From Methylococcaceae bacterium (GTDB lineage Bacteria; Pseudomonadota; Gammaproteobacteria; Methylococcales; Methylomonadaceae): a DNA stretch of 50,293 nucleotides. Below the pieces are notes generated by a model. It was not told where the DNA came from and ran no database searches. It saw only the letters and a list, made by a program, of their open reading frames with translations. Positions 1-50,293 of this stretch are shown one piece after another. The stretch is from positions 1 through 50,293 of the forward strand of contig JBASLW010000084.1 of the NCBI GenBank assembly GCA_049656545.1, given 5' to 3'. How positions within the stretch are numbered: the stretch's first letter is position 1; the number at the start of each line of letters is the position of its first letter. The position numbers were made by a program, and so were the translations under genes.

Positions 1-207
1 GCTCATCGACACGCGATAAGGGTCGGCGAAAAATTCAGCAATCCCTTTGCGTGTCGTTTCGTCAGTTGAACCGAGTAGCCACATCAGCAGAAAGAACGCC
101 ATCATCGCCGTCACGAAATCCGCATAAGCTAACTTCCACGCACCACCATGATGTGCGTGACCGCCTTTTTTAATCTTTTTAATGATAATGGGTTGTTGTT
201 CTGCCAT
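1..207 (-). CDS. motB: Flagellar stator protein MotB, N-terminal fragment (runs off window edge)
   Basis: Manual reverse-strand translation from the ATG at 207 gives MAEQQPIIIKKIKKGGHAHHGGAWKLAYADFVTAMMAFFLLMWLLGSTDE.... The AYADFxTAMMAFFLxMW transmembrane segment is typical of MotB. It lies 8 nt after the motA stop. Confidence 0.85.
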   Translation of the reverse strand, partial: MAEQQPIIIKKIKKGGHAHHGGAWKLAYADFVTAMMAFFLLMWLLGSTDETTRKGIAEFFADPYRVSMS

Positions 208-215
208 GACTGCGA

Positions 216-1067
216 TTACCCTTTGTTACTGCGTAATAAATCATCAAGTTCTTTAAAACTTGGACGTTTGTCTGTTGAAATCATAGCTCGCATATATTCA
301 GCTGTCATCGCAGGTGAAATACCTTTTGCGGTACATAACAAGCCTTTTTGAGCGCAACGAAAAATGTTACCTTCCATCTCAGAGCGCGTTGACATCAAAG
401 CCCCAACAGGACCAATAAAGCCATAAGCTAACAAAATACCGACGAATGTTCCGACCAACGCCGCCGCAATCGCTTTCCCCATTACAGCAGGTGGTGCGCC
501 AACAAGCTCCATCGTATGAACAACCCCCATAACCGCCGCGACGATACCAAACGCTGGCAAACCATCTGCCATAGTTTGAATAACTTTTACAGGTGCATGA
601 GCATCTTCATGGTGTGTTTCCATCGTTTGATCCATCAATTCTTCAAGCTGGTGAACCTCAACGCCTGTGACGATTAAACGCAAATTGTCGCAAATGAAAT
701 CCAATAAATGATGATCGCCTGTGATTTTTTCAGTAAAAATCGCAGGATTACTTTCAGGATTTTCAATCAATTCTTCCAACGACAACAATCCTTCTTTACG
801 AGTTTTGTTGGTCAGCATATAAAAACACATCAGCAATTCAAGATAAAACTCTTTACTGTAAGGTTCGGGTTTTAATGTCGCAGTCGCTTTTGAAATTGAC
901 TCTTTCACTAATGACAACGGATTTGCCACAATCAATGCGCCGACCGCCGCCCCAACAATAATAATATATTCAAAAGGTTGGAATAAAATCGCTGGATGCC
1001 CACCACCGCCAATATAGCCGCCCATCAACGCACTACAAACTAATACATATCCAATAATAACTAACAT
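216..1067 (-). CDS. motA: Flagellar motor stator protein MotA
   Basis: 283 aa. Collinear with E. coli MotA as I remember it (LPAFGIVAAVMGVVH, GTFVGILLAYGF, RPSFKELDD). Immediately followed by motB. Confidence 0.9.
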   Translation of the reverse strand: MLVIIGYVLVCSALMGGYIGGGGHPAILFQPFEYIIIVGAAVGALIVANPLSLVKESISKATATLKPEPYSKEFYLELLMCFYMLTNKTRKEGLLSLEELIENPESNPAIFTEKITGDHHLLDFICDNLRLIVTGVEVHQLEELMDQTMETHHEDAHAPVKVIQTMADGLPAFGIVAAVMGVVHTMELVGAPPAVMGKAIAAALVGTFVGILLAYGFIGPVGALMSTRSEMEGNIFRCAQKGLLCTAKGISPAMTAEYMRAMISTDKRPSFKELDDLLRSNKG

Positions 1068-1163
1068 GGTTTTCTCGTTTTCTGTGTTTAAAATAACTAC
1101 GCGCTATAAATAAGCAAAATAGCTGCCATCGTAAAGTCGTTTATAAAAATTAAATTTCTCTCT

Positions 1164-1189
1164 TAATCGGCAGCAAAACGTATTTTTTA
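1164..1189 (-). promoter_or_regulatory. Candidate sigma28 (FliA)-type promoter for motAB
   Basis: The reverse strand reads TAAAAAAT-N10-GCCGATTA, against the consensus TAAAGTTT-N11-GCCGATAA. It is about 97 nt upstream of the motA ATG. Pattern match only. Confidence 0.35.
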
Positions 1190-1207
1190 AAAATTATACC
1201 GTTTAAA

Positions 1208-1233
1208 TAAAAAAGGCTAGATTTCTCTAACCT
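1208..1233 (-). terminator. Weak intrinsic terminator after the DksA/TraR paralogue
   Basis: The reverse strand has AGGTTAG-N6-CTAGCCT (7-bp stem with one G-U pair) followed by TTTTTTATTT. Confidence 0.3.
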
Positions 1234-1273
1234 TGAAAATAGACAAAAAAATGTTTTAAGACAGAACGTTAAT

Positions 1274-1618
1274 TCAAATTTTTTCTATCAAACTAGCACA
1301 TTTAATACATTGCACAGAAAAAGGGACGGCTTTCAAACGCTCTGGATTGATTGCCTCGCCACACGTTTGACAAATTTCATACTCGCCCGAATCAAGCCGT
1401 GTAATGGCGTGTTTAATCGCGGCAATTTCAACCCGTGCAGAATTACCTAAAAAATCTTGAACTTCATTATTTTCATTTTGTGTCGCCATTTCTTCAAAAT
1501 CTTTTTCAATCACGTCTTCTGAATGACGTACATCACTCGTAATTTTGGTTAATCGTTCATCTAATTCTTCTAACATTAAAATTAAATTTTGGCGCACATC
1601 GTCATAATTCGTCGTCAT
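1274..1618 (-). CDS. DksA/TraR family C4-type zinc-finger protein (short paralogue)
   Basis: 114 aa with a C-terminal CQTC-N17-CIKC zinc finger and a preceding helical region. It lacks the DxxDxA coiled-coil tip motif present in the canonical DksA at 33793-34230. Confidence 0.8.
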   Translation of the reverse strand: MTTNYDDVRQNLILMLEELDERLTKITSDVRHSEDVIEKDFEEMATQNENNEVQDFLGNSARVEIAAIKHAITRLDSGEYEICQTCGEAINPERLKAVPFSVQCIKCASLIEKI

Positions 1619-1685
1619 TTTATTCTCCTCTTTTGTTTAAACGCATTTAATGCGCCAAATTATAGCGTAATAAAGATTTACCTAA

Positions 1686-2699
<1,014 letters not shown>

Positions 2700-2700
2700 A

Positions 2701-3411
2701 ATGCCCCTCTTTATTCTTGACGAAAACAATCCGTTACAACCCTTTCCGCCCTTGAAAAATGCGCTGCATGAACCAAATGGATTGCTGGCAGTGGGTGGAT
2801 GTTTGTCAAGTGAGCGACTCCTTAACGCTTATCGTTGTGGCATTTTTCCTTGGTTTAGTGATAACGATCCGATTTTATGGTGGTCGCCAAATCCACGCCT
2901 CGTTTTGTTTCCTGAAAAATTAAAAATTTCAAAGCGACTTGCGAAAACCCTTCGGCAAAATAAATTTAACTTAACCACAAATCACGCATTTGATTTGGTC
3001 ATTGAAAAATGCGCTGAATTGCGAGTAAATGTTGAAGGAACATGGATTAGCGATGAGATTAAAAAGGCTTATTCAAAACTTCATCGAGAAGGTTTTGCCC
3101 ATTCATTCGAGGCATGGCAAAACGGCGAGTTAGTTGGTGGGTTATACGGCGTTGCACTAGGAAACGTATTTTTTGGCGAATCGATGTTTCACACCATTTC
3201 AGATGCGTCAAAAGTCGCTTTTGCTTATTCAATCAGTCAATTGAAAATGCTGGATTATCAATTGATTGATTGCCAAGTTCACAGTAATCATTTGGTGAGC
3301 TTAGGGGCAGAAGAAATTTCACGCGCAAAATTTGCCGAATTACTTATGACGCATTGCACTGACAACACTATGATAACTGCTACAATTAACAAATCCTCAA
3401 GCCTTTTCTGA
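2701..3411 (+). CDS. aat: Leucyl/phenylalanyl-tRNA--protein transferase
   Basis: Has the EPNGLLAVGG, GIFPWFS..DPILWWSP and GESMF motifs, as in E. coli Aat. The ATG at 2701 (MPLFILDE) is preferred over the ORF-track start at 2668, which overlaps trxB. Confidence 0.9.
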   Translation: MPLFILDENNPLQPFPPLKNALHEPNGLLAVGGCLSSERLLNAYRCGIFPWFSDNDPILWWSPNPRLVLFPEKLKISKRLAKTLRQNKFNLTTNHAFDLVIEKCAELRVNVEGTWISDEIKKAYSKLHREGFAHSFEAWQNGELVGGLYGVALGNVFFGESMFHTISDASKVAFAYSISQLKMLDYQLIDCQVHSNHLVSLGAEEISRAKFAELLMTHCTDNTMITATINKSSSLF

Positions 3412-3424
3412 ACATGAATACACT

Positions 3425-4441
3425 ATGAGTTTTTTATTTTTGGCAACAAACCAAATTTTTTTATGGTTATTACGATTGACAGAGCAACAAGATTATCAAT
3501 CGTTGACGCACGAATTCTTAGAAATTCTTAAAGAAAATCCCTATATTACATCAGTAAGTGGTTATGAAATTTATAACCATAAACACAGAGTTTCTGATGA
3601 TTCGAGTGTTGATGGTCGCTTAATTCGGCGTTTTCCACTTGATTTTACAAAAGAAGATGATGTGGCTGACAACATTCACGTTAGTAATTCGTCACATGTT
3701 ATTGGTATTTCAACCAGTGAAGAAGATGAATACGATTGTTTTTCGTGGGCAATTTTGACTGTAAAAGGCGGAAATGGTCCTGATCGTTCGATATTGGTTG
3801 AAGGAAAATTAAACGAATCCACGATGGAAATGCTAAAACATTTACGCGGCATTTATCAAAATTTGGTGATTTTACACGATGCAAAAGAACGCGATTTATT
3901 AACGACTTTACCAAATAGGCAATCGTTAGATTTGCGTTTAATGCAAGTTTGTCAACATTATTGTGATAATCCGATTTCTGACAAAGTGCGTGATAAAAGT
4001 TCATGGATTGCCATTTTAGACATCGATCATTTCAAGCAAGTAAATGACAATTTTGGGCATTTATATGGTGATGAAGTATTGCTTATTTTTAGCCAAATTA
4101 TGGGTAAAAAGTTTCGATACAATGATTTTTTGTTTCGTTTTGGCGGTGAAGAATTTGTGGTTATATTGAATTTAGCGACACAAGAAAGCGCACTTGCAAC
4201 GTTTAACCGTTTTCGAGAAGCGGTTGCAGACTATAATTTTCCAACCGTTGGAAAAGTAACAGTCAGTATTGGTGCGACACATATTGAAAATTCAGCGATG
4301 CCAAGTATTCTTTTAGATCGTGCTGATAAAGCTCTCTACTACGCGAAAGAACACGGGCGAAACCAAGTCGTACTTTATGAACTCACGCAAGAATTAGTCG
4401 CAAATGAGTATGAAAATGATAGCGAAATTGAATTATTTTAA
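3425..4441 (+). CDS. Diguanylate cyclase (GGDEF) with uncharacterised N-terminal sensor region
   Basis: The C-terminal GGDEF domain carries LPNRQSL, DIDHFKQVND and an RFGGEEF active site, plus an RYND I-site 5 residues upstream. Confidence 0.85.
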   Translation: MSFLFLATNQIFLWLLRLTEQQDYQSLTHEFLEILKENPYITSVSGYEIYNHKHRVSDDSSVDGRLIRRFPLDFTKEDDVADNIHVSNSSHVIGISTSEEDEYDCFSWAILTVKGGNGPDRSILVEGKLNESTMEMLKHLRGIYQNLVILHDAKERDLLTTLPNRQSLDLRLMQVCQHYCDNPISDKVRDKSSWIAILDIDHFKQVNDNFGHLYGDEVLLIFSQIMGKKFRYNDFLFRFGGEEFVVILNLATQESALATFNRFREAVADYNFPTVGKVTVSIGATHIENSAMPSILLDRADKALYYAKEHGRNQVVLYELTQELVANEYENDSEIELF

Positions 4442-4450
4442 GGATTACAA

Positions 4451-5380
4451 ATGCAAAAATTAAAATGTGCTGTGATTGGAACAGGCTATTTAGGTAAATT
4501 TCACGCACAAAAATACGCAAATTTACCAGAATGTGAATTAGTCGCCGTCGTTGATAGCAATGCGGAAACGGCTGAAAAAATTGCTAACGAACATGATACG
4601 AAAGCCTTGACCGATTACACGTCACTTTTGGGCAAAGTTGATGCTGTGAGTATTGTTGTCCCGACGACTTTACATTATCAAGTTGCAAAAGATTTTTTAA
4701 ACGCGGGCGCACACGTTTTAATTGAAAAACCAATTACGACAACTGTTGAACAAGCTGATGAGTTAATTGCGATTGCAAAAGAAAAAAATTTAATTCTGCA
4801 AGTTGGACATTTAGAACGTTTTAATCCTGCGGTTTTAGCATTGGATAAAGACGAAAAACCGTTGTTTATTGAATCGCACCGTTTGTCACCATTTAACCCA
4901 CGCGCGAATGATGTTAGCGTGGTTTTAGATTTAATGATTCACGACATTGATATTATTTTGGCGTTGGTGAATTCGGAAGTGGTGAAAATCGACGCGAGCG
5001 GCACGGCGGTTTTAACGAAAGGAACAGACATTGCGAATGCACGTTTGACGTTTGCGAATGGTTGCGTAGCGAATGTGACAGCAAGTCGAATCAGCATGAA
5101 ACTTGAACGTAAAATGCGTTTATTTCGCCCTAGTTCTTATGCGTCAGTCGATTTTCAGAATCGAATTTTGCAAAAATATCGCACGGGTGACAAAGAAATG
5201 TTCCCAGGTGTGCCAGAAATTTTGAGCGAAGAAGCGACATTTGAAACGAGTGATGCGTTATTGGCTGAAATTGAGCAATTTGTCAGTTGTATTAAATCGG
5301 GTGAACAACCTTTAGTGACAGGCGAAGCAGCGCGTTTAGCATTGGCAACGGCAATAGAAATTACAAAACTACTAAATTAG
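4451..5380 (+). CDS. Gfo/Idh/MocA family NAD-dependent sugar oxidoreductase
   Basis: N-terminal Rossmann motif VIGTGYLGKFHA and the EKP motif (LIEKPITTT). Paired with a downstream DegT-type aminotransferase. Confidence 0.8.
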   Translation: MQKLKCAVIGTGYLGKFHAQKYANLPECELVAVVDSNAETAEKIANEHDTKALTDYTSLLGKVDAVSIVVPTTLHYQVAKDFLNAGAHVLIEKPITTTVEQADELIAIAKEKNLILQVGHLERFNPAVLALDKDEKPLFIESHRLSPFNPRANDVSVVLDLMIHDIDIILALVNSEVVKIDASGTAVLTKGTDIANARLTFANGCVANVTASRISMKLERKMRLFRPSSYASVDFQNRILQKYRTGDKEMFPGVPEILSEEATFETSDALLAEIEQFVSCIKSGEQPLVTGEAARLALATAIEITKLLN

Positions 5381-5389
5381 GAAAAAATT

Positions 5390-6481
5390 ATGATTCCAAT
5401 GGTCAACCTCAAAGCGCAATACGCGGAAATCAAAGACGAAGTCGAACGCGGTTTGGCTGAAACTATCGAAAATTGCAGTTTTATTTTAGGTGCGAATGTT
5501 CAAGCCTTTGAACGCGAAGCCGCAGAATATCTTGGTGTAAAACACGCCATTGGCGTAGCGTCAGGAACGGATGCGTTGCATTTAGCGTTAATTGCAGAAG
5601 GTATTACAGCTGGTGATGAAGTGATTACCACGCCATTTACGTTTATTGCGACTGCCGAAGCGATTAAATACGTTGGCGCAATTCCTGTTTTTGTCGATAT
5701 TGACCCGCACACATTTAACATTTGTCCAAAAGCGATTGCAGCAGCAATTACACCAAAAACCAAAGCGATTATGCCCGTACATTTATTTGGGCAACCTGCT
5801 GATATGACGGCAATTTTAGAGTTATGTGAACAACATAATTTGAAATTGATTGAAGATTGCTGCCAATCATTTGGAGCAAGAATTAACGGGAAACAAACAG
5901 GCGCAATCGGAAATGCGTCAGGATTTAGTTTTTTCCCAAGTAAAAATTTAGGGGCATTTGGCGATGGTGGTTTAACAACGACAAATAGAGATGAAACAGC
6001 GGCAAAAATTCGTCAACTTCGCAATCACGGTTCAGATGTGCGTTATTACCATGACATCATTGGTTATAACAGTCGTTTAGACGAAATGCAGGCGGTGGTT
6101 TTACGCGCAAAACTCAAACACATTGACAAATATAATCAAGAACGTCGTCGTGTGGCGCATTTATATTCGGAATTATTAGCAGATTTGCCGCTTGAAACTC
6201 CGTTTGAAGATGGTTTAGGTGAACACGTTTATCATCAATATACATTGCTTTGTGATAGACGCGACGACGTGATGGCGGCATTACAAGCGAAACAAATCGG
6301 TTGTGCAGTTTATTATCCTGTGCCGTTGCATCAACAAAAAGCATTTGAAGAAGAATGCGCTGGGATGGTGTTGCCAATTACAGAATCTGTGATGAAACGC
6401 TGTTTTTCATTGCCAATTTGTCCATTTTTGACAGACGCTGAAATTCATGAAATTTGTGACGTGATTAAAAGCGTTTTTTAA
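5390..6481 (+). CDS. DegT/DnrJ/EryC1/StrS family PLP-dependent sugar aminotransferase
   Basis: 363 aa with the family layout (GTDALHLAL, the FPSKNLGAFGDGG region with the PLP lysine, RNHG). Confidence 0.85.
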   Translation: MIPMVNLKAQYAEIKDEVERGLAETIENCSFILGANVQAFEREAAEYLGVKHAIGVASGTDALHLALIAEGITAGDEVITTPFTFIATAEAIKYVGAIPVFVDIDPHTFNICPKAIAAAITPKTKAIMPVHLFGQPADMTAILELCEQHNLKLIEDCCQSFGARINGKQTGAIGNASGFSFFPSKNLGAFGDGGLTTTNRDETAAKIRQLRNHGSDVRYYHDIIGYNSRLDEMQAVVLRAKLKHIDKYNQERRRVAHLYSELLADLPLETPFEDGLGEHVYHQYTLLCDRRDDVMAALQAKQIGCAVYYPVPLHQQKAFEEECAGMVLPITESVMKRCFSLPICPFLTDAEIHEICDVIKSVF

Positions 6482-6490
6482 CATTCTCCG

Positions 6491-6523
6491 AAAAGCTAAC
6501 GAGTTCTAAATTCGTTAGCTTTT
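6491..6523. terminator. Bidirectional intrinsic terminator between convergent genes
   Basis: AAAAGCTAACGA-N9-TCGTTAGCTTTT, a perfect 12-bp stem whose arms supply the A-run and T-run themselves. Confidence 0.6.
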
Positions 6524-6532
6524 AAATTCAAA

Positions 6533-7210
6533 TTACAATTTTTTACCTGTCACTTTAATTGTATTTAAATCGAAAGATTCTTCACTTTTTGTCACAGATT
6601 TTGTTTTTACCGCACATTTAACAGATAAAGGCGTTGATAAAGTAGATTCATTTATTCTAAGAGAAGCAATCGCTTCTTCCTCTAAGAAACCATTTCCATT
6701 GTTTGAACAAATACTTGCAAATATATTTTGTCCATTTTCATTTTTGCTTGTGCCATCAACTTTTAACGTTAAATTGCTATTACTTCCTGCACTAATACTA
6801 ATTTTTGTAAGGACTGTTGTTTTACATACAGGATTTTCTGCATCTGAACATGACTCTGATTTTTCTGACCAATTTGCCGTTAATTTACTCGCACTTAATT
6901 TGTGTTTATCTGCTTCACTCAAACTAGATTCAAAAGCGAAATTACCGACACTTATAGCCATGGTAGCGTCTTCGGTAATATCTTCCCAAAAAACTCCTGC
7001 TTCATTAAGTGAGTCACCAGATATTTTTGCACTAATTGAGAATTTCCCTGTGCTTTGCATATAGTATTCAGTAAACGTTTCGCCTTCTTCTTTGTATTTA
7101 TTTGTTAATAATTTATCTGTCGATAATTCAGTTATTGAAACCGAATCAGCATAAACAGCTGAAACGGATAGACAACAAGCGATTACGAGCAATAATTTTT
7201 TTAATTTCAT
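6533..7210 (-). CDS. Hypothetical secreted protein or lipoprotein (no recognisable family)
   Basis: 225 aa with signal peptide MKLKKLLLVIACCLSVSAVYA (possible VIAC lipobox or AVYA-D cleavage). Ser/Thr/Asn-rich. The gene looks more AT-rich than its neighbours. Confidence 0.6.
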   Translation of the reverse strand: MKLKKLLLVIACCLSVSAVYADSVSITELSTDKLLTNKYKEEGETFTEYYMQSTGKFSISAKISGDSLNEAGVFWEDITEDATMAISVGNFAFESSLSEADKHKLSASKLTANWSEKSESCSDAENPVCKTTVLTKISISAGSNSNLTLKVDGTSKNENGQNIFASICSNNGNGFLEEEAIASLRINESTLSTPLSVKCAVKTKSVTKSEESFDLNTIKVTGKKL

Positions 7211-7299
7211 GTGGTTGTCTCCGAGTAAGAATAAATTGTGTTTATCTAGTTGCTAGAATACTGTAACCAACCTGTATTTTCAAAAAATGTAAATTCCCC

Positions 7300-7327
7300 C
7301 TTGAAACCTTAATCCCCTGCCCCATTT
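7300..7327 (+). promoter_or_regulatory. Sigma32 heat-shock promoter for grpE
   Basis: CCCCCTTGAAA-N13-CCCCATTT is a near-perfect match to the sigma32 consensus CTTGAAA-N13-15-CCCCATnT. It is 41 nt upstream of the grpE ATG. Confidence 0.7.
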
Positions 7328-7367
7328 TAAGCTCATCGTTATTTTTTATTTTTCATAGGAAAACTAG

Positions 7368-7934
7368 ATGAGCAACACAGAAGAAAATTTGGCAACGCCA
7401 GAAATCGAAGAAATTGATTTACACACAAATCACACCGAAGTTGGCGAACACGAATATACGATTGATGAATTAAAAGCAGAACTCACTGAAACCAAAAAAG
7501 CCGCTGAAGACGCAAACGACAAAATGTTACGCACGTTGGCTGAAATGGAAAATTTGAAACGTCGTACGCAAAAAGACATCGACGATGCGCGTAAATACGC
7601 GGTTTCAGGTTTTGCAAAAGAATTATTACCTGTTTTAGACAGTTTATTCATGGGCTTACAACTCGCAACAGGCGACAGCGACGAAGTGAAAAAATTCCGC
7701 GAAGGCTGTGAACTCACCATCAAACAATTTGAAGCGGCATTTGAAAAAAATAATGTCATCACAATTGACCCAATGGGCTTGCCTTTAAATCCTGAACAAC
7801 ACAATGCGGTCAGCATGATGTTTGTCGAAGGCGCAGAACCTAACACCGTCGTCAACGTATTCCAAAAAGGTTATATGTTGAACGGAAGATTATTACGCCC
7901 TGCAATGGTTGTTGTTGCAAAAGCCGCTGAATAA
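7368..7934 (+). CDS. grpE: Nucleotide exchange factor GrpE
   Basis: 188 aa with LRTLAEMENLKRR and a C-terminal beta domain (GYMLNGRLLRPAMVVV). Confidence 0.95.
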   Translation: MSNTEENLATPEIEEIDLHTNHTEVGEHEYTIDELKAELTETKKAAEDANDKMLRTLAEMENLKRRTQKDIDDARKYAVSGFAKELLPVLDSLFMGLQLATGDSDEVKKFREGCELTIKQFEAAFEKNNVITIDPMGLPLNPEQHNAVSMMFVEGAEPNTVVNVFQKGYMLNGRLLRPAMVVVAKAAE

Positions 7935-7937
7935 GCC

Positions 7938-7965
7938 CTTGAAATCACAAAAATCTACCCTACAT
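7938..7965 (+). promoter_or_regulatory. Second, weaker sigma32-like promoter in front of dnaK
   Basis: CCCTTGAAA-N13-CCCTACAT. The -35 is good and the -10 is imperfect. Confidence 0.45.
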
Positions 7966-8005
7966 TTGTAACATCTTTTAAAAATTATTTTGGAGTAAAA
8001 ACCTC

Positions 8006-9913
8006 ATGGCAAAAATTATCGGTATCGATTTAGGCACAACAAATTCATGTGTTGCCGTTTTAGAAAATGGCGCAGTTAAAGTAATTGAAAACAGCGAAGG
8101 CGCGAGAACTACGCCGTCAATTATCGCATTTAGCAGTGACGACGAAGTGTTGGTTGGTCAATCAGCAAAACGTCAAGCTGTTACAAATCCTAAAAATACT
8201 TTGTTTGCGATTAAACGTTTAATCGGTCGTAAATTCAAAGAAGAAGCCGTTCAAAAAGACATCAAAATGGTGCCTTACACCATCGTTGAAGCCAATAACG
8301 GCGATGCGTGGGTTGATGTTCACGGTAAAAAAATGGCGGCACCTGAAATTTCAGCTCGCGTTTTGATGAAAATGAAAAAAGACGCGGAAGCCTATTTAGG
8401 TGAAGAAGTCACGCAAGCGGTTATCACAGTGCCAGCGTATTTCAACGATTCACAACGCCAAGCAACCAAAGATGCTGGACGTATCGCTGGTTTAGAAGTT
8501 TTACGAATTATCAACGAACCAACGGCGGCGGCTTTAGCGTTTGGCATGGACAAACCAAAAGGCGACACCAAAATCGCGGTTTATGATTTAGGTGGCGGTA
8601 CGTTTGATATTTCAATTATCGAAATTGCAGAAATTGACGGCGAACACCAATTTGAAGTTTTGGCGACAAACGGCGACACCTTCTTAGGTGGTGAAGATTT
8701 TGACTCGCGCGTTATCGAATACTTAGCAGAAGAATTCAAAAAAGACACAGGCGTTGACGTTCACAATGACCCACTCGCGTTGCAACGATTAAAAGAAGCG
8801 GCTGAAAAAGCAAAAATCGAATTATCGTCTAGCCAACAAACTGACGTGAATTTACCTTACATCACTGCTGACGCAACTGGGCCAAAACATTTAAACGTTA
8901 AATTGACTCGCGCTAAATTAGAATCTTTGGTTGAAGAATTGATTTTACGCACCAAAGCACCTTGTGAAATGGCATTAAAAGATGCAGGCGTTTCGGCTTC
9001 TGAAATCAACGACGTGATTTTGGTGGGTGGTCAAACCCGTATGCCGAAAGTGCAAGAAATGGTTTCAAAAATCTTCGGCAAAGAACCCCGCAAAGACGTA
9101 AATCCTGACGAAGCCGTTGCGTTAGGTGCAGCGATTCAAGCGGGCGTTTTGGGTGGTGACGTAAAAGACGTTTTATTACTTGACGTAATTCCATTGTCGC
9201 TCGGTATCGAAACAATGGGCGGCATTTTGACCAAATTGATTGAGAAAAACACTACGATTCCAACGCAAAAATCGCAAACTTTCTCGACCGCTGATGATAA
9301 TCAAACGGCTGTAACGATTCATGTGTTGCAAGGTGAACGTGAAAAAGCAAATGCCAATAAATCACTCGGTCGTTTTGATTTAGCTGATATTCCACCTGCG
9401 CCACGCGGTGTGCCACAAATCGAAGTTTCTTTCGACATCGATGCAAACGGTATTTTGAACGTTTCGGCAAAAGATAAGGCAACAGGTAAAAAACAATCGA
9501 TTGTAATTAAAGCCTCAAGTGGTTTGTCGGATGAAGAAGTTGAACGCATGGTAAAAGATGCCGAAGCACACGCCGAAGAAGACAAAAAATTGGTTGAATT
9601 AGTTCAAGCAAGAAATCACGCTGACGGTTTAGTTCATGCAACTGAAAAATCGTTAAAAGATTTAGGTGAAAAAGTCGGCGCAGACGAAAAAGCGGATATT
9701 GAAAAAGCGATTGAAGCGGTCAAAGAAGCGTTAAAAACTGACGACAAAGCCGAAATCGAAGCAAAATCTGAAGCGTTAAGCGAAGTTTTTGGCAAATTAG
9801 CTGAACGTGCTTATGCTCAAGAGGGTGGTGCAGAAGGCGGACATTCGCATGAAGAAGCAAAACCTGCTGATGACGGCGTGATTGATGCCGATTTTGAAGA
9901 AGTTAAAAAATAA
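8006..9913 (+). CDS. dnaK: Molecular chaperone DnaK (Hsp70)
   Basis: 635 aa with [29 protein letters not shown] and a C-terminal EEVKK. Confidence 0.98.
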
Positions 9914-9940
9914 ACTTTCGTTCTCCTCGAAAATTTAAAA

Positions 9941-9977
9941 AGCCCCGTTCAACTAATTTTGAACGGGGCTTTTTTTA
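9941..9977. terminator. Bidirectional rho-independent terminator (dnaK / NtrC-like gene)
   Basis: AGCCCCGTTCAA-CTAATT-TTGAACGGGGCT, a 12-bp perfect stem with an A-run before it and TTTTTTT after it. Confidence 0.8.
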
Positions 9978-9986
9978 ATTTAATTT

Positions 9987-11342
9987 TTACAACTTGATAT
10001 TCAACGAATGTAATTTTCGATACAAATGGGTGCGTTCCATCCCAACAGCAGCTGATAATTTCGCTACACTGCCGCCTGTTTTTTCAAAATGGTATTCCAA
10101 ATAGGCTTTTTCAAAATGGTCACGCGCTTCTTTCAATGGCAAATTAAAAAACTCAGGAATTGACGACAAAATCATCGAATCATTGGTAATTTTGCCCAAC
10201 GTATTTTTAACTTCATCTAATTCAACTTCTTCACCAACGCCTAAAATCATTAAGCGTTGCACCACATTTTTTAATTCACGCACATTACCCCGCCAACTGT
10301 AATTGCGTAAATAATTTTGTGCAGCCATCGAAAAACGTCGAAACGCTAATTTTTCATGTGTCACAAAATAATCAACGTAAAAATTCAACAACGCGGGAAC
10401 ATCTTCGCTATGTTCACGCAATGGCGGAATGTTAATCGTCACTTCGTTGAGCAAATAATACAATTCATGGCGAAAACGCCCGAAACGCACTTCTTCATCT
10501 AACGCCATTCGTGTCGAGGCAACAACATGAACATCCACATTGACCGCTTCACTTCCGCCAACACGCAAAAATGAACTTGATTCCAACGCGCTTAATAAAC
10601 GCAACTGGGTTTCTTTGTCCATATCACCGATTTCGCCCAAAAATAACGTGCCTTTATTTGCACGTTCAAGCAAACCTTTATAAACACGATGTCCATCTTC
10701 TTTGCCAAAAAACTCTACTGCCGAATTTTCAGGGGAAATACTACCGACCGCAACGTTAATAAACGCGCCATTTCGATGTGAACTGTTGTTGTGCAAATAA
10801 CGCGCATAAAGCTCTTTGCCAACGCCCGCTTCACCTGTAAATAAAACCCGTGTGTCATGTTGTGCAAGGCGTTTTAATTGATCTTTGATGCGCGATACCG
10901 CTGCACTTTTGCCAATTGGTTCAACATCAATATGGATATTTTGTGTAAGTCCCGCATTTTGCTGACCACTTTCTAAGGCTTTTTCGACAATTAGGAGTAA
11001 TTTCGCAAGCGATAGCGGTTTTTCTAAAAAGTCAAACGCACCTAAACGGGTTGCTTCAACTGCTGCTTCAACAGAGCCATGACCCGACATCATAATGACA
11101 GGACACAAGGATTTTTCTTCGGCAAGCCATTCTTTTAACAATGTGATACCGTCCGTGTCAGGCATCCAAATATCGAGCAAAATCAAATCAGGTTTTTCAG
11201 AAATTTTTAACGTTTTTGCAACAGTCGCATTTTCAGCCATGCTGACTTTGTAACCTTCATCTTCTAAAATTTCACTCACTAAATGGCGAATATCGTTTTC
11301 GTCGTCTACAACTAAAATGCGTGGGGCTTGATTACTGCTCAT
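9987..11342 (-). CDS. NtrC-family response regulator (REC-AAA+-Fis HTH) with degenerate AAA+ motifs
   Basis: REC domain (VVDDE, LLDIWMPD), Walker A GEAGVGKE, RELKNVVQR, and a C-terminal HTH (MERTHLYRKL). The GAFTGA loop is missing (FFGKEDGHRVYKGLLERA) and Walker B reads LFLGEI rather than LFLDEI. Confidence 0.85.
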   Translation of the reverse strand: MSSNQAPRILVVDDENDIRHLVSEILEDEGYKVSMAENATVAKTLKISEKPDLILLDIWMPDTDGITLLKEWLAEEKSLCPVIMMSGHGSVEAAVEATRLGAFDFLEKPLSLAKLLLIVEKALESGQQNAGLTQNIHIDVEPIGKSAAVSRIKDQLKRLAQHDTRVLFTGEAGVGKELYARYLHNNSSHRNGAFINVAVGSISPENSAVEFFGKEDGHRVYKGLLERANKGTLFLGEIGDMDKETQLRLLSALESSSFLRVGGSEAVNVDVHVVASTRMALDEEVRFGRFRHELYYLLNEVTINIPPLREHSEDVPALLNFYVDYFVTHEKLAFRRFSMAAQNYLRNYSWRGNVRELKNVVQRLMILGVGEEVELDEVKNTLGKITNDSMILSSIPEFFNLPLKEARDHFEKAYLEYHFEKTGGSVAKLSAAVGMERTHLYRKLHSLNIKL

Positions 11343-11351
11343 AATAATTTT

Positions 11352-12767
11352 TTACCTTGGGTCAAAAACGAACGTGAACGACTTAAATTCGCGTGCAAAT
11401 AATTCTTTATCTTGTGGAATAGGTAATGGCGACGCGCTATTCACCGCATTTTCGGCGGAACGGTCAAAAATTTCATCGCCGCTACTGCGTTCAATGGTGA
11501 CATCTAAAACTGTTCCATCTGCGGCTAAACGTACACGAATCGTACATTTTAAATTTGCACTATCGGGTGGACGTGTCCAACGGCTATTCACTTTTTGTTT
11601 GATTGCCATCATCGCTTTTGCTTTTGCTTCGGCTTGCGCATTTGCTGCCGCTGCGGCCGCCGCTTTTGCGTTGGCAGCAGCAGCGGCTTGTTGCGCAGCT
11701 TCTATTCTTGCAGCATCAGCAGCGGCACGTTCAGCGGCTTGTTTCGCTAAGGCATCAGCACGCGCTTTTTCATTTGCTGCGCGTTCGGCATCAGCTCTGG
11801 CGGCAGCGTCTTTCGCCGCTTTTTCAGTTGCTTGTTTAGCTGCCGCTTCTGCTTTCGCTGCTTGTGCTTTTTCGTTAGCTATTTTTTCAGCTTCTGCTTT
11901 TTTCACAGCGTCTTTTTTAGCTTGTGCTTCAGCGGCTTTTTTTGCTTCGGCTTTTGCCTCGGTATCCGCTTTTTTCGCTTCTAATTTTTCTTTTTCAGCC
12001 GCTAACTTTTTAGCTTCCGATTCCGCTTTTTTAGCAGCTTCTTTTTCATCTGCTAATTTTTCTGCTTTTTCAGCGGCTAACTTTTTAGCTTCCGATTCCG
12101 CTTTTTTAGCGGCTTCTTTTTCTTCCGCTAATTTTTCTGCTTTTTCAGCCGCTTTTTTCGCTTCTTCGGCTTTTTTCATGGCAGCTTTTTCAGTCGCTTC
12201 TTTTTCGTATTCGGCTTTTTTAGCGTCTTCTGCTTCTTTTGATTTAATGCGCTCAATTGCTTTTTTCGCTTCTGCTACTTTTTGCGCTTCAACTTTTTCT
12301 GTTGCCAATTTTTCTGCTTTTACCTGCGCTTCTTTTTGTGCTTTTTCAGCCGCCACTTTTTTGGCTTCCTCGGCTTTTTCAACCGCCATTTTCTTAATCG
12401 CTTCAGATTTTTTAGCAGCTTCTTCGACTTTCGCCAGAGCCGCCGCTTGTTTTGCCGCAAAATCTTCTTTGGGTTTTGGCGGTTCAACAGGTTTTGGTGG
12501 CTCAATCACAGGTTTTGGTTCTTCAACAACAGGCGGGGGCAGCGGCGTTGGTTCTGGAATTGGTTCTGGCGCAGGCTGTTCGATAGGTGGAACAGGTTTG
12601 GGAGGCGGTGCGTTTAATTCCACCATCGTGGCGTGAATAATTTCAGGTTCAGGCGGTGGTGGTGGCGGAGCGGGTTTGTAAATTGCGCTCAACGCAAATA
12701 ACGCCAATAGCGTTAAATGAAACGCTAACGCTAAAAAAAACGGTTTTGAAAATTTTTGATTAGACAT
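11352..12767 (-). CDS. tolA: Tol-Pal system protein TolA
   Basis: N-terminal TM anchor, a Pro-rich segment, a long Lys/Ala/Glu-rich helical domain II and a conserved C-terminal domain III. It follows tolQ-tolR. Confidence 0.85.
   Translation of the reverse strand: MSNQKFSKPFFLALAFHLTLLALFALSAIYKPAPPPPPPEPEIIHATMVELNAPPPKPVPPIEQPAPEPIPEPTPLPPPVVEEPKPVIEPPKPVEPPKPKEDFAAKQAAALAKVEEAAKKSEAIKKMAVEKAEEAKKVAAEKAQKEAQVKAEKLATEKVEAQKVAEAKKAIERIKSKEAEDAKKAEYEKEATEKAAMKKAEEAKKAAEKAEKLAEEKEAAKKAESEAKKLAAEKAEKLADEKEAAKKAESEAKKLAAEKEKLEAKKADTEAKAEAKKAAEAQAKKDAVKKAEAEKIANEKAQAAKAEAAAKQATEKAAKDAAARADAERAANEKARADALAKQAAERAAADAARIEAAQQAAAAANAKAAAAAAANAQAEAKAKAMMAIKQKVNSRWTRPPDSANLKCTIRVRLAADGTVLDVTIERSSGDEIFDRSAENAVNSASPLPIPQDKELFAREFKSFTFVFDPR
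12001..12150. repeat. 75-bp tandem duplication inside tolA (25-aa unit)
   Basis: 12001-12075 and 12076-12150 differ at about 4 positions. They encode AEKAEKLA(E/D)EKEAAKKAESEAKKLA twice. Confidence 0.85.
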
Positions 12768-12775
12768 TGAAGCCG

Positions 12776-13210
12776 TTAATCATCTGATTTAGTTTGCAAA
12801 CCCACGCTTGGCACGCCTGCACTTTTTAACGCATTCATCGCCACAACGACTGTGCCGTAATCAACATCTTTATCGGCGTTAATTAAGACTTGGGTTTCTG
12901 GTTTATTTTTTAAAACCGCTTCGACACGCGGAAAAATTTGGTCTTTTTCAATCGGTTCATCGTCTTCAGTACCGATTTTAATAAAGTAATTTCCACTTTT
13001 TTGAATCGAAATTACTAGCGGGGGAGTATCTTCTTTTTGGTCAATCATCGCCGCTTGCGCTCGTGGTAAATCAACTTCCACGCCCGATTGCAACATTGGC
13101 GTTGTCACCATAAAAATAATCAACAACACCAGTGTTACGTCAATATATGGCACGACGTTAATTTCTGCCATCGGACGGCGACGACCTGCTTTTTTATTAT
13201 TTACGTTCAT
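12776..13210 (-). CDS. tolR: Tol-Pal system protein TolR (ExbD/TolR family)
   Basis: 144 aa with INVVPYIDVTLVLLIIFMVT. Its start overlaps the tolQ stop by 4 nt. Confidence 0.9.
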   Translation of the reverse strand: MNVNNKKAGRRRPMAEINVVPYIDVTLVLLIIFMVTTPMLQSGVEVDLPRAQAAMIDQKEDTPPLVISIQKSGNYFIKIGTEDDEPIEKDQIFPRVEAVLKNKPETQVLINADKDVDYGTVVVAMNALKSAGVPSVGLQTKSDD

Positions 13211-13884
13211 TTACTGTGCGCCTGTCTTTGCAATAATACGATAAATTCTTCAACAAATAATTCATAACGTCCTGTTAATCTGTCCAAACGAGTCGAAAAA
13301 CGGTTGTAGGCAACAACGGCTGGAATCGCGGCAAATAAACCAATCGCCGTAGCTACTAACGCCTCTGCAATACCAGGCGCAACGGTAGCAATCGTGGCTT
13401 GTTTGACGTTTCCTAAACCCATAAACGAGTTCATAATCCCCCAAACTGTGCCGAATAAACCGACATAAGGACTGGTTGAACCGACAGTTGCTAAAAATGC
13501 CAAATGTTCATCCAAGCGGTCAAGTTCACGCAATAATTCAATTCGCATCACACGCTGTGCGCTTTCGACTTGCACCGCTGGTTCAACGTTGCCACTCAAA
13601 CGCATTCTTGAAAATTCTTTGTAACCTGCTAAAAATATTTTTTCGATACCTTCTGGCTCAAAATCTTTTGCTGCAAGTTTTCGATAAAGTTCCGATAACG
13701 AAACACCTGACCAAAATTGTTCTTCAAATTCGTCAGTAATTTCAATGGCGCGATTAAGTTCTTTGCGTTTGGAAAAAATAAATGTCCATGACACAAGTGA
13801 TGCGGTAAATAAAATCAGCATCACAAATTGCACCACAAAACTGGCTTCGGTGATTAAATGGAAAATCGATAAATCAGTGTTCAT
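13207..13884 (-). CDS. tolQ: Tol-Pal system protein TolQ (MotA/TolQ/ExbB channel)
   Basis: 225 aa, three TM segments, GLFGTVWGIMNSF and APGIAEALVATAIGL. Confidence 0.9.
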   Translation of the reverse strand: MNTDLSIFHLITEASFVVQFVMLILFTASLVSWTFIFSKRKELNRAIEITDEFEEQFWSGVSLSELYRKLAAKDFEPEGIEKIFLAGYKEFSRMRLSGNVEPAVQVESAQRVMRIELLRELDRLDEHLAFLATVGSTSPYVGLFGTVWGIMNSFMGLGNVKQATIATVAPGIAEALVATAIGLFAAIPAVVAYNRFSTRLDRLTGRYELFVEEFIVLLQRQAHSK

Positions 13885-14290
13885 TGGTTTCAGTTAAAAA
13901 TTGTTTTAATAAAAAATCGGGAATCGCTTTAGGGCTTAATCTGTTTGAATCTAAACAAGCAATTTTACAACTTGCTGTACAAAGTGTGACCTCGTCGCGC
14001 TTAATACTTTGTTCAAACGTCAAACTGGCTTTTTTTGTTTGGCTAATTGTCGCACTAACTTGAACTAAATCGTTAAATTTTGCTGGGCTTAAATACTCAA
14101 TTTGCATACTTCTGACAGCAAAAATAACGCCATATTCTTCGCGTAATTCATTTTGTTGAAATCCTAAATTACGCAACATTTCAGTTCGCGTGCGTTCAAA
14201 AAAATTTAAGTAATTTGAATGATACACCACACCGCCAGCGTCGGTATCTTCGTAATAAACGCGAATTGGTAAAATAAAGGGAATTTTCAT
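13874..14290 (-). CDS. ybgC: Tol-Pal-associated acyl-CoA thioesterase YbgC (4HBT hotdog fold)
   Basis: 138 aa with [21 protein letters not shown]. Sits directly upstream of tolQ. Confidence 0.85.
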
Positions 14291-15324
14291 GATTCAAATA
14301 AATCTACATTGGTTGCCAGCACTTTGGGGGCTGTCAAACCAAAATGCAAATAGGCGGCTGACGTAGCAACTCGTCCACGCGGTGTTCGCATAATAAAACC
14401 TTGTTGCAACAAATACGGTTCTAAAACATCTTCAATTGTGCCACGTTCTTCGCTAATTGCTGCCGCCATCGTATCTAAACCGACAGGACCACCTGAAAAA
14501 TTCTCAATTAACGTTAATAAAAATTTTCTGTCCAAACTGTCAAAACCATTTTCATCAACTTTTAACATTGTTAAGGCTTCAGCGGCGACTTGTTGAGTAA
14601 TAATTCCGTTACTTTTCACTTGAGCAAAATCGCGTACACGACGTAATAAACGGTTTGCAATACGAGGCGTTCCGCGTGAACGTTTGGCAATTTCGTGTGC
14701 GCCTTTTGATTCGATGCCCATTTTTAAAACGTGTGCCGAGCGCGTGACGATGTGAGTTAGTTCTTCGATAGTGTAAAAAACCAAACGTTGCACAATTCCA
14801 AATCTATCACGCAAGGGTGAAGTTAATAAACCCGCGCGAGTTGTTGCACCAATCAATGTAAAAGGCGGTAAATCAATTTTAATCGACCGTGCTGACGCAC
14901 CTTCACCAATCATTAAATCGAGCTGATAATCTTCCATTGCAGGATACAAAATTTCTTCCACAGCAGGACTTAAACGGTGAATTTCATCGATAAACAACAC
15001 ATCGTGTTTTTCTAAATTGGTCAATAAGGCAGCTAAATCCCCTGCTTTTTCTAACACAGGCGCGGCAGTTTGACGTAAATTTACACCCATTTCGTTGGCG
15101 ATAATCAACGCTAACGTGGTTTTTCCTAAACCTGGTGGACCAAAAATTAACGTATGGTCAAGAGCTTCTTGTCGCGCCATTGCCGCTTGAATAAAAATTT
15201 CCATTTGCGTGCGACATTCTTCTTGTCCAACGTAATCAACTAATTTTTTCGGACGCATTGCACGGTCATGACCTTCTTCACCCTGCCCTGCATTTGCTGT
15301 AATTAAACGGTCTTCTTCAATCAT
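14287..15324 (-). CDS. ruvB: Holliday junction branch migration helicase RuvB
   Basis: 345 aa with [17 protein letters not shown] and [15 protein letters not shown]. Confidence 0.97.
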
Positions 15325-15899
15325 TTCACGGCACTTTGTAACGCTAATCGAATAATCGTTTCACAATTTTTGCCTTCGGGTTGAATCGCAGAAACCATGC
15401 GGCTGGCATCAAGTGGTTTATAACCTAATGAACATAATGCACTGATTGCTTCTTCGCGTGCGTTTCCGATACTTGCAATTTGCGGGGCATTTTCAATTTT
15501 TGGCAATTTGTCGCGCAATTCGATTACCAAACGTTCAGCCGTTTTTTTTCCAACACCAGGTAATTTCACTAACGCGGCTATATCATTATTTTGAATGCAC
15601 ATTTGAAATTGCGCCGCCGTTTGACCAGACAAAATCGCCAACGCCATTTTCGCGCCAACACCACTAATTTTAATCAATGTTTTAAACATTATTTTGTCGG
15701 ATTCAGTCATAAATCCAAACAAACTATGAGCATCTTCACGAACAATTAAATGGGTTTGCAACGTAATTTCTGCACCAATTTCGGGTAAATCATAAAACAC
15801 TGTCATTGGGGCTTCGATTTCATAACCCACGCCATTTATATCTAACACAATAAGCGGTGGAGCTTTCAAAGCGATTTTGCCACGCAAAAATCCAATCAT
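15321..15899 (-). CDS. ruvA: Holliday junction DNA-binding protein RuvA
   Basis: MIGFLRGKI is the conserved RuvA N-terminus, with HhH motifs ([23 protein letters not shown]). The internal ATG at 15899 is preferred because it overlaps the ruvC stop; the ORF-track start at 15953 would add 18 non-conserved residues. Confidence 0.9.
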
Positions 15900-16393
15900 T
15901 GTTTCATTCCAATTTGTAGACGTTGTTGGGTTTGATAAAAATTCGCGTGACAAATTGCAATCCCTAAAGCGTCGCTCGCGTCGATTTGCAATTCACCTTG
16001 AATGTTCAAAAGCAATTTAACCATTTGCTGAACTTGTAATTTATCTGCGCTACCTTTACCAACAATCGCTAATTTGACTTCACGCGCGGCATATTCAAAA
16101 ATTGAAATATCGCGCGTTTGCACCGCACAAATTGCCGCGCCACGCGCTTGTCCGAGTTTCAACGCAGAATCGGCATTTTTGCCCATAAAAACCTGTTCAA
16201 TTGCCATGTGTTCGGGCTGATATTTTTCGACAAGCTGTAAAATACCATCAAAAATTTGTTTAAGTTTTTTTGGAAAATCATCAGCTTGAATTTTTAAAAC
16301 ACCGCTAGAAACATAACGATAACCGTTTGGCAACGTTTCAATAATTCCATAACCTGTTAAACGTGAACCTGGGTCGATACCTAAAATTTTCAA
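15896..16393 (-). CDS. ruvC: Crossover junction endodeoxyribonuclease RuvC
   Basis: 165 aa with [16 protein letters not shown], and the conserved region with catalytic acidic residues near the C-terminus ([10 protein letters not shown]). Confidence 0.95.
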
Positions 16394-17136
16394 CCCATTG
16401 TCGCCATAATTTCGTCGCTAATATCGCCATTTGAATACACGTTTTGCACGTCATCCAAATCTTCCAAACGTTCAATTAAGAGCATCATTTTTTCAGCATT
16501 TTCTTTATCTAATTCAGCTTTTACTTCTGCTTGCATGGTGATTTCAGAACTTTCAGGTTCAAAACCTGCCGCGACCAATGCTTCTTTGACGTTTAAATAA
16601 TTTTCAAGTGTCGTCAACACGTCTTTTGAACCGTCGTCATTGGTGACAACATCGTCTGCACCAGCTTCAATCGCGGCTTCCATTAACGCATCTTCGTCAA
16701 TTTCTGCGCTGTAACTAACAATGCCGAGTTTGTTAAACATATAAGCAACCGAACCATCTGTGCCTAAGTTTCCACCTGATTTACTGAACGCATGACGAAC
16801 TTCACCAACAGTGCGTTGTTTATTGTCGGTTAAACAATCGACGATAACCGCAACACCGCCTGCGCCATAACCTTCATAACGAATTGATTCATAATTCACG
16901 CCTTCGAGTGTACCTGAGGCTTTTTTAATTGCATTATCAATTGTGTCACGACGCATATTCGCACCTAATGCTTTATCAATTGCAGTACGTAACGCTGGAT
17001 TGCTAGACGGATCAGCTCCTGCACTTTTTACAGCGACATTTAACTCGCGTAATACTTTGGTGAAAATTTTTGCCCGTTGTGCATCTTGTCCTGCTTTACG
17101 GTGTTTGATATTTGCCCATTTACTGTGACCAGCCAT
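16390..17136 (-). CDS. yebC: YebC/PmpR family DNA-binding transcriptional regulator
   Basis: 248 aa starting [14 protein letters not shown], the family-defining N-terminus. Confidence 0.95.
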
Positions 17137-17185
17137 GTTGCTTTTTTCTCCTAAAATTTTTGAAATGAAAATTGTGATTTTTTAC

Positions 17186-18265
17186 TTAATGCGTGCGCTC
17201 AAATTCTTGCATAAATGCAATTAACGCATCAACGCCGCTTTCTGGCATAGCGTTGTAAATGCTGGCACGCATTCCACCAACGGAACGATGTCCTTTTAAT
17301 TCGTTTAAACCTGCCGCTTCAGCCGCTATTAAAAAGGCTTTATCCAACGATTCATCTGCCAAAATAAACGGTACATTCATGCGTGAACGAAACGCTAAAT
17401 CGACAGGATTTTTATACAACGTTGAATTATCAATAGCTTGATAAAGTTTTCCTGCTTTTTCGATATTACGCTGTTCCATTGCAGCCACGCCGCCTTGTGC
17501 TTGTACCCATTTCAAAACTAAACCCATTAAATACCAGCTGTAAGTCGTTGGCGTATTTAACATGGATTGATTTTTGGCTTGTTCTGCGTAGTTGAAAACG
17601 GGCGGAACTAATTTTGAACATTTGCCGAGTAAATCATCACGCACAATCACAACTGTCACACCTGCTGCGCCCATATTTTTTTGACTGCCTGCGTAAATCA
17701 AACCAAAGTCATTCACATCAACAGGACGTGAAAGTATGTTTGATGACATATCACAAACCAGCGGCAAACCTTTTGAATCAGGGGTTGCATTAAATTCAAC
17801 ACCATGAATCGTTTCGTTTGAGGTGTAATGCAAATAGGCGGCTTCGGTGTCGATTTCCCACGTTGAAACGTCTGGAATTGTAGTGAAATTGCTGTTTTCA
17901 GAACTCGCACTAACCATAGCTTCACAATATGGCTTTGCATCTTTAATCGCTTTTTCTGACCACGCTCCTGTTTTGACATAACAGGCTTTTGTTTTATCGC
18001 CTAAAAGATTTTGTGGAATGAATGAAAATTGTGCTGACGCACCACCTTGTAAAAATAACACTTGGTAATTTTGCGGAATGTTAATTAAAGCGCGTAAATC
18101 AGCGTCTAATTCAGCGGCAATGCTTGAAAATTGTTTGCCGCGATGACTCATTTCCATGACTGACATTCCACTTCCCCGCCAATCGAGCATTTCTTCTTTT
18201 GCTTGCTGTAAAACGGCTTCAGGTAATGTAGAAGGTCCAGCACTAAAATTGTAAATTCTTGTCAT
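17186..18265 (-). CDS. serC: 3-phosphoserine/phosphohydroxythreonine aminotransferase
   Basis: 359 aa with NFSAGPSTLP, FLQGGAS and the GSQKNMGAAG PLP-lysine region. Confidence 0.95.
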   Translation of the reverse strand: MTRIYNFSAGPSTLPEAVLQQAKEEMLDWRGSGMSVMEMSHRGKQFSSIAAELDADLRALINIPQNYQVLFLQGGASAQFSFIPQNLLGDKTKACYVKTGAWSEKAIKDAKPYCEAMVSASSENSNFTTIPDVSTWEIDTEAAYLHYTSNETIHGVEFNATPDSKGLPLVCDMSSNILSRPVDVNDFGLIYAGSQKNMGAAGVTVVIVRDDLLGKCSKLVPPVFNYAEQAKNQSMLNTPTTYSWYLMGLVLKWVQAQGGVAAMEQRNIEKAGKLYQAIDNSTLYKNPVDLAFRSRMNVPFILADESLDKAFLIAAEAAGLNELKGHRSVGGMRASIYNAMPESGVDALIAFMQEFERTH

Positions 18266-18295
18266 TTTTTAATTCTCTAAAAGTTGAAAATTTGT

Positions 18296-19009
18296 TTAAT
18301 TTGTTCGCCATAAACTATTTTTAATCGAATCTAAACGTGCTTCATGCGCTTGTAATTCTTCATCTATGCAACGCAAAACGGGTAATGGCGCACGATTTCC
18401 TAATACACGAATGATATTTTGTGTTGATGCGGTGATATTTTGGATTGCATTTTCGTTTTCATTCATGAGCGAAAATTGCCCGCCCGTCATCGCTAAAAAA
18501 ACATCTGCTAAAATTTGTGCATCAAGCAACGCGCCGTGTAATTCACGATGTGTATTATCAACATTATAACGTTTGCAAAGCGCATCTAAATTATTACGTT
18601 GCGAAGGATGTCGTTTTTTTGCATCCTCAAGCGTATCGAAAATAGTACAAATACTTTCAATTGGCGCAAACTTTAGTAAATCAACAAGTTCATAATTCAA
18701 AAATCCAACATCAAAAGGTGCGTTATGAATAATTAACTCTGCGCCACGAATGTAATCTAAAAATGTAGGAGCAATTTGTGAAAAAGTGGGTTTATCTGCT
18801 AAAAATTGGCTTGTAATTCCATGAACCCTCAACGCGCCTTCTTCGCTTTCACGTTGCGGATTGATATAAACATGAAAATTATTACCTGTTAATCGGCGGT
18901 CAATCAATTCAACACAGCCGATTTCAAGAATTCGATTTCCATCTTTAGTGCTTAAACCAGTGGTTTCGGTATCGAGAACAATTAAGCGCGAAGCGTGTGT
19001 GTTTTCCAT
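18296..19009 (-). CDS. dnaQ: DNA polymerase III epsilon subunit (3-5 exonuclease)
   Basis: 237 aa with the Exo motifs LDTETTGL, IHNAPFDVGFL and HGALLDAQILADV. Confidence 0.9.
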   Translation of the reverse strand: MENTHASRLIVLDTETTGLSTKDGNRILEIGCVELIDRRLTGNNFHVYINPQRESEEGALRVHGITSQFLADKPTFSQIAPTFLDYIRGAELIIHNAPFDVGFLNYELVDLLKFAPIESICTIFDTLEDAKKRHPSQRNNLDALCKRYNVDNTHRELHGALLDAQILADVFLAMTGGQFSLMNENENAIQNITASTQNIIRVLGNRAPLPVLRCIDEELQAHEARLDSIKNSLWRTN

Positions 19010-20745
19010 TATTTTTCACTCTCACTAAATTGAATTGCGTGTAAACGCGAATACGCACCATTTTTTGCCAGTAATTCTTGATGTGAACCTTCTTCAACAA
19101 TTTGCCCTGAATCAATCACTAAAATTTTGTCTGCATTTTCAATTGTTGATAAACGGTGTGCGATAACAAGTGTTGTGCGATTGCCCATCACTTTTTGTAA
19201 CGCGCTTTGAATGTAACGCTCAGATTCTGTATCAAGTGCAGAGGTTGCTTCATCCAAAATCAAAAGTGGAGCATCTTTTAATAATGCCCTTGCTAAGGCT
19301 AATCGTTGGCGTTGCCCACCTGATAATTTCACTCCATTTTCACCAATTTTAGTTTCTAAACCTTGTTCAAATTTGTTGATAAATTCAATGGCATAAGCGT
19401 CCGTCGCCGCTTGGATAATGTCTTCACGACTTGCACCCGCTAAACTCCCGTAAGCGATATTGCTGGCAATCGTATCGTTAAACAACGTAACTTGTTGATT
19501 TACTAGCGCGATTTGACCCCGTAAATTTGCCAATTTGTAGGCATTGATATTCACGCCATCAAGCAAAATTTCACCAATTTCGTAACGATAAAAACGGGAA
19601 ACTAAATTTACTAGCGTACTTTTCCCGCCACCTGATGCACCCACTAACGCAATCGTTTCACCTGCTTTTGCAGTAAAACTAACATTTTGCAACGTGGGTT
19701 CTTCGCAATTTTCGTAATAAAACGTCACGTTTTTAAATTCTAAATTGCCATCACAACGCGATACGCTATAAACACCATCATCAATTTCAATCGCTTCATC
19801 TAATACTTGAAATACCGATTCTGCCGCGACGATACCACGTTGAATGTCGCTATTTGCATCGCTAAGTTGGCGAAGCGGACGCGGCAATAAAAATGCGGCT
19901 GTTAAATATCCAACAAATGAACCTACACTGGCTTCTTCCATAAAAAATAATGCCGCATACATCAAAATAGCGAGAGCAATCGCAATAATTAATTGCATTA
20001 ACTGATTATGCAGTGAAGATGTACTGGTTACTTTCAATGATTGACGACGAGTGTATTCGCTGCTTTTAATAAAACGTTGTTGCTCGTAGCTTTCGCCGCC
20101 GTAACTTCGCACAACACGATGTCCATTTACTAATTCAGATGTGATATGCGTCATATCGCCAATAGATTGTTGAATTTTTTTGCTCAACATCCGCAAACGC
20201 TTACTAACGTAACGCACAAGCCACGCAATAATAGGCGCAACAACTAAAAAAATAAGCGATAAACGCCAATTCAAATAAAACAAATAAACTAACAAACCCA
20301 AAGCTGTTAATCCTTCTTGCACAACTTTTCGCACTGCATCGGTAGTTGCTTGCGCGACTTGATTCACATTGTGCGTAATTCGCGCAATCATGTAACCGCT
20401 ATTATTTGAATCAAAATGGGCTGTTGGCAATTGCGTATATTTTGCAAAAATTTCACAGCGCAACGTGTGAATCACGTTTAATGACACTTTTGCTAAAAAA
20501 TAATTGCCTAAATACGCGCCAATGCCTCGCAACACAATTAAACCGCTAAATAACAACGGCAAGTAATACAATTTTTCATGTAATTTAGCTTGCAACGCAT
20601 CAATGATTTCTTGAATTAACTGCGCGAATAACGGTTGTGTTACGGAATAAATCAAAAAACCAATAATACTAATAAAGAAAAATCTTCGATGAGGTTTGAC
20701 GTAAGTAAGTAGACGTTTGTAAATTTCTAGGTTGGTTTTTTGCAT
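19009..20745 (-). CDS. msbA: Lipid A export ABC transporter MsbA (permease/ATPase)
   Basis: 578 aa. N-terminal six-TM domain, Walker A GASGGGKST, signature LSGGQRQR and Walker B LILDEATS. Confidence 0.85.
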   Translation of the reverse strand: MQKTNLEIYKRLLTYVKPHRRFFFISIIGFLIYSVTQPLFAQLIQEIIDALQAKLHEKLYYLPLLFSGLIVLRGIGAYLGNYFLAKVSLNVIHTLRCEIFAKYTQLPTAHFDSNNSGYMIARITHNVNQVAQATTDAVRKVVQEGLTALGLLVYLFYLNWRLSLIFLVVAPIIAWLVRYVSKRLRMLSKKIQQSIGDMTHITSELVNGHRVVRSYGGESYEQQRFIKSSEYTRRQSLKVTSTSSLHNQLMQLIIAIALAILMYAALFFMEEASVGSFVGYLTAAFLLPRPLRQLSDANSDIQRGIVAAESVFQVLDEAIEIDDGVYSVSRCDGNLEFKNVTFYYENCEEPTLQNVSFTAKAGETIALVGASGGGKSTLVNLVSRFYRYEIGEILLDGVNINAYKLANLRGQIALVNQQVTLFNDTIASNIAYGSLAGASREDIIQAATDAYAIEFINKFEQGLETKIGENGVKLSGGQRQRLALARALLKDAPLLILDEATSALDTESERYIQSALQKVMGNRTTLVIAHRLSTIENADKILVIDSGQIVEEGSHQELLAKNGAYSRLHAIQFSESEK

Positions 20746-20762
20746 AAATTTAACGGATATTC

Positions 20763-21584
20763 CTATTTGTTTTGCAACTCAATCAAACCGCTTTCAGCGC
20801 GTACTAAATCGACTGCATTGATGCGTTTAAGCAATAATTCATAATTAGCACTTTGATTTGTTCGGTCATTTTGCTTATGCCACAAATGTAAAACGGGCAA
20901 CGCAAAACGCCCTTCTTTACGCTTAACGCCATAATGAATTAAACGAACCACTAAATCGGAATCTTCATAACCCCAACCTTCAAAGGATTCATCAAAACCA
21001 TTTACCGCAACAAAATCTGTTTTCCAAACACCTAAATTACAGGTCATCGCATTTTCCCAATGATTTGGACGCAATAAACGAAAACAATTAAATGGCAAAT
21101 AAAGCAAAGGTAAGAATCGATTGATTTTATTTTGAAATCGCCATTTTAAAAATGTCAAAATCGGCTGTTTATAAATGGGTAAATGTTGTTCTAAAACAGT
21201 TTGCGTAAATGCTTGATTTAATAAAATGCGATTCCCTGCCACAAAAAAATTTCTCTGTGCAAAACATTTGTGGCGCGAAATAAAATGTGGGAAAACCACA
21301 CAATCGCCATCTAAAAAAATTAAATAATCCCCTTTGCTTTCTAAAACAGCTTTATTACGAATTGCTGCTGCACGAAAGCCTTTATCTTCGTGATAAACGT
21401 GTTTTAACGAAACAGGACTTTTTTGGGAAAATGTATTGATTAAATCGGTTGTATCTGAACGTGAGCCATCATCTGCCACAATAATTTCAAAACTTAAATC
21501 ATCTTGCTGAAATAAACTTTCAAGACAATTTGCAAGGGCTTCTTTCCAGTTGTAAGTGGTAATAATGACAGAAATTAAGGGCAT
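20763..21584 (-). CDS. Family 2 glycosyltransferase
   Basis: 273 aa with ISVIITTYN, IIVADDGS and the FLDGDC (DxD) motif. Confidence 0.8.
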   Translation of the reverse strand: MPLISVIITTYNWKEALANCLESLFQQDDLSFEIIVADDGSRSDTTDLINTFSQKSPVSLKHVYHEDKGFRAAAIRNKAVLESKGDYLIFLDGDCVVFPHFISRHKCFAQRNFFVAGNRILLNQAFTQTVLEQHLPIYKQPILTFLKWRFQNKINRFLPLLYLPFNCFRLLRPNHWENAMTCNLGVWKTDFVAVNGFDESFEGWGYEDSDLVVRLIHYGVKRKEGRFALPVLHLWHKQNDRTNQSANYELLLKRINAVDLVRAESGLIELQNK

Positions 21585-22180
21585 AAATGAATCAATCCGT
21601 TTTTTTGCAATGCTAATACGTTGGTTTTTTCATGTTCCCAATGATGACAATGTGTGCCTTCAAACGAAAAACCGATTAACGAGATTTTTGCATTTTGATT
21701 TCCGAATCGTTGTAAAACAGACTTTATTGTTATGTAGCCTGTGCTTGGAAAATACGCTGTTGAATGACGGTCGATATTTAATTCATCACAACACGTTGCG
21801 TACAATTCATCAGAAAAAGACACAATGTCTTTTTGATACAAATTATTTCTAGCAATAATGTGTTTTCGATAATCCGCATGGCTAAATGCTTTTGAATTAA
21901 AAGGTTTTAACCAAAATTGAAAAGGTAAATAATTTGATGGACGTGGAAACCAAATTTCTTTGACGTTATCAATAAAAGGAAGTTTTTTTATTGTTTTATA
22001 TTTCGCAAATAAACGTCCAGGCGTTGATAAATTTGTCACACACAACGCATCGACTTTTACGCCTGTATTGTTGGCGTAATTTCGCGCTTCATTAAATCGA
22101 ATCACAAAATCGGCTGAATTCACTAATTCAGAATAATCTGTTTTTACGTCAGCATTTCCTAAGATAATGATATTCTTCAT
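21575..22180 (-). CDS. Small GT29 (sialyltransferase)-like glycosyltransferase candidate
   Basis: 201 aa. IIILGN..(11 aa)..SADFVIRFNEA resembles sialyl motif L, FPSTGYITIKSVL..ISLIGF resembles motif S, and HCHHWEHE resembles motif III/VS. Its ends overlap both neighbours by 4 and 10 nt. Motif-level call only. Confidence 0.45.
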   Translation of the reverse strand: MKNIIILGNADVKTDYSELVNSADFVIRFNEARNYANNTGVKVDALCVTNLSTPGRLFAKYKTIKKLPFIDNVKEIWFPRPSNYLPFQFWLKPFNSKAFSHADYRKHIIARNNLYQKDIVSFSDELYATCCDELNIDRHSTAYFPSTGYITIKSVLQRFGNQNAKISLIGFSFEGTHCHHWEHEKTNVLALQKNGLIHLCP

Positions 22181-23208
22181 TTTTGACTGTTTTCAGCAAG
22201 CGACATAATTTGATTAAACATATTATTTATTTTTGAATTGGACTCAACAAGAAACGTTTCTATATTCGCAATTTCATCCGCACTAAAATCAAAAGTCGTA
22301 TCAATGTCAATTTCATTGGGTGAAATCAAGCGAGCTGGATTTAATCCAATATCTTGTAATAAGCCTTCTATTTTGTATGTATTTGAACTAACGGCAAAAA
22401 AAGGTATTTTCATTATCAAACAAAAACATACCATGTGATAACGTCCTGTAAAAATGAACTTGTATTCCCTTAAATGCGTAATGAAATCCACCTGATTTTG
22501 CTTTTGATATAAGCCATTTTTTTTTCGTCTTTTTGTCAGAAAATACTGTTTCACTGCTTTCACAAGGGCTTTTCTCAAAAAGCGTAACGCTTTCTTTTTT
22601 TGTAAAATGGTTGTGATATTTTCGTTTAAAAAATCGTTATTGTTAAATATATCAATATATTCAAATTGCTTTTCTTTCGCGTAATTATCCATTTTTACAG
22701 CAGATTTTTTTAATACACTGTCGGTATATCCTATTTTGGATGCGCCATAGTTTTGAGTATTGAAACCATCAAAATTCCAAAATGTTAAATCAGGGACAAC
22801 AAAAGATTCAATATCGTGACTGCGTAAATAATCGTAAGAATAAGATTCTCTTACATAAATTTTCGTAGCCTGTTTTAACAATTCAAGATTTTTTTCAGAT
22901 AAATTCGAGATAGTTGCATTGATGACAACAACAGGTAGGTTGTAATGTTTGCAAAATTCAATTAACGATAAAAGACAGTTTATATAAGAATTTTCATCGT
23001 GTAATGTTCCTTCACCATTGATAATAACCAAATCAGTTTGCAGAATATCTCTTTTGATATTTTCATCACTATCCCAATGCTCAAGTAATTTTATATATCT
23101 TAAAATTTCAACATTTCTACAAAACAAATTCCTGTCTATCGCATTCATTACTCTTGAACAGCCATGATGTTTTTCAATTCGTGTATCGTTTGCAATAATT
23201 ACTTTCAT
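22177..23208 (-). CDS. Polysaccharide pyruvyl transferase family protein (WcaK/CsaB-like), tentative
   Basis: 343 aa. The layout resembles WcaK: an N-terminal HHGC region, VIINGEGTLH (WcaK has IIQVGGSFF) and TGRYHMVCFCLIMKIPFFAVSSNTYKIEGLLQDIGL (WcaK has TRLHSAIISMNFATPAIAINYEHK). Confidence 0.5.
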   Translation of the reverse strand: MKVIIANDTRIEKHHGCSRVMNAIDRNLFCRNVEILRYIKLLEHWDSDENIKRDILQTDLVIINGEGTLHDENSYINCLLSLIEFCKHYNLPVVVINATISNLSEKNLELLKQATKIYVRESYSYDYLRSHDIESFVVPDLTFWNFDGFNTQNYGASKIGYTDSVLKKSAVKMDNYAKEKQFEYIDIFNNNDFLNENITTILQKKKALRFLRKALVKAVKQYFLTKRRKKNGLYQKQNQVDFITHLREYKFIFTGRYHMVCFCLIMKIPFFAVSSNTYKIEGLLQDIGLNPARLISPNEIDIDTTFDFSADEIANIETFLVESNSKINNMFNQIMSLAENSQK

Positions 23209-23260
23209 AAAAATGGATTCTGATTTTTGCCGATTTTTTGACTACGAGTATTGATGAATG

Positions 23261-24592
23261 CTACGCCGACTTTACATCTGAACTTGGCGCACGACGTTTC
23301 CCGATATTTTTTTGGTCACGGTGACGCACTTTAACTTTTTCAGGTTTTTCTTTTTTTGTTTCGACTTTCTTTTTACCGCCGACGGTTTTTCCTGACGCTT
23401 TCAATTTTTTAGGTCCTTGGAATTTTCCTGCCAATTCTTTGATACTTCGACGAATAAAACTTTGACGTAAAAAACGCTCAATTCCCGCCATCAAATTCCA
23501 TTCCGTGTGTTTAACGAGCGTAATCGTTAAACCTGTTTCGTCACTGCGTCCCGTGCGTCCGATACGATGCAAATAGTTAATCCCATTACGCGGTACTTCA
23601 AAGTTAATCACGAGTTGAATACCTTTAATGTCTAAACCACGCGCCGCTAAATCGGTTGCAATCAACACATTCACTACGCCATCACGAAATAATTTCATGA
23701 CGCGCTGACGTTCTTTTTGATCCATATCGCCATGTAACACTATCGCGCGAACGCCTTTTGCACGAATTGGGTCACAAAGCGCATCCGCTTGAGCGCGACT
23801 ATTTGAAAAAACGAGAGCTTTTTCAAACGTTTCATTGAGTAGCAACCACGCAAGCAGTTGTTGTTTATGCGAATTGTCATCAGCCAAAACGATTTGCTGT
23901 TGAATATGCGGCAACTCGTCACGCAACGTATTTAACGCAATTAGCTCGTATTTTTTAAGAACTTTATCCGCCATTTTTAATACGCCAGCGTGCGTCAATG
24001 TCGCTGAAAATAAAAGCGTTTGACGATTTTCGTTACATTGTTTGGCAATTGTCAAAACATCGTCACTAAACCCCATATCAAGCATTCGGTCTGCTTCATC
24101 AAGAATCAACGTATCCAAATTTTCAAATGGCGCGGTGTCAAGTGTCAACAATTCCAAAATCCGTCCAGGCGTTGCAATCACAACCGCCGTATTTTTACGC
24201 AACGCATTTTGTTGTTTTTTGAAATCTTCGCCGCCCGTAATTAACGCCGCTTTTAACGACGTATCTTCGAGTAATTGTTGGCATTGCAAATGAATTTGCT
24301 GTGCTAATTCGCGCGTCGGCACTAAAACTAACACCCGCGTTCCCGCGTAATAATTTGGATTCACAAGCAAATAATGCAAACTCGGCAATAGAAATGCCAA
24401 GGTTTTACCACTGCCTGTTTTTGCACTAACGAGTAAATTTTGGCGTGTCAAACTTGCGGGAATCGTGCGTTGTTGCACAGGTGTTGGCGTTTCAAAACCA
24501 TTTTTAATCAAAGCGGATTGCAATGCGCCATGTAAATCGAAACTTGAAAAATCGGCGAGGTTTGACGGTGCTGGTGTAGTGACTTCTGTCAT
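23261..24592 (-). CDS. DEAD-box ATP-dependent RNA helicase (RhlE/SrmB-like)
   Basis: 443 aa with a Q motif (PTPVQQ), AKTGSGKT, DEAD, SAT, HRIGRTGR and a Lys/Arg-rich C-terminal tail. Confidence 0.9.
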   Translation of the reverse strand: MTEVTTPAPSNLADFSSFDLHGALQSALIKNGFETPTPVQQRTIPASLTRQNLLVSAKTGSGKTLAFLLPSLHYLLVNPNYYAGTRVLVLVPTRELAQQIHLQCQQLLEDTSLKAALITGGEDFKKQQNALRKNTAVVIATPGRILELLTLDTAPFENLDTLILDEADRMLDMGFSDDVLTIAKQCNENRQTLLFSATLTHAGVLKMADKVLKKYELIALNTLRDELPHIQQQIVLADDNSHKQQLLAWLLLNETFEKALVFSNSRAQADALCDPIRAKGVRAIVLHGDMDQKERQRVMKLFRDGVVNVLIATDLAARGLDIKGIQLVINFEVPRNGINYLHRIGRTGRSDETGLTITLVKHTEWNLMAGIERFLRQSFIRRSIKELAGKFQGPKKLKASGKTVGGKKKVETKKEKPEKVKVRHRDQKNIGKRRAPSSDVKSA

Positions 24593-24829
24593 GGTTTTTG
24601 TGGCATTAGAAAAATTTTGAAAGAGTATGTATTGTAAGCGTTGTTTCTCATAAGCTCTTAATAATTTAATTAGTTTTTGCCGCGACCATGACCTTTTTTC
24701 TTGTAGAATACGTTAAAAATGTGTCCTGATTAGTCGCAAGTTAATCCGTTTTTAGTAGCGCAAACGTAAAATGCGGCATTTTTAAGGAATATATTCATTT
24801 CAATTTACTTTGTGAAACGTTGAAACACT

Positions 24830-26446
24830 ATGACAGAAAAGGCTGAATTTAGTTACGAACATTATTTGGAAATGAAGCACATCGTCAGCCAGTTTGAAAA
24901 ATTGACCGACATCGGCATTTCTTTATCGTCTGAACATAACACCACGGAATTATTAGAAAAAATTTTAGTTGGTGCGATTTCATTAACGAATTCGGATGGT
25001 GGCACGATTTATATGGTACATGATGATAAAACCATTAAAAGCGCGATTATTCATTCGACCAGTTTAAACATCCATCTAAAAGGCAGTAATGAAGCGATTA
25101 TTTCGGTGTCGTTATACAACGAAAATGGTGAACCGAATTTAAAAAACGTTGTCAGTTATTCATACCACAAAGATATAACGCTAAACATTCAAGATGCTTA
25201 TGACAGTGAAGCATTTGATTTTAGTGGCACAAAATTATTTGATGCAAAAAACCATTACCGTTCAACGTCTTTTCTTACCGTTCCTTTAAAAAATCACGAA
25301 TTTGAAACCGTTGGAATGCTGCAATTGATTAACGCGCTAGATGCTAAAACGGGTAATGTGATTCCTTTTGATTCTATCGCACAACGTTTTTGCGAATCAC
25401 TTGCCAGCGAAGCCGCCACCGCGTTGACAAAACAACAATTGATTATCAATTTAGAACAAATGTTTGAATCAATGATTATGTTGATTGCGAACGCGCTAGA
25501 TGAAAAATCACCTTATAACGGTGGACATTGTCGACGTGTTCCTGAATTAACCATGATGATTGCTGAAGCCGCTCATAATACAAATGACGGTTATTTAAAA
25601 GATTTTTCATTGAGTGATGCTGACCGTTATGAATTGAAAATTGCAGGACTGTTACACGATTGCGGCAAAATTACTACGCCTGAATATGTCGTCGATAAAG
25701 CAACAAAACTGGAAACAATTTTTGATCGAATTTATTTATTAGAAACCCGTTTTGAAGTGTTAAAACGTGATGCTGAAATTGCGATGTTAAAACAAAAAGT
25801 CGCCGCGTTAGAAGTAGGACAAGATCCCCAAAATGAACTTTTAGATTATTTGTTTAACGAACGGATTACCTTGATTAACCAGCATTTCGCCTTTCTCAAA
25901 GAATGTAATAAAGGTAGCGAATTTACGTCACCTGAAAAACTACAAGCTCTGCAAGATTTACAGCAAATTACATGGCAACTTAACGGCGAATCTGTTCCGT
26001 TATTAAGTGGAAATGAATTGCATAATTTGAGTATTCCTTATGGCACATTGACAGAAATTGAACGTAAAAAAATCAACAATCACATTAGCGTCACTATTTC
26101 AATGTTGAATGCGATTAAGTGGCCTAAACATCTGAAAAATGTCACCAAATATGCAGGTGGGCATCATGAACGAATGGATGGCGGCGGTTATCCAAATGGA
26201 TTAACACGCGAAGAAATGCCAATTCAAGCACGAGCGATGGCGATTGCAGACGTTTTTGAAGCCTTAACCGCTTCAGATCGTCCTTATAAACCAGGTAAAA
26301 AATTGTCTGAATCGTTGTTTATTTTAGAAAAAATGAGCAAAACAGGACACATTGACCCCGATATTTATGCAGCCTTTATTTCACACAAAATTTATAAAAA
26401 ATACGCCGAAAAATTTCTAAAAGCTGAACAAATTGATGTTGATTAA
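24830..26446 (+). CDS. GAF-domain HD-GYP c-di-GMP phosphodiesterase
   Basis: 538 aa. N-terminal GAF-like region, then HD (LLHDCGKITTP) and HHERMDGGGYPNGL (the GYP motif), with a long insert between the two halves. Confidence 0.85.
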   Translation: MTEKAEFSYEHYLEMKHIVSQFEKLTDIGISLSSEHNTTELLEKILVGAISLTNSDGGTIYMVHDDKTIKSAIIHSTSLNIHLKGSNEAIISVSLYNENGEPNLKNVVSYSYHKDITLNIQDAYDSEAFDFSGTKLFDAKNHYRSTSFLTVPLKNHEFETVGMLQLINALDAKTGNVIPFDSIAQRFCESLASEAATALTKQQLIINLEQMFESMIMLIANALDEKSPYNGGHCRRVPELTMMIAEAAHNTNDGYLKDFSLSDADRYELKIAGLLHDCGKITTPEYVVDKATKLETIFDRIYLLETRFEVLKRDAEIAMLKQKVAALEVGQDPQNELLDYLFNERITLINQHFAFLKECNKGSEFTSPEKLQALQDLQQITWQLNGESVPLLSGNELHNLSIPYGTLTEIERKKINNHISVTISMLNAIKWPKHLKNVTKYAGGHHERMDGGGYPNGLTREEMPIQARAMAIADVFEALTASDRPYKPGKKLSESLFILEKMSKTGHIDPDIYAAFISHKIYKKYAEKFLKAEQIDVD

Positions 26447-27470
26447 GTTGATGCCAATTTTTTTATTGGCATTTTTGATTGGCGTTAGTTTTTGGATGTT
26501 ACAACCTTTTGTATTAACGTTGTTGTGGGCATTTATTATTTCATTTGTTTTATTTCCACTTTACAAACGTCTTAATCAATTTATTCAAAACGATACGCTC
26601 AGTGCGTTTGTTTTCACCTCTTTTATCACGGTTGTTTTAGTTGGTTTAACCTTTGTGATATTTCATTTAATCGAAAATGAAATCAAAAACGCTTACATTT
26701 TGTTATCAAATAACGTCGTTGAATCCTCGTGGCAATTACCCGAAAAAATTAGACACATTCCGCATATTGGTGATTATTTACAAGATAATCTGAATCGGCT
26801 GAAAAATAATCATCTGTCATTGACAGCACAGTTAATGGATTGGTTAAAAAACAGTTTTGGCATATTCGCGCAATTTTTTAGCCATATTGGACAACGAGTA
26901 ATTAAATTCAGTTTTGTTTTAGTCACCGTCTTTTTTTGTTTTCGAGATGGCGAATTATGGTTACAACAACTTAAACAATTTTTGCATTATTTTTTAGGCG
27001 ATGCTTACAGTTTATATTTGCAAACCGCAAGTGATACGACTCGAGCCGTCATTTATGGTTTAGTTTTAGCCGCTTTATCACAAGGTTTTATTGCGGGAAT
27101 TGGCTATTTTGTCGCGGGTGTAAAAATGCCGTTATTGCTTGCAATGCTCACCGCGTTACTGGCGTTAATTCCGATGGGAGCGACATTGGTTTGGTTGCCG
27201 ACAGCGTTAATGTTACTTATCGACAACCAATTATTCGCAGGCATTGGTTTAATAATTTGGGGATTTTTGGCAATTAGTACCATTGACAACGTGATTCGTC
27301 CGTTAGTCATTTGCGGCGCAAGTAAAATTCCTTTTTTAGTCGTGATGTTCGGTGTATTTGGCGGTTTATCAACATTTGGCACAATTGGTTTGTTTTTAGG
27401 ACCTGTGATTCTTTCTGTTCTTTTAGCAGTTTGGAAAAATTTTATTCGTTCGCTAAATGAAACATCTTAG
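26433..27470 (+). CDS. AI-2E family transporter (PerM/YhhT, UPF0118)
   Basis: 345 aa, multi-pass membrane protein with the family C-terminal block ([31 protein letters not shown]). The start is uncertain (26433 or 26451). Confidence 0.85.
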
Positions 27471-29566
27471 TTCGTTTTAAAATTCGATACCGTAACAGAT
27501 AATTTCCGTGCTTGTTCTTCAAGCGATTCTGCCCCTGCAGCGGCTTCTTCCACTAAGGCTGCGTTTTGTTGCGTGACTTCATCCATCTGAGAAATCGCAT
27601 GATTCACTTGAGCAATCCCTGCGCTTTGTTCAACTGACGCGGCAGTAATTTCACCCATAATTGCCGTCACGCCTTGAACAGCTTGAACAATTTCTTGCAT
27701 TGTTTGACCTGCTTTTGCGACCAATTGACTGCCATCTTCAACTTTATCGACAGAATCACCAATCAACATTTTAATTTCACCCGCCGCCGCTGCCGCCCGT
27801 TGCGCTAAATTGCGAACTTCTGTCGCAACGACAGCAAAACCACGACCTTGTTCACCTGCACGCGCCGCTTCAACTGCCGCATTTAGTGCTAAGATATTGG
27901 TTTGAAAGGCAATGTTATCAATTACTGAAATAATTTCGACCACTTTGCGCGAGGATTCATTGATGCTATCCATGGTTGTCACCACATTTCCCACCACAAT
28001 GCCGCCTTGACTTGCAATTCTTGCGGCTTCACGCGCTAATTGATTGGCTTGTGTGGCATTATCAGCATTGTGTTGAACGGTTCCTGTTAATTCGGTCATG
28101 CTCGCGGCTGTTTCTTCTAAACTTGTCGCTTGTTTTTCAGTTCGTTGCGACAAATCATTATTTCCCGCTGCAATTTCTTGTGCAGCAGTGTTAATTTGCA
28201 AAGTAGAATCTTTAATTTCACCCACTAAGGCTTGTAAATTTTCGACAGTGCAATTGATTCCTTCGACAACTTTACCAAACGTGCCAGGGTAATTTTGGGT
28301 AATTTTTTGCGTTAAATTACCTTGAGCAAGCGACGTTGAAACACGCAAAATATCATTGAACCCCGTGTCGCACGTTGTGAGTAATTTATTTAAATCACTC
28401 AGCATATCGCGGAACATAAATTCAAAATCATCGGCATTGGCACGTTTTGAAAAATCACCCTCTAAGCCCGCTTTCGCTAAAATTTCAATTTCATTACTAA
28501 TTAAAAACAAGGCTTTTTTAATACCGCTCATTGCTTCCGTAATTATTCGTGTTTCACCTGGTAATTCTTCCATATCAAGCGAAAAATCGCCTTTTGCATA
28601 TTGAGCAACGATTTCAATAATTCTACGATTTATGCTAACGCGCGATTGAATTAAATCGTTCATTTGTTGAGCAATACGTTGATAAGTCCCTGAAAATTTA
28701 GAGACATCTACCATCACTTTTGGATAGCCCTTTTTATGTTGCTCTGCCATCATATCTTGTGCTTCAACAAAAGAATTCAACGCATTTTGCATCATGTTCA
28801 TTGAACGTAATAAATCGCCAATTTCATCGATTTGTGAAATATCAATTTTTGAACTCAAATCTCCCATTGCGATTGCATTGGCAATTTGTTGAGAAGATTT
28901 TAACGAACGCAAAATGCCTCGACTAATCAACCAAGTAACAATCGATGCTAAAACGATACTAAAACTGAAAATAGCCAGTAATCCAATATCAAAACTACCA
29001 ATTAAATTTTTAGCGTGTTCTTCATCTTTTGCATTACGTTTCGTTGTTTTTGCAACGACTTCATCAATCGCAGCACGGTGTTTTTCATAACTGGCTTTTA
29101 TTTTTGCCAAACTCGTTTCAACAGCCGCAGAATTGCCTGCTTGAACACTGGGAATAAAATTTTGTTGTGCTTCGTTATAAAAATCTTCGGCAGCGTGATA
29201 AGAATTTTCTAATAACAATGTTTTCAATTCAGGTTCAAGCGATTCATTTTGCCAATAAGTGTGACGTGTATCGTATTCACCTTTTAACACTTGAAAACGA
29301 TTAGCTAATGCTGAAATCTCATCTGGATTTGTAACGTGTGTAAGTTGTAAAACCACCAAATAGGATTCAAGAATATATTCAGGTGGCGGCAAAATATCGG
29401 CAATTAAATCTTTGCCTTGGACAATACGTTGATAAATAGGACCATTTACGTTGAGCGTACTCATTGCTTTCAATGTGGCAATACCAAAAAGCGTAAAGCC
29501 AATAATTAAAATACTTAAAATAATGCCAAACCTGGCTTTAATCGTAAATGAAGAGAATTTGTTCAT
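27467..29566 (-). CDS. Transmembrane methyl-accepting chemotaxis protein with periplasmic helical sensor and several HAMP-like repeats
   Basis: Canonical signalling tip ([37 protein letters not shown]) and two TM segments. The ATG at 29566 (MNKFSSF, with AGGA 8 nt upstream) is preferred over the ORF-track start at 29596. No C-terminal pentapeptide. Confidence 0.9.
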
Positions 29567-29618
29567 AATTTTTGTCCTAAAATTTTTACCGCGCATTTGT
29601 CACAAACTATATCTTGTA

Positions 29619-29650
29619 CTATCGGCAGAATTGCTATTATTTGAAGAATT
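29619..29650 (-). promoter_or_regulatory. Candidate sigma28-type promoter for the MCP gene
   Basis: The reverse strand has GCCGATAG (7/8 to the GCCGATAA -10 consensus) about 53 nt upstream of the 29566 ATG. The -35 is weak (TTCAAATA). Confidence 0.3.
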
Positions 29651-29666
29651 AAAATTTGAAAACCGT

Positions 29667-31802
29667 TTAATGACTTAATGCAGCGCGAACACAACGCAAA
29701 ATTTCATAACTGTATTTTTCGTTAAATTGTTCAAAAACAGGTTTGACAGAATTTTTAAATTCATCGGGTAAATTTTGAAATGCGGTTTGAATTTCACTGA
29801 TTTCATCATTTGAAAGCGAAATAACATCACTTAATTTCAATTCATCTTTCAAAATCCCATCCGCTAAATGCACAAAAATCGTTGTCGGTTGTAATTGACG
29901 ATATTCAGCAATTTTTTCAACATCAAAACCCAATTTAAAAAGTTGAATCGTTTGTTCAGCAGTCGATTTTTCATTTTCTAAAATCGAAAAGGCTTGAATG
30001 ATTTTTAAAAAATCGTTTCCATAAGATTTTAATTTATGTTCTCCAACACCTGATAATTCGCCAAATTCAGCCAACGTGCGCGGTTTAAATTCCATCATTG
30101 CCATCAATGTCGCATCGTGAAAAATCGTGTAGTTGGGAACATTTTGCGCGTCTGCTAAATCTCGACGTTTGTCACGCAACGCATTCCAGAAACGGGTTCT
30201 TGTGTCATCGAGAATTTTGGTTTGTTTTGTGTCGCTACGGAGTTTGCGTGAACGAATTGTTTTTTCAGGACGAATTTCATAACGAAACAGCAATTTTTGT
30301 TCATCACGCAAAATGGGACGACTGGCTTCAGTCAGTTGCAATGTATTAAAATTTTCAAAATTCACTGTCACCAAATTACGCGAAACTAATTGCCGAAAAA
30401 CGGAATGCCATTGTGTTTCGTCTAAATCTTTGCCAATGCCGAAAACGGTTAATTGGTCGTGTTTGTTGTAGCGAATGCGCTCATTTTGCAAACCTTGCAA
30501 CACGTCAATTAAATAACTCACACCAAAACGTTGTCCTGTTCGAAACACACATGACAAGGCTTGTCGCGCCGCAAGTGTGCCATCCCAGGTTTTAGGCGGT
30601 TCTAAACAGCAATCGCAATTTCCACAGGGTTTTTCTAACGTTTCACCAAAATACTGTAATAACGTTTGCCGCCGACAATGCACTTGTTCACATAACGCTA
30701 AAATCGCATCGAGTTTGTAGTTTTCTAATTTTTTATGCACTTCGTCGGCTTCTGATTGTTCAATCCAACGCCGTAAAACCACAATATCACCCAAACCGTA
30801 AGCCATCCAAGCATTCGCTGGCAAACCGTCACGCCCTGCCCTGCCCGTTTCTTGATAATACGCTTCAACACTTTTCGGCAAATCCAAATGCGCCACAAAT
30901 CGCACATTCGGTTTATCAATTCCCATACCGAACGCAATTGTGGCAACGATGATTATGTTGTCTTGCGTTAAAAATTGTTGCTGATTTTTTTGCCGAATAT
31001 CGGTTGATAAACCTGCGTGATAGGGCAACGCATTCAGCCCTTTTTCACACAACCATTCGGCAACCGCATCGACTTTTTTACGCGATAAACAATACACAAT
31101 GCCCACATCGCCTTTATGATATTTACTAATAAAATCAAATAATTGATGTTTATCTTTACCCGCTTGTTTTTGCACAATTTGGTAACGAATGTTTGGTCGG
31201 TCAAAACCACTGATATAAAGCGGCGCATTTTCAAGTTGCAAACGTTGTTGAATTTCAAGACGTGTGCGTTCATCAGCGGTTGCGGTGAGCGCGATTCTAG
31301 GAATATCGGGGAATTGTTCATGCAAAATCGACAAATTTAAATAATCAATCCGAAAATCATGTCCCCATTGCGACACACAATGCGCTTCATCAATTGCAAA
31401 CAAGGCGATTTTTAAGGTTTTAAAAAAATCCAATGTGGTCGAAATCGCCAAGCGTTCAGGCGCGATATAAAGCAAATCCAATTCACTATTTATCAATTGC
31501 TGCTCAACGTCTCGAACTTGTTGCGCGGTTAAACTCGAATTTAAAAAAGCAGCACGAATGCCTAATTGTTTCAGCGTATCAACTTGGTCTTGCATCAATG
31601 CAATCAACGGTGAAATGACGATTCCAACACCTTCTCGAATTAACGACGGAATTTGATAACACAACGATTTTCCACCGCCTGTTGGCATTAAAACCAGCGC
31701 ATCTTTTCCCGCAATTAAATCTTCAATAATGTGCTGTTGCTGCCCACGAAATTGTGAATAACCAAAAACACTTTTTAAAATTTTTAGGGGCGAGTCATTC
31801 AT
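29667..31802 (-). CDS. recQ: ATP-dependent DNA helicase RecQ
   Basis: 711 aa with MPTGGGKSLCYQ, DEAHCVSQWGHDFR, a zinc-binding C-x-C cluster, and RQC and HRDC regions. Confidence 0.95.
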   Translation of the reverse strand: MNDSPLKILKSVFGYSQFRGQQQHIIEDLIAGKDALVLMPTGGGKSLCYQIPSLIREGVGIVISPLIALMQDQVDTLKQLGIRAAFLNSSLTAQQVRDVEQQLINSELDLLYIAPERLAISTTLDFFKTLKIALFAIDEAHCVSQWGHDFRIDYLNLSILHEQFPDIPRIALTATADERTRLEIQQRLQLENAPLYISGFDRPNIRYQIVQKQAGKDKHQLFDFISKYHKGDVGIVYCLSRKKVDAVAEWLCEKGLNALPYHAGLSTDIRQKNQQQFLTQDNIIIVATIAFGMGIDKPNVRFVAHLDLPKSVEAYYQETGRAGRDGLPANAWMAYGLGDIVVLRRWIEQSEADEVHKKLENYKLDAILALCEQVHCRRQTLLQYFGETLEKPCGNCDCCLEPPKTWDGTLAARQALSCVFRTGQRFGVSYLIDVLQGLQNERIRYNKHDQLTVFGIGKDLDETQWHSVFRQLVSRNLVTVNFENFNTLQLTEASRPILRDEQKLLFRYEIRPEKTIRSRKLRSDTKQTKILDDTRTRFWNALRDKRRDLADAQNVPNYTIFHDATLMAMMEFKPRTLAEFGELSGVGEHKLKSYGNDFLKIIQAFSILENEKSTAEQTIQLFKLGFDVEKIAEYRQLQPTTIFVHLADGILKDELKLSDVISLSNDEISEIQTAFQNLPDEFKNSVKPVFEQFNEKYSYEILRCVRAALSH

Positions 31803-31878
31803 TTTTATTCCTGTTGAATCTTAATCGTTGCACAATATAGCCCATCATTTTTCATTTCAAAGTTTTTAACCGAATTTT

Positions 31879-32946
31879 ATGACGGAAGAACACCTTACTC
31901 TGCACACAACGGACATACTCATCGTCGATGACACTTTGCCAAATTTACAATTGTTGACTTCAATTCTTAGAGAAGAAGGTTATAAAGTCCGCCCTGCCAG
32001 TTCAGGCGCGTTGGCGTTACAAGCCATTGCCAAAAAATTACCCGATTTAATTTTACTCGACATCAAAATGCCTGGTTTTGATGGTTATGAAGTGTGCGAA
32101 ACCTTAAAAAATAATCCTGAAACCAAAGATATTCCCATTATTTTTATCAGCGCGTTAAGTGATATTAGCGACAAAATAAAAGCCTTTAACGTTGGTGGTG
32201 TGGATTACATTAACAAACCGTTTCAATTTGAAGAAGTCAGAGCGCGTGTAGCAACCCATTTAAAACTGCAAGCCTATCAACGAGAAATGGCAAGTCGTGT
32301 CGCCGAAGCGGTTGAAGAAATCCACGTTTTAAATCAAGAAATTATTGATACGCAACGCGAATTGATTTTTACAATGGGTGAAATTTGCGAAACCCGTTCA
32401 CAAGAAACAGGTTTGCACGTTAAGCGTGTGGCGGAGTATTCCTACTTACTAGCAAAATTATCGGGCGTTGATGAAAGTATTGCGTCAATGATTAGACAAG
32501 CCTCACCGATGCACGATATTGGAAAGGTAGCGATTTCAGACGAAATTTTGCATAAAAATGGAAAATTAACACCAGAAGAATGGGAAATTATGAAAACACA
32601 TTCGACGTTAGGGCATTCTATGTTGTCAGTTTCAAATCGACCATTGCTACAAATGGCGGCAACTATCGCGCTAGAACATCATGAACGATGGGATGGGAAA
32701 GGGTATCCAAATGGGGCGAAAGGTGAAAATATCAGTCTAGCTGGTCGAATTACAGCCATTGCAGATGTGTTTGATGCCTTGGGTTCAATGCGTTGTTACA
32801 AAAATGCGTGGGAATTACCCGAAATTTTGACTTTTTTCAAAGAAGGACGAGGTAAACATTTTGATCCCAGATTATTAGATTTATTTTTTGACCATTTGAA
32901 CGAATTTTTAATCATTCGAGATGAATTTAAATGTAAAGAATGCTGA
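31879..32946 (+). CDS. Response regulator with HD-GYP output (RpfG family c-di-GMP phosphodiesterase)
   Basis: 355 aa. REC domain (ILIVDD, LLDIKMPGFDG) plus HD-GYP (MHDIGKVAI, HHERWDGKGYPNG). Confidence 0.9.
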   Translation: MTEEHLTLHTTDILIVDDTLPNLQLLTSILREEGYKVRPASSGALALQAIAKKLPDLILLDIKMPGFDGYEVCETLKNNPETKDIPIIFISALSDISDKIKAFNVGGVDYINKPFQFEEVRARVATHLKLQAYQREMASRVAEAVEEIHVLNQEIIDTQRELIFTMGEICETRSQETGLHVKRVAEYSYLLAKLSGVDESIASMIRQASPMHDIGKVAISDEILHKNGKLTPEEWEIMKTHSTLGHSMLSVSNRPLLQMAATIALEHHERWDGKGYPNGAKGENISLAGRITAIADVFDALGSMRCYKNAWELPEILTFFKEGRGKHFDPRLLDLFFDHLNEFLIIRDEFKCKEC

Positions 32947-33793
32947 TGCCTTTTAAATTTTCGAGATGCCAATTTTCAATTGCCCACATTAAAATTTCTG
33001 CAACAGATGCTTGTTCTAATTCAACGGGGGGATTCTGTTTCAATAATGTTAATAATTTAAACAAAACTTGATTCGGTTTTGATAAATTGACGGCTGCCGC
33101 GAAGGTGGTTTTACTCAATTTTTTTCCATCTGAATCCGCCAAAACGGGAATGTGACAATAATTCGGCATAGGTAAATTTAAAATCTGCTGTAAAAAAATT
33201 TGTTTCGGCGTTTCATTCAATAAGTCAATTCCACGCACAATGTGATTCACATTTTGTCGCATATCATCCAACACCACCGCAAATTGATAGGCAATAATGC
33301 TGTCTTTGCGTTTCAAAATAAAATCTCCATCCTCGGCTAAATTTCTTGAAATGCGCCCTTGCAAAACATCATCAAAGAAAATTTCACTTGAATCGGTTTT
33401 AAGACGTAAGGAATAAGGTATTTCAGAAGACAGATTTTTATTTCGACAAGTTTGTGGGTAAATTGAAGGCAAATCTTTTCGGGAACATTCACAGCGATAA
33501 ACATGATTTTTTGCAATTAAATCAGCAAGAACAGCCTCATATTTTTCAAGATGCTGGCTTTGAAAATCAACGGCGTTATCCCAATGCAAACCCAGAATTT
33601 CGAGCGTTTTTAAAATGTTGTCACTTGCCCCTTTAACATTGCGGGGCGTATCTAAATCATCAAAACGAATTTGCCATAATCCATGATTAACTCGTGCATC
33701 TAAAAAACTAGCAAGGGCGGTATAAACAGAACCTAAATGAAGATGTCCAGTCGGTGAGGGAGCAAACCGACTGGTATAACGCGCGGCTGACAT
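32927..33793 (-). CDS. gluQ: tRNA glutamyl-Q(34) synthetase GluQ (YadB)
   Basis: 288 aa truncated GluRS paralogue with RFAPSPTGHLHLGS and KLSKT. It sits immediately downstream of dksA, as in E. coli. Confidence 0.9.
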   Translation of the reverse strand: MSAARYTSRFAPSPTGHLHLGSVYTALASFLDARVNHGLWQIRFDDLDTPRNVKGASDNILKTLEILGLHWDNAVDFQSQHLEKYEAVLADLIAKNHVYRCECSRKDLPSIYPQTCRNKNLSSEIPYSLRLKTDSSEIFFDDVLQGRISRNLAEDGDFILKRKDSIIAYQFAVVLDDMRQNVNHIVRGIDLLNETPKQIFLQQILNLPMPNYCHIPVLADSDGKKLSKTTFAAAVNLSKPNQVLFKLLTLLKQNPPVELEQASVAEILMWAIENWHLENLKGISILYI

Positions 33794-34230
33794 TAGCCCA
33801 TTTGTTTTTCACGGATTTCGTCGAGGGTTTTACAATCGATGCACAATGTCGCAGTCGGACGTGCTTCTAAACGGCGAATTCCAATTTCAATACCACAGGT
33901 TTCACAATAACCGTAATCCCCTGAATCAATGTCTTTCAAAGCGTCGTCAATTTTTTTGATTAAACGACGTTCACGATCACGGGTGCGTAATTCCAAACTA
34001 AATTCAGATTCTTGTGTGGCGCGATCGTTCGGATCTGGAAAATTTGCCGCATCATCTTTCATGTGAACCATGGTGTGATCGACTTCTTGCATCAATTCTT
34101 TTTTCCAATTTTTTAAAATGGCTGAAAAATGAGAAAGCTGTTCAGCATTCATGTACTCCTCATCATTCTTTTCAACATAAGGTCTGAAACTAAAAGGCGA
34201 TGTATGGTCTTTGACATTAGCTGTCATCAA
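33793..34230 (-). CDS. dksA: RNA polymerase-binding transcription factor DksA
   Basis: 145 aa with [11 protein letters not shown] (DxxDxA tip), [16 protein letters not shown] and [26 protein letters not shown]. Confidence 0.95.
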
Positions 34231-34315
34231 TTACTCCAAAAGGTGGCTAGATTTAAAACCGCGCATTTTTAGCAGAATAGCTAAGTGTTAGCAAGTTAAA
34301 ACGGTGGAATTATTT

Positions 34316-34978
34316 TTAATGGGGATTTGTAGCAAGATTAAAAAAACTGTTTTCAAACAAAACTGTTTCAAGCGCGTGTCGTGTTGCCCAGTTTTCTTGT
34401 TCTAACATGGGTTTTTCATAAAATTCGGAAACATAACCCAAACATAAAATCGCTAATGGTTTACTGTCAGCAGGCATTTGGAGCAAATTTTTTAAGGCTT
34501 CTGGTTCAAATATCGACACCCAACCTAGTCCCAAACCTTCTGCGCGTGCCGCTAGCCACATATTTTGAATCGCGCAAGACAATGACGCGACATCCATTTC
34601 AGGCAAAGTGCGCCGCCCAAAAATATGTTGTTCGCGTTGTTCACATAACGCGGCAACCAGCAATTCACCGCAATCTAAAATGCCTTCGACTTTTAATTTC
34701 ATGAATTCATCACTGCGTTCACCTAAGGCTTCAGCGGTTAAAATACGTTCTTGTTCAACAATAGCGTGAATTTGTTTTCGTAATTCGGACGATGTAATCC
34801 GAATAAAACGCCAAGGTTGCATAAAACCAACGCTTGGTGCGTGATGTGCGGCGGTAAGTAAGCGTTGTAAAATTTCGGAGGAAATTTTATCGGGTAAAAA
34901 ATGGCGCATATCACGGCGTTCATAAATAGCGCGATACACGGCAGCAATTTCTTCGGAGGAATAGGATTCAGCTCTCAT
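34316..34978 (-). CDS. bluB: Nitroreductase-family protein, probable 5,6-dimethylbenzimidazole synthase BluB
   Basis: Nitroreductase fold (RRDMRHF, HAPSVGFMQPWRF). The ATG at 34978 overlaps the cbiB stop (ATGA), and the operon context with cbiB and Thr-P decarboxylase supports BluB. Confidence 0.65.
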   Translation of the reverse strand: MRAESYSSEEIAAVYRAIYERRDMRHFLPDKISSEILQRLLTAAHHAPSVGFMQPWRFIRITSSELRKQIHAIVEQERILTAEALGERSDEFMKLKVEGILDCGELLVAALCEQREQHIFGRRTLPEMDVASLSCAIQNMWLAARAEGLGLGWVSIFEPEALKNLLQMPADSKPLAILCLGYVSEFYEKPMLEQENWATRHALETVLFENSFFNLATNPH

Positions 34979-35859
34979 GACATTACCCATAAAAATAATA
35001 AAATTACTAAATCCAAACGCCAACGCAGTGCCAATGCGTTTTGAATCGTCACAAGTGAAATCGGTTGAAATGCGTCACCTAACGTTGGCTTGAGTTTTAA
35101 CTTGCCGTGATAATATGCCGCGCCACCAAGTGAAATTTGCAAACTTCCTGCTAATGCTGCAATCGGATAACCCGCATTCGGACTTTCCAATTTATCCCCA
35201 TCACGAAACAAAATTTGCCAACTGTGTTTTTTATTTTGCATCAGTAACACAAGTAAAATTGCTGTCAATCGGGCGGGAATATAATTTGCAAAATCATCTA
35301 ATCGCGCAGCGACTTTGCCAAATTTTTCATAACGTGCTGTACGATAGCCAACCATTGAATCCATCGTGTTAATGGCTTTGTAAATTGCAATCCCTGGCAA
35401 TCCGAACAAAATTAAATAAAACAACGGGGCAATCACACCGTCACTTAAATTTTCTGCCCAGGTTTCCAGCGCTGCTTTATAAGCGTCATTTTTTGTCATA
35501 TTTTCGGTATCACGACTGACTAAATAACGAACCGCATTGGCAGGATTTTCACTTTTTACAACATTTTCAACACTTGAATACAACATGTTCATTGCCAAAC
35601 CTGTTGAAGCGAAAATGGCTAAAACAAAAAATTGTAAATTTTCAAGTAAAAACAAACTCAGTTTAAGCACTGAAAAGCTGACTAACCACGTTGCAAAAAT
35701 TAAACTCAAAACCAATATCGCACCACGCAAAATGCTGTCTTTATAAAACCATTTTTCAAAAGCCGAAATAAAATCGCCCAGAAACATGACAGGATGTTTG
35801 CACGGTAATTCGCCAAATACTTTATCAATTAGATACGCTGCAAAGGCTAATTCAAACAT
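34975..35859 (-). CDS. cbiB: Adenosylcobinamide-phosphate synthase CbiB/CobD
   Basis: 294 aa membrane protein with HPVMFLGDFISAFE, AENLSDGVIAPLFY and NAGYPIAALAG. Confidence 0.9.
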   Translation of the reverse strand: MFELAFAAYLIDKVFGELPCKHPVMFLGDFISAFEKWFYKDSILRGAILVLSLIFATWLVSFSVLKLSLFLLENLQFFVLAIFASTGLAMNMLYSSVENVVKSENPANAVRYLVSRDTENMTKNDAYKAALETWAENLSDGVIAPLFYLILFGLPGIAIYKAINTMDSMVGYRTARYEKFGKVAARLDDFANYIPARLTAILLVLLMQNKKHSWQILFRDGDKLESPNAGYPIAALAGSLQISLGGAAYYHGKLKLKPTLGDAFQPISLVTIQNALALRWRLDLVILLFLWVMS

Positions 35860-36866
35860 GACAATGCAAAGGCTAATTTTTCAATGTTTGCTTTGGATTT
35901 CACAGCAAAACGGATGTCCTGAGAATCTAAAAAATCAAAACTATCACAAACGCGAATCAAGATTTTGAAACGCGCTAATTTTGTTTGTAAATCGAATTCT
36001 GACTTTTTCAATCGCGCCAAAACAAAATTCGCCGAACCGTCATAAATTTTTTCAAACAAATTTGAATCAAGTAAAACGTGTTCCAATTTTGCGCGTAAGC
36101 ATTGCGTTTCGTAACGAGTTTGTTCGATAAATGCACTATTTTTTAAGGCATTTTGCATATAAATATCGTCGAAAGTCGAAATTTTCCACATTGGTTCATA
36201 AACCTTTATTGCTTTGATTGTGTCTTTTTGTGCTGCGACAAATCCTATACGAACACCTGCACAACCGTAAAATTTACACAGCGATTTCACAACAAAAAAT
36301 TTGTCAGAAGTCGTCATAAAATCGAACATCGATGGTGCGTCACAAAAATCTAAAAAGGATTCGTCAATAATTACTGTGCAATTCGCTGTTTTCCAATGTT
36401 TAACCAATTCGGTTAAATCGTAAATCCTACCATCGGGTGTTGAAGGATTTACAAAAATGACAGTGCTATTTTTAGGAATAGGCGATAAAAAGTCGTTTTC
36501 AAAACGGTTGATAAAATGTAAATGGCACTGTAATTCTCGCGCTACATTGATGTATTCGGAATAAAGTGGCGCGTAAAAAATAAGGTTTTTAGGTTTTAAA
36601 AATCGTAACAAAGCAAAAATTGCTGCACTTGCGCCGTTAAAAAGTTCCAAATCTACGCTTTCATTTAAAGCATAACGGTGTTTGAGAGCGTGCTTTAAAT
36701 CGGTGTAATTCGGATCAGCGTAAGGTGTGAGATGTAACGGTAATTCGCGCCATTTAACCGCTTGTTCAAAATGAATGTTCGACGAAAAATCGATAATATC
36801 ACTCGGTAAGCACGCTAATTTTTCTGCGAAGTTGTAAATGTTACCGCCGTGTTTGGAAGAATACAT
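35847..36866 (-). CDS. Threonine-phosphate decarboxylase (CobD/CobC type, class I/II aminotransferase fold)
   Basis: HGGNIY near the N-terminus, as in S. enterica CobD, and a PLP-lysine region (VVKSLCKFYGCAG). The ATG at 36866 is preferred over the TTG at 36929, but the start is uncertain. Confidence 0.75.
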   Translation of the reverse strand: MYSSKHGGNIYNFAEKLACLPSDIIDFSSNIHFEQAVKWRELPLHLTPYADPNYTDLKHALKHRYALNESVDLELFNGASAAIFALLRFLKPKNLIFYAPLYSEYINVARELQCHLHFINRFENDFLSPIPKNSTVIFVNPSTPDGRIYDLTELVKHWKTANCTVIIDESFLDFCDAPSMFDFMTTSDKFFVVKSLCKFYGCAGVRIGFVAAQKDTIKAIKVYEPMWKISTFDDIYMQNALKNSAFIEQTRYETQCLRAKLEHVLLDSNLFEKIYDGSANFVLARLKKSEFDLQTKLARFKILIRVCDSFDFLDSQDIRFAVKSKANIEKLAFALSCLN

Positions 36867-36947
36867 GAAAATACGTTGCTGATTTGAATATATAAAGGCG
36901 CGTAGTTTAAATGATGTTTCTGATTTCAAATTTAAAAATCATCGCCT

Positions 36948-36977
36948 GCGACAATTTGTCACGCGACAATTTGTCAC
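36948..36977. promoter_or_regulatory. Perfect tandem repeat 2 x GCGACAATTTGTCAC, each containing the palindrome GACAA-T-TTGTC; probable regulator binding site
   Basis: Read directly from the divergent intergenic region between the cob operon (minus) and the kinase operon (plus). Confidence 0.6.
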
Positions 36978-37064
36978 ATTTTCAAAAAAAAGATTCATCG
37001 CTAGAATAAAGCCACTCTTTTAAAGCTCCTCTAAGCGTTGAGAGTCTTATATCCTTCTCTTTTC

Positions 37065-37101
37065 AATGCAGCATTGTTTGGTTTGATGCTGCATTTTTTT
37101 T
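37065..37101 (+). terminator. Plus-strand intrinsic-terminator-like hairpin 24 nt before the kinase ATG (attenuator or sRNA 3' end)
   Basis: AATGCAGCAT-N11-ATGCTGCATT followed by a T-run (TTTTTTTT). A possible sigma70 promoter (TTTTCA-N17-TAGAAT at 36979-37007) would give a transcript of about 85-90 nt. Confidence 0.5.
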
Positions 37102-37124
37102 GACCACATTTTTAAAAGTGACAC

Positions 37125-39041
37125 ATGAAAAAATCTGTTGGTTATTATTTCCCCCATTCACTTAAAGCACGTTTAATTATTCTGACGTTATTGTTTTTAC
37201 TTTTACCGACAGGAATTTTAGGTTATCTCGGTTACGATTATTTATATAACACCATTAAAAACAATAACATTCGCGCTGTTGGACACATTGCAGATTCACG
37301 TCATGAACAACTTAACGTGATGCTTCAAAATACAAATAATCGAGCAACCCATTTTCTTGAAAATCTTTCTTTGCAATGTGAATCGGGAAATAAGCGAAAA
37401 ATCAATGATTGTTTAAAACAGGCGTTACAACTTTTTCTGAATAATGAACAAGCGTTAAGTGCCATTTTTACGAATGCAAATGGCGAAAAAATTAAAGTTG
37501 GTGATACGTTTTTATCTGAAATTTTGCCTTTCAAATCAAAACAATTAGTTGGCTTTAGTGCGCCTGAAAAAAATACACCCCGTTTATATTACATCGTCAT
37601 CCAAAATGAAAAAGGTGAACATTTAATCGTCACGTTTCCCATTCTTGAAATTCAAAAAATTTTTATCAGCGACCCCAGTTTAGGCGAATCGGGCGACGTT
37701 TTTATTATGGATTCGGAAGGTTTTTTTATTACGCAACCGCATTTACTTGATACCGATAGTCCGCAAGAAGCCAAAAATGACCACGCAATGCACCATTGTT
37801 TAATGATGGGTAACGCTGAAATGCTTGATGTGGATAGGCGAAATGTCGAAATTATTCACAGTTTTCGATTTGTCCCTGAAGTTGGTGGCGGTTGCATCAT
37901 GGCACATTTAGATCAAGCAGAAGCCTTTTCGGCGTTAGATATTCTGCAATGGCGTGTCATTTGGATTACGTTAGGGTTGATTATTTTTGCTTTGATTCTC
38001 GCGCTAATTGTTGGACGAAATATCGTCAAACCAATAGAAAAACTTTGCGCGGTGACACATCAAATTATTAACGGCAACTACACAATTTCAGCCGTTGTTG
38101 CTGGAGATGACGAAATTGCTGAATTAGCAAATGCGTTTAATTTAATGACAGAACGTTTGAAATGCGCGTTTGATGAATTAAATGCCCATCGCGCTCAACT
38201 TGAACATAAAGTTCAAAAACGCACCGCTGAATTATCAATTGCAAAGGATGAAGCAGAGCAATCGTTAATGTTATTGCAACAAACCAAAGAAAATTTAGTT
38301 CAAGCCGAAAAAATGGCAGCATTAGGTGGTTTGGTTGCGGGAATTTCGCACGAAATCAATACACCGATTGGCATTACAGTTACGTCCGCTTCATTTTTAA
38401 ATGTAGAAACGAACAAAGTCATTGAACTTTATCAAGAGGGAGAATTGGGCGGTGACGAATTAGAATTCTATTTTGAAACCGCCAAACAATCCACAGAATT
38501 GATGATGATAAATTGCCAACGTGCAGCAGATTTGATTCACAGTTTTAAACAAATTTCTGTTGATCAAACTAGCGATAATTTGCGTGAATTTAATTTGAAA
38601 AATTATCTGGAAGAAATTTTATTAAGTTTGCGTCCTGCGCTTAAAAAAACACGGATTAACGTTGAATTAAATTGTTTACCAAGTTTATTTGTTTTTGGTT
38701 ATCCAGGTGCGATTTCGCAAATTGTGACCAATTTTGTCATGAATTCTTTGTTTCATGCCTACGAACCGAATCAAATCGGCACGATTAAATTAAATGTTAC
38801 GCTGTTTTCAGCACACAAAATTGAGTTGTGTTATAGCGATGACGGAAAAGGAATTCGACACGATATTCAAAATAAAATTTTTGACCCTTTTTTCACGACA
38901 CAACGCGGTAATGGCGGCAGCGGTTTAGGGCTTCATGTTGTGTATAACCTTGTGCATCAAGTGTTAAAAGGCTCACTGCAAATCGACAGCATTGAAGGTA
39001 AAGGTACTACTTTTATTGTTAATTTTCCAAAACGAATGTAA
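37125..39041 (+). CDS. Sensor histidine kinase (periplasmic Cache-like domain, HAMP, DHp, HATPase)
   Basis: 638 aa, two TM segments, HAMP (DEIAELANAFNLM), H-box GISHEINTPIG, and N/G boxes (NSLFHA, GSGLGLH). Confidence 0.85.
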   Translation: MKKSVGYYFPHSLKARLIILTLLFLLLPTGILGYLGYDYLYNTIKNNNIRAVGHIADSRHEQLNVMLQNTNNRATHFLENLSLQCESGNKRKINDCLKQALQLFLNNEQALSAIFTNANGEKIKVGDTFLSEILPFKSKQLVGFSAPEKNTPRLYYIVIQNEKGEHLIVTFPILEIQKIFISDPSLGESGDVFIMDSEGFFITQPHLLDTDSPQEAKNDHAMHHCLMMGNAEMLDVDRRNVEIIHSFRFVPEVGGGCIMAHLDQAEAFSALDILQWRVIWITLGLIIFALILALIVGRNIVKPIEKLCAVTHQIINGNYTISAVVAGDDEIAELANAFNLMTERLKCAFDELNAHRAQLEHKVQKRTAELSIAKDEAEQSLMLLQQTKENLVQAEKMAALGGLVAGISHEINTPIGITVTSASFLNVETNKVIELYQEGELGGDELEFYFETAKQSTELMMINCQRAADLIHSFKQISVDQTSDNLREFNLKNYLEEILLSLRPALKKTRINVELNCLPSLFVFGYPGAISQIVTNFVMNSLFHAYEPNQIGTIKLNVTLFSAHKIELCYSDDGKGIRHDIQNKIFDPFFTTQRGNGGSGLGLHVVYNLVHQVLKGSLQIDSIEGKGTTFIVNFPKRM

Positions 39042-39056
39042 AAAAATCTCAACACA

Positions 39057-40535
39057 ATGACTGAAAAAAAACCGCTTAACTTAAAAACTCAAAATACATT
39101 TTCATCTAAATTAACCACAACGTCTCATGCTATACCGTGGCGAATTTTAGTTGTCGATGATGAAGAAGATGTTCATTCCGTGACGCGCTTAATTTTGACA
39201 AAAATTGCGTTTAAAAATCGTCCTGTTGAATTATTGTGTGCTTATTCTGCGTTTGAAGCGCGTGACATTTTGGCGCGTGAAAAAAATATCGCGGTGATTT
39301 TGCTTGATGTCGTGATGGAAACCGATGATGCGGGATTGCGACTGGTTAAAATTATTCGTGATGATTTACATAATCATGAAGTTCGGATTATTTTGCGAAC
39401 AGGACAACCAGGACAAGCTCCCGAAGAGCGCGTGATTGTTGATTACGATATTAACGATTACAAAGCGAAAAACGAATTAACCTCGCAAAAATTATTTACC
39501 GCTGTGATTTCTGCATTACGCGCTTATGAAACCATTATGTCGCTCAATAAAACACGACGCGGGTTAGAGAAAATTCTGCACAGTTCAGATTCTCTTTTTA
39601 AAATTCAATCGATGCACGAATTTGCATCGGGAATTTTGGCGCAATTAAGTTTATTTTTGGATTGTCAACCGCAAGGCATTATTTGTATTGAACAAAATAG
39701 AGATGGCGATGTTGAACCGATTTCCTGTTTGCCAAACAACATGAAAATTATTGCGGTAACAGAAGAATTTGAATGTTGTTTGCGTTGTCATTTAGACCAT
39801 TCGTGTGGACATGACGAAATTGCCAACATGATTAAAACCGCGTTATACGAACGAAAAAATCAATTTAGTGAGCAATACTCCGCCTTTTATTTAGACACTA
39901 ATGACGATAAAGCGACCATTGCGTTGGTGTATAGCGAAAAAGAAATTGAAAAACACGATTTGGATTTACTTGAAGTTTTCACGTCAAAAATTTCGATTGC
40001 GTTAGCTAACGCGATTCATTATCAAAAAATGGTTACCTTTGAAAAAGCGGCTGTGACCGATTTTTTAACGAATTTGAATAATCGTCGTCAGTTGTTACGT
40101 TTAGGTTTGCCGATGTTAGCATTGGCAAATCGCAATAATCGATTAGCAGTCGCCATGATTGACATCGATTTGTTTAAACAAGTGAATGATTTATATGGTC
40201 ATGATGTTGGCGATATTGTGTTGAAACACATTAGCAAAATGATGGGTGAGCGTTTTCGTAGTTGTGATGTGGTGGCGCGTTATGGTGGTGAAGAATTTTG
40301 CATTCTTGCGCCGTCATTGAATTCACCACAATTAGCCTTTGAATTATTTGATAATTTTCGAATATCGTTAGCAAATTCAGACATTCAAATTTCAGAAACA
40401 CAAACGTTGAAAATTACAGTCAGTATCGGTGTAACAACCGATTTATGTCCCAATTTAGACGATATGATTACAGCCGCTGATTATTTGTTGTACAAAGCGA
40501 AAAATAAAGGGCGAAATTGCGTAATGGTAAAATAA
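39057..40535 (+). CDS. Response regulator REC-(DUF3369-like linker)-GGDEF diguanylate cyclase
   Basis: 492 aa. REC ([36 protein letters not shown]), then a GGDEF domain with an RYGGEEF active site and an RSCD I-site. Confidence 0.9.
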
Positions 40536-40608
40536 CGGTTTAATTCAACAAATTCGCATTAAAAACGGTAAAATTGTGCATTTTTCAAATACAGAGAAAC
40601 TCAAAAAT

Positions 40609-42057
40609 ATGCACAACAAAACCATTACCGAACTCGCACAAGGCTTACGCGCAAAAGAATTTTCAAGCGTTGAACTTACGCAACATTTTTTAGAACGCAT
40701 CAAGCAATATGCGGATTTGAATGCGTTTATTACCGTTACAGAAGATTTAGCATTACAAGCCGCGCAACTTGCTGATGTGAAAATTGCTAAAGGTGAAGCT
40801 GAATTGTTAACAGGCATTCCAATGGCGCACAAAGATATTTTCTGCACCCAAGATGTGAAAACAACCTGTGGTTCAAAAATGCTTGATAACTTTATCGCGC
40901 CTTATAACGCCACCGTAGTTGAAAAGTTAAACGCAGCGGGGACAGTAAATTTAGGCAAATTAAATATGGATGAATTCGCAATGGGTTCATCGAATGAAAC
41001 CAGTTTTTACGGCGCGGTAAAAAATCCTTGGAGCAAAAACGCGGTTGCTGGCGGCTCATCAGGTGGAAGTGCGGCGGCAGTTGCGGCGCAATTAGCAGCT
41101 TGTGTCACTGGAACAGATACAGGCGGTTCAATTCGTCAACCTGCGGCATTTTGTGGTGTATCGGGCATTAAACCGACTTACGGGCGCGTTTCACGTTTTG
41201 GCATGATTGCTTATGCATCGAGTTTAGACCAAGGCGGTTCAATGGCAAAAAGCGCTGAAGATTGTGCGATTTTATTGCAAGCAATGGCGGGTTTTGATGC
41301 AAAAGATTCCACCAGCGTTGATGCGCCTGTTCCTGATTATTGTGCCGATTTGAATAAACCTTTAACGGGTTTAAAAATTGGTTTGCCAAAAGAATTTTTC
41401 ACGGCTGATTTAAATGCAGATATGGCGAAAACCTTAGAAACTGCTATTGAAGAATATAAAAAATTAGGTGCAGAAGTGAAAGAAGTATCAATGCCAAATT
41501 TGAAATATGCAATTCCTGCTTATTACGTTATTGCGTCTGCAGAATGTTCATCGAATTTATCACGTTATGACGGCGTGCGTTTTGGTTATCGTTGTGAAAA
41601 TCCTGCAGATTTAGCGGATTTATACACACGCTCACGCGGTGAAGCGTTTGGTAAAGAAGTTAAGCGTCGTATTTTGATGGGAACTTACGCGCTCTCAGCA
41701 GGTTATTACGATGCGTATTATTTGAAAGCGCAACAAGTTCGTCGTTTGATTAGTGAAGATTTTAAAAATGCGTTGAATGAAGTCGATGTGATTTTCAGTC
41801 CCGTTACGCCAACACCTGCGTTTAATATCGGTGAAAAAATTGCGAATCCAATTGAAATGTATTTAGCCGATATTTACACGATTGCGATTAACTTAGCGGG
41901 CTTGCCTGCGATGTCGATTCCTGCAGGATTTATCAACGGAATGCCTGTTGGTTTGCAATTGATTGGTAATTATTTTGATGAAGCGCGTTTGTTAAATGTC
42001 GCGCACATTTATCAAAAAGCGACAGATTGGCACATACAACAACCTCAAATGGTTTGA
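40609..42057 (+). CDS. gatA: Glutamyl-tRNA(Gln) amidotransferase subunit A
   Basis: Strong collinearity with Pseudomonas GatA as I remember it ([21 protein letters not shown], the [13 protein letters not shown] amidase signature, [12 protein letters not shown]). The ATG at 40609 ([10 protein letters not shown]) is preferred over 40576. Confidence 0.93.
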
Positions 42058-42100
42058 TTTTTTGCTGTTGAATTAAAAATTGTGATGTGAGGATGATTTT

Positions 42101-42547
42101 ATGAAAAAAATAACAACAATAATCATCAATGGAATGTTAGTTTTTGCGGTACAAAATACCGCATTTGCAACACACGAAGATGTAACTAAAACGTCTGATA
42201 CTGACAAAATAAGTCAGCTTGAAAATGTAGTCAAAAATCTTGAGGCGCGTGTCAGCCAATTAGAAAAACTGACCAAATTGCCACATTCTGAAGCCTCTCA
42301 CGAAGAAGAAAAAATTGACCCTAAATCAGGTTGGAAATACAGAAAATCTTGGTTACAACTCAAAGTAGGAATGCCAACGCAGCAAGTTGACAAGATTTTA
42401 GGTCATCCTACTAGAATTGATAATATGGGGGGCGGGTTTAAAAAATTCTTTTATTGGGGTGAACTACCTACAGGTGCAATTAGCGGTTATCTCGAAATGT
42501 ATGAAGGTAAAATTTACAAAATTTATATTCCTGAATTTCATGAATAA
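42101..42547 (+). CDS. Hypothetical secreted protein (coiled-coil N-terminus, BamE/SmpA-OmlA-like C-terminus?)
   Basis: 148 aa with a signal peptide (MKKITTIIINGMLVFAVQNTAFA). C-terminal LKVGMPTQQVDKILGHP...FYWG resembles small BamE-like domains. Weak call. Confidence 0.55.
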   Translation: MKKITTIIINGMLVFAVQNTAFATHEDVTKTSDTDKISQLENVVKNLEARVSQLEKLTKLPHSEASHEEEKIDPKSGWKYRKSWLQLKVGMPTQQVDKILGHPTRIDNMGGGFKKFFYWGELPTGAISGYLEMYEGKIYKIYIPEFHE

Positions 42548-42573
42548 AATTGTTAAATTTCCAAAAAAGAAAA

Positions 42574-42601
42574 ACCGCCTGATGATGACTCATCAGGCGG
42601 T
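42574..42601. terminator. Intrinsic terminator closing the chemosensory operon (minus strand; also usable from plus)
   Basis: ACCGCCTGATGA-TGAC-TCATCAGGCGGT, a 12-bp perfect stem. On the minus strand it is followed by TTTTCTTTTTT. Confidence 0.65.
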
Positions 42602-42657
42602 CTTTCCCCACTTTTTTCAACAACAAACAAACTTAAAACACACTAACACTTTTTCAA

Positions 42658-43386
42658 CTAAACACCTGTACCAACTTGTAACGAATCAAACCAATCTAAG
42701 AAGCGTTTTACATCGTCACCTTTAAACATCCGTCCATGTTGAGGAGCTAAAATATCAATATCTAAATTTCTAACACGGTCAATCCAAGCACGTTTTGCTT
42801 GATTTGATGGCATCATACGTTGATGGTAATAACGCATTTTTTCAACGTGAACATCAAAACGTTCTACGAAAACAGGCGCACCTGCATTTTCAAATGCAGA
42901 ACCGACACTGCCACACATCAAAATTTTCGCAACAGGATCATAAACATGAAAACCACAAGGCGAATGTAAATAATGAGCAGGAATCAATTGCAATTCAACC
43001 GCTTCAATTTTAATCGTTTCGCCATTATCTGGAATTGGCACATATTCAATTGATTCACAACCGAAATGTCTAATGTAACCTTCCCACAACGCAGGCGCGT
43101 GTAATCTCGCATTTGATAAGGCTTGATCCCACAAACCTAACGATGAAATCACGTCAGGGTCTTGATGCGAAGCAAATAAATCGGTGATTTGTTCAACAGG
43201 TGCATGATGCAAAACAGCTGCCATCATCGGCGCAAATAACTCTGTACCACCTGGCTCAAGTAATAAACATTTATTCGCTGTGCGAACAATATATTGATTA
43301 CTATCAATAATGTTATCGGGTTTATTTTCGTCGCGCCCAAACATCACCCATTGATGCGCTCCTTCGTAAATTTTAGTCATTTTCAT
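42658..43386 (-). CDS. ODP-like protein: stand-alone flavodiiron-type metallo-beta-lactamase-fold domain
   Basis: 242 aa, collinear with the N-terminal MBL domain of flavodiiron proteins (QYIV....LLLEPGG, ASHQDPDV at the HxExDH position, IPAHYLHSP, LMCGSVGSAF, RYYHQRMMP, APQHGRMF). No flavodoxin domain. Strong RBS (AGAGGAG). Last gene of the che operon. Confidence 0.6.
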   Translation of the reverse strand: MKMTKIYEGAHQWVMFGRDENKPDNIIDSNQYIVRTANKCLLLEPGGTELFAPMMAAVLHHAPVEQITDLFASHQDPDVISSLGLWDQALSNARLHAPALWEGYIRHFGCESIEYVPIPDNGETIKIEAVELQLIPAHYLHSPCGFHVYDPVAKILMCGSVGSAFENAGAPVFVERFDVHVEKMRYYHQRMMPSNQAKRAWIDRVRNLDIDILAPQHGRMFKGDDVKRFLDWFDSLQVGTGV

Positions 43387-43404
43387 GAAAATGCTGCTCC
43401 TCTT

Positions 43405-44019
43405 TTAACTATTGCGATAAATGGATAATGCGATTCGGCAACGTTGCACATTATCATGAATGGTATGTGCGGCTTTATCGACACTTTCGGCGACCGCTTG
43501 CAAACTTTGCAAATACTCACCTGCTTGCGATGCTTCAATGCGAGAGTTTGCCGCAATAACACGGGCAGCTCTGGCATGGTGCATCACCGCTTCGAGTTGC
43601 CCCAACAATTGTGTAACATCACGTTTAAATTGACGTTGACAATCTTGCATAATGGTTCGTGCATGTGTAATCGGTTCTTGCATTGAATCCGCATAACGTG
43701 CGCCAACGGCTAATTTTCCAACTTGTTCAAAGCGGTTGTAAGCGGCGGTACGTCTGTATTCATTCACGGTTAAACGGTACAAAAGTAACGCATAAACGTT
43801 GATATTGGTGACTAATTCAATGGTTTCTTTTGCTAATTCGTTAATAAAATCGGTAATCGGTTGAAAGCCTTTCGCTTTATCACCTGCGCGAAACGCAATG
43901 GCTTTTGCATTTGCAGCGGCTAACGAAATTTCTTTTGCCACGACCATAACGGCACTCAACTCCGACGTAATCGAAGCGACCGCGATAAATTGTGATTTTG
44001 TCTGACTGTTCATAATCAT
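43405..44019 (-). CDS. Small soluble MCP-signalling-domain-like protein with two hairpin-tip-like motifs
   Basis: 204 aa with no TM segment. Residues 30-66 (EISLAAANAKAIAFRAGDKAKGFQPITDFINELAKET) and 153-184 (RVIAANSRIEASQAGEYLQSLQAVAESVDKAA) both align to the MCP tip consensus [31 protein letters not shown]. Confidence 0.6.
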   Translation of the reverse strand: MIMNSQTKSQFIAVASITSELSAVMVVAKEISLAAANAKAIAFRAGDKAKGFQPITDFINELAKETIELVTNINVYALLLYRLTVNEYRRTAAYNRFEQVGKLAVGARYADSMQEPITHARTIMQDCQRQFKRDVTQLLGQLEAVMHHARAARVIAANSRIEASQAGEYLQSLQAVAESVDKAAHTIHDNVQRCRIALSIYRNS

Positions 44020-44075
44020 AAGGTCTCTATTCGCCTGAAAAATAATAGCGTTGATATTGAAAAAAACGAGCCGTT

Positions 44076-45149
44076 TTAGCGCAATCCTGTTTTAACTAAT
44101 GCCAAAACTTTCTCGGCAATATCATCTAATGGCACAACATAATCCGCGCAACCCAATTTAAAGGCAGCACCAGGCATTCCCCAAACAACACTCGACGCTT
44201 CATCTTGTACAATAGTTTTTGCACCCGATTCTTTCATTGCTTGCATCCCAATTGCGCCATCTGCTCCCATTCCTGTTAGCAAAACGCATACCGCATTTGA
44301 ACCTGTACATTTTGCAGCGGAATGAAACAACACATCAACAGAAGGTTTATGTCGATTAACAGGCGCACCGTCTTGTAATTGAATAATGTACTGGTTGTTG
44401 TTTCGTATCACTTCCATGTGTTGATCGCCAGGTGCAAGATAGATATTGCCCCATTCAACAACCTGTCCATGAGTCGGAATACTGGCAGTCATATCGGTCG
44501 CTGCGTCAATATGTTTAACAAATGAATCACTAAATGCCGCTGGTAAATGTTGTGTAATCAAAATGGGCGGACAATCTGCTGGCAGTGTTTTAACAACCAC
44601 TTTAATCGCTTCTGTACCACCTGTGGACGAACCGAGTACGATAATTTTATTAAATCCTGTCGCATTTCGTGCCGCAATCATGCGTTTAATTGCCAACGTT
44701 TCTTGCGAATGCTGCGCGGCTTCGCCATGACCTTGAAGCGTTTTTAAATTTGTGCGTGACGCAATGCGAACTTTTGAAATAATTTCAGCCGTGTAATCAG
44801 CTAATCCTGTTTCAGTGTTACCTTTGGGTTTTGCTAAAAAATCCACTGCCCCAATCGCCAACGCTTCAAGTGTTGCTTCTGCACCGCGTTCTGTTAGCGT
44901 CGAAATCATGACAACAGGCGTTGGACGCAAGCGCATTAAATTTCGTAAAAACGTAATGCCATCCATTTGCGGCATTTCAATATCGAGTGTTAATACATCA
45001 GGATTGAGTTGTTTAATCATTTCCCGAGCAATTAGCGGATTTTCAGCCGCACCAACCACTTCAATATCGTCAGCGGTTTCTAATATACTCGTTAAAATTT
45101 TGCGGACTAACAATGAATCATCAATAATCAATACACGGATTTTATTCAT
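44076..45149 (-). CDS. cheB: Chemotaxis response regulator protein-glutamate methylesterase CheB
   Basis: 357 aa. REC (VLIIDDS, LTLDIEMPQMDG) plus an esterase domain (GSSTGGTEA, the HMEV region, LTGMGADG). Confidence 0.95.
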   Translation of the reverse strand: MNKIRVLIIDDSLLVRKILTSILETADDIEVVGAAENPLIAREMIKQLNPDVLTLDIEMPQMDGITFLRNLMRLRPTPVVMISTLTERGAEATLEALAIGAVDFLAKPKGNTETGLADYTAEIISKVRIASRTNLKTLQGHGEAAQHSQETLAIKRMIAARNATGFNKIIVLGSSTGGTEAIKVVVKTLPADCPPILITQHLPAAFSDSFVKHIDAATDMTASIPTHGQVVEWGNIYLAPGDQHMEVIRNNNQYIIQLQDGAPVNRHKPSVDVLFHSAAKCTGSNAVCVLLTGMGADGAIGMQAMKESGAKTIVQDEASSVVWGMPGAAFKLGCADYVVPLDDIAEKVLALVKTGLR

Positions 45150-45161
45150 GTTTGGCTCGAC

Positions 45162-45797
45162 TTAAAATAACTCAACATCGCCTTCAACAGGCAACTCTTT
45201 AATGTTTCTGGAGTATTGACGTTCCCGTTGAGCAATAGTGTCATTGTGTAAATCTTGAATTTTTTTCATACCGACTTTGCCCGTTTTAGGAAAATAAATC
45301 ACTTTTCGTGGATAAATATCTCCTAAATCTTTGGACAATAACGCTAACCCTTCTTGGTCGATGTAATCCAAAACAAAACTGATATTTCGTTCTCCCACAT
45401 CGCTTAACGTCGGAATAATTTTTCCACCACCAAACACTTTGACTTCTAAATTTTTACGTTTTCCACCATTTGACAAAATGGTGTTAATTAAATGTTCCAT
45501 CGCGTAATTGCCGTAACGTGTAGCATTACCAATCATCGCGTCACTACCTTGGCGCATTTTTTCCGCGTACGTTTCAGGCAACATAAAATGATTCATACCA
45601 CCAATACCTGTTTCTTTATCTCGAATACAGGCTGCAATACACGAACCTAACACGGTGGTAATTAACTCATTTTGAGTTGTAACGTAGTATTCGCCTGGCA
45701 AAATCTTGGCGGCAATAACGCCATGATCTTGATCTAAATAACGATTCACATGGTCAAAACCTTGAACCGAGGGTCTGTCAATTTGATTGCGATCCAT
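45162..45797 (-). CDS. cheD: Chemoreceptor glutamine deamidase CheD
   Basis: 211 aa with TVLGSCIAACIRD, GIGGMNHFMLPE and VKVFGGG. Confidence 0.9.
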   Translation of the reverse strand: MDRNQIDRPSVQGFDHVNRYLDQDHGVIAAKILPGEYYVTTQNELITTVLGSCIAACIRDKETGIGGMNHFMLPETYAEKMRQGSDAMIGNATRYGNYAMEHLINTILSNGGKRKNLEVKVFGGGKIIPTLSDVGERNISFVLDYIDQEGLALLSKDLGDIYPRKVIYFPKTGKVGMKKIQDLHNDTIAQRERQYSRNIKELPVEGDVELF

Positions 45798-45803
45798 TTT
45801 ATT

Positions 45804-46640
45804 TTATATATTTTTTCTATAACTGGTGGTTGCCACTAATTCAAACTCGCTTGAAAGCTGATTCAAGGACTCTGAATGTCCAATAAATAACCAAGATTTA
45901 CTCACCAACAGTTTAGCATAACGTTTTGCAAGCGCAGCTTTAGTTTCGCGGTCAAAATAGATCAATACATTACGACAAAAAATTACATCAAATGGCGTAG
46001 TCATTGACCATTCCTGCATCAAATTAAGTTGCCGAAACTGAATGATTTCTTGCAATTGCGGTTTAACTTTAACGTATTCAGGTGATGATTTACTTTTCAT
46101 AAACCAACGTTTTAAAACAGACGTTGGTAATTCAGCAATTCTGTCTTGAGCATAAATGCCTTCTGAAGCCGTTTGTAAAACTTGCGTATCTAAATCGGTC
46201 GCTAAAATTTTAACATCCCAATCTGACGGGACATTTTCAAGCATCGTCATTGCGATAGAATAAGGTTCTTCACCTGTTGAACAACCCGCAGACCAAATCC
46301 GAATTTGTTTTGTTGCCGCATTACGTTTTAACAATTCAGGAATGACAACTTCACGCAAATAATCAAAATGGTGCATTTCACGGAAAAATGACGTGAGATT
46401 TGTCGTAATTGCGTTAATAAAATCGGTAAATTCCTCTTCATGATTGCTTTGCAAATAATCGCAATACTCTGAAAAGTCGTTTAACCCCAAACGGCGTACT
46501 CGTTTTGAAAGACGTGAATAAAACATATCAAAACGTTCGTCTGGTACTTGAATTCCTGAATGGGAATTCGACAATTTTCTTAAAACGTTAAAGTCTTCGA
46601 CGGTAAATTTAAATTCACGCTCTTTTTCTACAATAGCCAT
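45804..46640 (-). CDS. cheR: Chemotaxis protein methyltransferase CheR
   Basis: 278 aa with TNLTSFFRE, IRIWSAGCSTGEEPYSIAM and IFCRNVLIYFD. Confidence 0.93.
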   Translation of the reverse strand: MAIVEKEREFKFTVEDFNVLRKLSNSHSGIQVPDERFDMFYSRLSKRVRRLGLNDFSEYCDYLQSNHEEEFTDFINAITTNLTSFFREMHHFDYLREVVIPELLKRNAATKQIRIWSAGCSTGEEPYSIAMTMLENVPSDWDVKILATDLDTQVLQTASEGIYAQDRIAELPTSVLKRWFMKSKSSPEYVKVKPQLQEIIQFRQLNLMQEWSMTTPFDVIFCRNVLIYFDRETKAALAKRYAKLLVSKSWLFIGHSESLNQLSSEFELVATTSYRKNI

Positions 46641-46668
46641 TTACGCCCGCCCCTAACTTGCGACACCA

Positions 46669-47388
46669 CTACTCAGATATTTCAAGCACTGATAATAAAT
46701 CCAATAATTTAGCGGATTCAATAAATCGCGCTGATGGATAAATAATGTTGATAGTTTTGCCTAAATTTGGTGCATCTTTTTTTAGAGAAACTAACATTTG
46801 AAATGTGGCGGTATCAATGGTTGTGACATCTGAAGCGTTAATTTCAATTGTATCGTGAGCTGCCAACGTTTTTTTGAATGTTTCATGAAGTTCAGCAATC
46901 GTTTTCAAACTGGCTTCACTTCCTAATTCCACTAACGGTTCAATGAATGCGTCAATGATTTCTTCTTCAATAACAGTTTCTTCAGGCATCGCGTCACTCT
47001 CAGTCTGGGCTTCTTCGGTTTGTTCGCTAATTTCCTCAACAAGAGCATCTAAAACTGCGTTTTCCGTTTGCGATTCAGTGTTTTCGGATGCAACATCAAT
47101 TTGAATTGCTACGTTTTCGTTTGCTTCAATCGTAATTTCAATTTCGCCGTTTTCATCAATGCTTACGTCAATTTCAACTTCTTCATCAACAATTTCGTCT
47201 GTTTTTTCCAACACAACGGGCAATTCTTCAGGTGTTTCTGCTACGTTTTCAGTTTCTTCAATAACAGGCGCGGTTTTCGATTTCGCTTTTGCTCGCACCT
47301 TTTTTACTGGCGCAACAGGAACGTCGTCAATCGTTTCGCCATCCATCCATGCTAAAGGATCGTAACCAATTAAATTATTTGTTGTCAT
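46669..47388 (-). CDS. Highly acidic protein with N-terminal basic peptide and C-terminal STAS (anti-sigma-antagonist-like) domain
   Basis: 239 aa. N-terminus LIGYDPLAWM then VKKVRAKAKSK, a Glu/Asp-rich linker of about 120 aa, and a C-terminal region of about 90 aa with a STAS-like pattern (LKTIAELHETFKK...IEINASDVTTIDTATFQMLVSL). The start overlaps the parA-like stop by 14 nt. Confidence 0.55.
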   Translation of the reverse strand: MTTNNLIGYDPLAWMDGETIDDVPVAPVKKVRAKAKSKTAPVIEETENVAETPEELPVVLEKTDEIVDEEVEIDVSIDENGEIEITIEANENVAIQIDVASENTESQTENAVLDALVEEISEQTEEAQTESDAMPEETVIEEEIIDAFIEPLVELGSEASLKTIAELHETFKKTLAAHDTIEINASDVTTIDTATFQMLVSLKKDAPNLGKTINIIYPSARFIESAKLLDLLSVLEISE

Positions 47389-48148
47389 TGTTCATTACTC
47401 TATTTTCAAGAAAATCATTGGCAAGGTTGCGGAAATCTCGTGCAGAACGGCTTTTAGGACTGTATTCCAAAATCGTTTGCCCAAAACTAGGACATTCGGC
47501 AAGCAAGGCAGTTTCACGAATGACGGTCGCTAAAACCTGATTCGGGAAATGTGACAATAAAATGTTTAATACCTGATCTGAAATTCGGCGTGTCGAAATA
47601 AACCGAGAAATCACCACGGACAATTTATATTGTCTTTTCAACGCCCCTTCAAAGCGTTTCACTGTCGCCATTAAATGCGATAAACCTTGCAACGATAAGA
47701 AATCACTCGCCATTGGTACTAAAATTTCATGCGTGGCAATTAACGCATTTGCGACAAGTAAGCCAGACGATGGTGGACAATCAATAAAGATAAAATCTTG
47801 ATCGACAAGTTGTCCTTTTAACGCATCACGCAACAAAACGCCTCTCGGTGTTCCGTTATTACTCATTTGTTCAACATCTTTGAGCTTTGAACCTGCGGGA
47901 ATCAATTGCAAATTCTCACGCACTTTTATTGTGACATCTTCAACCGTTTTTTCTTTAAGCATTGCTAAGTCAATGCCCTGAAGATCGTGAGAAATAACAC
48001 CAAATGAAACGGCTAAATGTCCTTGCGGGTCAAAATCAATCACCGTTACTTTTTTGCCTAATTCCGCTAATGCGTGACACAAATTCGCCGTCGTCGTCGT
48101 TTTACCTACGCCGCCTTTTTGATTGATAATGGCAATTAAACGTGTCAT
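47375..48148 (-). CDS. ParA/MinD-family ATPase embedded in the che operon (ParC/PpfA-like)
   Basis: 257 aa with the deviant Walker A (INQKGGVGKTTT), IIDCPPS-type Walker B (FIFIDCPPS) and a ParA-like C-terminus. Confidence 0.85.
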   Translation of the reverse strand: MTRLIAIINQKGGVGKTTTTANLCHALAELGKKVTVIDFDPQGHLAVSFGVISHDLQGIDLAMLKEKTVEDVTIKVRENLQLIPAGSKLKDVEQMSNNGTPRGVLLRDALKGQLVDQDFIFIDCPPSSGLLVANALIATHEILVPMASDFLSLQGLSHLMATVKRFEGALKRQYKLSVVISRFISTRRISDQVLNILLSHFPNQVLATVIRETALLAECPSFGQTILEYSPKSRSARDFRNLANDFLENRVMNNDNK

Positions 48149-48150
48149 GT

Positions 48151-48681
48151 CTACAAGTCTTCAGCTTCAGCAAAATCTGAAATAGCTTCCATGTCATCAA
48201 CTTCATCTGGATTGAGAAGTTTATCGACATCAAGCAACATAATCATATTTTGTTTATAAACGTGCATTCCTCGCATATAACGAGTGTCAAGTTGCGAACC
48301 AAAATTTGGGGCTTTTTTGATTTCATTCGTTTTAATATCAAGTACATCCGATACCGCATCTGCCACAATTCCCATGACAAATGTATCAGTACGATGATGT
48401 TTAATACATAAAACAATAACAACCGTTTTGTGTGTATATTCGCAATGTTCAAGTGAAAAACGTTCGCGCAAATCGACAATTGGAATCACAGAGCCACGCA
48501 AATTCAAAACGCCTTTGATAAAAGAAGGGGCATTAGGAATAACACGAACAGCTTCCCACCCTCTGATTTCTTGTACTTTTAAAATTTCCACGCCATAGAC
48601 TTCGTTAGCGAGTTCAAACGTTAAAAATTGTTCGATTTGTTTAGGATCTATTTGTTTATTTGAATCAGTTGTCATGGTCAT
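48151..48681 (-). CDS. cheW: Chemotaxis coupling protein CheW
   Basis: 176 aa with FLTFELANEVYGVEILKVQEI and GVLNLRGSVIPIVDLR. Confidence 0.93.
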   Translation of the reverse strand: MTMTTDSNKQIDPKQIEQFLTFELANEVYGVEILKVQEIRGWEAVRVIPNAPSFIKGVLNLRGSVIPIVDLRERFSLEHCEYTHKTVVIVLCIKHHRTDTFVMGIVADAVSDVLDIKTNEIKKAPNFGSQLDTRYMRGMHVYKQNMIMLLDVDKLLNPDEVDDMEAISDFAEAEDL

Positions 48682-48720
48682 TCCCAGCGGATTATTTTGA
48701 TTTAACAGTTACAGATTTTA

Positions 48721-50293
48721 TTAAAATTCTTCCCAATCATCACCAATACTGTTCACCGATGAAGTAACTGGTTTTGAAACGATGGATTTATTTGATTGTG
48801 ATGCGTTTGCCGCAGGTTTTGAAGCCATTACTTGATGTCGTGCTGAACCCGATTTTTTGCCAACACTAAAGAAATCAAGCAATTTTGTCATTCTCGCTGA
48901 TTGATCACTCATTGCCATACTACCTGCGGCGGCTTCTTCGGCTAATGCAGCATTTTGTTGGGTAATGTCGTCCATTTGTGCAATAGCTTGATTGACTTGA
49001 TTGATTCCCGCCGATTGTTCACTACTTGATAACGTAATATGTCCAACAATATCGCCCACTTTGGCAATACTATCGACAATTTCCATTAACGCTGCCCCTG
49101 TTTCATTTACAAATGCCGTGCCAGAACGCACTTTTTGAACACTATTTTGAATTAGCTCGCTACTTTGTGCGGCAGCATTCGCGCTACGTTGTGCTAAATT
49201 TCTGACTTCTGTTGCAACAACTGAAAAACCACGACCTTGTTCACCTGCTCTCGCGGCTTCAACGGACGCATTTAATGCTAACAAATTTGTTTGGAACGCA
49301 ATTTCATCAATCACACCAATAATTTCGGCAATTTTATTACTACTTTCATTGATTTCTTGCATCGCCATGATTGCTGAACGAACAACGTCACCACCTTTTT
49401 CAGCCAATTGTGTTGCTGATTGAACCACTTTTGTCGCTTGATTTGTATTTTCAGCATTACTTTTTACCGCACTCGACAATTCGTGCATACTCGCGGCGGT
49501 TTCTTCTAAACTTGCCGCTTGTTGTTCAACACGATGTGACAAATTGTTGTTACCACTTGCCATTTCTTGTGACGAATTATTGACAAATGCCGCCGCTTCA
49601 TGAATCTGAACAATCAACTCGCTAATTTTACTCATTGTGTTATTGATATTTTCTTTACATTCAGCGTAAGTACCTTGGTAATCGGCTTGTATAGAATCCG
49701 TTAAATCACCATTCGACATTTTTTCGACAACGCGATTGATTTCACTAAACGCATTCTCAATCACGTCTGTTAATTCATTGATGTTAATCGATAAGGCTTT
49801 AGCAAAACCCTCTTTGCCAACTAAATTGATTCTCGCATTAAGCTGACCCACTTTGATTGAATTCACCAAGTTTTGGATTTCATATTCAATTTGCGTTTCT
49901 TGAGTTCTATCAAGCCATTCTGCAACATACCCAATTCGCTCACCATTGTTTGTAATAACAGGTGTTGCAATCACTTGCATCACATGACCTGCCAACTTAA
50001 TTTCTATCGTTGCAGACGATTGCAAATTAAAAAGCAAATCTCGCTGATAAGTCGGATTTTTATGGAATATACTAAAATTTGTGCCTAACAATTGTGCGGC
50101 TTTAAAATTAGGTAATTCTTTTCTAATGTCATTTTCAGCGTTGATAAATAAATTTTTTGCCGCCTTATTGATATAAATAACTTCTAAATTTGAATTTGCA
50201 ATTAAAACGCTAGATTGAACGTTTTCTAAACCACTGATAATTCGTATCGAATCCGCTGTTGCTTGGCGCGAAGCACCTAAATCGCCACCTAAT
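48721..50293 (-). CDS. Aer2/McpB-like soluble chemoreceptor (PAS-heme, di-HAMP, MCP signalling domain, C-terminal DWEEF), 5' end outside window
   Basis: I translated the frame manually and it stays open to the window edge (...[49 protein letters not shown]...AEWLDRTQE). This matches the P. aeruginosa Aer2 PAS as I remember it, including the FHKNP His and a Trp exactly 49 residues later. Canonical tip [26 protein letters not shown]. Ends GDDWEEF. Confidence 0.85.

Follow-up and report, generated by a model that had tools for sequence, protein, structure and literature searches.

Among described chemosensory systems, the F7 class at its first stage, known from cluster III of V. cholerae and from M. 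alcaliphilum (MEALZ_2869-2879), is the closest to the locus analysed here (PMC7184735). Clusters of this type have the order cheY-cheA-cheW-(aer2)-cheW-cheR-cheD-cheB, encode an Aer2-type heme-PAS receptor of the 36H type with an xWEEF tether, and are accompanied by an McpA-like receptor, anti-sigma antagonists and a Ser phosphatase. The Che2 system of P. aeruginosa has been assigned to F7 stage 2 (PMC7184735), and neither ParA nor ODP is mentioned in the account of the F7 class given by Ortega et al. (PMC7184735).

ParA-like ATPases are known from other arrays. In the ParC/ParP system of the F6 arrays of Vibrio, Pseudomonas and Halothiobacillus, the ParA-like gene lies within the che operon and overlaps the gene of its downstream partner. 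When the ParC-binding N-terminal domain of ParP is attached to a different array component, localisation of the arrays is preserved (PMC5706961). In the cytoplasmic cluster of Rhodobacter sphaeroides, the ParA-like ATPase PpfA binds nucleoid DNA and is partnered by a chemoreceptor, TlpT. More generally, the partners of A/D ATPases use an N-terminal peptide (PMC10241942).

Oxygen-binding di-iron proteins (ODPs) are genetically coupled to small receptors without sensor or transmembrane parts in T. denticola (TDE2498/TDE2496) and T. maritima (ODP/TM14). Systems consisting of an ODP and a sensor-less MCP were reportedly treated by Muok et al. in 2019. The ODP/TDE2496 pair of T. denticola is the documented precedent (PMC7666581; PMC7319448). 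Finally, two MCP signalling tips are found on one polypeptide in DosM (V. cholerae VC1403), a component of F9 cytoplasmic arrays that forms a long rod with one tip per end and staples two baseplates (PMC7534058).

Operon structure

The DNA analysed (hereafter referred to as the window) is a 50,293-nucleotide stretch from a Methylococcales methanotroph. A first-pass annotation had described nine tightly packed genes on its minus strand, the strand of all features reported below, between positions 42658 and 50293. All nine same-strand ORFs were found in place, and the recomputed intergenic gaps (39, 2, -14, 28, 6, 12, 56 and 18 nt) matched exactly. The strong intrinsic terminator claimed at 42574-42601 was likewise borne out: an 11-bp GC-rich stem, located between convergent genes and followed by a T-run, has a predicted energy of -31.6 kcal/mol (z = -7.3), and the other terminator-like matches in the region occur at the chance level (8 vs 8.1 expected), as do promoter-like matches (19 vs 23.3 expected). 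CheA and CheY, which had been presumed to lie upstream of the window end, were both seen on a 22.5-kb metagenome contig carrying an identical CheW. This contig encodes two flagellins, REC(149), Hpt(128), CheA(697), CheW(172) and MCP(776), followed by the genes of the window and the same downstream neighbours. The complete order is cheY, hpt, cheA, cheW, aer/aer2 receptor, cheW, parA-like, STAS adaptor, cheR, cheD, cheB, mini-MCP, ODP. From the spacing and the single terminator only, we infer co-transcription, with the window holding the 3' two-thirds of a single long operon.

Core genes and the Aer/Aer2 hybrid receptor

The core genes within the window are the second cheW of the cluster (48151-48681; 176 aa, Pfam CheW), cheR (45804-46640; 278 aa, Pfam CheR), cheD (45162-45797; 211 aa, Pfam CheD and, above its cutoff, NCBIfam NF010013) and cheB (44076-45149; 357 aa), which encodes a REC and a methylesterase domain (Pfam CheB and, above its cutoff, NCBIfam NF001965). 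Together with the genes upstream of the window, they have the F7 stage 1 order (cheY, cheA, two cheW, an aer2-like MCP, cheR, cheD, cheB), which is the same in 69 genome loci. The cluster is orthologous to that of Methylomonas methanica MC09, the CheA proteins of the two being 67% identical. The M. methanica cluster was used in the F7 study of Ortega et al. 2020 (PMC7184735), in which its CheY, Metme_2151, was placed within the F7 stage 1 trees (PMC7184735). Gene order, receptor type and, indirectly, this orthology support the assignment of the core to the F7 'stage 1' Aer2-type systems.

Unlike the described clusters, that of the window is flanked by no McpA-like receptor, anti-sigma antagonist or Ser phosphatase, anywhere in the window or along the extended contig. 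Flanking genes of this kind were found in Methylomonas relatives, and an upstream STAS gene in one locus (L198). The cluster also differs from F7 stage 1 in the insertion of parA and STAS genes between cheW and cheR, in the mini-MCP and ODP genes that follow cheB, and in its receptor, which has an additional Aer-type FAD-PAS and a membrane hairpin.

The 3' part of the receptor gene (48721-50293; 523 codons plus stop, with Pfam HAMP_2 and MCPsignal) leaves the window at its end, the full-length protein of 776 aa being cut at residue 254. Its domain order is an Aer-like FAD-PAS, a hydrophobic hairpin, an Aer2-type heme-PAS, HAMPs, a signalling domain of Tar length (36H) and a terminal DWEEF. The N-terminal PAS, outside the window, matches the E. 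coli Aer PAS (PDB 8dik, 2e-35), and the Aer-like hairpin spans residues ~158-205. The heme-PAS (residues 269-385; 49897-50247) is ~50% identical to the PAS of PaAer2, and the FHKNP and EW positions are conserved in the alignment of the two; by this equivalence, we take the former to provide the heme His and the latter the O2-stabilising Trp. The PaAer2 PAS-HAMP structure (PDB 3vol) matches the receptor at 1.4e-46; the match to NCBIfam Aer2_vibrio (2.8e-136) nonetheless falls below its cutoff. The signalling domain aligns with that of E. coli Tar over 321 vs 321 residues, corresponding to the 36H length. The ORF ends in DDWEEF, and the C-terminal pentapeptide DWEEF (48724-48738) is of the type that tethers CheR/CheB in Aer2/McpB (GWEEF). 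The McpB/Aer2 pentapeptide is recognised by CheB2 (PMC7698151). The F7-type core recognised in the first-pass annotation is thus upheld by the 3vol-like heme-PAS, the 36H signalling domain, the DWEEF end and the matching gene order. The annotation had also proposed two O2 inputs, heme-PAS and ODP; both are present, with the Aer-type FAD-PAS outside the window as a third.

Arrays of the M. alcaliphilum F7 class were seen by cryo-ET to be tall and membrane-associated (PMC7184735). Given these arrays and the hairpin of the receptor, a free cytoplasmic location of the array is unlikely here, and the arrays of the window system are probably membrane-associated, unlike the cytoplasmic PpfA/TlpT cluster.

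The ParA-like ATPase

The gene following cheW encodes a ParA/MinD-family ATPase of 257 aa (47375-48148; Pfam AAA_31, 4.6e-43). It resembles its closest solved structures, M. xanthus ParA (8ray, 6e-42) and T. thermophilus Soj (6e-37), over its full length. The deviant Walker A (NQKGGVGKTT), Walker A' (DPQ) and Walker B (IDCPPS) motifs are invariant in 60 orthologues. The canonical DNA-binding Arg (Soj R189) is missing, in contrast to the DNA-binding PpfA: the equivalent residue is Leu in the window and Leu or Ala overall. No MinD-type membrane-targeting helix was identified by inspection, and the C-terminus (...ENRVMNNDNK) is not conserved.

The best NCBIfam match of the ATPase is BcsQ, below its cutoff. 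This match and the missing Arg would fit a protein unrelated to array positioning, such as a BcsQ/MinD-like assembly factor or a mobile-element relic within the operon. We consider such an origin very improbable: the gene keeps its place, with cheW on one side and the partner gene on the other, in >130 loci that represent two or more deep lineages, the ATPase motifs are invariant, its divergence keeps step with that of CheA (51% vs 55% identity), and the peptide of its partner is carried by array proteins. Furthermore, neither the window nor the extended contig shows any mobile-element gene near the operon.

The STAS partner protein and its predicted docking peptide

The next gene (46669-47388; 239 aa) begins within parA, sharing 14 nt with its 3' end, and this overlap is conserved. 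The encoded partner consists of an N-terminal peptide, a basic patch, a disordered acidic linker and a C-terminal STAS domain (residues 150-239, 46672-46941; PF13466, STAS_2, 6.8e-10). Disorder is predicted for the N-terminus, whereas the STAS domain has an AF2 pLDDT of ~90 or more and retrieves SpoIIAA, RsbV, TM1442 and MlaB with Foldseek (TM 0.6-0.72). Residues 6-15, LIGYDPLAWM (47344-47373), form a predicted ParA-docking short linear motif that is invariant in A1 and has the consensus (I/M)G(Y/F)DPLAW(M/L).

The peptide co-varies with parA. Every one of the ~58 loci with parA has it; it is missing from the parA-less loci L051, L054/55, L059 and L071, and L063 retains a decayed form. Scanning metagenomes for GYDPLAWM yielded 80 loci. 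In all 69 ORFs with the motif at the N-terminus and enough upstream sequence, a parA-like gene directly precedes the ORF; 48 of these ORFs encode STAS proteins, 19 encode Aer2-like MCPs (globin/heme-PAS, 835-982 aa) and two are cut by contig ends. By contrast, the four internal matches adjoin no parA and are presumably due to chance. In the metagenomic F7 clusters with such MCPs, the peptide is located at the N-terminus of the Aer2-like receptor, likewise directly after parA. The genetic evidence for a cognate partner with an N-terminal peptide next to the ATPase is strong. Because the peptide tracks the presence of parA and recurs on receptors that follow parA, the most probable reading is that it serves as a portable docking element for ParA, by analogy with ParC/ParP and PpfA/TlpT; it has not been described previously. 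A self-positioning cytoplasmic array had been suggested at the outset: the covariation of the docking peptide strongly suggests ParA-based positioning, but the cytoplasmic location does not agree with the membrane hairpin of the receptor.

The partner resembles ParP in having an N-terminal region predicted here to bind the ATPase, followed by a long disordered linker and by a C-terminal domain that would bind the array. It differs in that this last domain is a STAS domain rather than a CheW-like AIF domain, in that the linker is acidic rather than proline-rich, and in that the module is associated with an F7 rather than an F6 system. The peptide of the window lies on a separate adaptor, whereas the partner of PpfA is itself a receptor; relatives such as L085, L132 and others, with the peptide on the Aer2-like receptor, are closer to PpfA/TlpT in this respect.

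The STAS protein might instead act mainly as an anti-sigma-factor antagonist, in a partner-switching F7 output similar to the modules that control RpoS in the F7 systems of Shewanella and Vibrio, its adjacency to ParA being incidental or regulatory. The fold is like that of SpoIIAA and RsbV, and an invariant DTAT opens the helix in which SpoIIAA carries its phospho-Ser, a correspondence of structural position only. Anti-sigma antagonists and a Ser phosphatase are part of the definition of F7 stage 1 (Ortega 2020, PMC7184735), a REC-PP2C-HATPase_c_2 protein occurs within the same cluster in Methylomonas loci, and the STAS domain outlives the loss of parA. Nevertheless, this interpretation leaves unexplained the strict covariation of the peptide with parA and its occurrence on receptors. 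M. methanica has a separate 99-aa STAS protein at the canonical downstream position besides the ParA-linked one, and both the window and the extended contig lack genes for PP2C and for an anti-sigma kinase or factor. We therefore regard a mainly anti-sigma role as unlikely, and favour the ParA-linked adaptor, although the two roles can coexist. Since the STAS domain persists in some loci without parA, it must have a further function, which may be partner switching like that of other F7 stage 1 clusters.

The mini-receptor and the ODP

The gene after cheB encodes a mini-receptor (hereafter referred to as the mini-MCP) of 202 aa with two MCP tip hairpins in one chain (43405-44013). Its homologues begin at a Met two codons inside the 204-aa ORF, placing the start at 44013 rather than 44019. 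The match to Pfam MCPsignal (PF00015; 22.3 bits, 1.3e-4) lies below the 34.6-bit cutoff, unlike those of the T. denticola and T. maritima receptors, and the distant family members checked had no Pfam match. The first half aligns in register with the second (28% identity, E 4e-7), and both align with the tip of the 776-aa receptor and with TM14, the best PDB sequence match of the protein. The tip motif (N..A...RAGE..G.GF type) occurs twice, and both copies are conserved throughout the family, which comprises ~200 clusters at 50% identity. The double-tip architecture proposed from the first inspection is therefore retained.

In the AF2 model (pLDDT 84.7), four helices, each 35-56 residues in length, are connected by two tight turns and one loop, and its best structural matches are compact single-chain four-helix bundles. 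The mini-MCP is thus probably an internally duplicated, single-chain four-helix "pseudo-dimer" of MCP tips, differing from the homodimer of hairpins of the T. denticola and T. maritima partners; a domain-swapped dimer would also be compatible with this monomer model. A DosM-like arrangement was rejected, because both tips of this ~200-aa protein are predicted to lie at the same end of a compact bundle, whereas those of DosM lie at opposite ends.

The mini-MCP has no adaptation/methylation region, HAMP or pentapeptide (its C-terminus is ...SIYRNS) and its helices are short, features that could indicate a non-signalling protein: a cap or decoy competing for CheA/CheW or for receptor trimer contacts, or a mere scaffold for an ODP acting elsewhere. 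In line with such a role, no place in the array density could be assigned to the ODP of T. denticola, which may have a peripheral action (PMC7666581), and mini-MCP+ODP pairs are found mostly outside che clusters. However, both tip blocks are extremely conserved, like the tips of functional receptors, the sensor-less TDE2496 modulates CheA activity (PMC7666581), and in a reduced cluster of Methyloglobulus that has kept CheA, CheW and CheB, the mini-MCP is the sole receptor. A non-signalling role is accordingly held to be improbable, and a signalling receptor is preferred.

The last gene (42658-43386; 242 aa) encodes a member of the ODP family (PF19583, 3.8e-63; 213 bits vs a cutoff of 27.2) that matches the solved ODPs 6qrq (6.7e-58) and 6qnm (5.9e-49). 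The HQDPD, AH..H and PQHG motifs are conserved. The Asp of the [ST]GD motif, a probable metal ligand by homology with MBL/flavodiiron proteins, is replaced by Ser in the window and in 18 related loci; 36 others and both solved ODPs keep the Asp, and the replacement also sets the window ODP apart from the T. denticola and T. maritima systems. The metal/O2 chemistry of the window ODP may differ, given this replacement.

Proposed mechanism

We propose, with fair confidence, an F7 stage 1 operon to which a ParA/STAS positioning module and a mini-MCP/ODP O2 input have been added. Together with CheA and two CheWs, the Aer/Aer2 hybrid receptor would form tall arrays associated with the membrane, adaptation proceeding through CheR, CheB and CheD. 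The ParA-like ATPase would position or segregate these arrays, to which it would be coupled by the STAS protein: LIGYDPLAWM would dock on the ATPase dimer, and the STAS domain, at the end of the disordered acidic linker, would bind an array component. This logic would be tripartite, like that of ParP (ParC-binding N-terminus, linker, CheW-like domain), and in other lineages the receptor itself carries the peptide as a direct fusion, as for TlpT and PpfA. The mini-MCP would mimic the tip of a receptor dimer as a single chain, plug into the CheA/CheW baseplate and pass on the O2/Fe(II) state of the ODP that is its dedicated partner, following the example of the TDE2496-ODP pair of Treponema denticola. 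Such a system would bring together as many as three redox/O2 sensors, consistent with an organism living at the methane-oxygen interface.

Conservation and independence of the added modules

The four extra genes had been described as lying outside the canonical che set. They are non-canonical, but are stably linked to che genes, in 69 genome loci (Methylococcales) and ~75 metagenome loci, so that the absence of linkage that would have spoken against the first-pass annotation was not observed. The order of the parts is conserved in ~70 species-level genomes. Both modules are real and conserved, but the joint design envisaged for them did not hold: M. methanica has ParA and STAS without mini-MCP and ODP, whereas Glaciecola and a Myxococcales MAG have mini-MCP and ODP without a che cluster, and the two modules are therefore separable, independent acquisitions. 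The mini-MCP gene lay directly upstream of the ODP gene in all five distant family members checked, and within the operon no other proteins are as highly conserved as the mini-MCP and ODP.

Organization and distribution of the chemosensory operon

The nine minus-strand ORFs assigned by the first-pass annotation between positions 42658 and 50293 were borne out by Pfam and NCBIfam matches. In the direction of transcription, they encode a chemoreceptor (MCP) truncated by the end of the window (from 48721; 523 codons, with the frame open from 50292), CheW (48151-48681; 176 aa), a ParA-like ATPase (47375-48148; 257 aa), a STAS protein (46669-47388; 239 aa), CheR (45804-46640; 278 aa), CheD (45162-45797; 211 aa), CheB (44076-45149; 357 aa), a two-tip MCP-like protein, called here the mini-receptor or mini-MCP (43405-44019; 204 aa, or 202 aa from the Met used by homologues), and an oxygen-binding di-iron protein (ODP; 42658-43386; 242 aa). 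The recomputed gaps (39, 2, -14, 28, 6, 12, 56 and 18 nt) agree with the tight packing described, and matches to consensus promoters and terminators within the block occurred only at chance level. The single strong terminator, at 42574-42601 (11-bp hairpin and T-run, -31.6 kcal/mol, z = -7.3), is not listed by a simple terminator scan, and its strength was obtained by direct folding. It separates the ODP gene from a convergent 148-aa gene (+ strand, ending at 42547), and therefore probably terminates transcription in both directions.

The CheW of the window was found in identical form on four metagenome contigs. The expectation that cheA and cheY lie upstream, beyond the end of the window, proved correct: a 22.5-kb contig with the identical CheW carries genes for a CheY-like REC protein (149 aa) and CheA (697 aa), together with two flagellins, an Hpt-only protein (128 aa), a first CheW (172 aa) and the full 776-aa main receptor. 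Downstream, it contains the genes of the window, followed by the same neighbors (the 148-aa gene, GatA and REC-GGDEF). The Hpt-only gene (locus L001, positions 241-627, upstream of cheA) encodes a CheA-P1 paralogue in which the phospho-His is kept. It is confined to the clade of the window; in the Methylobacter clade, cheD and cheB are instead separated by an additional 139-aa REC gene.

Scanning one genome per species yielded 69 loci, all from Methylococcales, the genera including Methylobacter, Methylovulum, Methylomonas, Methyloglobulus, Methylomagnum and 'Ca. Methylomicrobium oryzae'. All the STAS-protein homologues with a source name were likewise from Methylococcales. The dominant order, obtained by phmmer searches onto the ORFs, was CheY-[Hpt]-CheA-CheW-MCP-CheW-ParA-STAS-CheR-CheD-[REC139]-CheB-miniMCP-ODP. 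The linkage to che genes of the parA-like, STAS, mini-receptor and ODP genes, on which the proposal of an extended operon depended, is conserved in this comparison, with all four extra genes present in 53 of the 69 loci and most of the remainder cut by contig ends. No proteins of the operon are more conserved than the mini-MCP and ODP (88% and 81% identity between the window and Methylobacter); the main receptor reaches 59% and the STAS protein 46%.

The core system is assigned to chemosensory class F7 stage 1, consistent with the Aer2-type system initially proposed, as judged from gene order, receptor domains and orthology to the cluster of M. methanica MC09 (locus L075; CheA 67%, CheW 70-71% and ParA 61% identical). 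The published F7 stage-1 order is anti-sigma antagonist, cheY, cheA, two cheW, aer2-like, cheR, cheD, cheB, mcpA-like, anti-sigma antagonist and Ser phosphatase, and both M. alcaliphilum (MEALZ_2869-2879) and M. methanica (Metme_2151) have been assigned to this stage (Ortega et al. 2020, PMC7184735). The main receptor is an Aer/Aer2 hybrid. Its N-terminal PAS closely resembles the E. coli Aer FAD-PAS (8dik, 2e-35), and residues from about 158 to 205 form a hydrophobic stretch like the membrane hairpin of Aer. The second PAS shares about 50% identity with the P. aeruginosa Aer2 heme-PAS (3vol, 1.4e-46), with the His of FHKNP and the Trp kept. The receptor also has a HAMP_2 domain and a C-terminal DWEEF, and its signalling domain aligned with that of E. 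coli Tar without net change in length, which points to 36H. A cytoplasmic array, as initially suggested, is not the best description of this system, because the F7 arrays of M. alcaliphilum, which have the same receptor architecture, are 35 nm tall and membrane-associated in cryo-ET (PMC7184735). The operon predicts up to three O2/redox sensors (FAD-PAS, heme-PAS and ODP) feeding into one pathway, in a methanotroph niche of opposing methane and oxygen gradients.

The ParA+STAS and mini-MCP+ODP modules occur independently of each other. In M. methanica and a related MAG, ParA and STAS are present and the mini-MCP and ODP are absent; after cheB, these two keep a canonical McpA-like MCP (401 aa) and a separate 99-aa STAS protein. 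Other Methylomonas have an McpA-like MCP and a REC-PP2C-HATPase_c_2 protein, followed by mini-MCP and ODP, and these last two are also found as a stand-alone pair far outside Methylococcales.

A candidate docking peptide for the ParA-like ATPase

The deviant Walker A, A' and B motifs of the ParA-like ATPase are intact and were invariant in 60 orthologues. The closest structures are those of chromosomal ParA/Soj (1wcv and 8ray, the latter being M. xanthus ParA; PMC12462528). The residue aligned with Soj R189 is Leu in the ATPase of the window and Ala in distant relatives. In Soj, R189 is required for non-specific DNA binding. With the che context fixed and this DNA-binding Arg missing, identity with chromosomal ParA/Soj was rejected.

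The STAS protein starts 14 nt inside the stop region of parA (ATGACAACAAATAA), an overlap kept in almost every locus. Its N-terminus (MTTNNLIGYDPLAWM) is invariant in the alignment and is followed by a Lys-rich patch (in the clade of the window), a variable acidic linker and a conserved STAS domain. AF2 predicted disorder for residues 1-67 and a confident fold for the STAS domain, similar to those of SpoIIAA, RsbV, TM1442 and MlaB. When PDB sequences were searched with a profile of the STAS alignment, no STAS protein was matched, so the equivalence of the phospho-site is judged solely from structural position. Within the disordered acidic linker, residues 72-88 were modelled by AF2 as a small beta-hairpin (EIDVSIDENGEIEITIE; pLDDT about 77), conserved in the clade of the window.

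The N-terminal motif G(Y/F)DPLAW(M/L) was found in every locus with parA (about 58). It was absent from all the parA-less loci L051, L054/55, L059 and L071, in which the STAS protein is shortened to 102-135 aa, and had decayed to LIDYDHLAGI in L063, also without parA. An exact-pattern scan of metagenome contigs for GYDPLAWM returned 117 stretches, 80 of which were analysed. Fifty of these 80 loci were STAS-type carriers, and in about 24 the motif lay at residues 8-17 of a receptor of 835-982 aa, consisting, in order, of the candidate docking peptide, a Lys-rich patch, a globin, three Aer2-type heme-PAS, HAMP, a signalling domain and SEWEEF. This receptor is encoded directly after a parA-like gene, in (STAS)-cheY-cheA-cheW-parA-MCP-cheR-cheD-cheB clusters, the ATPases of which are 42-51% identical to that of the window, in step with CheA (52-55%). 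Where the motif is N-terminal and the contig extends far enough upstream, a parA-like gene precedes the ORF in every case (69 of 69); the four ORFs carrying the motif internally, presumably by chance, do not follow such a gene. In one lineage (loci L085, L091, L096, L107, L110, L124, L132, L137, L150, L157 and L198), F7-like clusters combine one cheW, a parA-like gene and a soluble motif-bearing receptor of this type.

In ParP, a linker joins a ParC-binding N-terminus to a CheW-like AIF domain, and the N-terminal domain retains its ability to localise arrays when attached to CheA-P5 (PMC5706961); the partner of PpfA is the receptor TlpT (PMC6829392). Together with the association of the motif with parA, these precedents suggest docking of the motif on the ParA-like ATPase, with the STAS protein as an adaptor that would tie the ATPase to the F7 array. 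To our knowledge, ParA-type array positioning is known with only two types of partner, the CheW-like ParP and the receptor TlpT. A third, STAS-type partner with a sharply defined, transplantable peptide would give the ParA/MinD field a testable specificity determinant, and would offer an answer to a question raised as open for the F7 arrays of Vibrio, namely how such arrays are positioned and passed on (PMC7534058).

The mini-receptor family and its probable ODP partner

The ODP of the window matches PF19583 and two solved ODPs (1e-49 to 1e-58). The mini-receptor scores below the Pfam MCP threshold, its best PDB sequence match being the soluble T. maritima receptor TM14. The double tip recognized in the first-pass annotation was confirmed: the two halves align in register (28% identity, E = 4e-7), and each also aligns with the tip of the 776-aa receptor. 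Among 24 homologues, the tip-centred blocks (residues 9-66 and 127-192) are nearly invariant and the middle is variable. AF2 (pLDDT 84.7, pTM 0.73) predicted four helices (3-47, 51-101, 109-164 and 166-200), and the closest structural neighbours are single-chain four-helix bundles of about 195 aa (TM ≤0.56). With the predicted up-down-up-down topology, both tips would lie at one end, so that a single chain, with two non-equivalent 'subunits', would mimic the homodimer tip of a receptor. Alternatively, the protein may form a domain-swapped dimer. A DosM-like mini-receptor was rejected on the basis of size and predicted topology. A single-chain mini-receptor would be a minimal, naturally asymmetric tip for structural work on core signalling units, and such a natural asymmetric dimer, if true, could reveal which of the two subunits engages CheA/CheW and which is responsible for trimer contacts.

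Searched exhaustively with a profile, 1.84 billion representatives yielded 293 clusters of this family at E ≤ 1e-3, 200 of them at E ≤ 1e-10. Most of the best 150 clusters (132) were 190-260 aa long, and these mostly matched the profile end to end; named members came from Glaciecola, a Myxococcales MAG and a gammaproteobacterial MAG. Both tips are conserved across the family (E = 1.1e-4 in a half-versus-half profile-profile comparison). For all five distant members examined, the gene is followed directly by an ODP gene, at a distance of 18-31 nt or with a 4-nt overlap, mostly outside che clusters, and none of the five proteins has a Pfam match. Current profile libraries miss this family, which is therefore under-counted in chemoreceptor censuses. 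Passages in PMC7319448 and PMC7666581 refer to an MCP gene adjoining an ODP gene, reported by Muok et al. 2019, and to TDE2496 as modulating CheA without sensor and membrane parts. As described in these passages, that arrangement is the same as the mini-MCP+ODP pairing, and the family would carry the ODP sensing paradigm well past spirochetes and Thermotoga.

In the reduced cluster of Methyloglobulus, CheA, CheW, CheD and CheB are kept, the mini-MCP is the only receptor and there is no cheR, a composition compatible with unmethylated signalling by the mini-MCP. The reduced clusters L051 (Methyloglobulus morosus KoM1), L054/L055, L059 and L063 lack the Aer2-like MCP, the second cheW, parA and cheR; in L059 and L063, a second and divergent cheW-MCP-cheR-cheD set follows downstream. 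At locus L077 (the Myxococcales MAG), two tandem 209-aa genes precede ODP, the second encoding a mini-MCP family member, and at L080, which is not in a che cluster, the gene just before the mini-MCP+ODP pair encodes an 894-aa PAS/HAMP MCP.

At residue 160 of the ODP of the window, the [ST]GD motif reads CGS, with Ser for Asp. This replacement was found in 19 of 55 Methylococcales orthologues (the window and 18 loci), all from the clade of the window; Asp is present in both solved ODPs and in three distant ODPs. In related di-iron proteins with a metallo-beta-lactamase fold, the corresponding Asp coordinates metal. If it has this role in ODPs, the metal site of the clade of the window differs.

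Two candidate building blocks of chemosensory arrays

The F7 stage-1 core, ParA-type array positioning and ODP+receptor pairs are of kinds already known. Evenly balanced, in our view, is the chance that the docking peptide and the pseudo-dimer receptor family constitute two unrecognised building blocks of chemosensory arrays, novel features drawn entirely from comparative evidence. The first would be (I/M)G(Y/F)DPLAW(M/L), located in roughly the first 20 residues and in many cases preceding a Lys-rich patch, serving as a dedicated dock for a distinct array-associated ParA-like clade dedicated to Aer2/F7 arrays, and evolution would have shifted it between STAS adaptor and receptor. The second would be a widespread, Pfam-invisible family of single-chain 'pseudo-dimers' of about 205 aa with two non-equivalent tips, acting in Proteobacteria and Myxococcota as the receptor with which ODP sensors are obligately paired. 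The literature searched yielded no description of ParA in F7 clusters, of a STAS-domain partner of ParA, of the GYDPLAWM peptide and its alternative placement on a receptor, or of the single-chain two-tip architecture and the breadth of the ODP-linked receptor family, and an earlier mention of each is possible. A full-text search for 'YDPLAW' returned nothing relevant, and a search for ParA-like, STAS and chemotaxis gave no description of the pair.

Other signalling genes in the window

The ruvABC, tolQRA-like, RecQ, LPS and c-di-GMP genes elsewhere in the window were set aside as unrelated housekeeping or signalling genes. Probable c-di-GMP/two-component genes, all on the plus strand, flank the che operon: GAF + HD_5 (HD-GYP-type; 24830-26446), REC + HD_5 (31879-32946), a dCache/HAMP histidine kinase (37125-39041) and REC-DUF3369-GGDEF (39057-40535). 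A second chemoreceptor (27467-29596, minus strand; 709 aa) has two transmembrane segments and no C-terminal pentapeptide, and its poly-HAMP chain (HAMP, McpB_HAMP_2, HAMP_N3 and HAMP_2) resembles the N-terminal part of P. aeruginosa Aer2/McpB.

What the first reader, a model, noticed from the sequence alone, without database searches (positions are those of the whole stretch)
42658..43386. ODP-like flavodiiron-type MBL protein with substituted metal ligands as the terminal gene of the che operon
The protein aligns along its length to the MBL-like di-iron domain of flavodiiron proteins and lacks the flavodoxin domain. That architecture was described for the oxygen-binding di-iron protein ODP of Treponema/Thermotoga, which is encoded next to a small soluble chemoreceptor, and the same pairing is seen here.

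The canonical HxExDH motif reads H74-Q-D76-P-D78-V79. The position of the bridging Asp (LFSxDAFG in FDPs) reads LMCGSVGSAF. So at least two classical ligands appear to be replaced.

This may mean a different metal stoichiometry or a different ligand specificity from described ODPs. An ODP-like protein next to an Aer2-type cluster in a gammaproteobacterium is not something I know to be described.
Basis: partly seen in the sequence, partly recalled or inferred. Interest (0 to 1): 0.65.

Follow-up and report, generated by a model that had tools for sequence, protein, structure and literature searches.

The report
ODP oxygen sensor lacking its bridging aspartate
This gene encodes a member of the known ODP family of iron-based oxygen sensors for bacterial chemotaxis, in a freshwater methane-oxidising bacterium; one of its two reported "substitutions" is simply the family norm, but the other, loss of the aspartate that bridges the two irons, is real and is conserved across about 23 related species.

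Summary
The ORF 42658-43386 (-), 242 aa, is real and is clearly an ODP-family protein. It scores 213 bits against Pfam PF19583. Its best PDB hits are the T. maritima and T. denticola ODPs (E 7e-58 and 6e-49). The AF2 model matches Tm ODP at TM 0.94. There is no flavodoxin domain. It follows a 204-aa sensor-less mini-chemoreceptor by 18 nt, ends an Aer2-type che operon, and is followed by a strong terminator.

The second is real: the motif-4 bridging Asp is Ser160.

- Asp is invariant in 117/117 other close homologues and in 55 other Methylococcales species.
- Ser occurs in 21 species-level genomes of the window's clade, and Lys in 2 Methylocucumis species.
- These two groups are sisters, so one ancestral loss is the simplest account.
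- The loss is fixed together with F104Y and F/W187Y. Position 187 aligns with the second-sphere Tyr197 of flavodiiron proteins.
- All six other ligands are invariant, and dN/dS is 0.027, the same as in Asp-bearing relatives.

This is a functional, remodelled metal site and not decay. I rate it a new variant of a known kind, of moderate interest.

The parts
42658..43386 (-). ODP-family gene, 242 aa plus stop
   Evidence: Pfam PF19583 213 bits over the full domain. PDB 6qrq E 7e-58 and 6qnm E 6e-49. AF2 pLDDT 95.5. Foldseek TM 0.94 to Tm ODP.
43150..43167 (-). Motif 2, H74-Q-D76-P-D78-V79: the canonical ODP form of HxExDH, supplying ligands H74, D76 and D78
   Evidence: Identical in Tm and Td ODP. 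HQDPD[VI] in 118/120 homologues. Invariant in all 78 species CDS compared.
42964..42966 (-). H141, the motif-3 His ligand
   Evidence: Aligns with the motif-3 His of Tm FDP, PWLHWPD. Invariant in the S, K and D clades.
42907..42909 (-). Codon 160, AGT = Ser, at the position of the motif-4 bridging Asp
   Evidence: Aligns with D of SGDIGAA in Tm/Td ODP and with SCDVG of Tm FDP. Asp in 117/117 other close homologues. Ser (AGT/AGC) in 21 species, Lys (AAA) in 2, Asp in 57 of 80.
42736..42741 (-). Q216-H217, motif 5; the Gln is the ODP-specific replacement ligand
   Evidence: PMC7785958. APQHG in 119/120 homologues. Invariant in the S and K clades.
42826..42828 (-). Tyr187, clade-specific (Phe/Trp in Asp-bearing relatives). 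Homologous to the second-sphere Tyr197 of T. maritima FDP.
   Evidence: Alignment to 4dik, chain Y209 minus a 12-residue tag. Y in 23/23 S/K species; F or W in 55/55 D species.
43075..43077 (-). Tyr104, clade-specific (Phe in relatives and in Tm/Td ODP)
   Evidence: Y in 23/23 S/K species, F in 53/55 D species.
43387..43404 (-). 18-nt intergenic spacer with the Shine-Dalgarno sequence AAGAGGAG, between the miniMCP stop and the ODP start
   Evidence: Gaps of 18-34 nt in nearly all of the 76 species genomes that carry the pair.
43405..44019 (-). Sensor-less mini-chemoreceptor, 204 aa, built from two tip-like repeats
   Evidence: MCPsignal 22 bits, below the cut-off. Best PDB hit is TM14, 3g6b/3g67. 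Internal repeat of residues 14-82 with 137-202, E 4e-6. 453 homologues of about 202 aa, named 'chemotaxis protein' by their sources.
42566..42609 (-). Intrinsic terminator of the operon: G+C-rich hairpin followed by a U-tract
   Evidence: strand folding -31.6 kcal/mol, z -4.8, 0 of 200 shuffles as good.
44076..45149 (-). cheB
   Evidence: CheB_methylest plus Response_reg.
45162..45797 (-). cheD
   Evidence: PF03975.
45804..46640 (-). cheR
   Evidence: PF01739 plus PF03705.
46669..47388 (-). STAS-domain protein
   Evidence: PF13466.
47375..48148 (-). ParA/MinD-like ATPase
   Evidence: PF13614, PF01656.
48151..48681 (-). cheW
   Evidence: PF01584.
48721..50293 (-). C-terminal two thirds of a soluble Aer/Aer2-type MCP. 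The ORF runs off the window end.
   Evidence: The frame is open to the window end. HAMP_2 plus MCPsignal. The full-length 770-aa relative matches Aer PAS (8dik, 2e-38) and Aer2 PAS-HAMP (3vol, 4.6e-48).

Best explanation
The gene encodes a true ODP-family sensor: an MBL-fold, non-haem iron protein without a flavodoxin domain. It is co-transcribed with a sensor-less soluble mini-chemoreceptor as the last two genes of an Aer2-type che operon. The host is an uncultured freshwater Methylococcales methanotroph, sister to Methylocucumis.

By analogy with T. denticola and T. maritima ODP (inferred, not tested), it would bind Fe(II) and O2 at the MBL metal site. It would then pass that state through the mini-receptor to CheA, adding a third redox/O2 input beside the Aer-like and Aer2-like PAS domains of the large receptor in the same cluster.

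The HQDPDV motif and the Q216-H217 pair are the normal ODP ligand set. What is unusual is a one-time remodelling of the metal pocket in the ancestor of this clade:
- The protein-derived bridging carboxylate (Asp160) was lost. It is now Ser in the window's clade and Lys in Methylocucumis.
- Two tyrosines were fixed at positions 104 and 187. Position 187 is the site of the second-sphere Tyr of flavodiiron proteins.

The six other ligands, three for each metal position, stay invariant under undiminished purifying selection. The most likely state is therefore a site that still binds metal. It would have 3+3 ligands and be bridged only by solvent, oxo or peroxo, as in B3 metallo-beta-lactamases, which carry Ser at the same motif-4 position. 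Its Fe(II) and O2 affinity or peroxo stability would be altered.

Shown: family identity, gene pairing, the substitution pattern, its phylogenetic distribution, selective constraint, and evidence of transcription in situ from RNA-library contigs of related strains. Inferred: metal content, O2 binding and signalling.
For: - Family identity: Pfam ODP 213 bits against a cut-off of 27.2. PDB ODPs at E 7e-58 and 6e-49, against flavodiiron proteins at about 0.01. AF2 pLDDT 95.5. Foldseek TM 0.94, rmsd 1.7 A to Tm ODP, against about 0.8 for FDP cores.
- ODP ligand set: PMC7785958, with column mapping to Tm FDP.
- Asp160 loss: 117/117 Asp in other close homologues. 21 species with Ser, 2 with Lys, 57 with Asp.
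- Single origin: the S and K clades are sisters, nested among Asp-bearing lineages.
- Constraint: median dN/dS is 0.027 within the S clade (160 pairs), 0.027 within the D clade (363 pairs), and 0.105 across the D/S split (20 pairs). H74, D76, D78, H141, Q216, H217 and H188 are invariant in all 23 S/K species. Y104 and Y187 are fixed in 23/23.
- Gene pairing: the miniMCP-ODP pair is present in 76/80 species. The pair is either inside a che cluster or stand-alone.
- Operon end: terminator hairpin.
- Expression: freshwater metatranscriptome contigs of related strains cover ODP, the miniMCP and cheB, and none of the differences printed falls in codon 160 (207 further differences were not printed).
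Against: - No metal, O2 or protein-interaction measurement exists for any Methylococcales ODP.
- The tools return no coordinates, so I could not measure how close Ser160, Tyr104 and Tyr187 lie to the metal positions.
- Ser and Lys are poor iron ligands, and a di-iron site without a protein bridge has no precedent within ODPs or flavodiiron proteins.
- A sub-clade has additionally lost the otherwise invariant His107 (to Asn), which could indicate progressive erosion of O2 chemistry.
- The primary ODP paper (Muok et al. 2019, PNAS) was not available, so its ligand description comes second-hand and from my own knowledge.
- Evidence of expression comes from contigs of related strains only, and DNA carry-over cannot be excluded.
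Confidence: 0.6

Rival explanations
1. The site has become mononuclear or metal-labile. Without the bridging Asp only one half-site, for example the H74/D76/H141 2-His-1-carboxylate triad, holds iron tightly. The protein then reports mainly Fe(II) availability and not O2, which would be useful in iron-rich anoxic lake water.
For: - The only ligand shared by both metals is lost.
- From my own knowledge of Muok et al. 2019, ODP is described as a sensor of both Fe(II) and O2, with apo and holo conformations. PDB holds apo, Zn and peroxo forms.
- The clade's genomes come from lake, groundwater and thaw-pond metagenomes.
Against: Ligands of both half-sites (D78, Q216, H217 as well as H74, D76, H141) are invariant in 23 species at saturating dS. 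That is not expected if one half-site were idle.
Confidence: 0.22
2. It is a metal-free pseudo-sensor. The protein no longer binds metal and serves as a constitutive structural or regulatory partner of the mini-receptor, like the metal-free class C flavodiiron cores.
For: - Precedent: the Synechocystis Flv1 core has ligand changes that prevent metal binding (PMC7785958).
- Other ODP-family representatives without Asp160 have lost several ligands together: P0133, P0136, P0168, P0226, P0230.
Against: Unlike those proteins, this clade keeps all six remaining ligands invariant, and dN/dS equals that of Asp-bearing relatives. Gaining two Tyr in the pocket looks like compensation, not decay.
Confidence: 0.1
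3. The Ser codon is a sequencing or assembly error, or the gene is a decaying pseudogene.
For: None beyond the oddity of the residue.
Against: - AGT/AGC is found in 21 independent species-level assemblies and in the 4 contigs that carry P0002, assembled from different samples.
- AAA is found in two independent Methylocucumis genomes.
- The ORFs are intact and dN/dS is 0.027.
- A freshwater metagenome run holds the window sequence at 100% of sampled words.
Confidence: 0.01
4. It is a flavodiiron-type O2/NO reductase core or an ordinary hydrolytic MBL, and not a sensor.
For: Distant similarity to FDP cores (NCBIfam flavorubredoxin 27 bits; Foldseek TM about 0.8). Several sources name it 'flavoprotein' or 'flavorubredoxin'.
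Against: - It has no flavodoxin domain and no HxExDH or HxHxDH motif.
- The NCBIfam score of 27 is far below the cut-off of 635.
- ODP hits are 50 orders of magnitude better.
- It is tightly coupled to an MCP-like gene.
Confidence: 0.03

Closest known systems
ODP (oxygen-binding di-iron protein) of Treponema denticola (TDE2498; PDB 6QNM, 6R9N) and Thermotoga maritima (PDB 6QRQ, 6QWO); Pfam PF19583
   Same: - Same fold (TM 0.86-0.94) and same length, with no flavodoxin domain.
- Same HQDPDV motif 2, motif-3 His and motif-5 Gln-His.
- Encoded next to a sensor-less soluble MCP-like protein and linked to chemotaxis genes.
   Different: - The motif-4 bridging Asp (SGDIGAA) is Ser (CGSVGSA).
- Phe104 and Phe187 are Tyr.
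- The host is an aerobic gammaproteobacterial methanotroph and not an anaerobe.
- The partner receptor is a 204-aa tandem of two tip-like repeats, not a single long hairpin like TM14.
- Identity to the solved ODPs is only 32-39% in the structural alignment.
Asp160-bearing ODP orthologues of Methylobacter, Methylomonas, Methylovulum and Methyloprofundus
   Same: - 74-85% identical, all 242 aa.
- Same miniMCP-ODP gene pair, often in the same che cluster.
- Equal purifying selection (dN/dS 0.027).
   Different: They keep Asp160, Phe104 and Phe/Trp187. The window's clade does not. dN/dS across the split is about four times higher (0.105).
Flavodiiron proteins (FDPs, e.g. T. maritima TM0755, M. thermoacetica FprA)
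   Same: MBL-like core with a non-haem metal site. Position 187 of the window protein carries Tyr, like the conserved second-sphere Tyr197 of Tm FDP.
   Different: - No flavodoxin domain.
- HxDxDV instead of HxExDH.
- A Gln ligand from motif 5.
- No bridging Asp.
- A sensor context and not a reductase context.
B3 metallo-beta-lactamases (e.g. L1, FEZ-1), from established knowledge of MBL numbering
   Same: MBL fold with Ser at the motif-4 position (residue 221). The binuclear site has 3+3 protein ligands and only a solvent bridge. This shows that a two-metal MBL site can exist without a protein bridge.
   Different: Zinc hydrolases with an HxHxDH motif, periplasmic, and unrelated in function. 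The comparison is an analogy only.
Class C flavodiiron cores with non-canonical ligands (Synechocystis Flv1, PDB 6H0C/6H0D)
   Same: Natural replacement of metal ligands in the same fold.
   Different: Flv1 has changes in motifs 2, 3 and 4 together and binds no metal (PMC7785958). Here only motif 4 is changed.

Membership tests
ODP family (Pfam PF19583) | Scores above the curated threshold of the ODP profile over the whole domain | tested here: met
   213.3 bits against a cut-off of 27.2; profile positions 1-194 of 194.
ODP family (Pfam PF19583) | Stand-alone MBL-like domain with the ODP fold and no flavodoxin domain | tested here: met
   242 aa with only ODP and Lactamase_B hits. AF2 pLDDT 95.5. 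TM 0.94 to 6qwo.
ODP family (Pfam PF19583) | Motif 2 reads H-x-D-x-D-[V/I], so the third His of HxExDH is absent | tested here: met
   H74-Q-D-P-D-V79, identical to Tm and Td ODP.
ODP family (Pfam PF19583) | Motif-5 Gln-His pair, the Gln replacing the missing motif-2 His as a ligand | tested here: met
   Q216-H217. Ligand role as stated in PMC7785958.
ODP family (Pfam PF19583) | Motif-3 His ligand | tested here: met
   H141 aligns with the FDP motif-3 His and is invariant.
ODP family (Pfam PF19583) | Motif-4 Asp bridging the two irons | tested here: not met
   Ser160 (AGT) in place of the Asp of SGDIGAA. The protein is an ODP by descent, but its di-iron site cannot be assumed.
ODP family (Pfam PF19583) | Genetic coupling to a cytoplasmic chemoreceptor that lacks a sensor domain | tested here: met
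   A 204-aa MCP-like gene lies 18 nt upstream. The pair is conserved in 76/80 species.
ODP family (Pfam PF19583) | Binds two Fe and forms a stable peroxo adduct with O2; modulates CheA | not testable with these tools
   Needs purified protein. No data for any Methylococcales ODP were found in the literature searches.
Flavodiiron proteins | MBL-like core fused to a flavodoxin (FMN) domain | tested here: not met
   No flavodoxin domain. NCBIfam flavorubredoxin 27 bits against a cut-off of 635.
Flavodiiron proteins | HxExDH motif 2 and a bridging Asp | tested here: not met
   HQDPDV and Ser160.
Hydrolytic metallo-beta-lactamase-fold enzymes | HxHxDH zinc motif | tested here: not met
   The motif is HQDPDV. 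The best hydrolase hits in PDB are at E about 0.01 over the N-terminal third only.
F7/Aer2-type chemosensory cluster (genomic context) | Soluble Aer2-like PAS-HAMP receptor together with CheA, CheW, CheR, CheD and CheB | tested here: met
   CheW, CheR, CheD and CheB lie in the window. CheA and a 770-aa MCP lie in near-identical relatives. The Aer2 PAS-HAMP region matches at E 4.6e-48. Formal F-class assignment was not done.

The most novel reading that the evidence does not exclude
The window's clade and Methylocucumis carry a new kind of ODP metal centre. It has no protein-derived bridge (Ser or Lys at motif 4) and two added tyrosines, one at the flavodiiron second-sphere position. This would give a different metal stoichiometry or a different signal specificity from the described iron-peroxo ODPs. 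Examples would be lower O2 affinity suited to an O2-requiring methanotroph at the oxycline, or a shift to Fe(II), NO or peroxide sensing.
Probability: 0.3. Interest if true: 0.6.

Novelty: new variant of a known kind. Interest (0 to 1): 0.42.

Why it matters
ODP is a recently described and little-studied non-haem iron O2/Fe(II) sensor. A 2026 review of aerotaxis receptors does not mention it.

Three points follow from the present analysis.

- **Ecological reach.** The miniMCP-ODP module is nearly universal in Methylococcales methanotrophs. These organisms must position themselves in opposing CH4 and O2 gradients, so ODP may matter for methane filtering in lakes.
- **A natural experiment.** About 23 species have lost the bridging carboxylate, kept every other ligand and gained two tyrosines, all under full purifying selection. 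This bears directly on how the unusually stable iron-peroxo state of ODP is built. It also supplies ready-made variants (S160, K160, Y104, Y187, and N107 in a sub-clade) to compare with Asp-bearing orthologues.
- **Annotation.** It corrects the idea that HQDPDV is a deviation from ODPs. It also flags that database names such as "flavorubredoxin" or "flavoprotein" for these proteins are misleading.

Tried and rejected
1. The primary ODP paper (Muok et al. 2019, PNAS; DOI and PMC6660769) is not held in the library. The ligand set was taken from PMC7785958 and from alignments.
2. PMC10653840 has nothing on ODP.
3. The consensus terminator scan missed the obvious hairpin. Folding the region showed it.
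4. The ORF listing suggested a 456-aa MCP starting at 50091. Translation shows the frame is open to the window end, so the gene is simply cut by the window.
5. An apparent Thr160 variant with all other ligands intact (P0176), and also P0229 and P0255, have frameshift-like junk around motif 4 and were discarded.
6. Cys158 was considered as a substitute thiolate ligand. It was rejected because position 158 varies (C/S/T) within the Ser clade.
7. Glu44 and Ser163 were considered as part of the same event. Both already occur in some Asp-bearing relatives (L030, L031, L035), so they predate the loss.
8. I looked for co-evolution in the mini-receptor and found no clade-specific fixed changes.
9. The AF2 model of the mini-receptor draws the first tip motif as a continuous helix. 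Its Foldseek search gave only generic helical bundles, with no hit at E <= 0.001. The C-terminal repeat alone gives no Pfam MCPsignal hit. The fold of the mini-receptor therefore stays unresolved.
10. Neither structure prediction nor fold search returns coordinates, so the planned superposition on the ODP di-iron site could not be done.

Full report
**Observation**

The minus-strand ORF 42658..43386 encodes 242 aa. It starts at an ATG preceded by AAGAGGAG.

**What it is**

- Pfam gives a full-length match to PF19583 'ODP family beta lactamase': 213.3 bits against a cut-off of 27.2. No other domain is found apart from the parent Lactamase_B.
- NCBIfam gives only a far sub-threshold flavorubredoxin hit, 27 bits against a cut-off of 635.
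- Against PDB sequences, the two solved ODPs lead by a wide margin: T. maritima 6qrq at E 6.7e-58 and T. denticola 6qnm at E 5.9e-49. Flavodiiron proteins and hydrolases sit near E 0.01.
- An AF2 model built from a 42-sequence alignment is confident (pLDDT 95.5, pTM 0.93).
- Foldseek places the model on Tm ODP at TM 0.94 and rmsd 1.7 A, on Td ODP at TM 0.86-0.88, and on FDP cores at about 0.8.

**The two 'substituted ligands'**

The residue-level alignments show that Tm ODP reads ytHQDPDVtSG and Td ODP reads fSHQDPDVsSG. Both are identical to the window. HQDPD[VI] is found in 118 of 120 close homologues. [quoted passage not shown] The window has that Q216-H217 pair. So HQDPDV is the family signature and not a deviation.

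A profile alignment to T. maritima FDP (4dik, the H90A variant) fixes the correspondences:

| Window residue | Tm FDP equivalent |
|---|---|
| V79 | residue 90 |
| H141 | motif-3 His |
| column 160 | bridging Asp of SCDVG |
| H217 | motif-5 His |

At column 160 both solved ODPs have Asp (SGDIGAA) and the window has Ser (CGSVGSA). That second observation is real.

**How unusual Ser160 is**

- Among the 120 best database homologues, all Methylococcales, Asp is present in 117. The exceptions are the two nearest relatives (Ser) and Methylocucumis oryzae (Lys).
- In one-genome-per-species GTDB contigs, 21 species-level genomes at 94-97% identity carry Ser (AGT or AGC). Two Methylocucumis genomes carry Lys (AAA). 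The 57 others carry Asp.
- Family-wide, among 50%-identity representatives that cover all sites, 71 of 82 have Asp. Most non-Asp members have lost several ligands at once or are frameshift junk. One has the conservative Glu.
- A clade that lacks only the bridging residue is thus rare in the family sample.

**Evolution of the change**

A neighbour-joining tree puts the Ser clade and the Lys clade as sisters, nested among Asp-bearing Methylovulum- and Methylobacter-like lineages. One loss in their common ancestor is the simplest account. GAY to AAY, then to AGY or AAR, are all single steps (inference).

The change did not come alone. Tyr104 and Tyr187 are fixed in all 23 S/K species. In contrast, 53 of 55 Asp-bearing species have Phe104, and 55 of 55 have Phe or Trp at 187. 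Position 187 aligns with chain residue Y209 of 4dik. After removing the 12-residue tag this is Tyr197. From my own knowledge of the FDP literature, Tyr197 is the conserved second-sphere tyrosine of flavodiiron proteins.

Of 14 clade-specific changes at otherwise conserved positions, 6 lie within three residues of a ligand or motif residue. About 2.7 would be expected, giving binomial p of about 0.04. A sub-clade has also changed the otherwise invariant His107 to Asn.

**Is it decaying?**

No. Pairwise Nei-Gojobori dN/dS at dS 0.4-1.6 gives these medians:

| Comparison | Median dN/dS | Pairs |
|---|---|---|
| Within the Ser clade | 0.027 | 160 |
| Within Asp-bearing genomes | 0.027 | 363 |
| Across the Asp/Ser split | 0.105 | 20 |

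The third figure points to a burst of amino-acid change followed by renewed constraint. dS is near saturation, so the ratios are approximate.

H74, D76, D78, H138, H141, H188, Q216 and H217 are invariant in all 23 S/K species. A freshwater metagenome run holds the window sequence at 100% of sampled words. Three freshwater metatranscriptome runs have contigs of related strains covering ODP, the mini-receptor and cheB. None of the differences printed near codon 160 falls in the codon itself, although 207 further differences were not printed. This evidence is at contig level only, and DNA carry-over is possible.

**Context**

- The ODP gene follows a 204-aa gene by 18 nt.
- It is followed about 50 nt downstream by a hairpin of -31.6 kcal/mol with a U-tract (z -4.8), then by a convergent gene. 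It is therefore the terminal gene of the operon.
- Upstream on the same strand lie cheB, cheD, cheR, a STAS protein, a ParA-like ATPase, cheW and a large MCP that runs off the window end.
- In near-identical relatives the cluster continues with cheW and cheA.
- The 770-aa MCP of relatives combines an Aer-like PAS domain (8dik, 2e-38) with an Aer2-like PAS-HAMP region (3vol, 4.6e-48). 'Aer2-type cluster' is thus supported.

**The mini-receptor**

- It scores below threshold for MCPsignal (22 bits).
- Its best PDB hit is TM14, the soluble T. maritima receptor. From my own knowledge, TM14 is the ODP partner in that organism.
- It is present directly upstream of ODP in 76 of 80 Methylococcales species. 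The pair sits either at the end of a che cluster or alone, as in Methylomonas albis.
- It shows no clade-specific changes that accompany the loss of Asp160.

**Mechanism**

This part is inferred. From my own knowledge of Muok et al. 2019 and from PMC7666581, T. denticola ODP senses O2 and Fe(II) and acts on CheA together with its sensor-less receptor. The window protein most likely does the same job in a soluble Aer2-type pathway.

All three ligands of each half-site are retained under full constraint. I therefore favour a site that still binds metal, now with 3+3 ligands and bridged by solvent, oxo or peroxo. The new tyrosines would tune or compensate. B3 metallo-beta-lactamases, with Ser at the equivalent residue 221, show that such a binuclear MBL site is possible (established knowledge, analogy only).

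The rivals are a mononuclear or labile Fe(II) sensor and a metal-free adaptor. An artefact or pseudogene is excluded.

**Novelty**

The family, the fold and the receptor pairing are known, and some of these proteins are already annotated as ODP-domain proteins by NCBI. In the held literature I found no description of ODPs in methanotrophs or of a bridge-less ODP clade. It is a new variant of a known kind, of moderate interest.

Noticed in passing
window 43405-44019 (-): The 204-aa mini-receptor is an internal tandem. Residues 14-82 align with 137-202 (28% identity, E 4e-6). Each repeat carries an MCP tip-like motif: AFRAGDKAKGF and EASQAGEYLQSL. It could be a single-chain mimic of an MCP dimer tip, or a two-tipped receptor. 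This differs from the single long hairpin of TM14. AF2 (pLDDT 84.7) draws the first tip as a continuous helix, so the fold is unresolved.
   Followed up: partly
window 48721-50293 (-); L008 2357-4669: The large MCP of the cluster is a hybrid: an N-terminal Aer-like (FAD-type) PAS domain, an Aer2-like (haem-type) PAS-HAMP region, and an MCP signalling domain. With ODP, the pathway may therefore have three separate redox/O2 inputs.
   Followed up: partly
window 46669-48148 (-): A ParA/MinD-like ATPase and a STAS-domain protein lie inside the che cluster between cheW and cheR, and are conserved in relatives (L001-L009). This recalls ParA-type partitioning of cytoplasmic chemoreceptor arrays (PpfA in Rhodobacter sphaeroides, from my own knowledge).
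   Followed up: no
L014, L017, L018, L020, L021, L027 and P0002 (codon 107 of the ODP gene; window 43066-43068 is still His): A sub-clade of the Ser160 group has also replaced His107 by Asn. His107 is invariant in 117/117 other close homologues and present in 66/82 family representatives. This is a second hit on a conserved pocket residue.
   Followed up: partly
P0129, P0147 (family representatives, not in the window): ODP domains occur fused to a bacterial truncated globin (P0129, 435 aa) and to a hemerythrin domain (P0147, 498 aa). That puts two different O2-binding modules in one protein.
   Followed up: no
P0136 (629 aa, not in the window): A distant ODP-domain protein independently shows SGSIGSA at motif 4 together with Tyr at position 187, the same combination as the window clade. 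It has also lost H74, Q216 and H217.
   Followed up: no
L005 / L032 (Methylocucumis oryzae Sn10-6, LAJX01000054.1): In this draft genome the che cluster looks fragmented. The Aer2-like MCP is split in two, there are extra short response-regulator ORFs, and no mini-receptor gene is called in the 647-bp gap before ODP. Frameshift errors in the assembly are the likely cause. The Lys160 codon is confirmed by a second Methylocucumis MAG (L033).
   Followed up: partly
window 42658-44019, runs X11, X19, X20: In freshwater metatranscriptome contigs, word depth over the ODP and mini-receptor genes (about 40-180 in X11) is higher than over cheB (about 23). This hints at stronger or separate expression of the two-gene module. 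Contig depth is a poor measure of expression.
   Followed up: no
window 37125-40535 (+): Just beyond the convergent neighbouring genes lie a dCache-HAMP histidine kinase and a response regulator with DUF3369 and GGDEF domains. These form a c-di-GMP signalling pair close to the chemotaxis operon.
   Followed up: no

Follow-up and report, generated by a model that had tools for sequence, protein, structure and literature searches.

The 50,293-nucleotide stretch of Methylococcaceae DNA analyzed here (the window) carries a gene for a small soluble protein in which the kinase-control tip of a methyl-accepting chemotaxis protein (MCP) occurs twice, and this gene is directly followed by one for an oxygen-binding di-iron protein (ODP). 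We consider it probable that this protein, hereafter the mini-receptor, is a naturally occurring pseudo-dimer of the receptor tip, built from one chain, through which the O2/Fe(II) state of ODP reaches CheA/CheW. The argument draws on the internal repeat and its conservation across a family of fixed architecture, on the pairing with ODP across genomes, on predicted structure and coevolution, and on precedents in other bacteria. From these we infer the CheW/CheA binding, ODP binding, signaling direction, and oligomeric state proposed below.

A short soluble protein with a repeated tip motif

An earlier note on this DNA had described a 204-aa ORF with two tip-like motifs 121 residues apart, and both the ORF and the repeat were confirmed. 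In most homologues translation starts at the position of the second ATG (44013), which yields a protein of 202 aa, and residue numbers throughout follow this 202-aa numbering. The motifs fall inside the ranges originally proposed for them (nt 43822-43932 and 43468-43563), and the features of the gene are as follows:

43405..44019, reverse strand: gene of the double-hairpin MCP-like protein (ORF and translation, 204 aa; four helices predicted)
43831..43917, reverse strand: hairpin 1 tip, motif 1, AANAKAIAFRAGDKAKGFQPITDFINELA (Pfam MCPsignal, N-half HMM, family conservation)
43687..43719, reverse strand: variable linker between hairpins 1 and 2, approximately residues 99-109 (indel map, DSSP loop 102-107)
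43468..43557, reverse strand: hairpin 2 tip, motif 2, IAANSRIEASQAGEYLQSLQAVAESVDKAA, a diverged duplicate (internal repeat, C-half HMM, conservation, indels)

The sole domain match in Pfam and NCBIfam was a weak one to MCPsignal (PF00015), which aligned aa 14-74 with profile positions 32-92 and scored 22.3 bits for the whole protein and 21.1 bits for the N half, below the gathering threshold of 34.6 bits. No MCPsignal match was obtained with Pfam for the C half alone, even at E 10, and NCBIfam returned negligible matches only and no fitting model. The profile search suggested in the earlier note thus bore out the first tip, through one weak sub-threshold match, and failed to recover the second. 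Since Pfam misses the C half and does not by itself show two domains, we relied instead on repeat and profile tests. Motif 2 lies at an offset of exactly 121 residues from motif 1 in an ungapped alignment, so that the gap previously inserted in the second motif is unnecessary. When the N half was compared with the C half by BLASTP, they shared 28% identity over 69 aa (E 5e-6). Splitting a 135-member family alignment in two and comparing the parts with hhalign returned the same register, likewise ungapped, with an E-value of 2.6e-5; overall, the halves are 25–28% identical to each other. An HMM built from the C half alone recovered the tips of both canonical MCPs encoded in the window, aligned in register, at 17.2 bits (E 5e-4) and 16.1 bits (E 1e-3) for 2236 ORFs, and the N-half HMM scored 25.2 and 22.1 bits against these same tips. 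The turn of hairpin 2 predicted in the AlphaFold model falls exactly on the aligned G-E. Taken together, these comparisons identify hairpin 2 as a diverged internal duplicate of the MCP tip that is missed by curated profiles.

Beyond the two tips, the protein seems to carry none of the usual receptor modules, in agreement with the initial reading that it lacks a transmembrane segment, a sensor domain, and methylation helices. Kyte-Doolittle analysis revealed no convincing transmembrane segment, the top 19-residue mean (1.65) corresponding to an amphipathic stretch that contains a Glu, and no sensor domain was detected with Pfam or NCBIfam. A motif scan for the methylation consensus [ASTG]2-x2-[EQ]2-x2-[ASTG]2 found none in the window protein and two in each of the two canonical MCPs of the window; within the family, 3 of 135 members carry one.

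A family of fixed length with two complementary hairpins

A word-indexed search returned 453 homologues, the best 120 of which were all at least 72% identical, and those among these 120 with a named source were from Methylococcales. A homologue search with a diverse profile recovered Methylococcales again and nothing else, and the one name attached to listed cluster members was 'Gammaproteobacteria bacterium'. The exhaustive profile search, covering 1.84 billion representatives, yielded 291 clusters (50% identity) at E <1e-3 and 200 at E <1e-10, nearly all of them 195–220 aa long and matched by the profile from end to end. This fixed length of ~200 aa, together with the end-to-end matches, indicates a distinct family with a fixed architecture rather than a fragment of longer MCPs. 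Among 150 diverse members, identity to the window protein ranged from 24 to 41%. Homologues are labeled "chemotaxis protein", "methyl-accepting chemotaxis protein" or "hypothetical" in databases, and some carry a precomputed PF00015 match. With Pfam scores below threshold and no NCBIfam model, the family is probably under-counted in chemoreceptor censuses.

Across the 150 diverse members, N35 of hairpin 1 is invariant, and conservation reaches at least 90% for R42, A43, G44, and F50 of hairpin 1 and for E160 and A161 of hairpin 2. We take N35, R42, A43, G44, and F50 to be the counterparts of Tsr N381, R388, A389, G390, and F396, and E160 and A161 those of Tsr E385 and A386. Both tips can be aligned in register with those of the two canonical MCPs in the window. 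When read against the tip motif N..E..RAGE.GRGF, hairpin 1 keeps N35, R42-A-G44, and G49-F50, and hairpin 2 keeps E160-A and, in part, A-G-E, with G-R-G-F lost and a Leu at the position equivalent to F396. The two hairpins have therefore kept different subsets of the canonical tip residues. Hairpin 2 is among the most conserved parts of the family, and a one-residue insertion exactly at its tip (residue 165/166) is present in ~17% of members.

Length variation is otherwise confined to one place, as the linker (residues 99-109) is the only indel-rich segment of the protein. The spacing from F50 to L136 differs by -6 to +4 residues, in single-residue steps, in 28% of the 150 members, while that from N35 to F50 is fixed in 150/150 and that from L136 to E160 in 149/150.

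ODP as the invariant genomic partner

The genes around the mini-receptor in the window are the following:

42658..43386, reverse strand: ODP gene (Pfam PF19583, 213 bits)
44076..50293, reverse strand: upstream che cluster encoding an MCP, CheW, a ParA-like ATPase, a STAS protein, CheR, CheD, and CheB (Pfam)
48721-50293, reverse strand: MCP at the window edge, its N-terminus cut off (the stop-to-stop frame runs off the window)

The ODP gene begins 18 nt past the mini-receptor stop, in the same orientation and with a strong ribosome-binding site of its own (AAGAGGAG), and the mini-receptor gene starts 56–62 nt after cheB. On the reverse strand, the order in the window is MCP - CheW - ParA-like - STAS - CheR - CheD - CheB - mini-receptor - ODP. 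The complete counterpart of this cluster, in Methylobacter tundripaludum SV96 (L025), reads CheA - CheW - PAS-PAS-HAMP-MCP (Aer2-like) - CheW - ParA - STAS, followed by CheR - CheD - REC - CheB - mini-receptor - ODP, and the orthologue of the edge MCP in this locus is a 777-aa PAS-PAS-HAMP-MCPsignal (Aer2-like) receptor with CheW and CheA before it. By description, this che cluster resembles the Aer2-centered F7 clusters of V. cholerae and Methylomicrobium (PMC7184735). The CheW proteins of the cluster are single-domain (163–176 aa), and Pfam revealed no triple-CheW protein in the window or in the M. tundripaludum cluster.

We then compared neighborhoods across 86 loci, 82 of which included enough downstream sequence. 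ODP was encoded directly downstream of the mini-receptor in 81 of these 82 loci, and 215 nt downstream in the remaining one. The linkage to che genes, for which the earlier note had suggested a check among homologues, was found as well, with cheB directly upstream in 64 loci. These cheB-linked loci came only from the Methylobacter/Methylovulum/Methyloglobulus group, where the gene lies at the end of an Aer2-type che cluster. No cheB was present upstream in Methylomonas, in Methylomarinum, or, where upstream sequence sufficed, in the distant metagenomic members; in Methylomonas, Methylomarinum, and distant metagenomic (gammaproteobacterial) contigs, the pair sits among housekeeping genes and the pairing with ODP is kept. 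For two further distant members, found on short contigs, only the adjacent downstream gene is visible. ODP thus accompanies the gene in every locus with enough downstream sequence, and linkage to che genes is a trait of one clade. A VCA1088/McpA-like receptor was also considered as the gene following cheB, and was rejected because such receptors are described as 24H-class rather than as a double mini-hairpin (PMC7534058).

Several other genes in these regions relate to signaling. A ParA/MinD-like ATPase (47375-48148, reverse strand) overlaps by 14 nt with a STAS-domain protein (46669-47388, reverse strand) that has a long acidic N-terminus. The two sit inside the che cluster, between cheW and cheR, and recur as a pair in M. 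tundripaludum (L025 5298-6606); by analogy, they are reminiscent of the ParA-type positioning of chemosensory arrays. L025 also includes, between cheD and cheB, an extra stand-alone receiver-domain ORF of 139 aa (8129-8548, forward strand) that is absent from the window. Far from the che cluster, the window encodes a second MCP of 709 aa (27467-29596, reverse strand) whose poly-HAMP array includes matches to HAMP_N3 and McpB_HAMP_2, models characteristic of receptors of the Aer2/McpB type. A 148-aa ORF convergent with the ODP gene (42101-42547, forward strand) displays a signal-peptide-like N-terminus and a coiled-coil-like stretch, with no Pfam match. The surroundings are signaling-rich overall, with a GAF-HD (HD_5) protein (24830-26446, forward strand), a REC-HD-GYP-type protein (31879-32946, forward strand), and, judged from sequence alone, a gene for a putative histidine kinase that precedes one for a putative receiver-diguanylate cyclase (37125-40535, forward strand).

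A proposed relay from ODP to the kinase

ODP is an O2/Fe(II) sensor for chemotaxis, and in T. denticola it is genetically coupled to TDE2496, an MCP homologue without transmembrane and sensor modules that modulates CheA (PMC7666581). According to a bioinformatic survey (summarized in PMC7319448), some groups of ODP genes share operons with MCP genes. Engineered fused dyads, made of 2 x 71 receptor residues including those of TM14, can bind CheW as well as CheA and regulate the kinase (bioRxiv 10.1101/2020.03.27.011866; PMC4692393). The best PDB match of the family profile was TM14 (E 5e-11), followed by TM1143 (3e-8) and Tsr (7e-4). Muok et al. 2019 are said to have described TM14 as the Thermotoga ODP partner. 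It is from the ODP pairing, the precedent of TDE2496 and TM14, and the precedent of the dyads that we propose the mini-receptor as an ODP relay. An adaptor coupling the adjacent ODP-like sensor to the array was one of two roles raised for this protein in the earlier note, and judging from the adjacency in 81 of 82 loci, the relationship to TM14, and the TDE2496 precedent, this role fits well.

In the proposed scheme, the mini-receptor would have arisen by internal duplication of the MCP kinase-control tip, and would be sensor-less, soluble, and methylation-independent. Each hairpin would have arms of up to ~55 residues, roughly seven heptads, and a short variable loop would join helices 2 and 3 at their tops; such a short loop would let the hairpins pack side by side, with both tips at the same end. 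The resulting one-chain bundle would mimic the tip of a receptor homodimer, as a natural counterpart of the engineered single-chain dyads. As the dedicated partner of the ODP encoded downstream, it would receive the ligand state of ODP, dock by its tips onto CheW / CheA-P5, and probably combine into mixed trimers with the Aer2-like receptors encoded by the neighboring che cluster. The kinase output of CheA would then shift with the ligand state of ODP, without methylation-based adaptation.

The pattern of conservation may extend this scheme. In an ordinary receptor homodimer, the subunit that faces the trimer axis is distinct from the one that binds CheW or P5 (PMC6681711). Since the canonical residues kept by hairpin 1 and hairpin 2 are complementary, these two subunit roles could, by inference from the alignments, be divided between them. 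Hairpin 1, with its N381-equivalent, R-A-G, and G-F, would serve the trimer axis, and hairpin 2, with E-A kept, would provide the outer face for CheW, CheA-P5 or ODP, on arms of ~seven heptads with no adaptation region. We hold only tentatively, and with clearly less confidence than the relay itself, the full form of this idea, i.e., that the mini-receptor is an obligately asymmetric pseudo-dimer and the shortest natural kinase-control module, with hairpin 1 at the trimer axis and hairpin 2 on the outer face, relaying O2/Fe(II) into methanotroph Aer2-type arrays without methylation.

Hairpin 2 is without G-R-G-F and tolerates a tip insertion, so that this hairpin may not bind CheW or CheA at all, and as the pair lies far from any che gene in many genomes, an output other than CheA is possible. 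The protein could act outside the array, staying out of receptor trimers and mimicking a tip so as to sequester or inhibit CheW/CheA or to hold ODP, or the stand-alone pair could have a non-chemotaxis output. The occurrence of the pair as a portable module of two genes, with housekeeping genes on either side, in Methylomonas and metagenomic gammaproteobacterial contigs would be expected in this case, as would the deactivation of CheA by engineered single-chain dyads (bioRxiv 10.1101/2020.03.27.011866) and the lack of array density assignable to ODP in T. denticola (PMC7666581). In 64 loci, however, the gene forms the end of a complete che operon, right behind cheB, and we consider this alternative unlikely, albeit worth keeping in mind.

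Predicted arrangement of the two tips

In the relay as proposed, both tips lie at one end of the molecule, and we evaluated this through structure prediction, coevolution, and indels. AlphaFold2 gave a pLDDT of 85.5 and a pTM of 0.76 with 30 close sequences, and a pLDDT of 93.4 and a pTM of 0.85 with 150 diverse sequences, all five models in the latter case reaching at least 91. Model geometry was read off Foldseek matches rather than from coordinates or PAE. For both models, the best matches were single-chain four-helix "maquette" proteins of ~195 aa (6z0c, 8d9p, 5vju), with alignments spanning essentially the whole chain at an rmsd of 7–10 A (TM 0.51 for 5vju), and the extended MCP hairpin 2ch7, when aligned by sequence, gave an rmsd of 67 A. 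Foldseek found no significant structural homologue in the PDB (best E ~2e-3), and these matches were used to read topology only. Prediction of the monomer, suggested beforehand as a way to see opposite tips, thus returned a single-chain four-helix bundle instead. A caveat is that AlphaFold, when run on a monomer, is prone to bend long helices back.

Coevolution was estimated by mean-field DCA on a shallow alignment (252 sequences, Neff ~139 for 202 columns), with the origins set at the canonical tip residues D45 and E166. Of the 50 strongest couplings between hairpins, 23 connected positions at equal height (within 4 residues), compared to 16% expected (binomial p 6e-7), and when the origin of hairpin 2 was slid along the chain, the signal peaked at 0 and dropped on both sides. 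All 23 pairs are located at most 30 residues from the tips and together involve all four inter-hairpin helix pairs, e.g., F50-V174, I57-V174, A47-L171, A34-V178, I53-N156, and A26-R148. Equivalence of the repeats cannot account for eleven of them, which pair helices in antiparallel fashion (H2-H3 or H1-H4). Comparable enrichment was seen in intra-hairpin controls with the same origins. With DSSP loop positions as tip centers the intra-hairpin control was not enriched, and upon switching to D45 and E166 both controls and the inter-hairpin set were. The couplings fit packing in cis and a domain-swapped dimer equally. The length of the linker also bears on topology, as a continuous coiled-coil helix would not accommodate changes in single-residue steps. 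Taken together, the AlphaFold/Foldseek results, DCA, and linker indels favor a predicted single-chain four-helix bundle with the tips side by side.

These results leave little room for the other role raised in the earlier note, that of a DosM-like bridge or cap between baseplates. Helices 2 and 3 would then form one continuous rod, and a homodimer with opposite tips would staple or cap two CheA/CheW baseplates in a thin cytoplasmic sandwich array. The helix order of the mini-receptor (arm, tip, arm, linker, arm, tip, arm) fits a folded-back bundle and a DosM-like rod alike, and the order arm, tip, long arm, tip, arm is that described for DosM (PMC7534058). Furthermore, the alignment of the family profile to the TM14 C-arm is collinear from helix 2 across the linker into the first part of helix 3, which would weakly fit a continuous helix, and a monomer AlphaFold run cannot model a homodimer. 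However, both models match compact single-chain bundles rather than rods, the coevolving equal-height positions near the two tips would lie ~15 nm apart in a rod, and the linker length changes of 1-2 residues seen in 28% of members would break its heptad phase. In addition, there is no triple-CheW protein, the cluster is Aer2-type and not F9, and neither hairpin reaches the Pfam threshold, while DosM has two signaling domains (PMC9321776). We thus regard an opposite-tip rod as very improbable. Least credible is the reading of the second motif as merely compositional, within an Ala-rich coiled coil of an ordinary short single-hairpin MCP fragment: the missing Pfam MCPsignal match in the C half and the spurious similarities common to coiled-coil sequences would allow it, but the halves align ungapped and in register by both BLASTP and profile–profile comparison, the C-half HMM recovers the tips of canonical MCPs at the expected register, hairpin 2 ranks with the best conserved parts of the family, and its predicted turn coincides with the aligned G-E.

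Implications for kinase control and methanotroph physiology

Receptor homodimers are symmetric in sequence and asymmetric in function (PMC6681711), and the separation of the two roles has so far needed engineered single-chain constructs. If the mini-receptor works as proposed, it would provide a ready-made minimal system for biochemical and structural studies of kinase control, as a soluble protein of ~22 kDa with a defined protein ligand, ODP. It would further suggest that methanotrophs such as Methylobacter, Methylovulum, Methylomonas, and Methylomarinum feed a di-iron O2/Fe(II) signal into their chemosensory arrays, which would bear on their positioning where O2 and CH4 gradients oppose each other. 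The family is of interest both to structural biologists working on arrays and for methanotroph physiology.

Comparison with known systems

The closest natural parallels are TM14 of T. maritima (PDB 3G67/3G6B) and TDE2496, which, like the window protein, are soluble, ~200–213 aa long, and without a sensor domain; the TDE2496 gene is also coupled to ODP, and for its product ODP binding and modulation of CheA are published (PMC7666581). The window protein shares with this type an ODP-adjacent, co-oriented gene and a soluble product without a sensor or transmembrane module. It departs from it in architecture: TM14 forms one long hairpin that homodimerizes, whereas the window protein has two short hairpins per chain and is modeled as four helices. 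Relative to TM14, ~60 N-terminal residues of the arm are missing, and one additional, diverged tip is present.

DosM of V. cholerae (VC1403) and the F9 receptors also combine tandem tip units on one soluble and usually sensor-less chain (PMC9321776). DosM, however, has two signaling domains, the domain organization having been confirmed with SMART in the reference study, and forms an extended rod with a tip at each end (PMC7534058, PMC9321776), while the window protein includes sub-threshold mini-hairpins, with one sub-threshold Pfam match over 202 aa, and predicted side-by-side tips. DosM co-occurs with a triple-CheW protein in F9 clusters (PMC7534058, PMC9321776), in contrast to the single-domain CheW proteins, the Aer2-like PAS-PAS-HAMP MCP with CheR, CheD, and CheB, and the ODP found here. 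With domains, triple-CheW, cluster type, and predicted geometry all different, the window protein is not a member of the DosM/F9 group.

No description of an ODP-linked double mini-hairpin family was found in the literature searched, a search to which Muok et al. 2019, which might show it, Wuichet & Zhulin 2010, and Briegel et al. 2016 were external. In form, the nearest counterparts are artificial. The engineered dyads (Tar and Tm14 'foldons', single-chain Tsr; PMC4692393) consist of two short-linked tip hairpins in a pseudo-dimeric four-helix bundle, as predicted here, although their halves are identical and an added trimerization motif is needed, whereas the halves of the window protein are diverged and each keeps different canonical residues. 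Overall, by analogy with these systems, the architecture of the mini-receptor appears to be a new variant rather than a new principle, one that would work like TM14 and TDE2496 and look like the engineered single-chain receptors.

Follow-up and report, generated by a model that had tools for sequence, protein, structure and literature searches.

A ParA-like ATPase and a STAS-domain protein encoded side by side in an F7-type chemosensory operon of Methylococcales: a candidate array-positioning pair

In an F7-type (Aer2) chemosensory operon from a Methylococcaceae bacterium, a methane-oxidising gammaproteobacterium, two overlapping genes lie between cheW and cheR, one for a ParA/MinD-family ATPase and one for an acidic protein that ends in a STAS domain. 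This second protein, here called the adaptor, is probably what connects the Aer2-type receptor array with the ParA-type ATPase, and we judge it moderately probable that the two serve to position or tether the F7-type (Aer2) array, as a module which follows the ParA/MinD plan and brings in a new adaptor. For such a ParC/ParP-like module we infer the binding, the cargo and the matrix alike. The literature searched contained no paper that links chemoreceptors and a STAS domain with a ParA-like ATPase. The preliminary description of this DNA had proposed a new type of adaptor linking ParA to a chemosensory array; of this proposal the pair, its coupling and the tripartite build of the adaptor are borne out, while the Lys/Arg element that it had named is not.

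Gene order and overlap of the pair

All features lie in one stretch of 50,293 nucleotides, referred to below as the window, which carries the following parts of the operon:

48721..50293, minus strand: Aer2-like soluble chemoreceptor gene, 3' part (PAS-HAMP-MCP signalling; Pfam HAMP_2 and MCPsignal)
48151..48681, minus strand: CheW2, the operon's second CheW, directly upstream of parA (Pfam CheW, 5.3e-34)
47375..48148, minus strand: ParA/MinD-family ATPase, 257 aa (AAA_31 4.6e-43, CbiA 1.9e-22)
47375..47388, minus strand: overlap of parA stop and adaptor start, 14 nt, translational coupling (read directly from the sequence)
46669..47388, minus strand: STAS adaptor protein, 239 aa (N-terminal motif, basic patch, acidic disordered linker, STAS domain)
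45804..46640, minus strand: CheR methyltransferase (Pfam CheR 2.1e-66 and CheR_N)
45162..45797, minus strand: CheD (Pfam CheD, 1.2e-27)
44076..45149, minus strand: CheB methylesterase with receiver domain (Pfam CheB_methylest 4.6e-60 and Response_reg)
43405..44019, minus strand: small soluble MCP-like protein, 204 aa, penultimate operon gene (MCPsignal 1.3e-4, a weak match under the cut-off)
42658..43386, minus strand: ODP-family di-iron protein with metallo-beta-lactamase fold, final operon gene (Pfam ODP, 3.8e-63)

The frame of the Aer2-like receptor is open to the window edge, the gene continuing past the window end, and aligns with residues 254-773 of the 772-aa PAS/PAS/HAMP/MCP protein of locus L006. 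The operon was assigned to class F7 by its gene order and by sequence similarity to Methylococcales clusters in which CheA is labelled F7 (MEALZ_2870 and Metme_2152; PMC7184735 supplement). At the other end of the operon the 204-aa MCP-like protein is found with 92-98% identity in close relatives, and the ODP gene always follows it.

A survey of parA-STAS pairs beside che genes showed that the pair is conserved there, with the order CheW-ParA-STAS-CheR-CheD-CheB recurring in about 66 species-level Methylococcales genomes and in two distant metagenomic relatives. The longer arrangement CheY-(Hpt)-CheA-CheW1-Aer2-CheW2-ParA-STAS-CheR-CheD-CheB was found in Methylobacter, Methylovulum, Methylomonas, Methylomarinum and Methylomagnum as well as in MAGs. 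CheW2 keeps its position across related loci, and P0158 and P0259, two distant representatives of 50%-identity clusters, have the parA-STAS pair in the same context.

The ATG of the adaptor gene overlaps the parA stop by 14 nt (ATGACAACAAATAA). Overlap of parA stop and adaptor start was seen in 66 of the 67 loci, the remaining one (L054) being a frameshifted assembly; it measures exactly 14 nt in 57 loci and 1, 4, 11 or 17 nt in nine others. ATPase and STAS protein are thus, as first described, a conserved and translationally coupled pair within the che operon, since both gene order and overlap recur. The domain scores and the kept gene order are both far beyond chance.

The ATPase and its relation to Soj

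Membership of the ParA family, which had been read from the sequence, was checked by HMM, and the AAA_31 and CbiA scores both exceed the curated Pfam cut-offs. To judge from the alignment the catalytic motifs are intact: the deviant Walker A motif NQKGGVGKTT (K11, K16) is unchanged in all 65 orthologues, and so are the aspartates of Walker A' and Walker B (D38, D40, D123).

We compared the ATPase with solved chromosomal ParA/Soj proteins, which are its nearest relatives by sequence among solved structures and have all catalytic motifs in common with it. The closest structure is 8RAY (6.1e-42), a ParA crystal structure cited in a study of M. xanthus ParA-ParB, and the match to Thermus Soj reaches 6.3e-37. 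The Soj motif 'PRNVR' is replaced by 'RETAL', so that the Arg/Lys positions with which Soj binds DNA are occupied by E212 (65/65) and by L, V or A at position 215 in all 65 family members. Because the canonical DNA-binding arginines of Soj are absent, the nucleoid as the usual matrix is uncertain, and a PpfA-like nucleoid ratchet is no more likely than a ParC-like anchor outside the nucleoid. The family has invariant basic residues of its own (R182, R187, R188, R211, R234, R237); with these in place of the Soj arginines the ATPase might use a non-nucleoid matrix, or it may yet bind DNA through such family-specific residues.

The similarity to chromosomal ParA/Soj proteins is also what speaks for the view that an ordinary chromosome or plasmid Soj/ParA lies in the che operon by chance, next to an unrelated STAS gene. 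We give this view almost no credence. Conserved synteny already refutes it, as gene order and stop/start overlap are kept in about 66 divergent genomes; in addition, the ATPase scores 109.4 bits against a cut-off of 180 for NCBIfam ParA_partition, the Arg/Lys positions for DNA binding are substituted, no ParB is present among the window ORFs of at least 150 aa, and parA is lost together with a motif of the adaptor (see below). A Soj/ParA sitting here by chance had been named beforehand as a ground for refutation; the sequence is indeed Soj-like, and chance clearly does not hold, given the synteny and the coupled loss. Separately, a BcsQ identity was considered and rejected (TIGR03371 125 bits, cut-off 157.85; no bcs genes nearby).

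Three parts of the adaptor

Along the adaptor four elements were delimited, as follows:

47344..47373, minus strand: motif LIGYDPLAWM, aa 6-15, proposed ParA-binding element (alignment of homologues)
47275..47307, minus strand: Lys/Arg cluster VKKVRAKAKSK, aa 28-38, subclade-specific (K/R counts)
46939..47274, minus strand: acidic, mostly disordered linker, aa 39-150 (composition, pLDDT)
46672..46938, minus strand: STAS domain, aa 151-239, proposed docking module for the array or a Che protein (STAS_2 6.8e-10)

The motif falls just outside the parA overlap. Among 63 aligned homologues there is no variation at L6, I7, G8, Y9, D10, P11 or L12, and conservation of A13 and W14 is at least 90%, and from 174 distinct N-termini we derived the consensus [LM][IV]G[YF]DPLAW[ML]. 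Modelled alone with AlphaFold2, the motif has a pLDDT of about 60 and no secondary structure.

Presence of the motif follows that of parA: it was found in all 66 intact loci with parA upstream and is missing from all 11 loci that have no parA, plus two more ParA-less contexts. In the Methylotuvimicrobium loci L076 and L078 only parA and the motif-plus-linker segment are gone, with Aer2, CheW2 and CheR kept, which argues that the motif tracks ParA specifically. A decayed remnant, 'LIDYDHLAG', is seen in L068, again in a locus with no parA. In a tree of CheA and CheD the loci without parA fall into two distinct clades, both embedded among ParA-plus loci; by this phylogeny parA and the motif were lost jointly, at least two independent times.

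The Lys/Arg cluster of the N-terminus had originally been put forward as the kind of element that stimulates ParA ATPases. Six K/R are present in aa 21-42 of the adaptor, and a density of at least 5 K/R within 12 residues occurs only in L001-L015 and L022, that is in the window's own subclade; some orthologues, such as that from L070, lack K/R altogether in the first 40 residues. We therefore rejected the cluster as a conserved ParA-binding element, as it is confined to one subclade, and it is the invariant motif LIGYDPLAWM that tracks ParA instead. No basic residue is conserved near the motif either, so the classical stimulation of the ATPase by a Lys/Arg residue may not apply. Within the unlikely signal-gated reading taken up below, the strongly acidic linker might engage the basic surface of the ATPase as a DNA mimic, thereby replacing the Lys/Arg of the classical peptide.

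The linker is acidic in all orthologues, and its length ranges from 24 to 170 aa among them. In the window's protein, which has an overall pI of 4.05, aa 43-150 contain 39 D/E against 1 K/R and are modelled as disordered (AlphaFold2, pLDDT <50), apart from a predicted beta-hairpin at aa 72-88 (47125-47175) with a pLDDT of about 80. An extremely acidic and probably disordered linker of about 120 aa had been described at first; acidity and disorder hold, a fixed length of 120 aa does not.

For the C-terminal part the proposed STAS domain was confirmed in fold as well as in sequence. STAS_2 (PF13466) matches aa 153-231 with 39.4 bits (cut-off 29.2), PF01740 reaches 21.6 bits and thus falls just below its cut-off of 22.6, and AlphaFold2 models aa 150-239 at a pLDDT of 93-96. 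The best Foldseek matches of this model are RsbV, SpoIIAA, TM1442 and MlaB, with target-normalised TM-scores of 0.65-0.76 and an rmsd of about 2 A. STAS_2 and STAS are the only Pfam matches of the adaptor, and no CheW domain was found in it. Public labels on adaptor homologues read 'MlaB component', 'anti-anti-sigma factor' or 'STAS domain-containing protein'. The first of these labels are domain-level transfers; an MlaB identity was tried and rejected (NF033618 18.6 bits, cut-off 90).

A profile of the full-length adaptor yielded only Hsp70 noise against the PDB, owing to the acidic linker, and the domain-only profile aligned D192-T193 with the D-S phosphosite region of TM1442 and with D-T of MlaB. 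T193 is invariant and aligns with the position of the phosphorylated serine. Together with the fold, nearest to RsbV, SpoIIAA and TM1442, this residue is what classical partner switching would build on: the STAS protein would be an anti-sigma-factor antagonist that is phosphorylated and dephosphorylated at Thr193, with a transcriptional or stress output and with ParA as an accessory. Elsewhere, stage-1 F7 clusters do include a serine phosphatase as well as anti-sigma antagonists, and a link with stress responses is described for them (PMC7184735). T193 nevertheless points only weakly to partner switching, since STAS proteins that are not phosphorylated typically have this residue too, and MlaB likewise has Thr there, within a protein-binding surface. 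We found no kinase of the RsbW/SpoIIAB type, no PP2C phosphatase and no anti-sigma factor when the operon, the window ORFs of 150 aa or more and the scanned upstream genes of L006 were examined, and the ParA-linked N-terminal motif would be left unexplained. We regard classical partner switching as very unlikely, and the partner-switch input offered as an alternative in the preliminary description finds no backing in the genomic context, no kinase or PP2C being present in the operon or in window ORFs of at least 150 aa. Distinctly unlikely in our estimate, too, is signal-gated positioning, where a switch in the STAS domain (phosphorylation of T193, a ligand or a partner) would attach the Aer2-type array to the ATPase or release it; if true, this would fuse the logic of partner switching with ParA-based positioning.

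Relatives with and without ParA show equal conservation of the STAS core, whose partner is therefore probably a core Che protein, as is the case for CheS. In Sinorhizobium meliloti and Agrobacterium fabrum CheS is likewise a STAS protein encoded in the che operon, and it binds CheA (PMC12654446). It differs in being a STAS-only protein with neither an N-terminal extension nor an adjacent ParA, a comparison made by description, and in its build it resembles the short ParA-less proteins of L076 and L078. The adaptor could accordingly be a CheS-like modulator that binds CheA and tunes phosphotransfer to CheY or CheB, the ATPase gating its availability in a nucleotide-dependent manner and positioning not being the main output. 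CheS does alter the handling of CheY (PMC12654446), STAS proteins persist in the ParA-less operon variants and must there have a ParA-independent role, and the ATP-dependent partner switch of FlhG is an established precedent in the ParA/MinD family (PMC11407121). On the other hand, the succession of terminal peptide, long spacer and globular domain is what characterises cargo adaptors, a spacer varying between 24 and 170 aa is hard to justify in a purely regulatory complex, and the likeness to CheS is drawn from its description. We consider such a modulator unlikely as the principal function.

Proposed mechanism and known systems

The positioning module that we favour would work as follows. 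The ATPase would form ATP-sandwich dimers, as its intact deviant Walker A, A' and B motifs suggest, and these would be bound by the motif LIGYDPLAWM at the extreme N-terminus of the adaptor. The acidic disordered linker (24-170 aa) would act as a flexible spacer, and the C-terminal STAS domain would dock on a core component of the signalling complex, for which CheA or CheW is the likeliest candidate by analogy with CheS and its binding of CheA. Position or inheritance of the array would thereby be coupled to the distribution of the ATPase in the cell. The adaptor has the tripartite build expected of a ParA/MinD partner, in which a spacer joins an N-terminal peptide to a cargo-binding domain, in keeping with the original proposal, and partners of ParA/MinD ATPases do use N-terminal peptides (PMC11407121, PMC10241942).

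The motif loosely resembles the ParB motif LG[RK]GLxALL, the pattern in common being [LI]-G-x4-A-[LW]-[LM]. Like the ParB peptide it occupies the extreme N-terminus and has many hydrophobic residues, with a Tyr standing in the adaptor where the ParB motif has its central Arg/Lys. The ParB motif forms a hydrophobic helix in a pocket on the ParA dimer's edge, and its arginine does not serve as a catalytic finger (10.1101/2025.03.14.642875). Unlike chromosomal ParABS, the pair described here comes with no ParB, HTH or parS partner.

McdB, the partner of McdA in carboxysome positioning, is largely disordered. McdA/McdB likewise combines a ParA-like ATPase with a partner that has an N-terminal interaction region (PMC11407121), and it differs from the present pair in its cargo, in the absence of a STAS domain from McdB and in the binding of McdA to the nucleoid.

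The ParC/ParP system of Vibrio and Pseudomonas, which serves F6 arrays, also has the gene of a ParA-like ATPase inside the che operon. The next gene there encodes an adaptor, ParP, whose N-terminus binds ParC; a long linker of low complexity follows, and the C-terminal domain engages the array. The ParP N-terminus still works when fused to another array component (PMC5706961). The C-terminus of ParP is a CheW-like AIF domain and its linker is proline-rich, whereas here a STAS domain and an acidic linker are found, and the operon is of F6 type there and of F7/Aer2 type here. In Rhodobacter sphaeroides the ParA-like ATPase PpfA is again encoded in a che operon and positions an array built around soluble receptors, via the N-terminus of its partner (PMC5706961, PMC11407121). 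That partner, TlpT, is a chemoreceptor, whereas the motif-bearing partner here is the STAS protein; furthermore, PpfA binds DNA non-specifically, whereas the basic positions of 'PRNVR' are Glu and Leu in the present ATPase.

Membrane-associated F7 arrays are made by Methylomicrobium alcaliphilum 20Z (PMC7184735). L076 and L078, from sequenced relatives of 20Z, are without this ParA, and locus-tag numbering suggests the same for 20Z itself; if so, array assembly as such does not require the module. For the F7 array of Vibrio cholerae the basis of membrane association is unclear, and its polar localisation is independent of the other clusters (review PMC7534058).

An adaptor function would correct the database labels quoted above for the homologues, and it would add a third adaptor architecture to the array-positioning ParA systems, after the CheW-like ParP and the receptor TlpT. 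The compact invariant tag of 10 residues appears to assign cargo to one ParA paralogue and is the kind of specificity determinant sought in the ParA/MinD field (PMC10241942). In ancestral F7 (Aer2-type) arrays the receptors have no membrane anchors, and for the placement of these arrays in the cell the parA-STAS pair offers a concrete and genetically testable candidate in methanotrophs.

The che operon and its surroundings

The che genes of the window all lie on the minus strand and are spaced by small gaps or overlaps (ORF map). The preliminary description had placed within them a parA-like gene overlapping the gene of a STAS protein, here termed the adaptor; Pfam matches and coordinates agree with this, with a 14-nt overlap between the adaptor ATG and the parA stop.

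Genes of the che operon, assigned with Pfam
from 48721, past the window end, minus strand: MCP gene
48151-48681, minus strand: CheW
47375-48148, minus strand: ParA-like ATPase (AAA_31 4.6e-43, CbiA 1.9e-22)
46669-47388, minus strand: 239-aa STAS protein (STAS_2 6.8e-10)
45804-46640, minus strand: CheR
45162-45797, minus strand: CheD
44076-45149, minus strand: CheB
43405-44019, minus strand: soluble MCP-like protein, 204 aa
42658-43386, minus strand: ODP-family di-iron protein (ODP 3.8e-63)

The receptor truncated by the window end aligns with residues 254-773 of a 772-aa PAS/PAS/HAMP/MCP protein in the related locus L006, where flgK-flgL are followed by CheY-Hpt-CheA-CheW1-Aer2-like receptor-CheW2-ParA-STAS-CheR-CheD-CheB-small MCP-ODP. 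The same cluster was found in Methylotuvimicrobium and Methylomonas loci with protein identities of 56-81%. The stand-alone 128-aa Hpt-domain gene between cheY and cheA of L006 (3127-3513) is present in some relatives; the related locus L027 gave no match. At the other end of the operon, the genes for the 204-aa MCP-like and ODP proteins (42658-44019, minus strand) adjoin in nearly all related loci, with 92-98% identity in close relatives, and look like an oxygen/iron sensor pair feeding the chemosensory system; Treponema offers a precedent for such a pair of small receptor and ODP protein.

The Methylococcales CheA proteins MEALZ_2870 and Metme_2152 belong to the F7 class, and M. alcaliphilum was assigned to 'stage 1' of F7 evolution (Ortega et al. 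2020, PMC7184735). Anti-sigma antagonists are mentioned for stage-1 clusters, and 'ParA' and 'STAS' as whole words are absent from the main text of that paper. Its supplement gives 10 locus tags from CheY to the last MCP in Methylomonas methanica vs 9 in M. alcaliphilum, an arithmetic that one extra gene in the former, parA, would fit.

Elsewhere the window is ordinary chromosome and carries motA, grpE/dnaK, tolQ/tolA-like genes, ruvAB, recQ and cobD; no ParB was found among its ORFs of at least 150 aa. A separate 709-aa chemoreceptor (27467-29596, minus strand) has an N-terminal part of about 220 aa and a poly-HAMP region of the McpB/Aer2 type (HAMP, HAMP_N3, McpB_HAMP_2, HAMP_2); it may be the membrane-anchored receptor that partners this F7 system. 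Second-messenger signalling genes are dense (24830-26446, 31879-32946, 37125-40535, 3425-4441) and include a GAF-HD(HD_5), a receiver-HD(HD_5) and a further GGDEF protein. By their translations, ORF 37125-39041 looks like a sensor histidine kinase and the adjacent ORF 39057-40535 suggests a receiver-GGDEF protein.

Conservation of the pair and of the adaptor N-terminus

Adaptor homologues are numerous (425 at E≤1e-3 in a 90%-clustered protein database), those with names being labelled only 'STAS domain-containing', 'MlaB component' or 'anti-anti-sigma factor'. A genome scan with one genome per species gave 128 relatives; the best 80 were carried forward, yielding 79 distinct loci, and every named relative among these 80 belongs to Methylococcales. 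In the loci that hold the parA-STAS pair the gene order around it is conserved, the overlap measuring 14 nt in 57 loci and 1, 4, 11 or 17 nt in nine others, while the sole exception among them is a frameshifted assembly. This survey of pairs beside cheW/cheR refutes by synteny the reading that a partition ParA came to lie in the che operon by chance, which we regard as next to impossible. A profile search against 1.84 billion 50%-identity representatives yielded 225 matches below 1e-10. In most of the 150 best, the N-terminal motif recurs, and the two distant representatives inspected share the CheW-ParA-STAS-CheR context.

This motif, LIGYDPLAWM (residues 6-15), is the conserved N-terminal element of the adaptor: in an alignment of 63 homologues L6-L12 never vary and conservation of A13 and W14 reaches at least 90%, and 174 distinct N-termini give the consensus [LM][IV]G[YF]DPLAW[ML], usually followed by acidic residues. 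It starts one codon past the parA overlap, so its conservation is not a by-product of dual coding. As the conserved ParA-linked element, the Lys/Arg cluster VKKVRAKAKSK, previously put forward as the ATPase-stimulating N-terminal element, was rejected, since it is present only in the subclade of the window; Methylobacter proteins are acidic at this place, and in some orthologues the first 40 residues contain no K/R.

Operon states among loci from the best 80 of 128 relatives
State A: full operon with parA; 66 intact loci; motif present in all
State B: CheW2, short STAS protein (113-117 aa) and CheR, only parA and the motif-plus-linker missing; Methylotuvimicrobium loci L076 and L078; motif absent
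State C: CheY-CheA-CheW1-STAS-CheD-CheB, without Aer2, CheW2, ParA and CheR; 9 loci; motif absent

The motif thus tracks ParA and not Aer2, CheW2 or CheR, state B being the key case. It is absent from two further ParA-less contexts, and the related locus L068 has no parA, yet retains a decayed motif, 'LIDYDHLAG'. In a neighbour-joining tree of CheA and CheD, states B and C branch from within the state-A loci as distinct clades, which implies at least two joint losses of parA and the motif.

STAS proteins of state C have a different N-terminus, often beginning MAARKKK, and such basic N-termini are common in reduced operons (L050, L055, L056, P0139, P0144, P0151, P0192, P0200). Several reduced-operon (CheA-CheW-STAS-CheD-CheB) proteins contain 'ENDMNLIADLPED', whose appearance suggests either a decayed form or a precursor of ENDLIGYDPLAWMD. 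Other ParA-less members (P0238, P0241, P0247, P0248, P0251 and L084, 8001-8588) share another motif, roughly F.QKF.QAE.W, followed by acidic residues; L084 has a CheW-STAS-CheR context without ParA and transposases throughout the operon. The STAS module may be coupled to other partners via other N-terminal tags.

Features of the adaptor and the ATPase

The adaptor (pI 4.05) has six K/R in aa 21-42 and 39 D/E vs 1 K/R in aa 43-150, and its STAS_2 match (residues 153-231) exceeds the curated Pfam cut-off. An AlphaFold2 model built on the 63-sequence alignment shows a STAS fold at aa 150-239 (pLDDT 93-96), a linker with pLDDT below 50 over most of its length, and 20 N-terminal residues without secondary structure (pLDDT about 60). 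Foldseek groups the domain with TM1442, RsbV, SpoIIAA and MlaB (target-normalised TM-score 0.65-0.76, rmsd about 2 Å). ORFs, Pfam, composition, AlphaFold2 and Foldseek thus bear out the preliminary description in every particular as an observation, as opposed to its interpretation, including the C-terminal STAS domain; the acidic, disordered linker likewise stands, while its length of about 120 aa does not generalise (24-170 aa among orthologues, strongly acidic in all). Within the otherwise disordered linker, 'EIDVSIDENGEIEITIE' (aa 72-88, window 47125-47175) is a predicted beta-hairpin (pLDDT about 80) kept only within the subclade of the window.

The RsbV/SpoIIAA-like fold and the alignment of T193 with the phosphoserine position weakly suggest the partner-switch input proposed earlier. 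However, neither an RsbW-type kinase nor a PP2C phosphatase was found among window ORFs of at least 150 aa, and a classical phospho-partner switch leaves the ParA-linked motif unexplained, so that we consider it improbable. A sigma-70 family gene (regions 2, 3, 4) directly after cheB of the ParA-STAS operon in the distant relative L082 (4440-5192) could bear on this reading.

In the ATPase, Walker A with its signature lysine, D38/D40 and Walker B D123 are invariant in 65 orthologues. It scores below every NCBIfam equivalog cut-off (BcsQ 125 vs 157.85 bits, ParA_partition 109 vs 180). The next structural matches after the closest one, 8RAY (6.1e-42), are Thermus Soj (6.3e-37) and Helicobacter Soj. 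Mutants of M. xanthus ParA (R238E) and of B. subtilis Soj at R189, which we take to be the equivalent residue, are DNA-binding-deficient. The former variant was used in an M. xanthus ParA-ParB study, which also cites the ParA crystal structure 8RAY (10.1101/2025.03.14.642875). By numbering from construct boundaries, R238 would correspond to position 215 of the ATPase, where 64 of the 65 sequences have L, V or A; E212 is invariant, and the PRNVR of Soj (PKSVK in H. pylori) reads RETAL in the ATPase. The ATPase family (pI 8.8) has invariant basic residues of its own (R182, R187, R188, R211, R234, R237) where chromosomal ParA/Soj carry non-basic ones; the DNA-binding Arg/Lys positions of Soj are Glu and Leu in the family. 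This points to a re-drawn basic surface with DNA, lipid or the acidic linker of the adaptor as candidate ligands, and for the matrix a ParC-like anchor is no less plausible than a PpfA-like nucleoid ratchet.

Proposed role of the pair

In ParA/MinD systems, an N-terminal peptide of the partner protein contacts the ATPase dimer, and the remainder holds the cargo (PMC11407121, PMC10241942), which is exactly the logic of ParP in F6 arrays, whose ParC-binding N-terminus remains functional when fused to another array component (PMC5706961). In chromosomal ParA, the ParB peptide forms a short helix with four hydrophobic residues in a dimer-edge pocket, and its arginine is no catalytic finger (10.1101/2025.03.14.642875). 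The STAS-only protein CheS is a CheA binder (PMC12654446). A regulatory role like that of CheS, in which ParA would act as a nucleotide-dependent gate, is conceivable, if rather unlikely. The STAS core IEINAS.V..IDTATLQLL..LK...PS.RFIESA.LLGL is equally conserved in ParA-less and ParA-linked proteins, so the binding partner should be among the proteins common to all three operon states, namely CheY, CheA, CheW1, CheD or CheB.

From these precedents, the co-loss of motif and parA and the STAS conservation, the most likely reading is that LIGYDPLAWM would be an ATPase-binding tag, the acidic disordered region a spacer, and the STAS domain a module docking onto the signalling core, probably CheA or CheW. 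According to a V. cholerae review, it is unclear on what basis F7 arrays associate with the membrane (PMC7534058), and ParA/MinD cargo reviews list for arrays only ParC/ParP and PpfA (PMC11407121). In the literature searched, no paper treats chemoreceptors together with a ParA-like ATPase and a STAS domain, in keeping with the new adaptor type proposed earlier. While a ParA-type array module is known, the STAS adaptor domain and its sharply defined N-terminal tag are new, and the pair would position, tether or partition the Aer2-type array.
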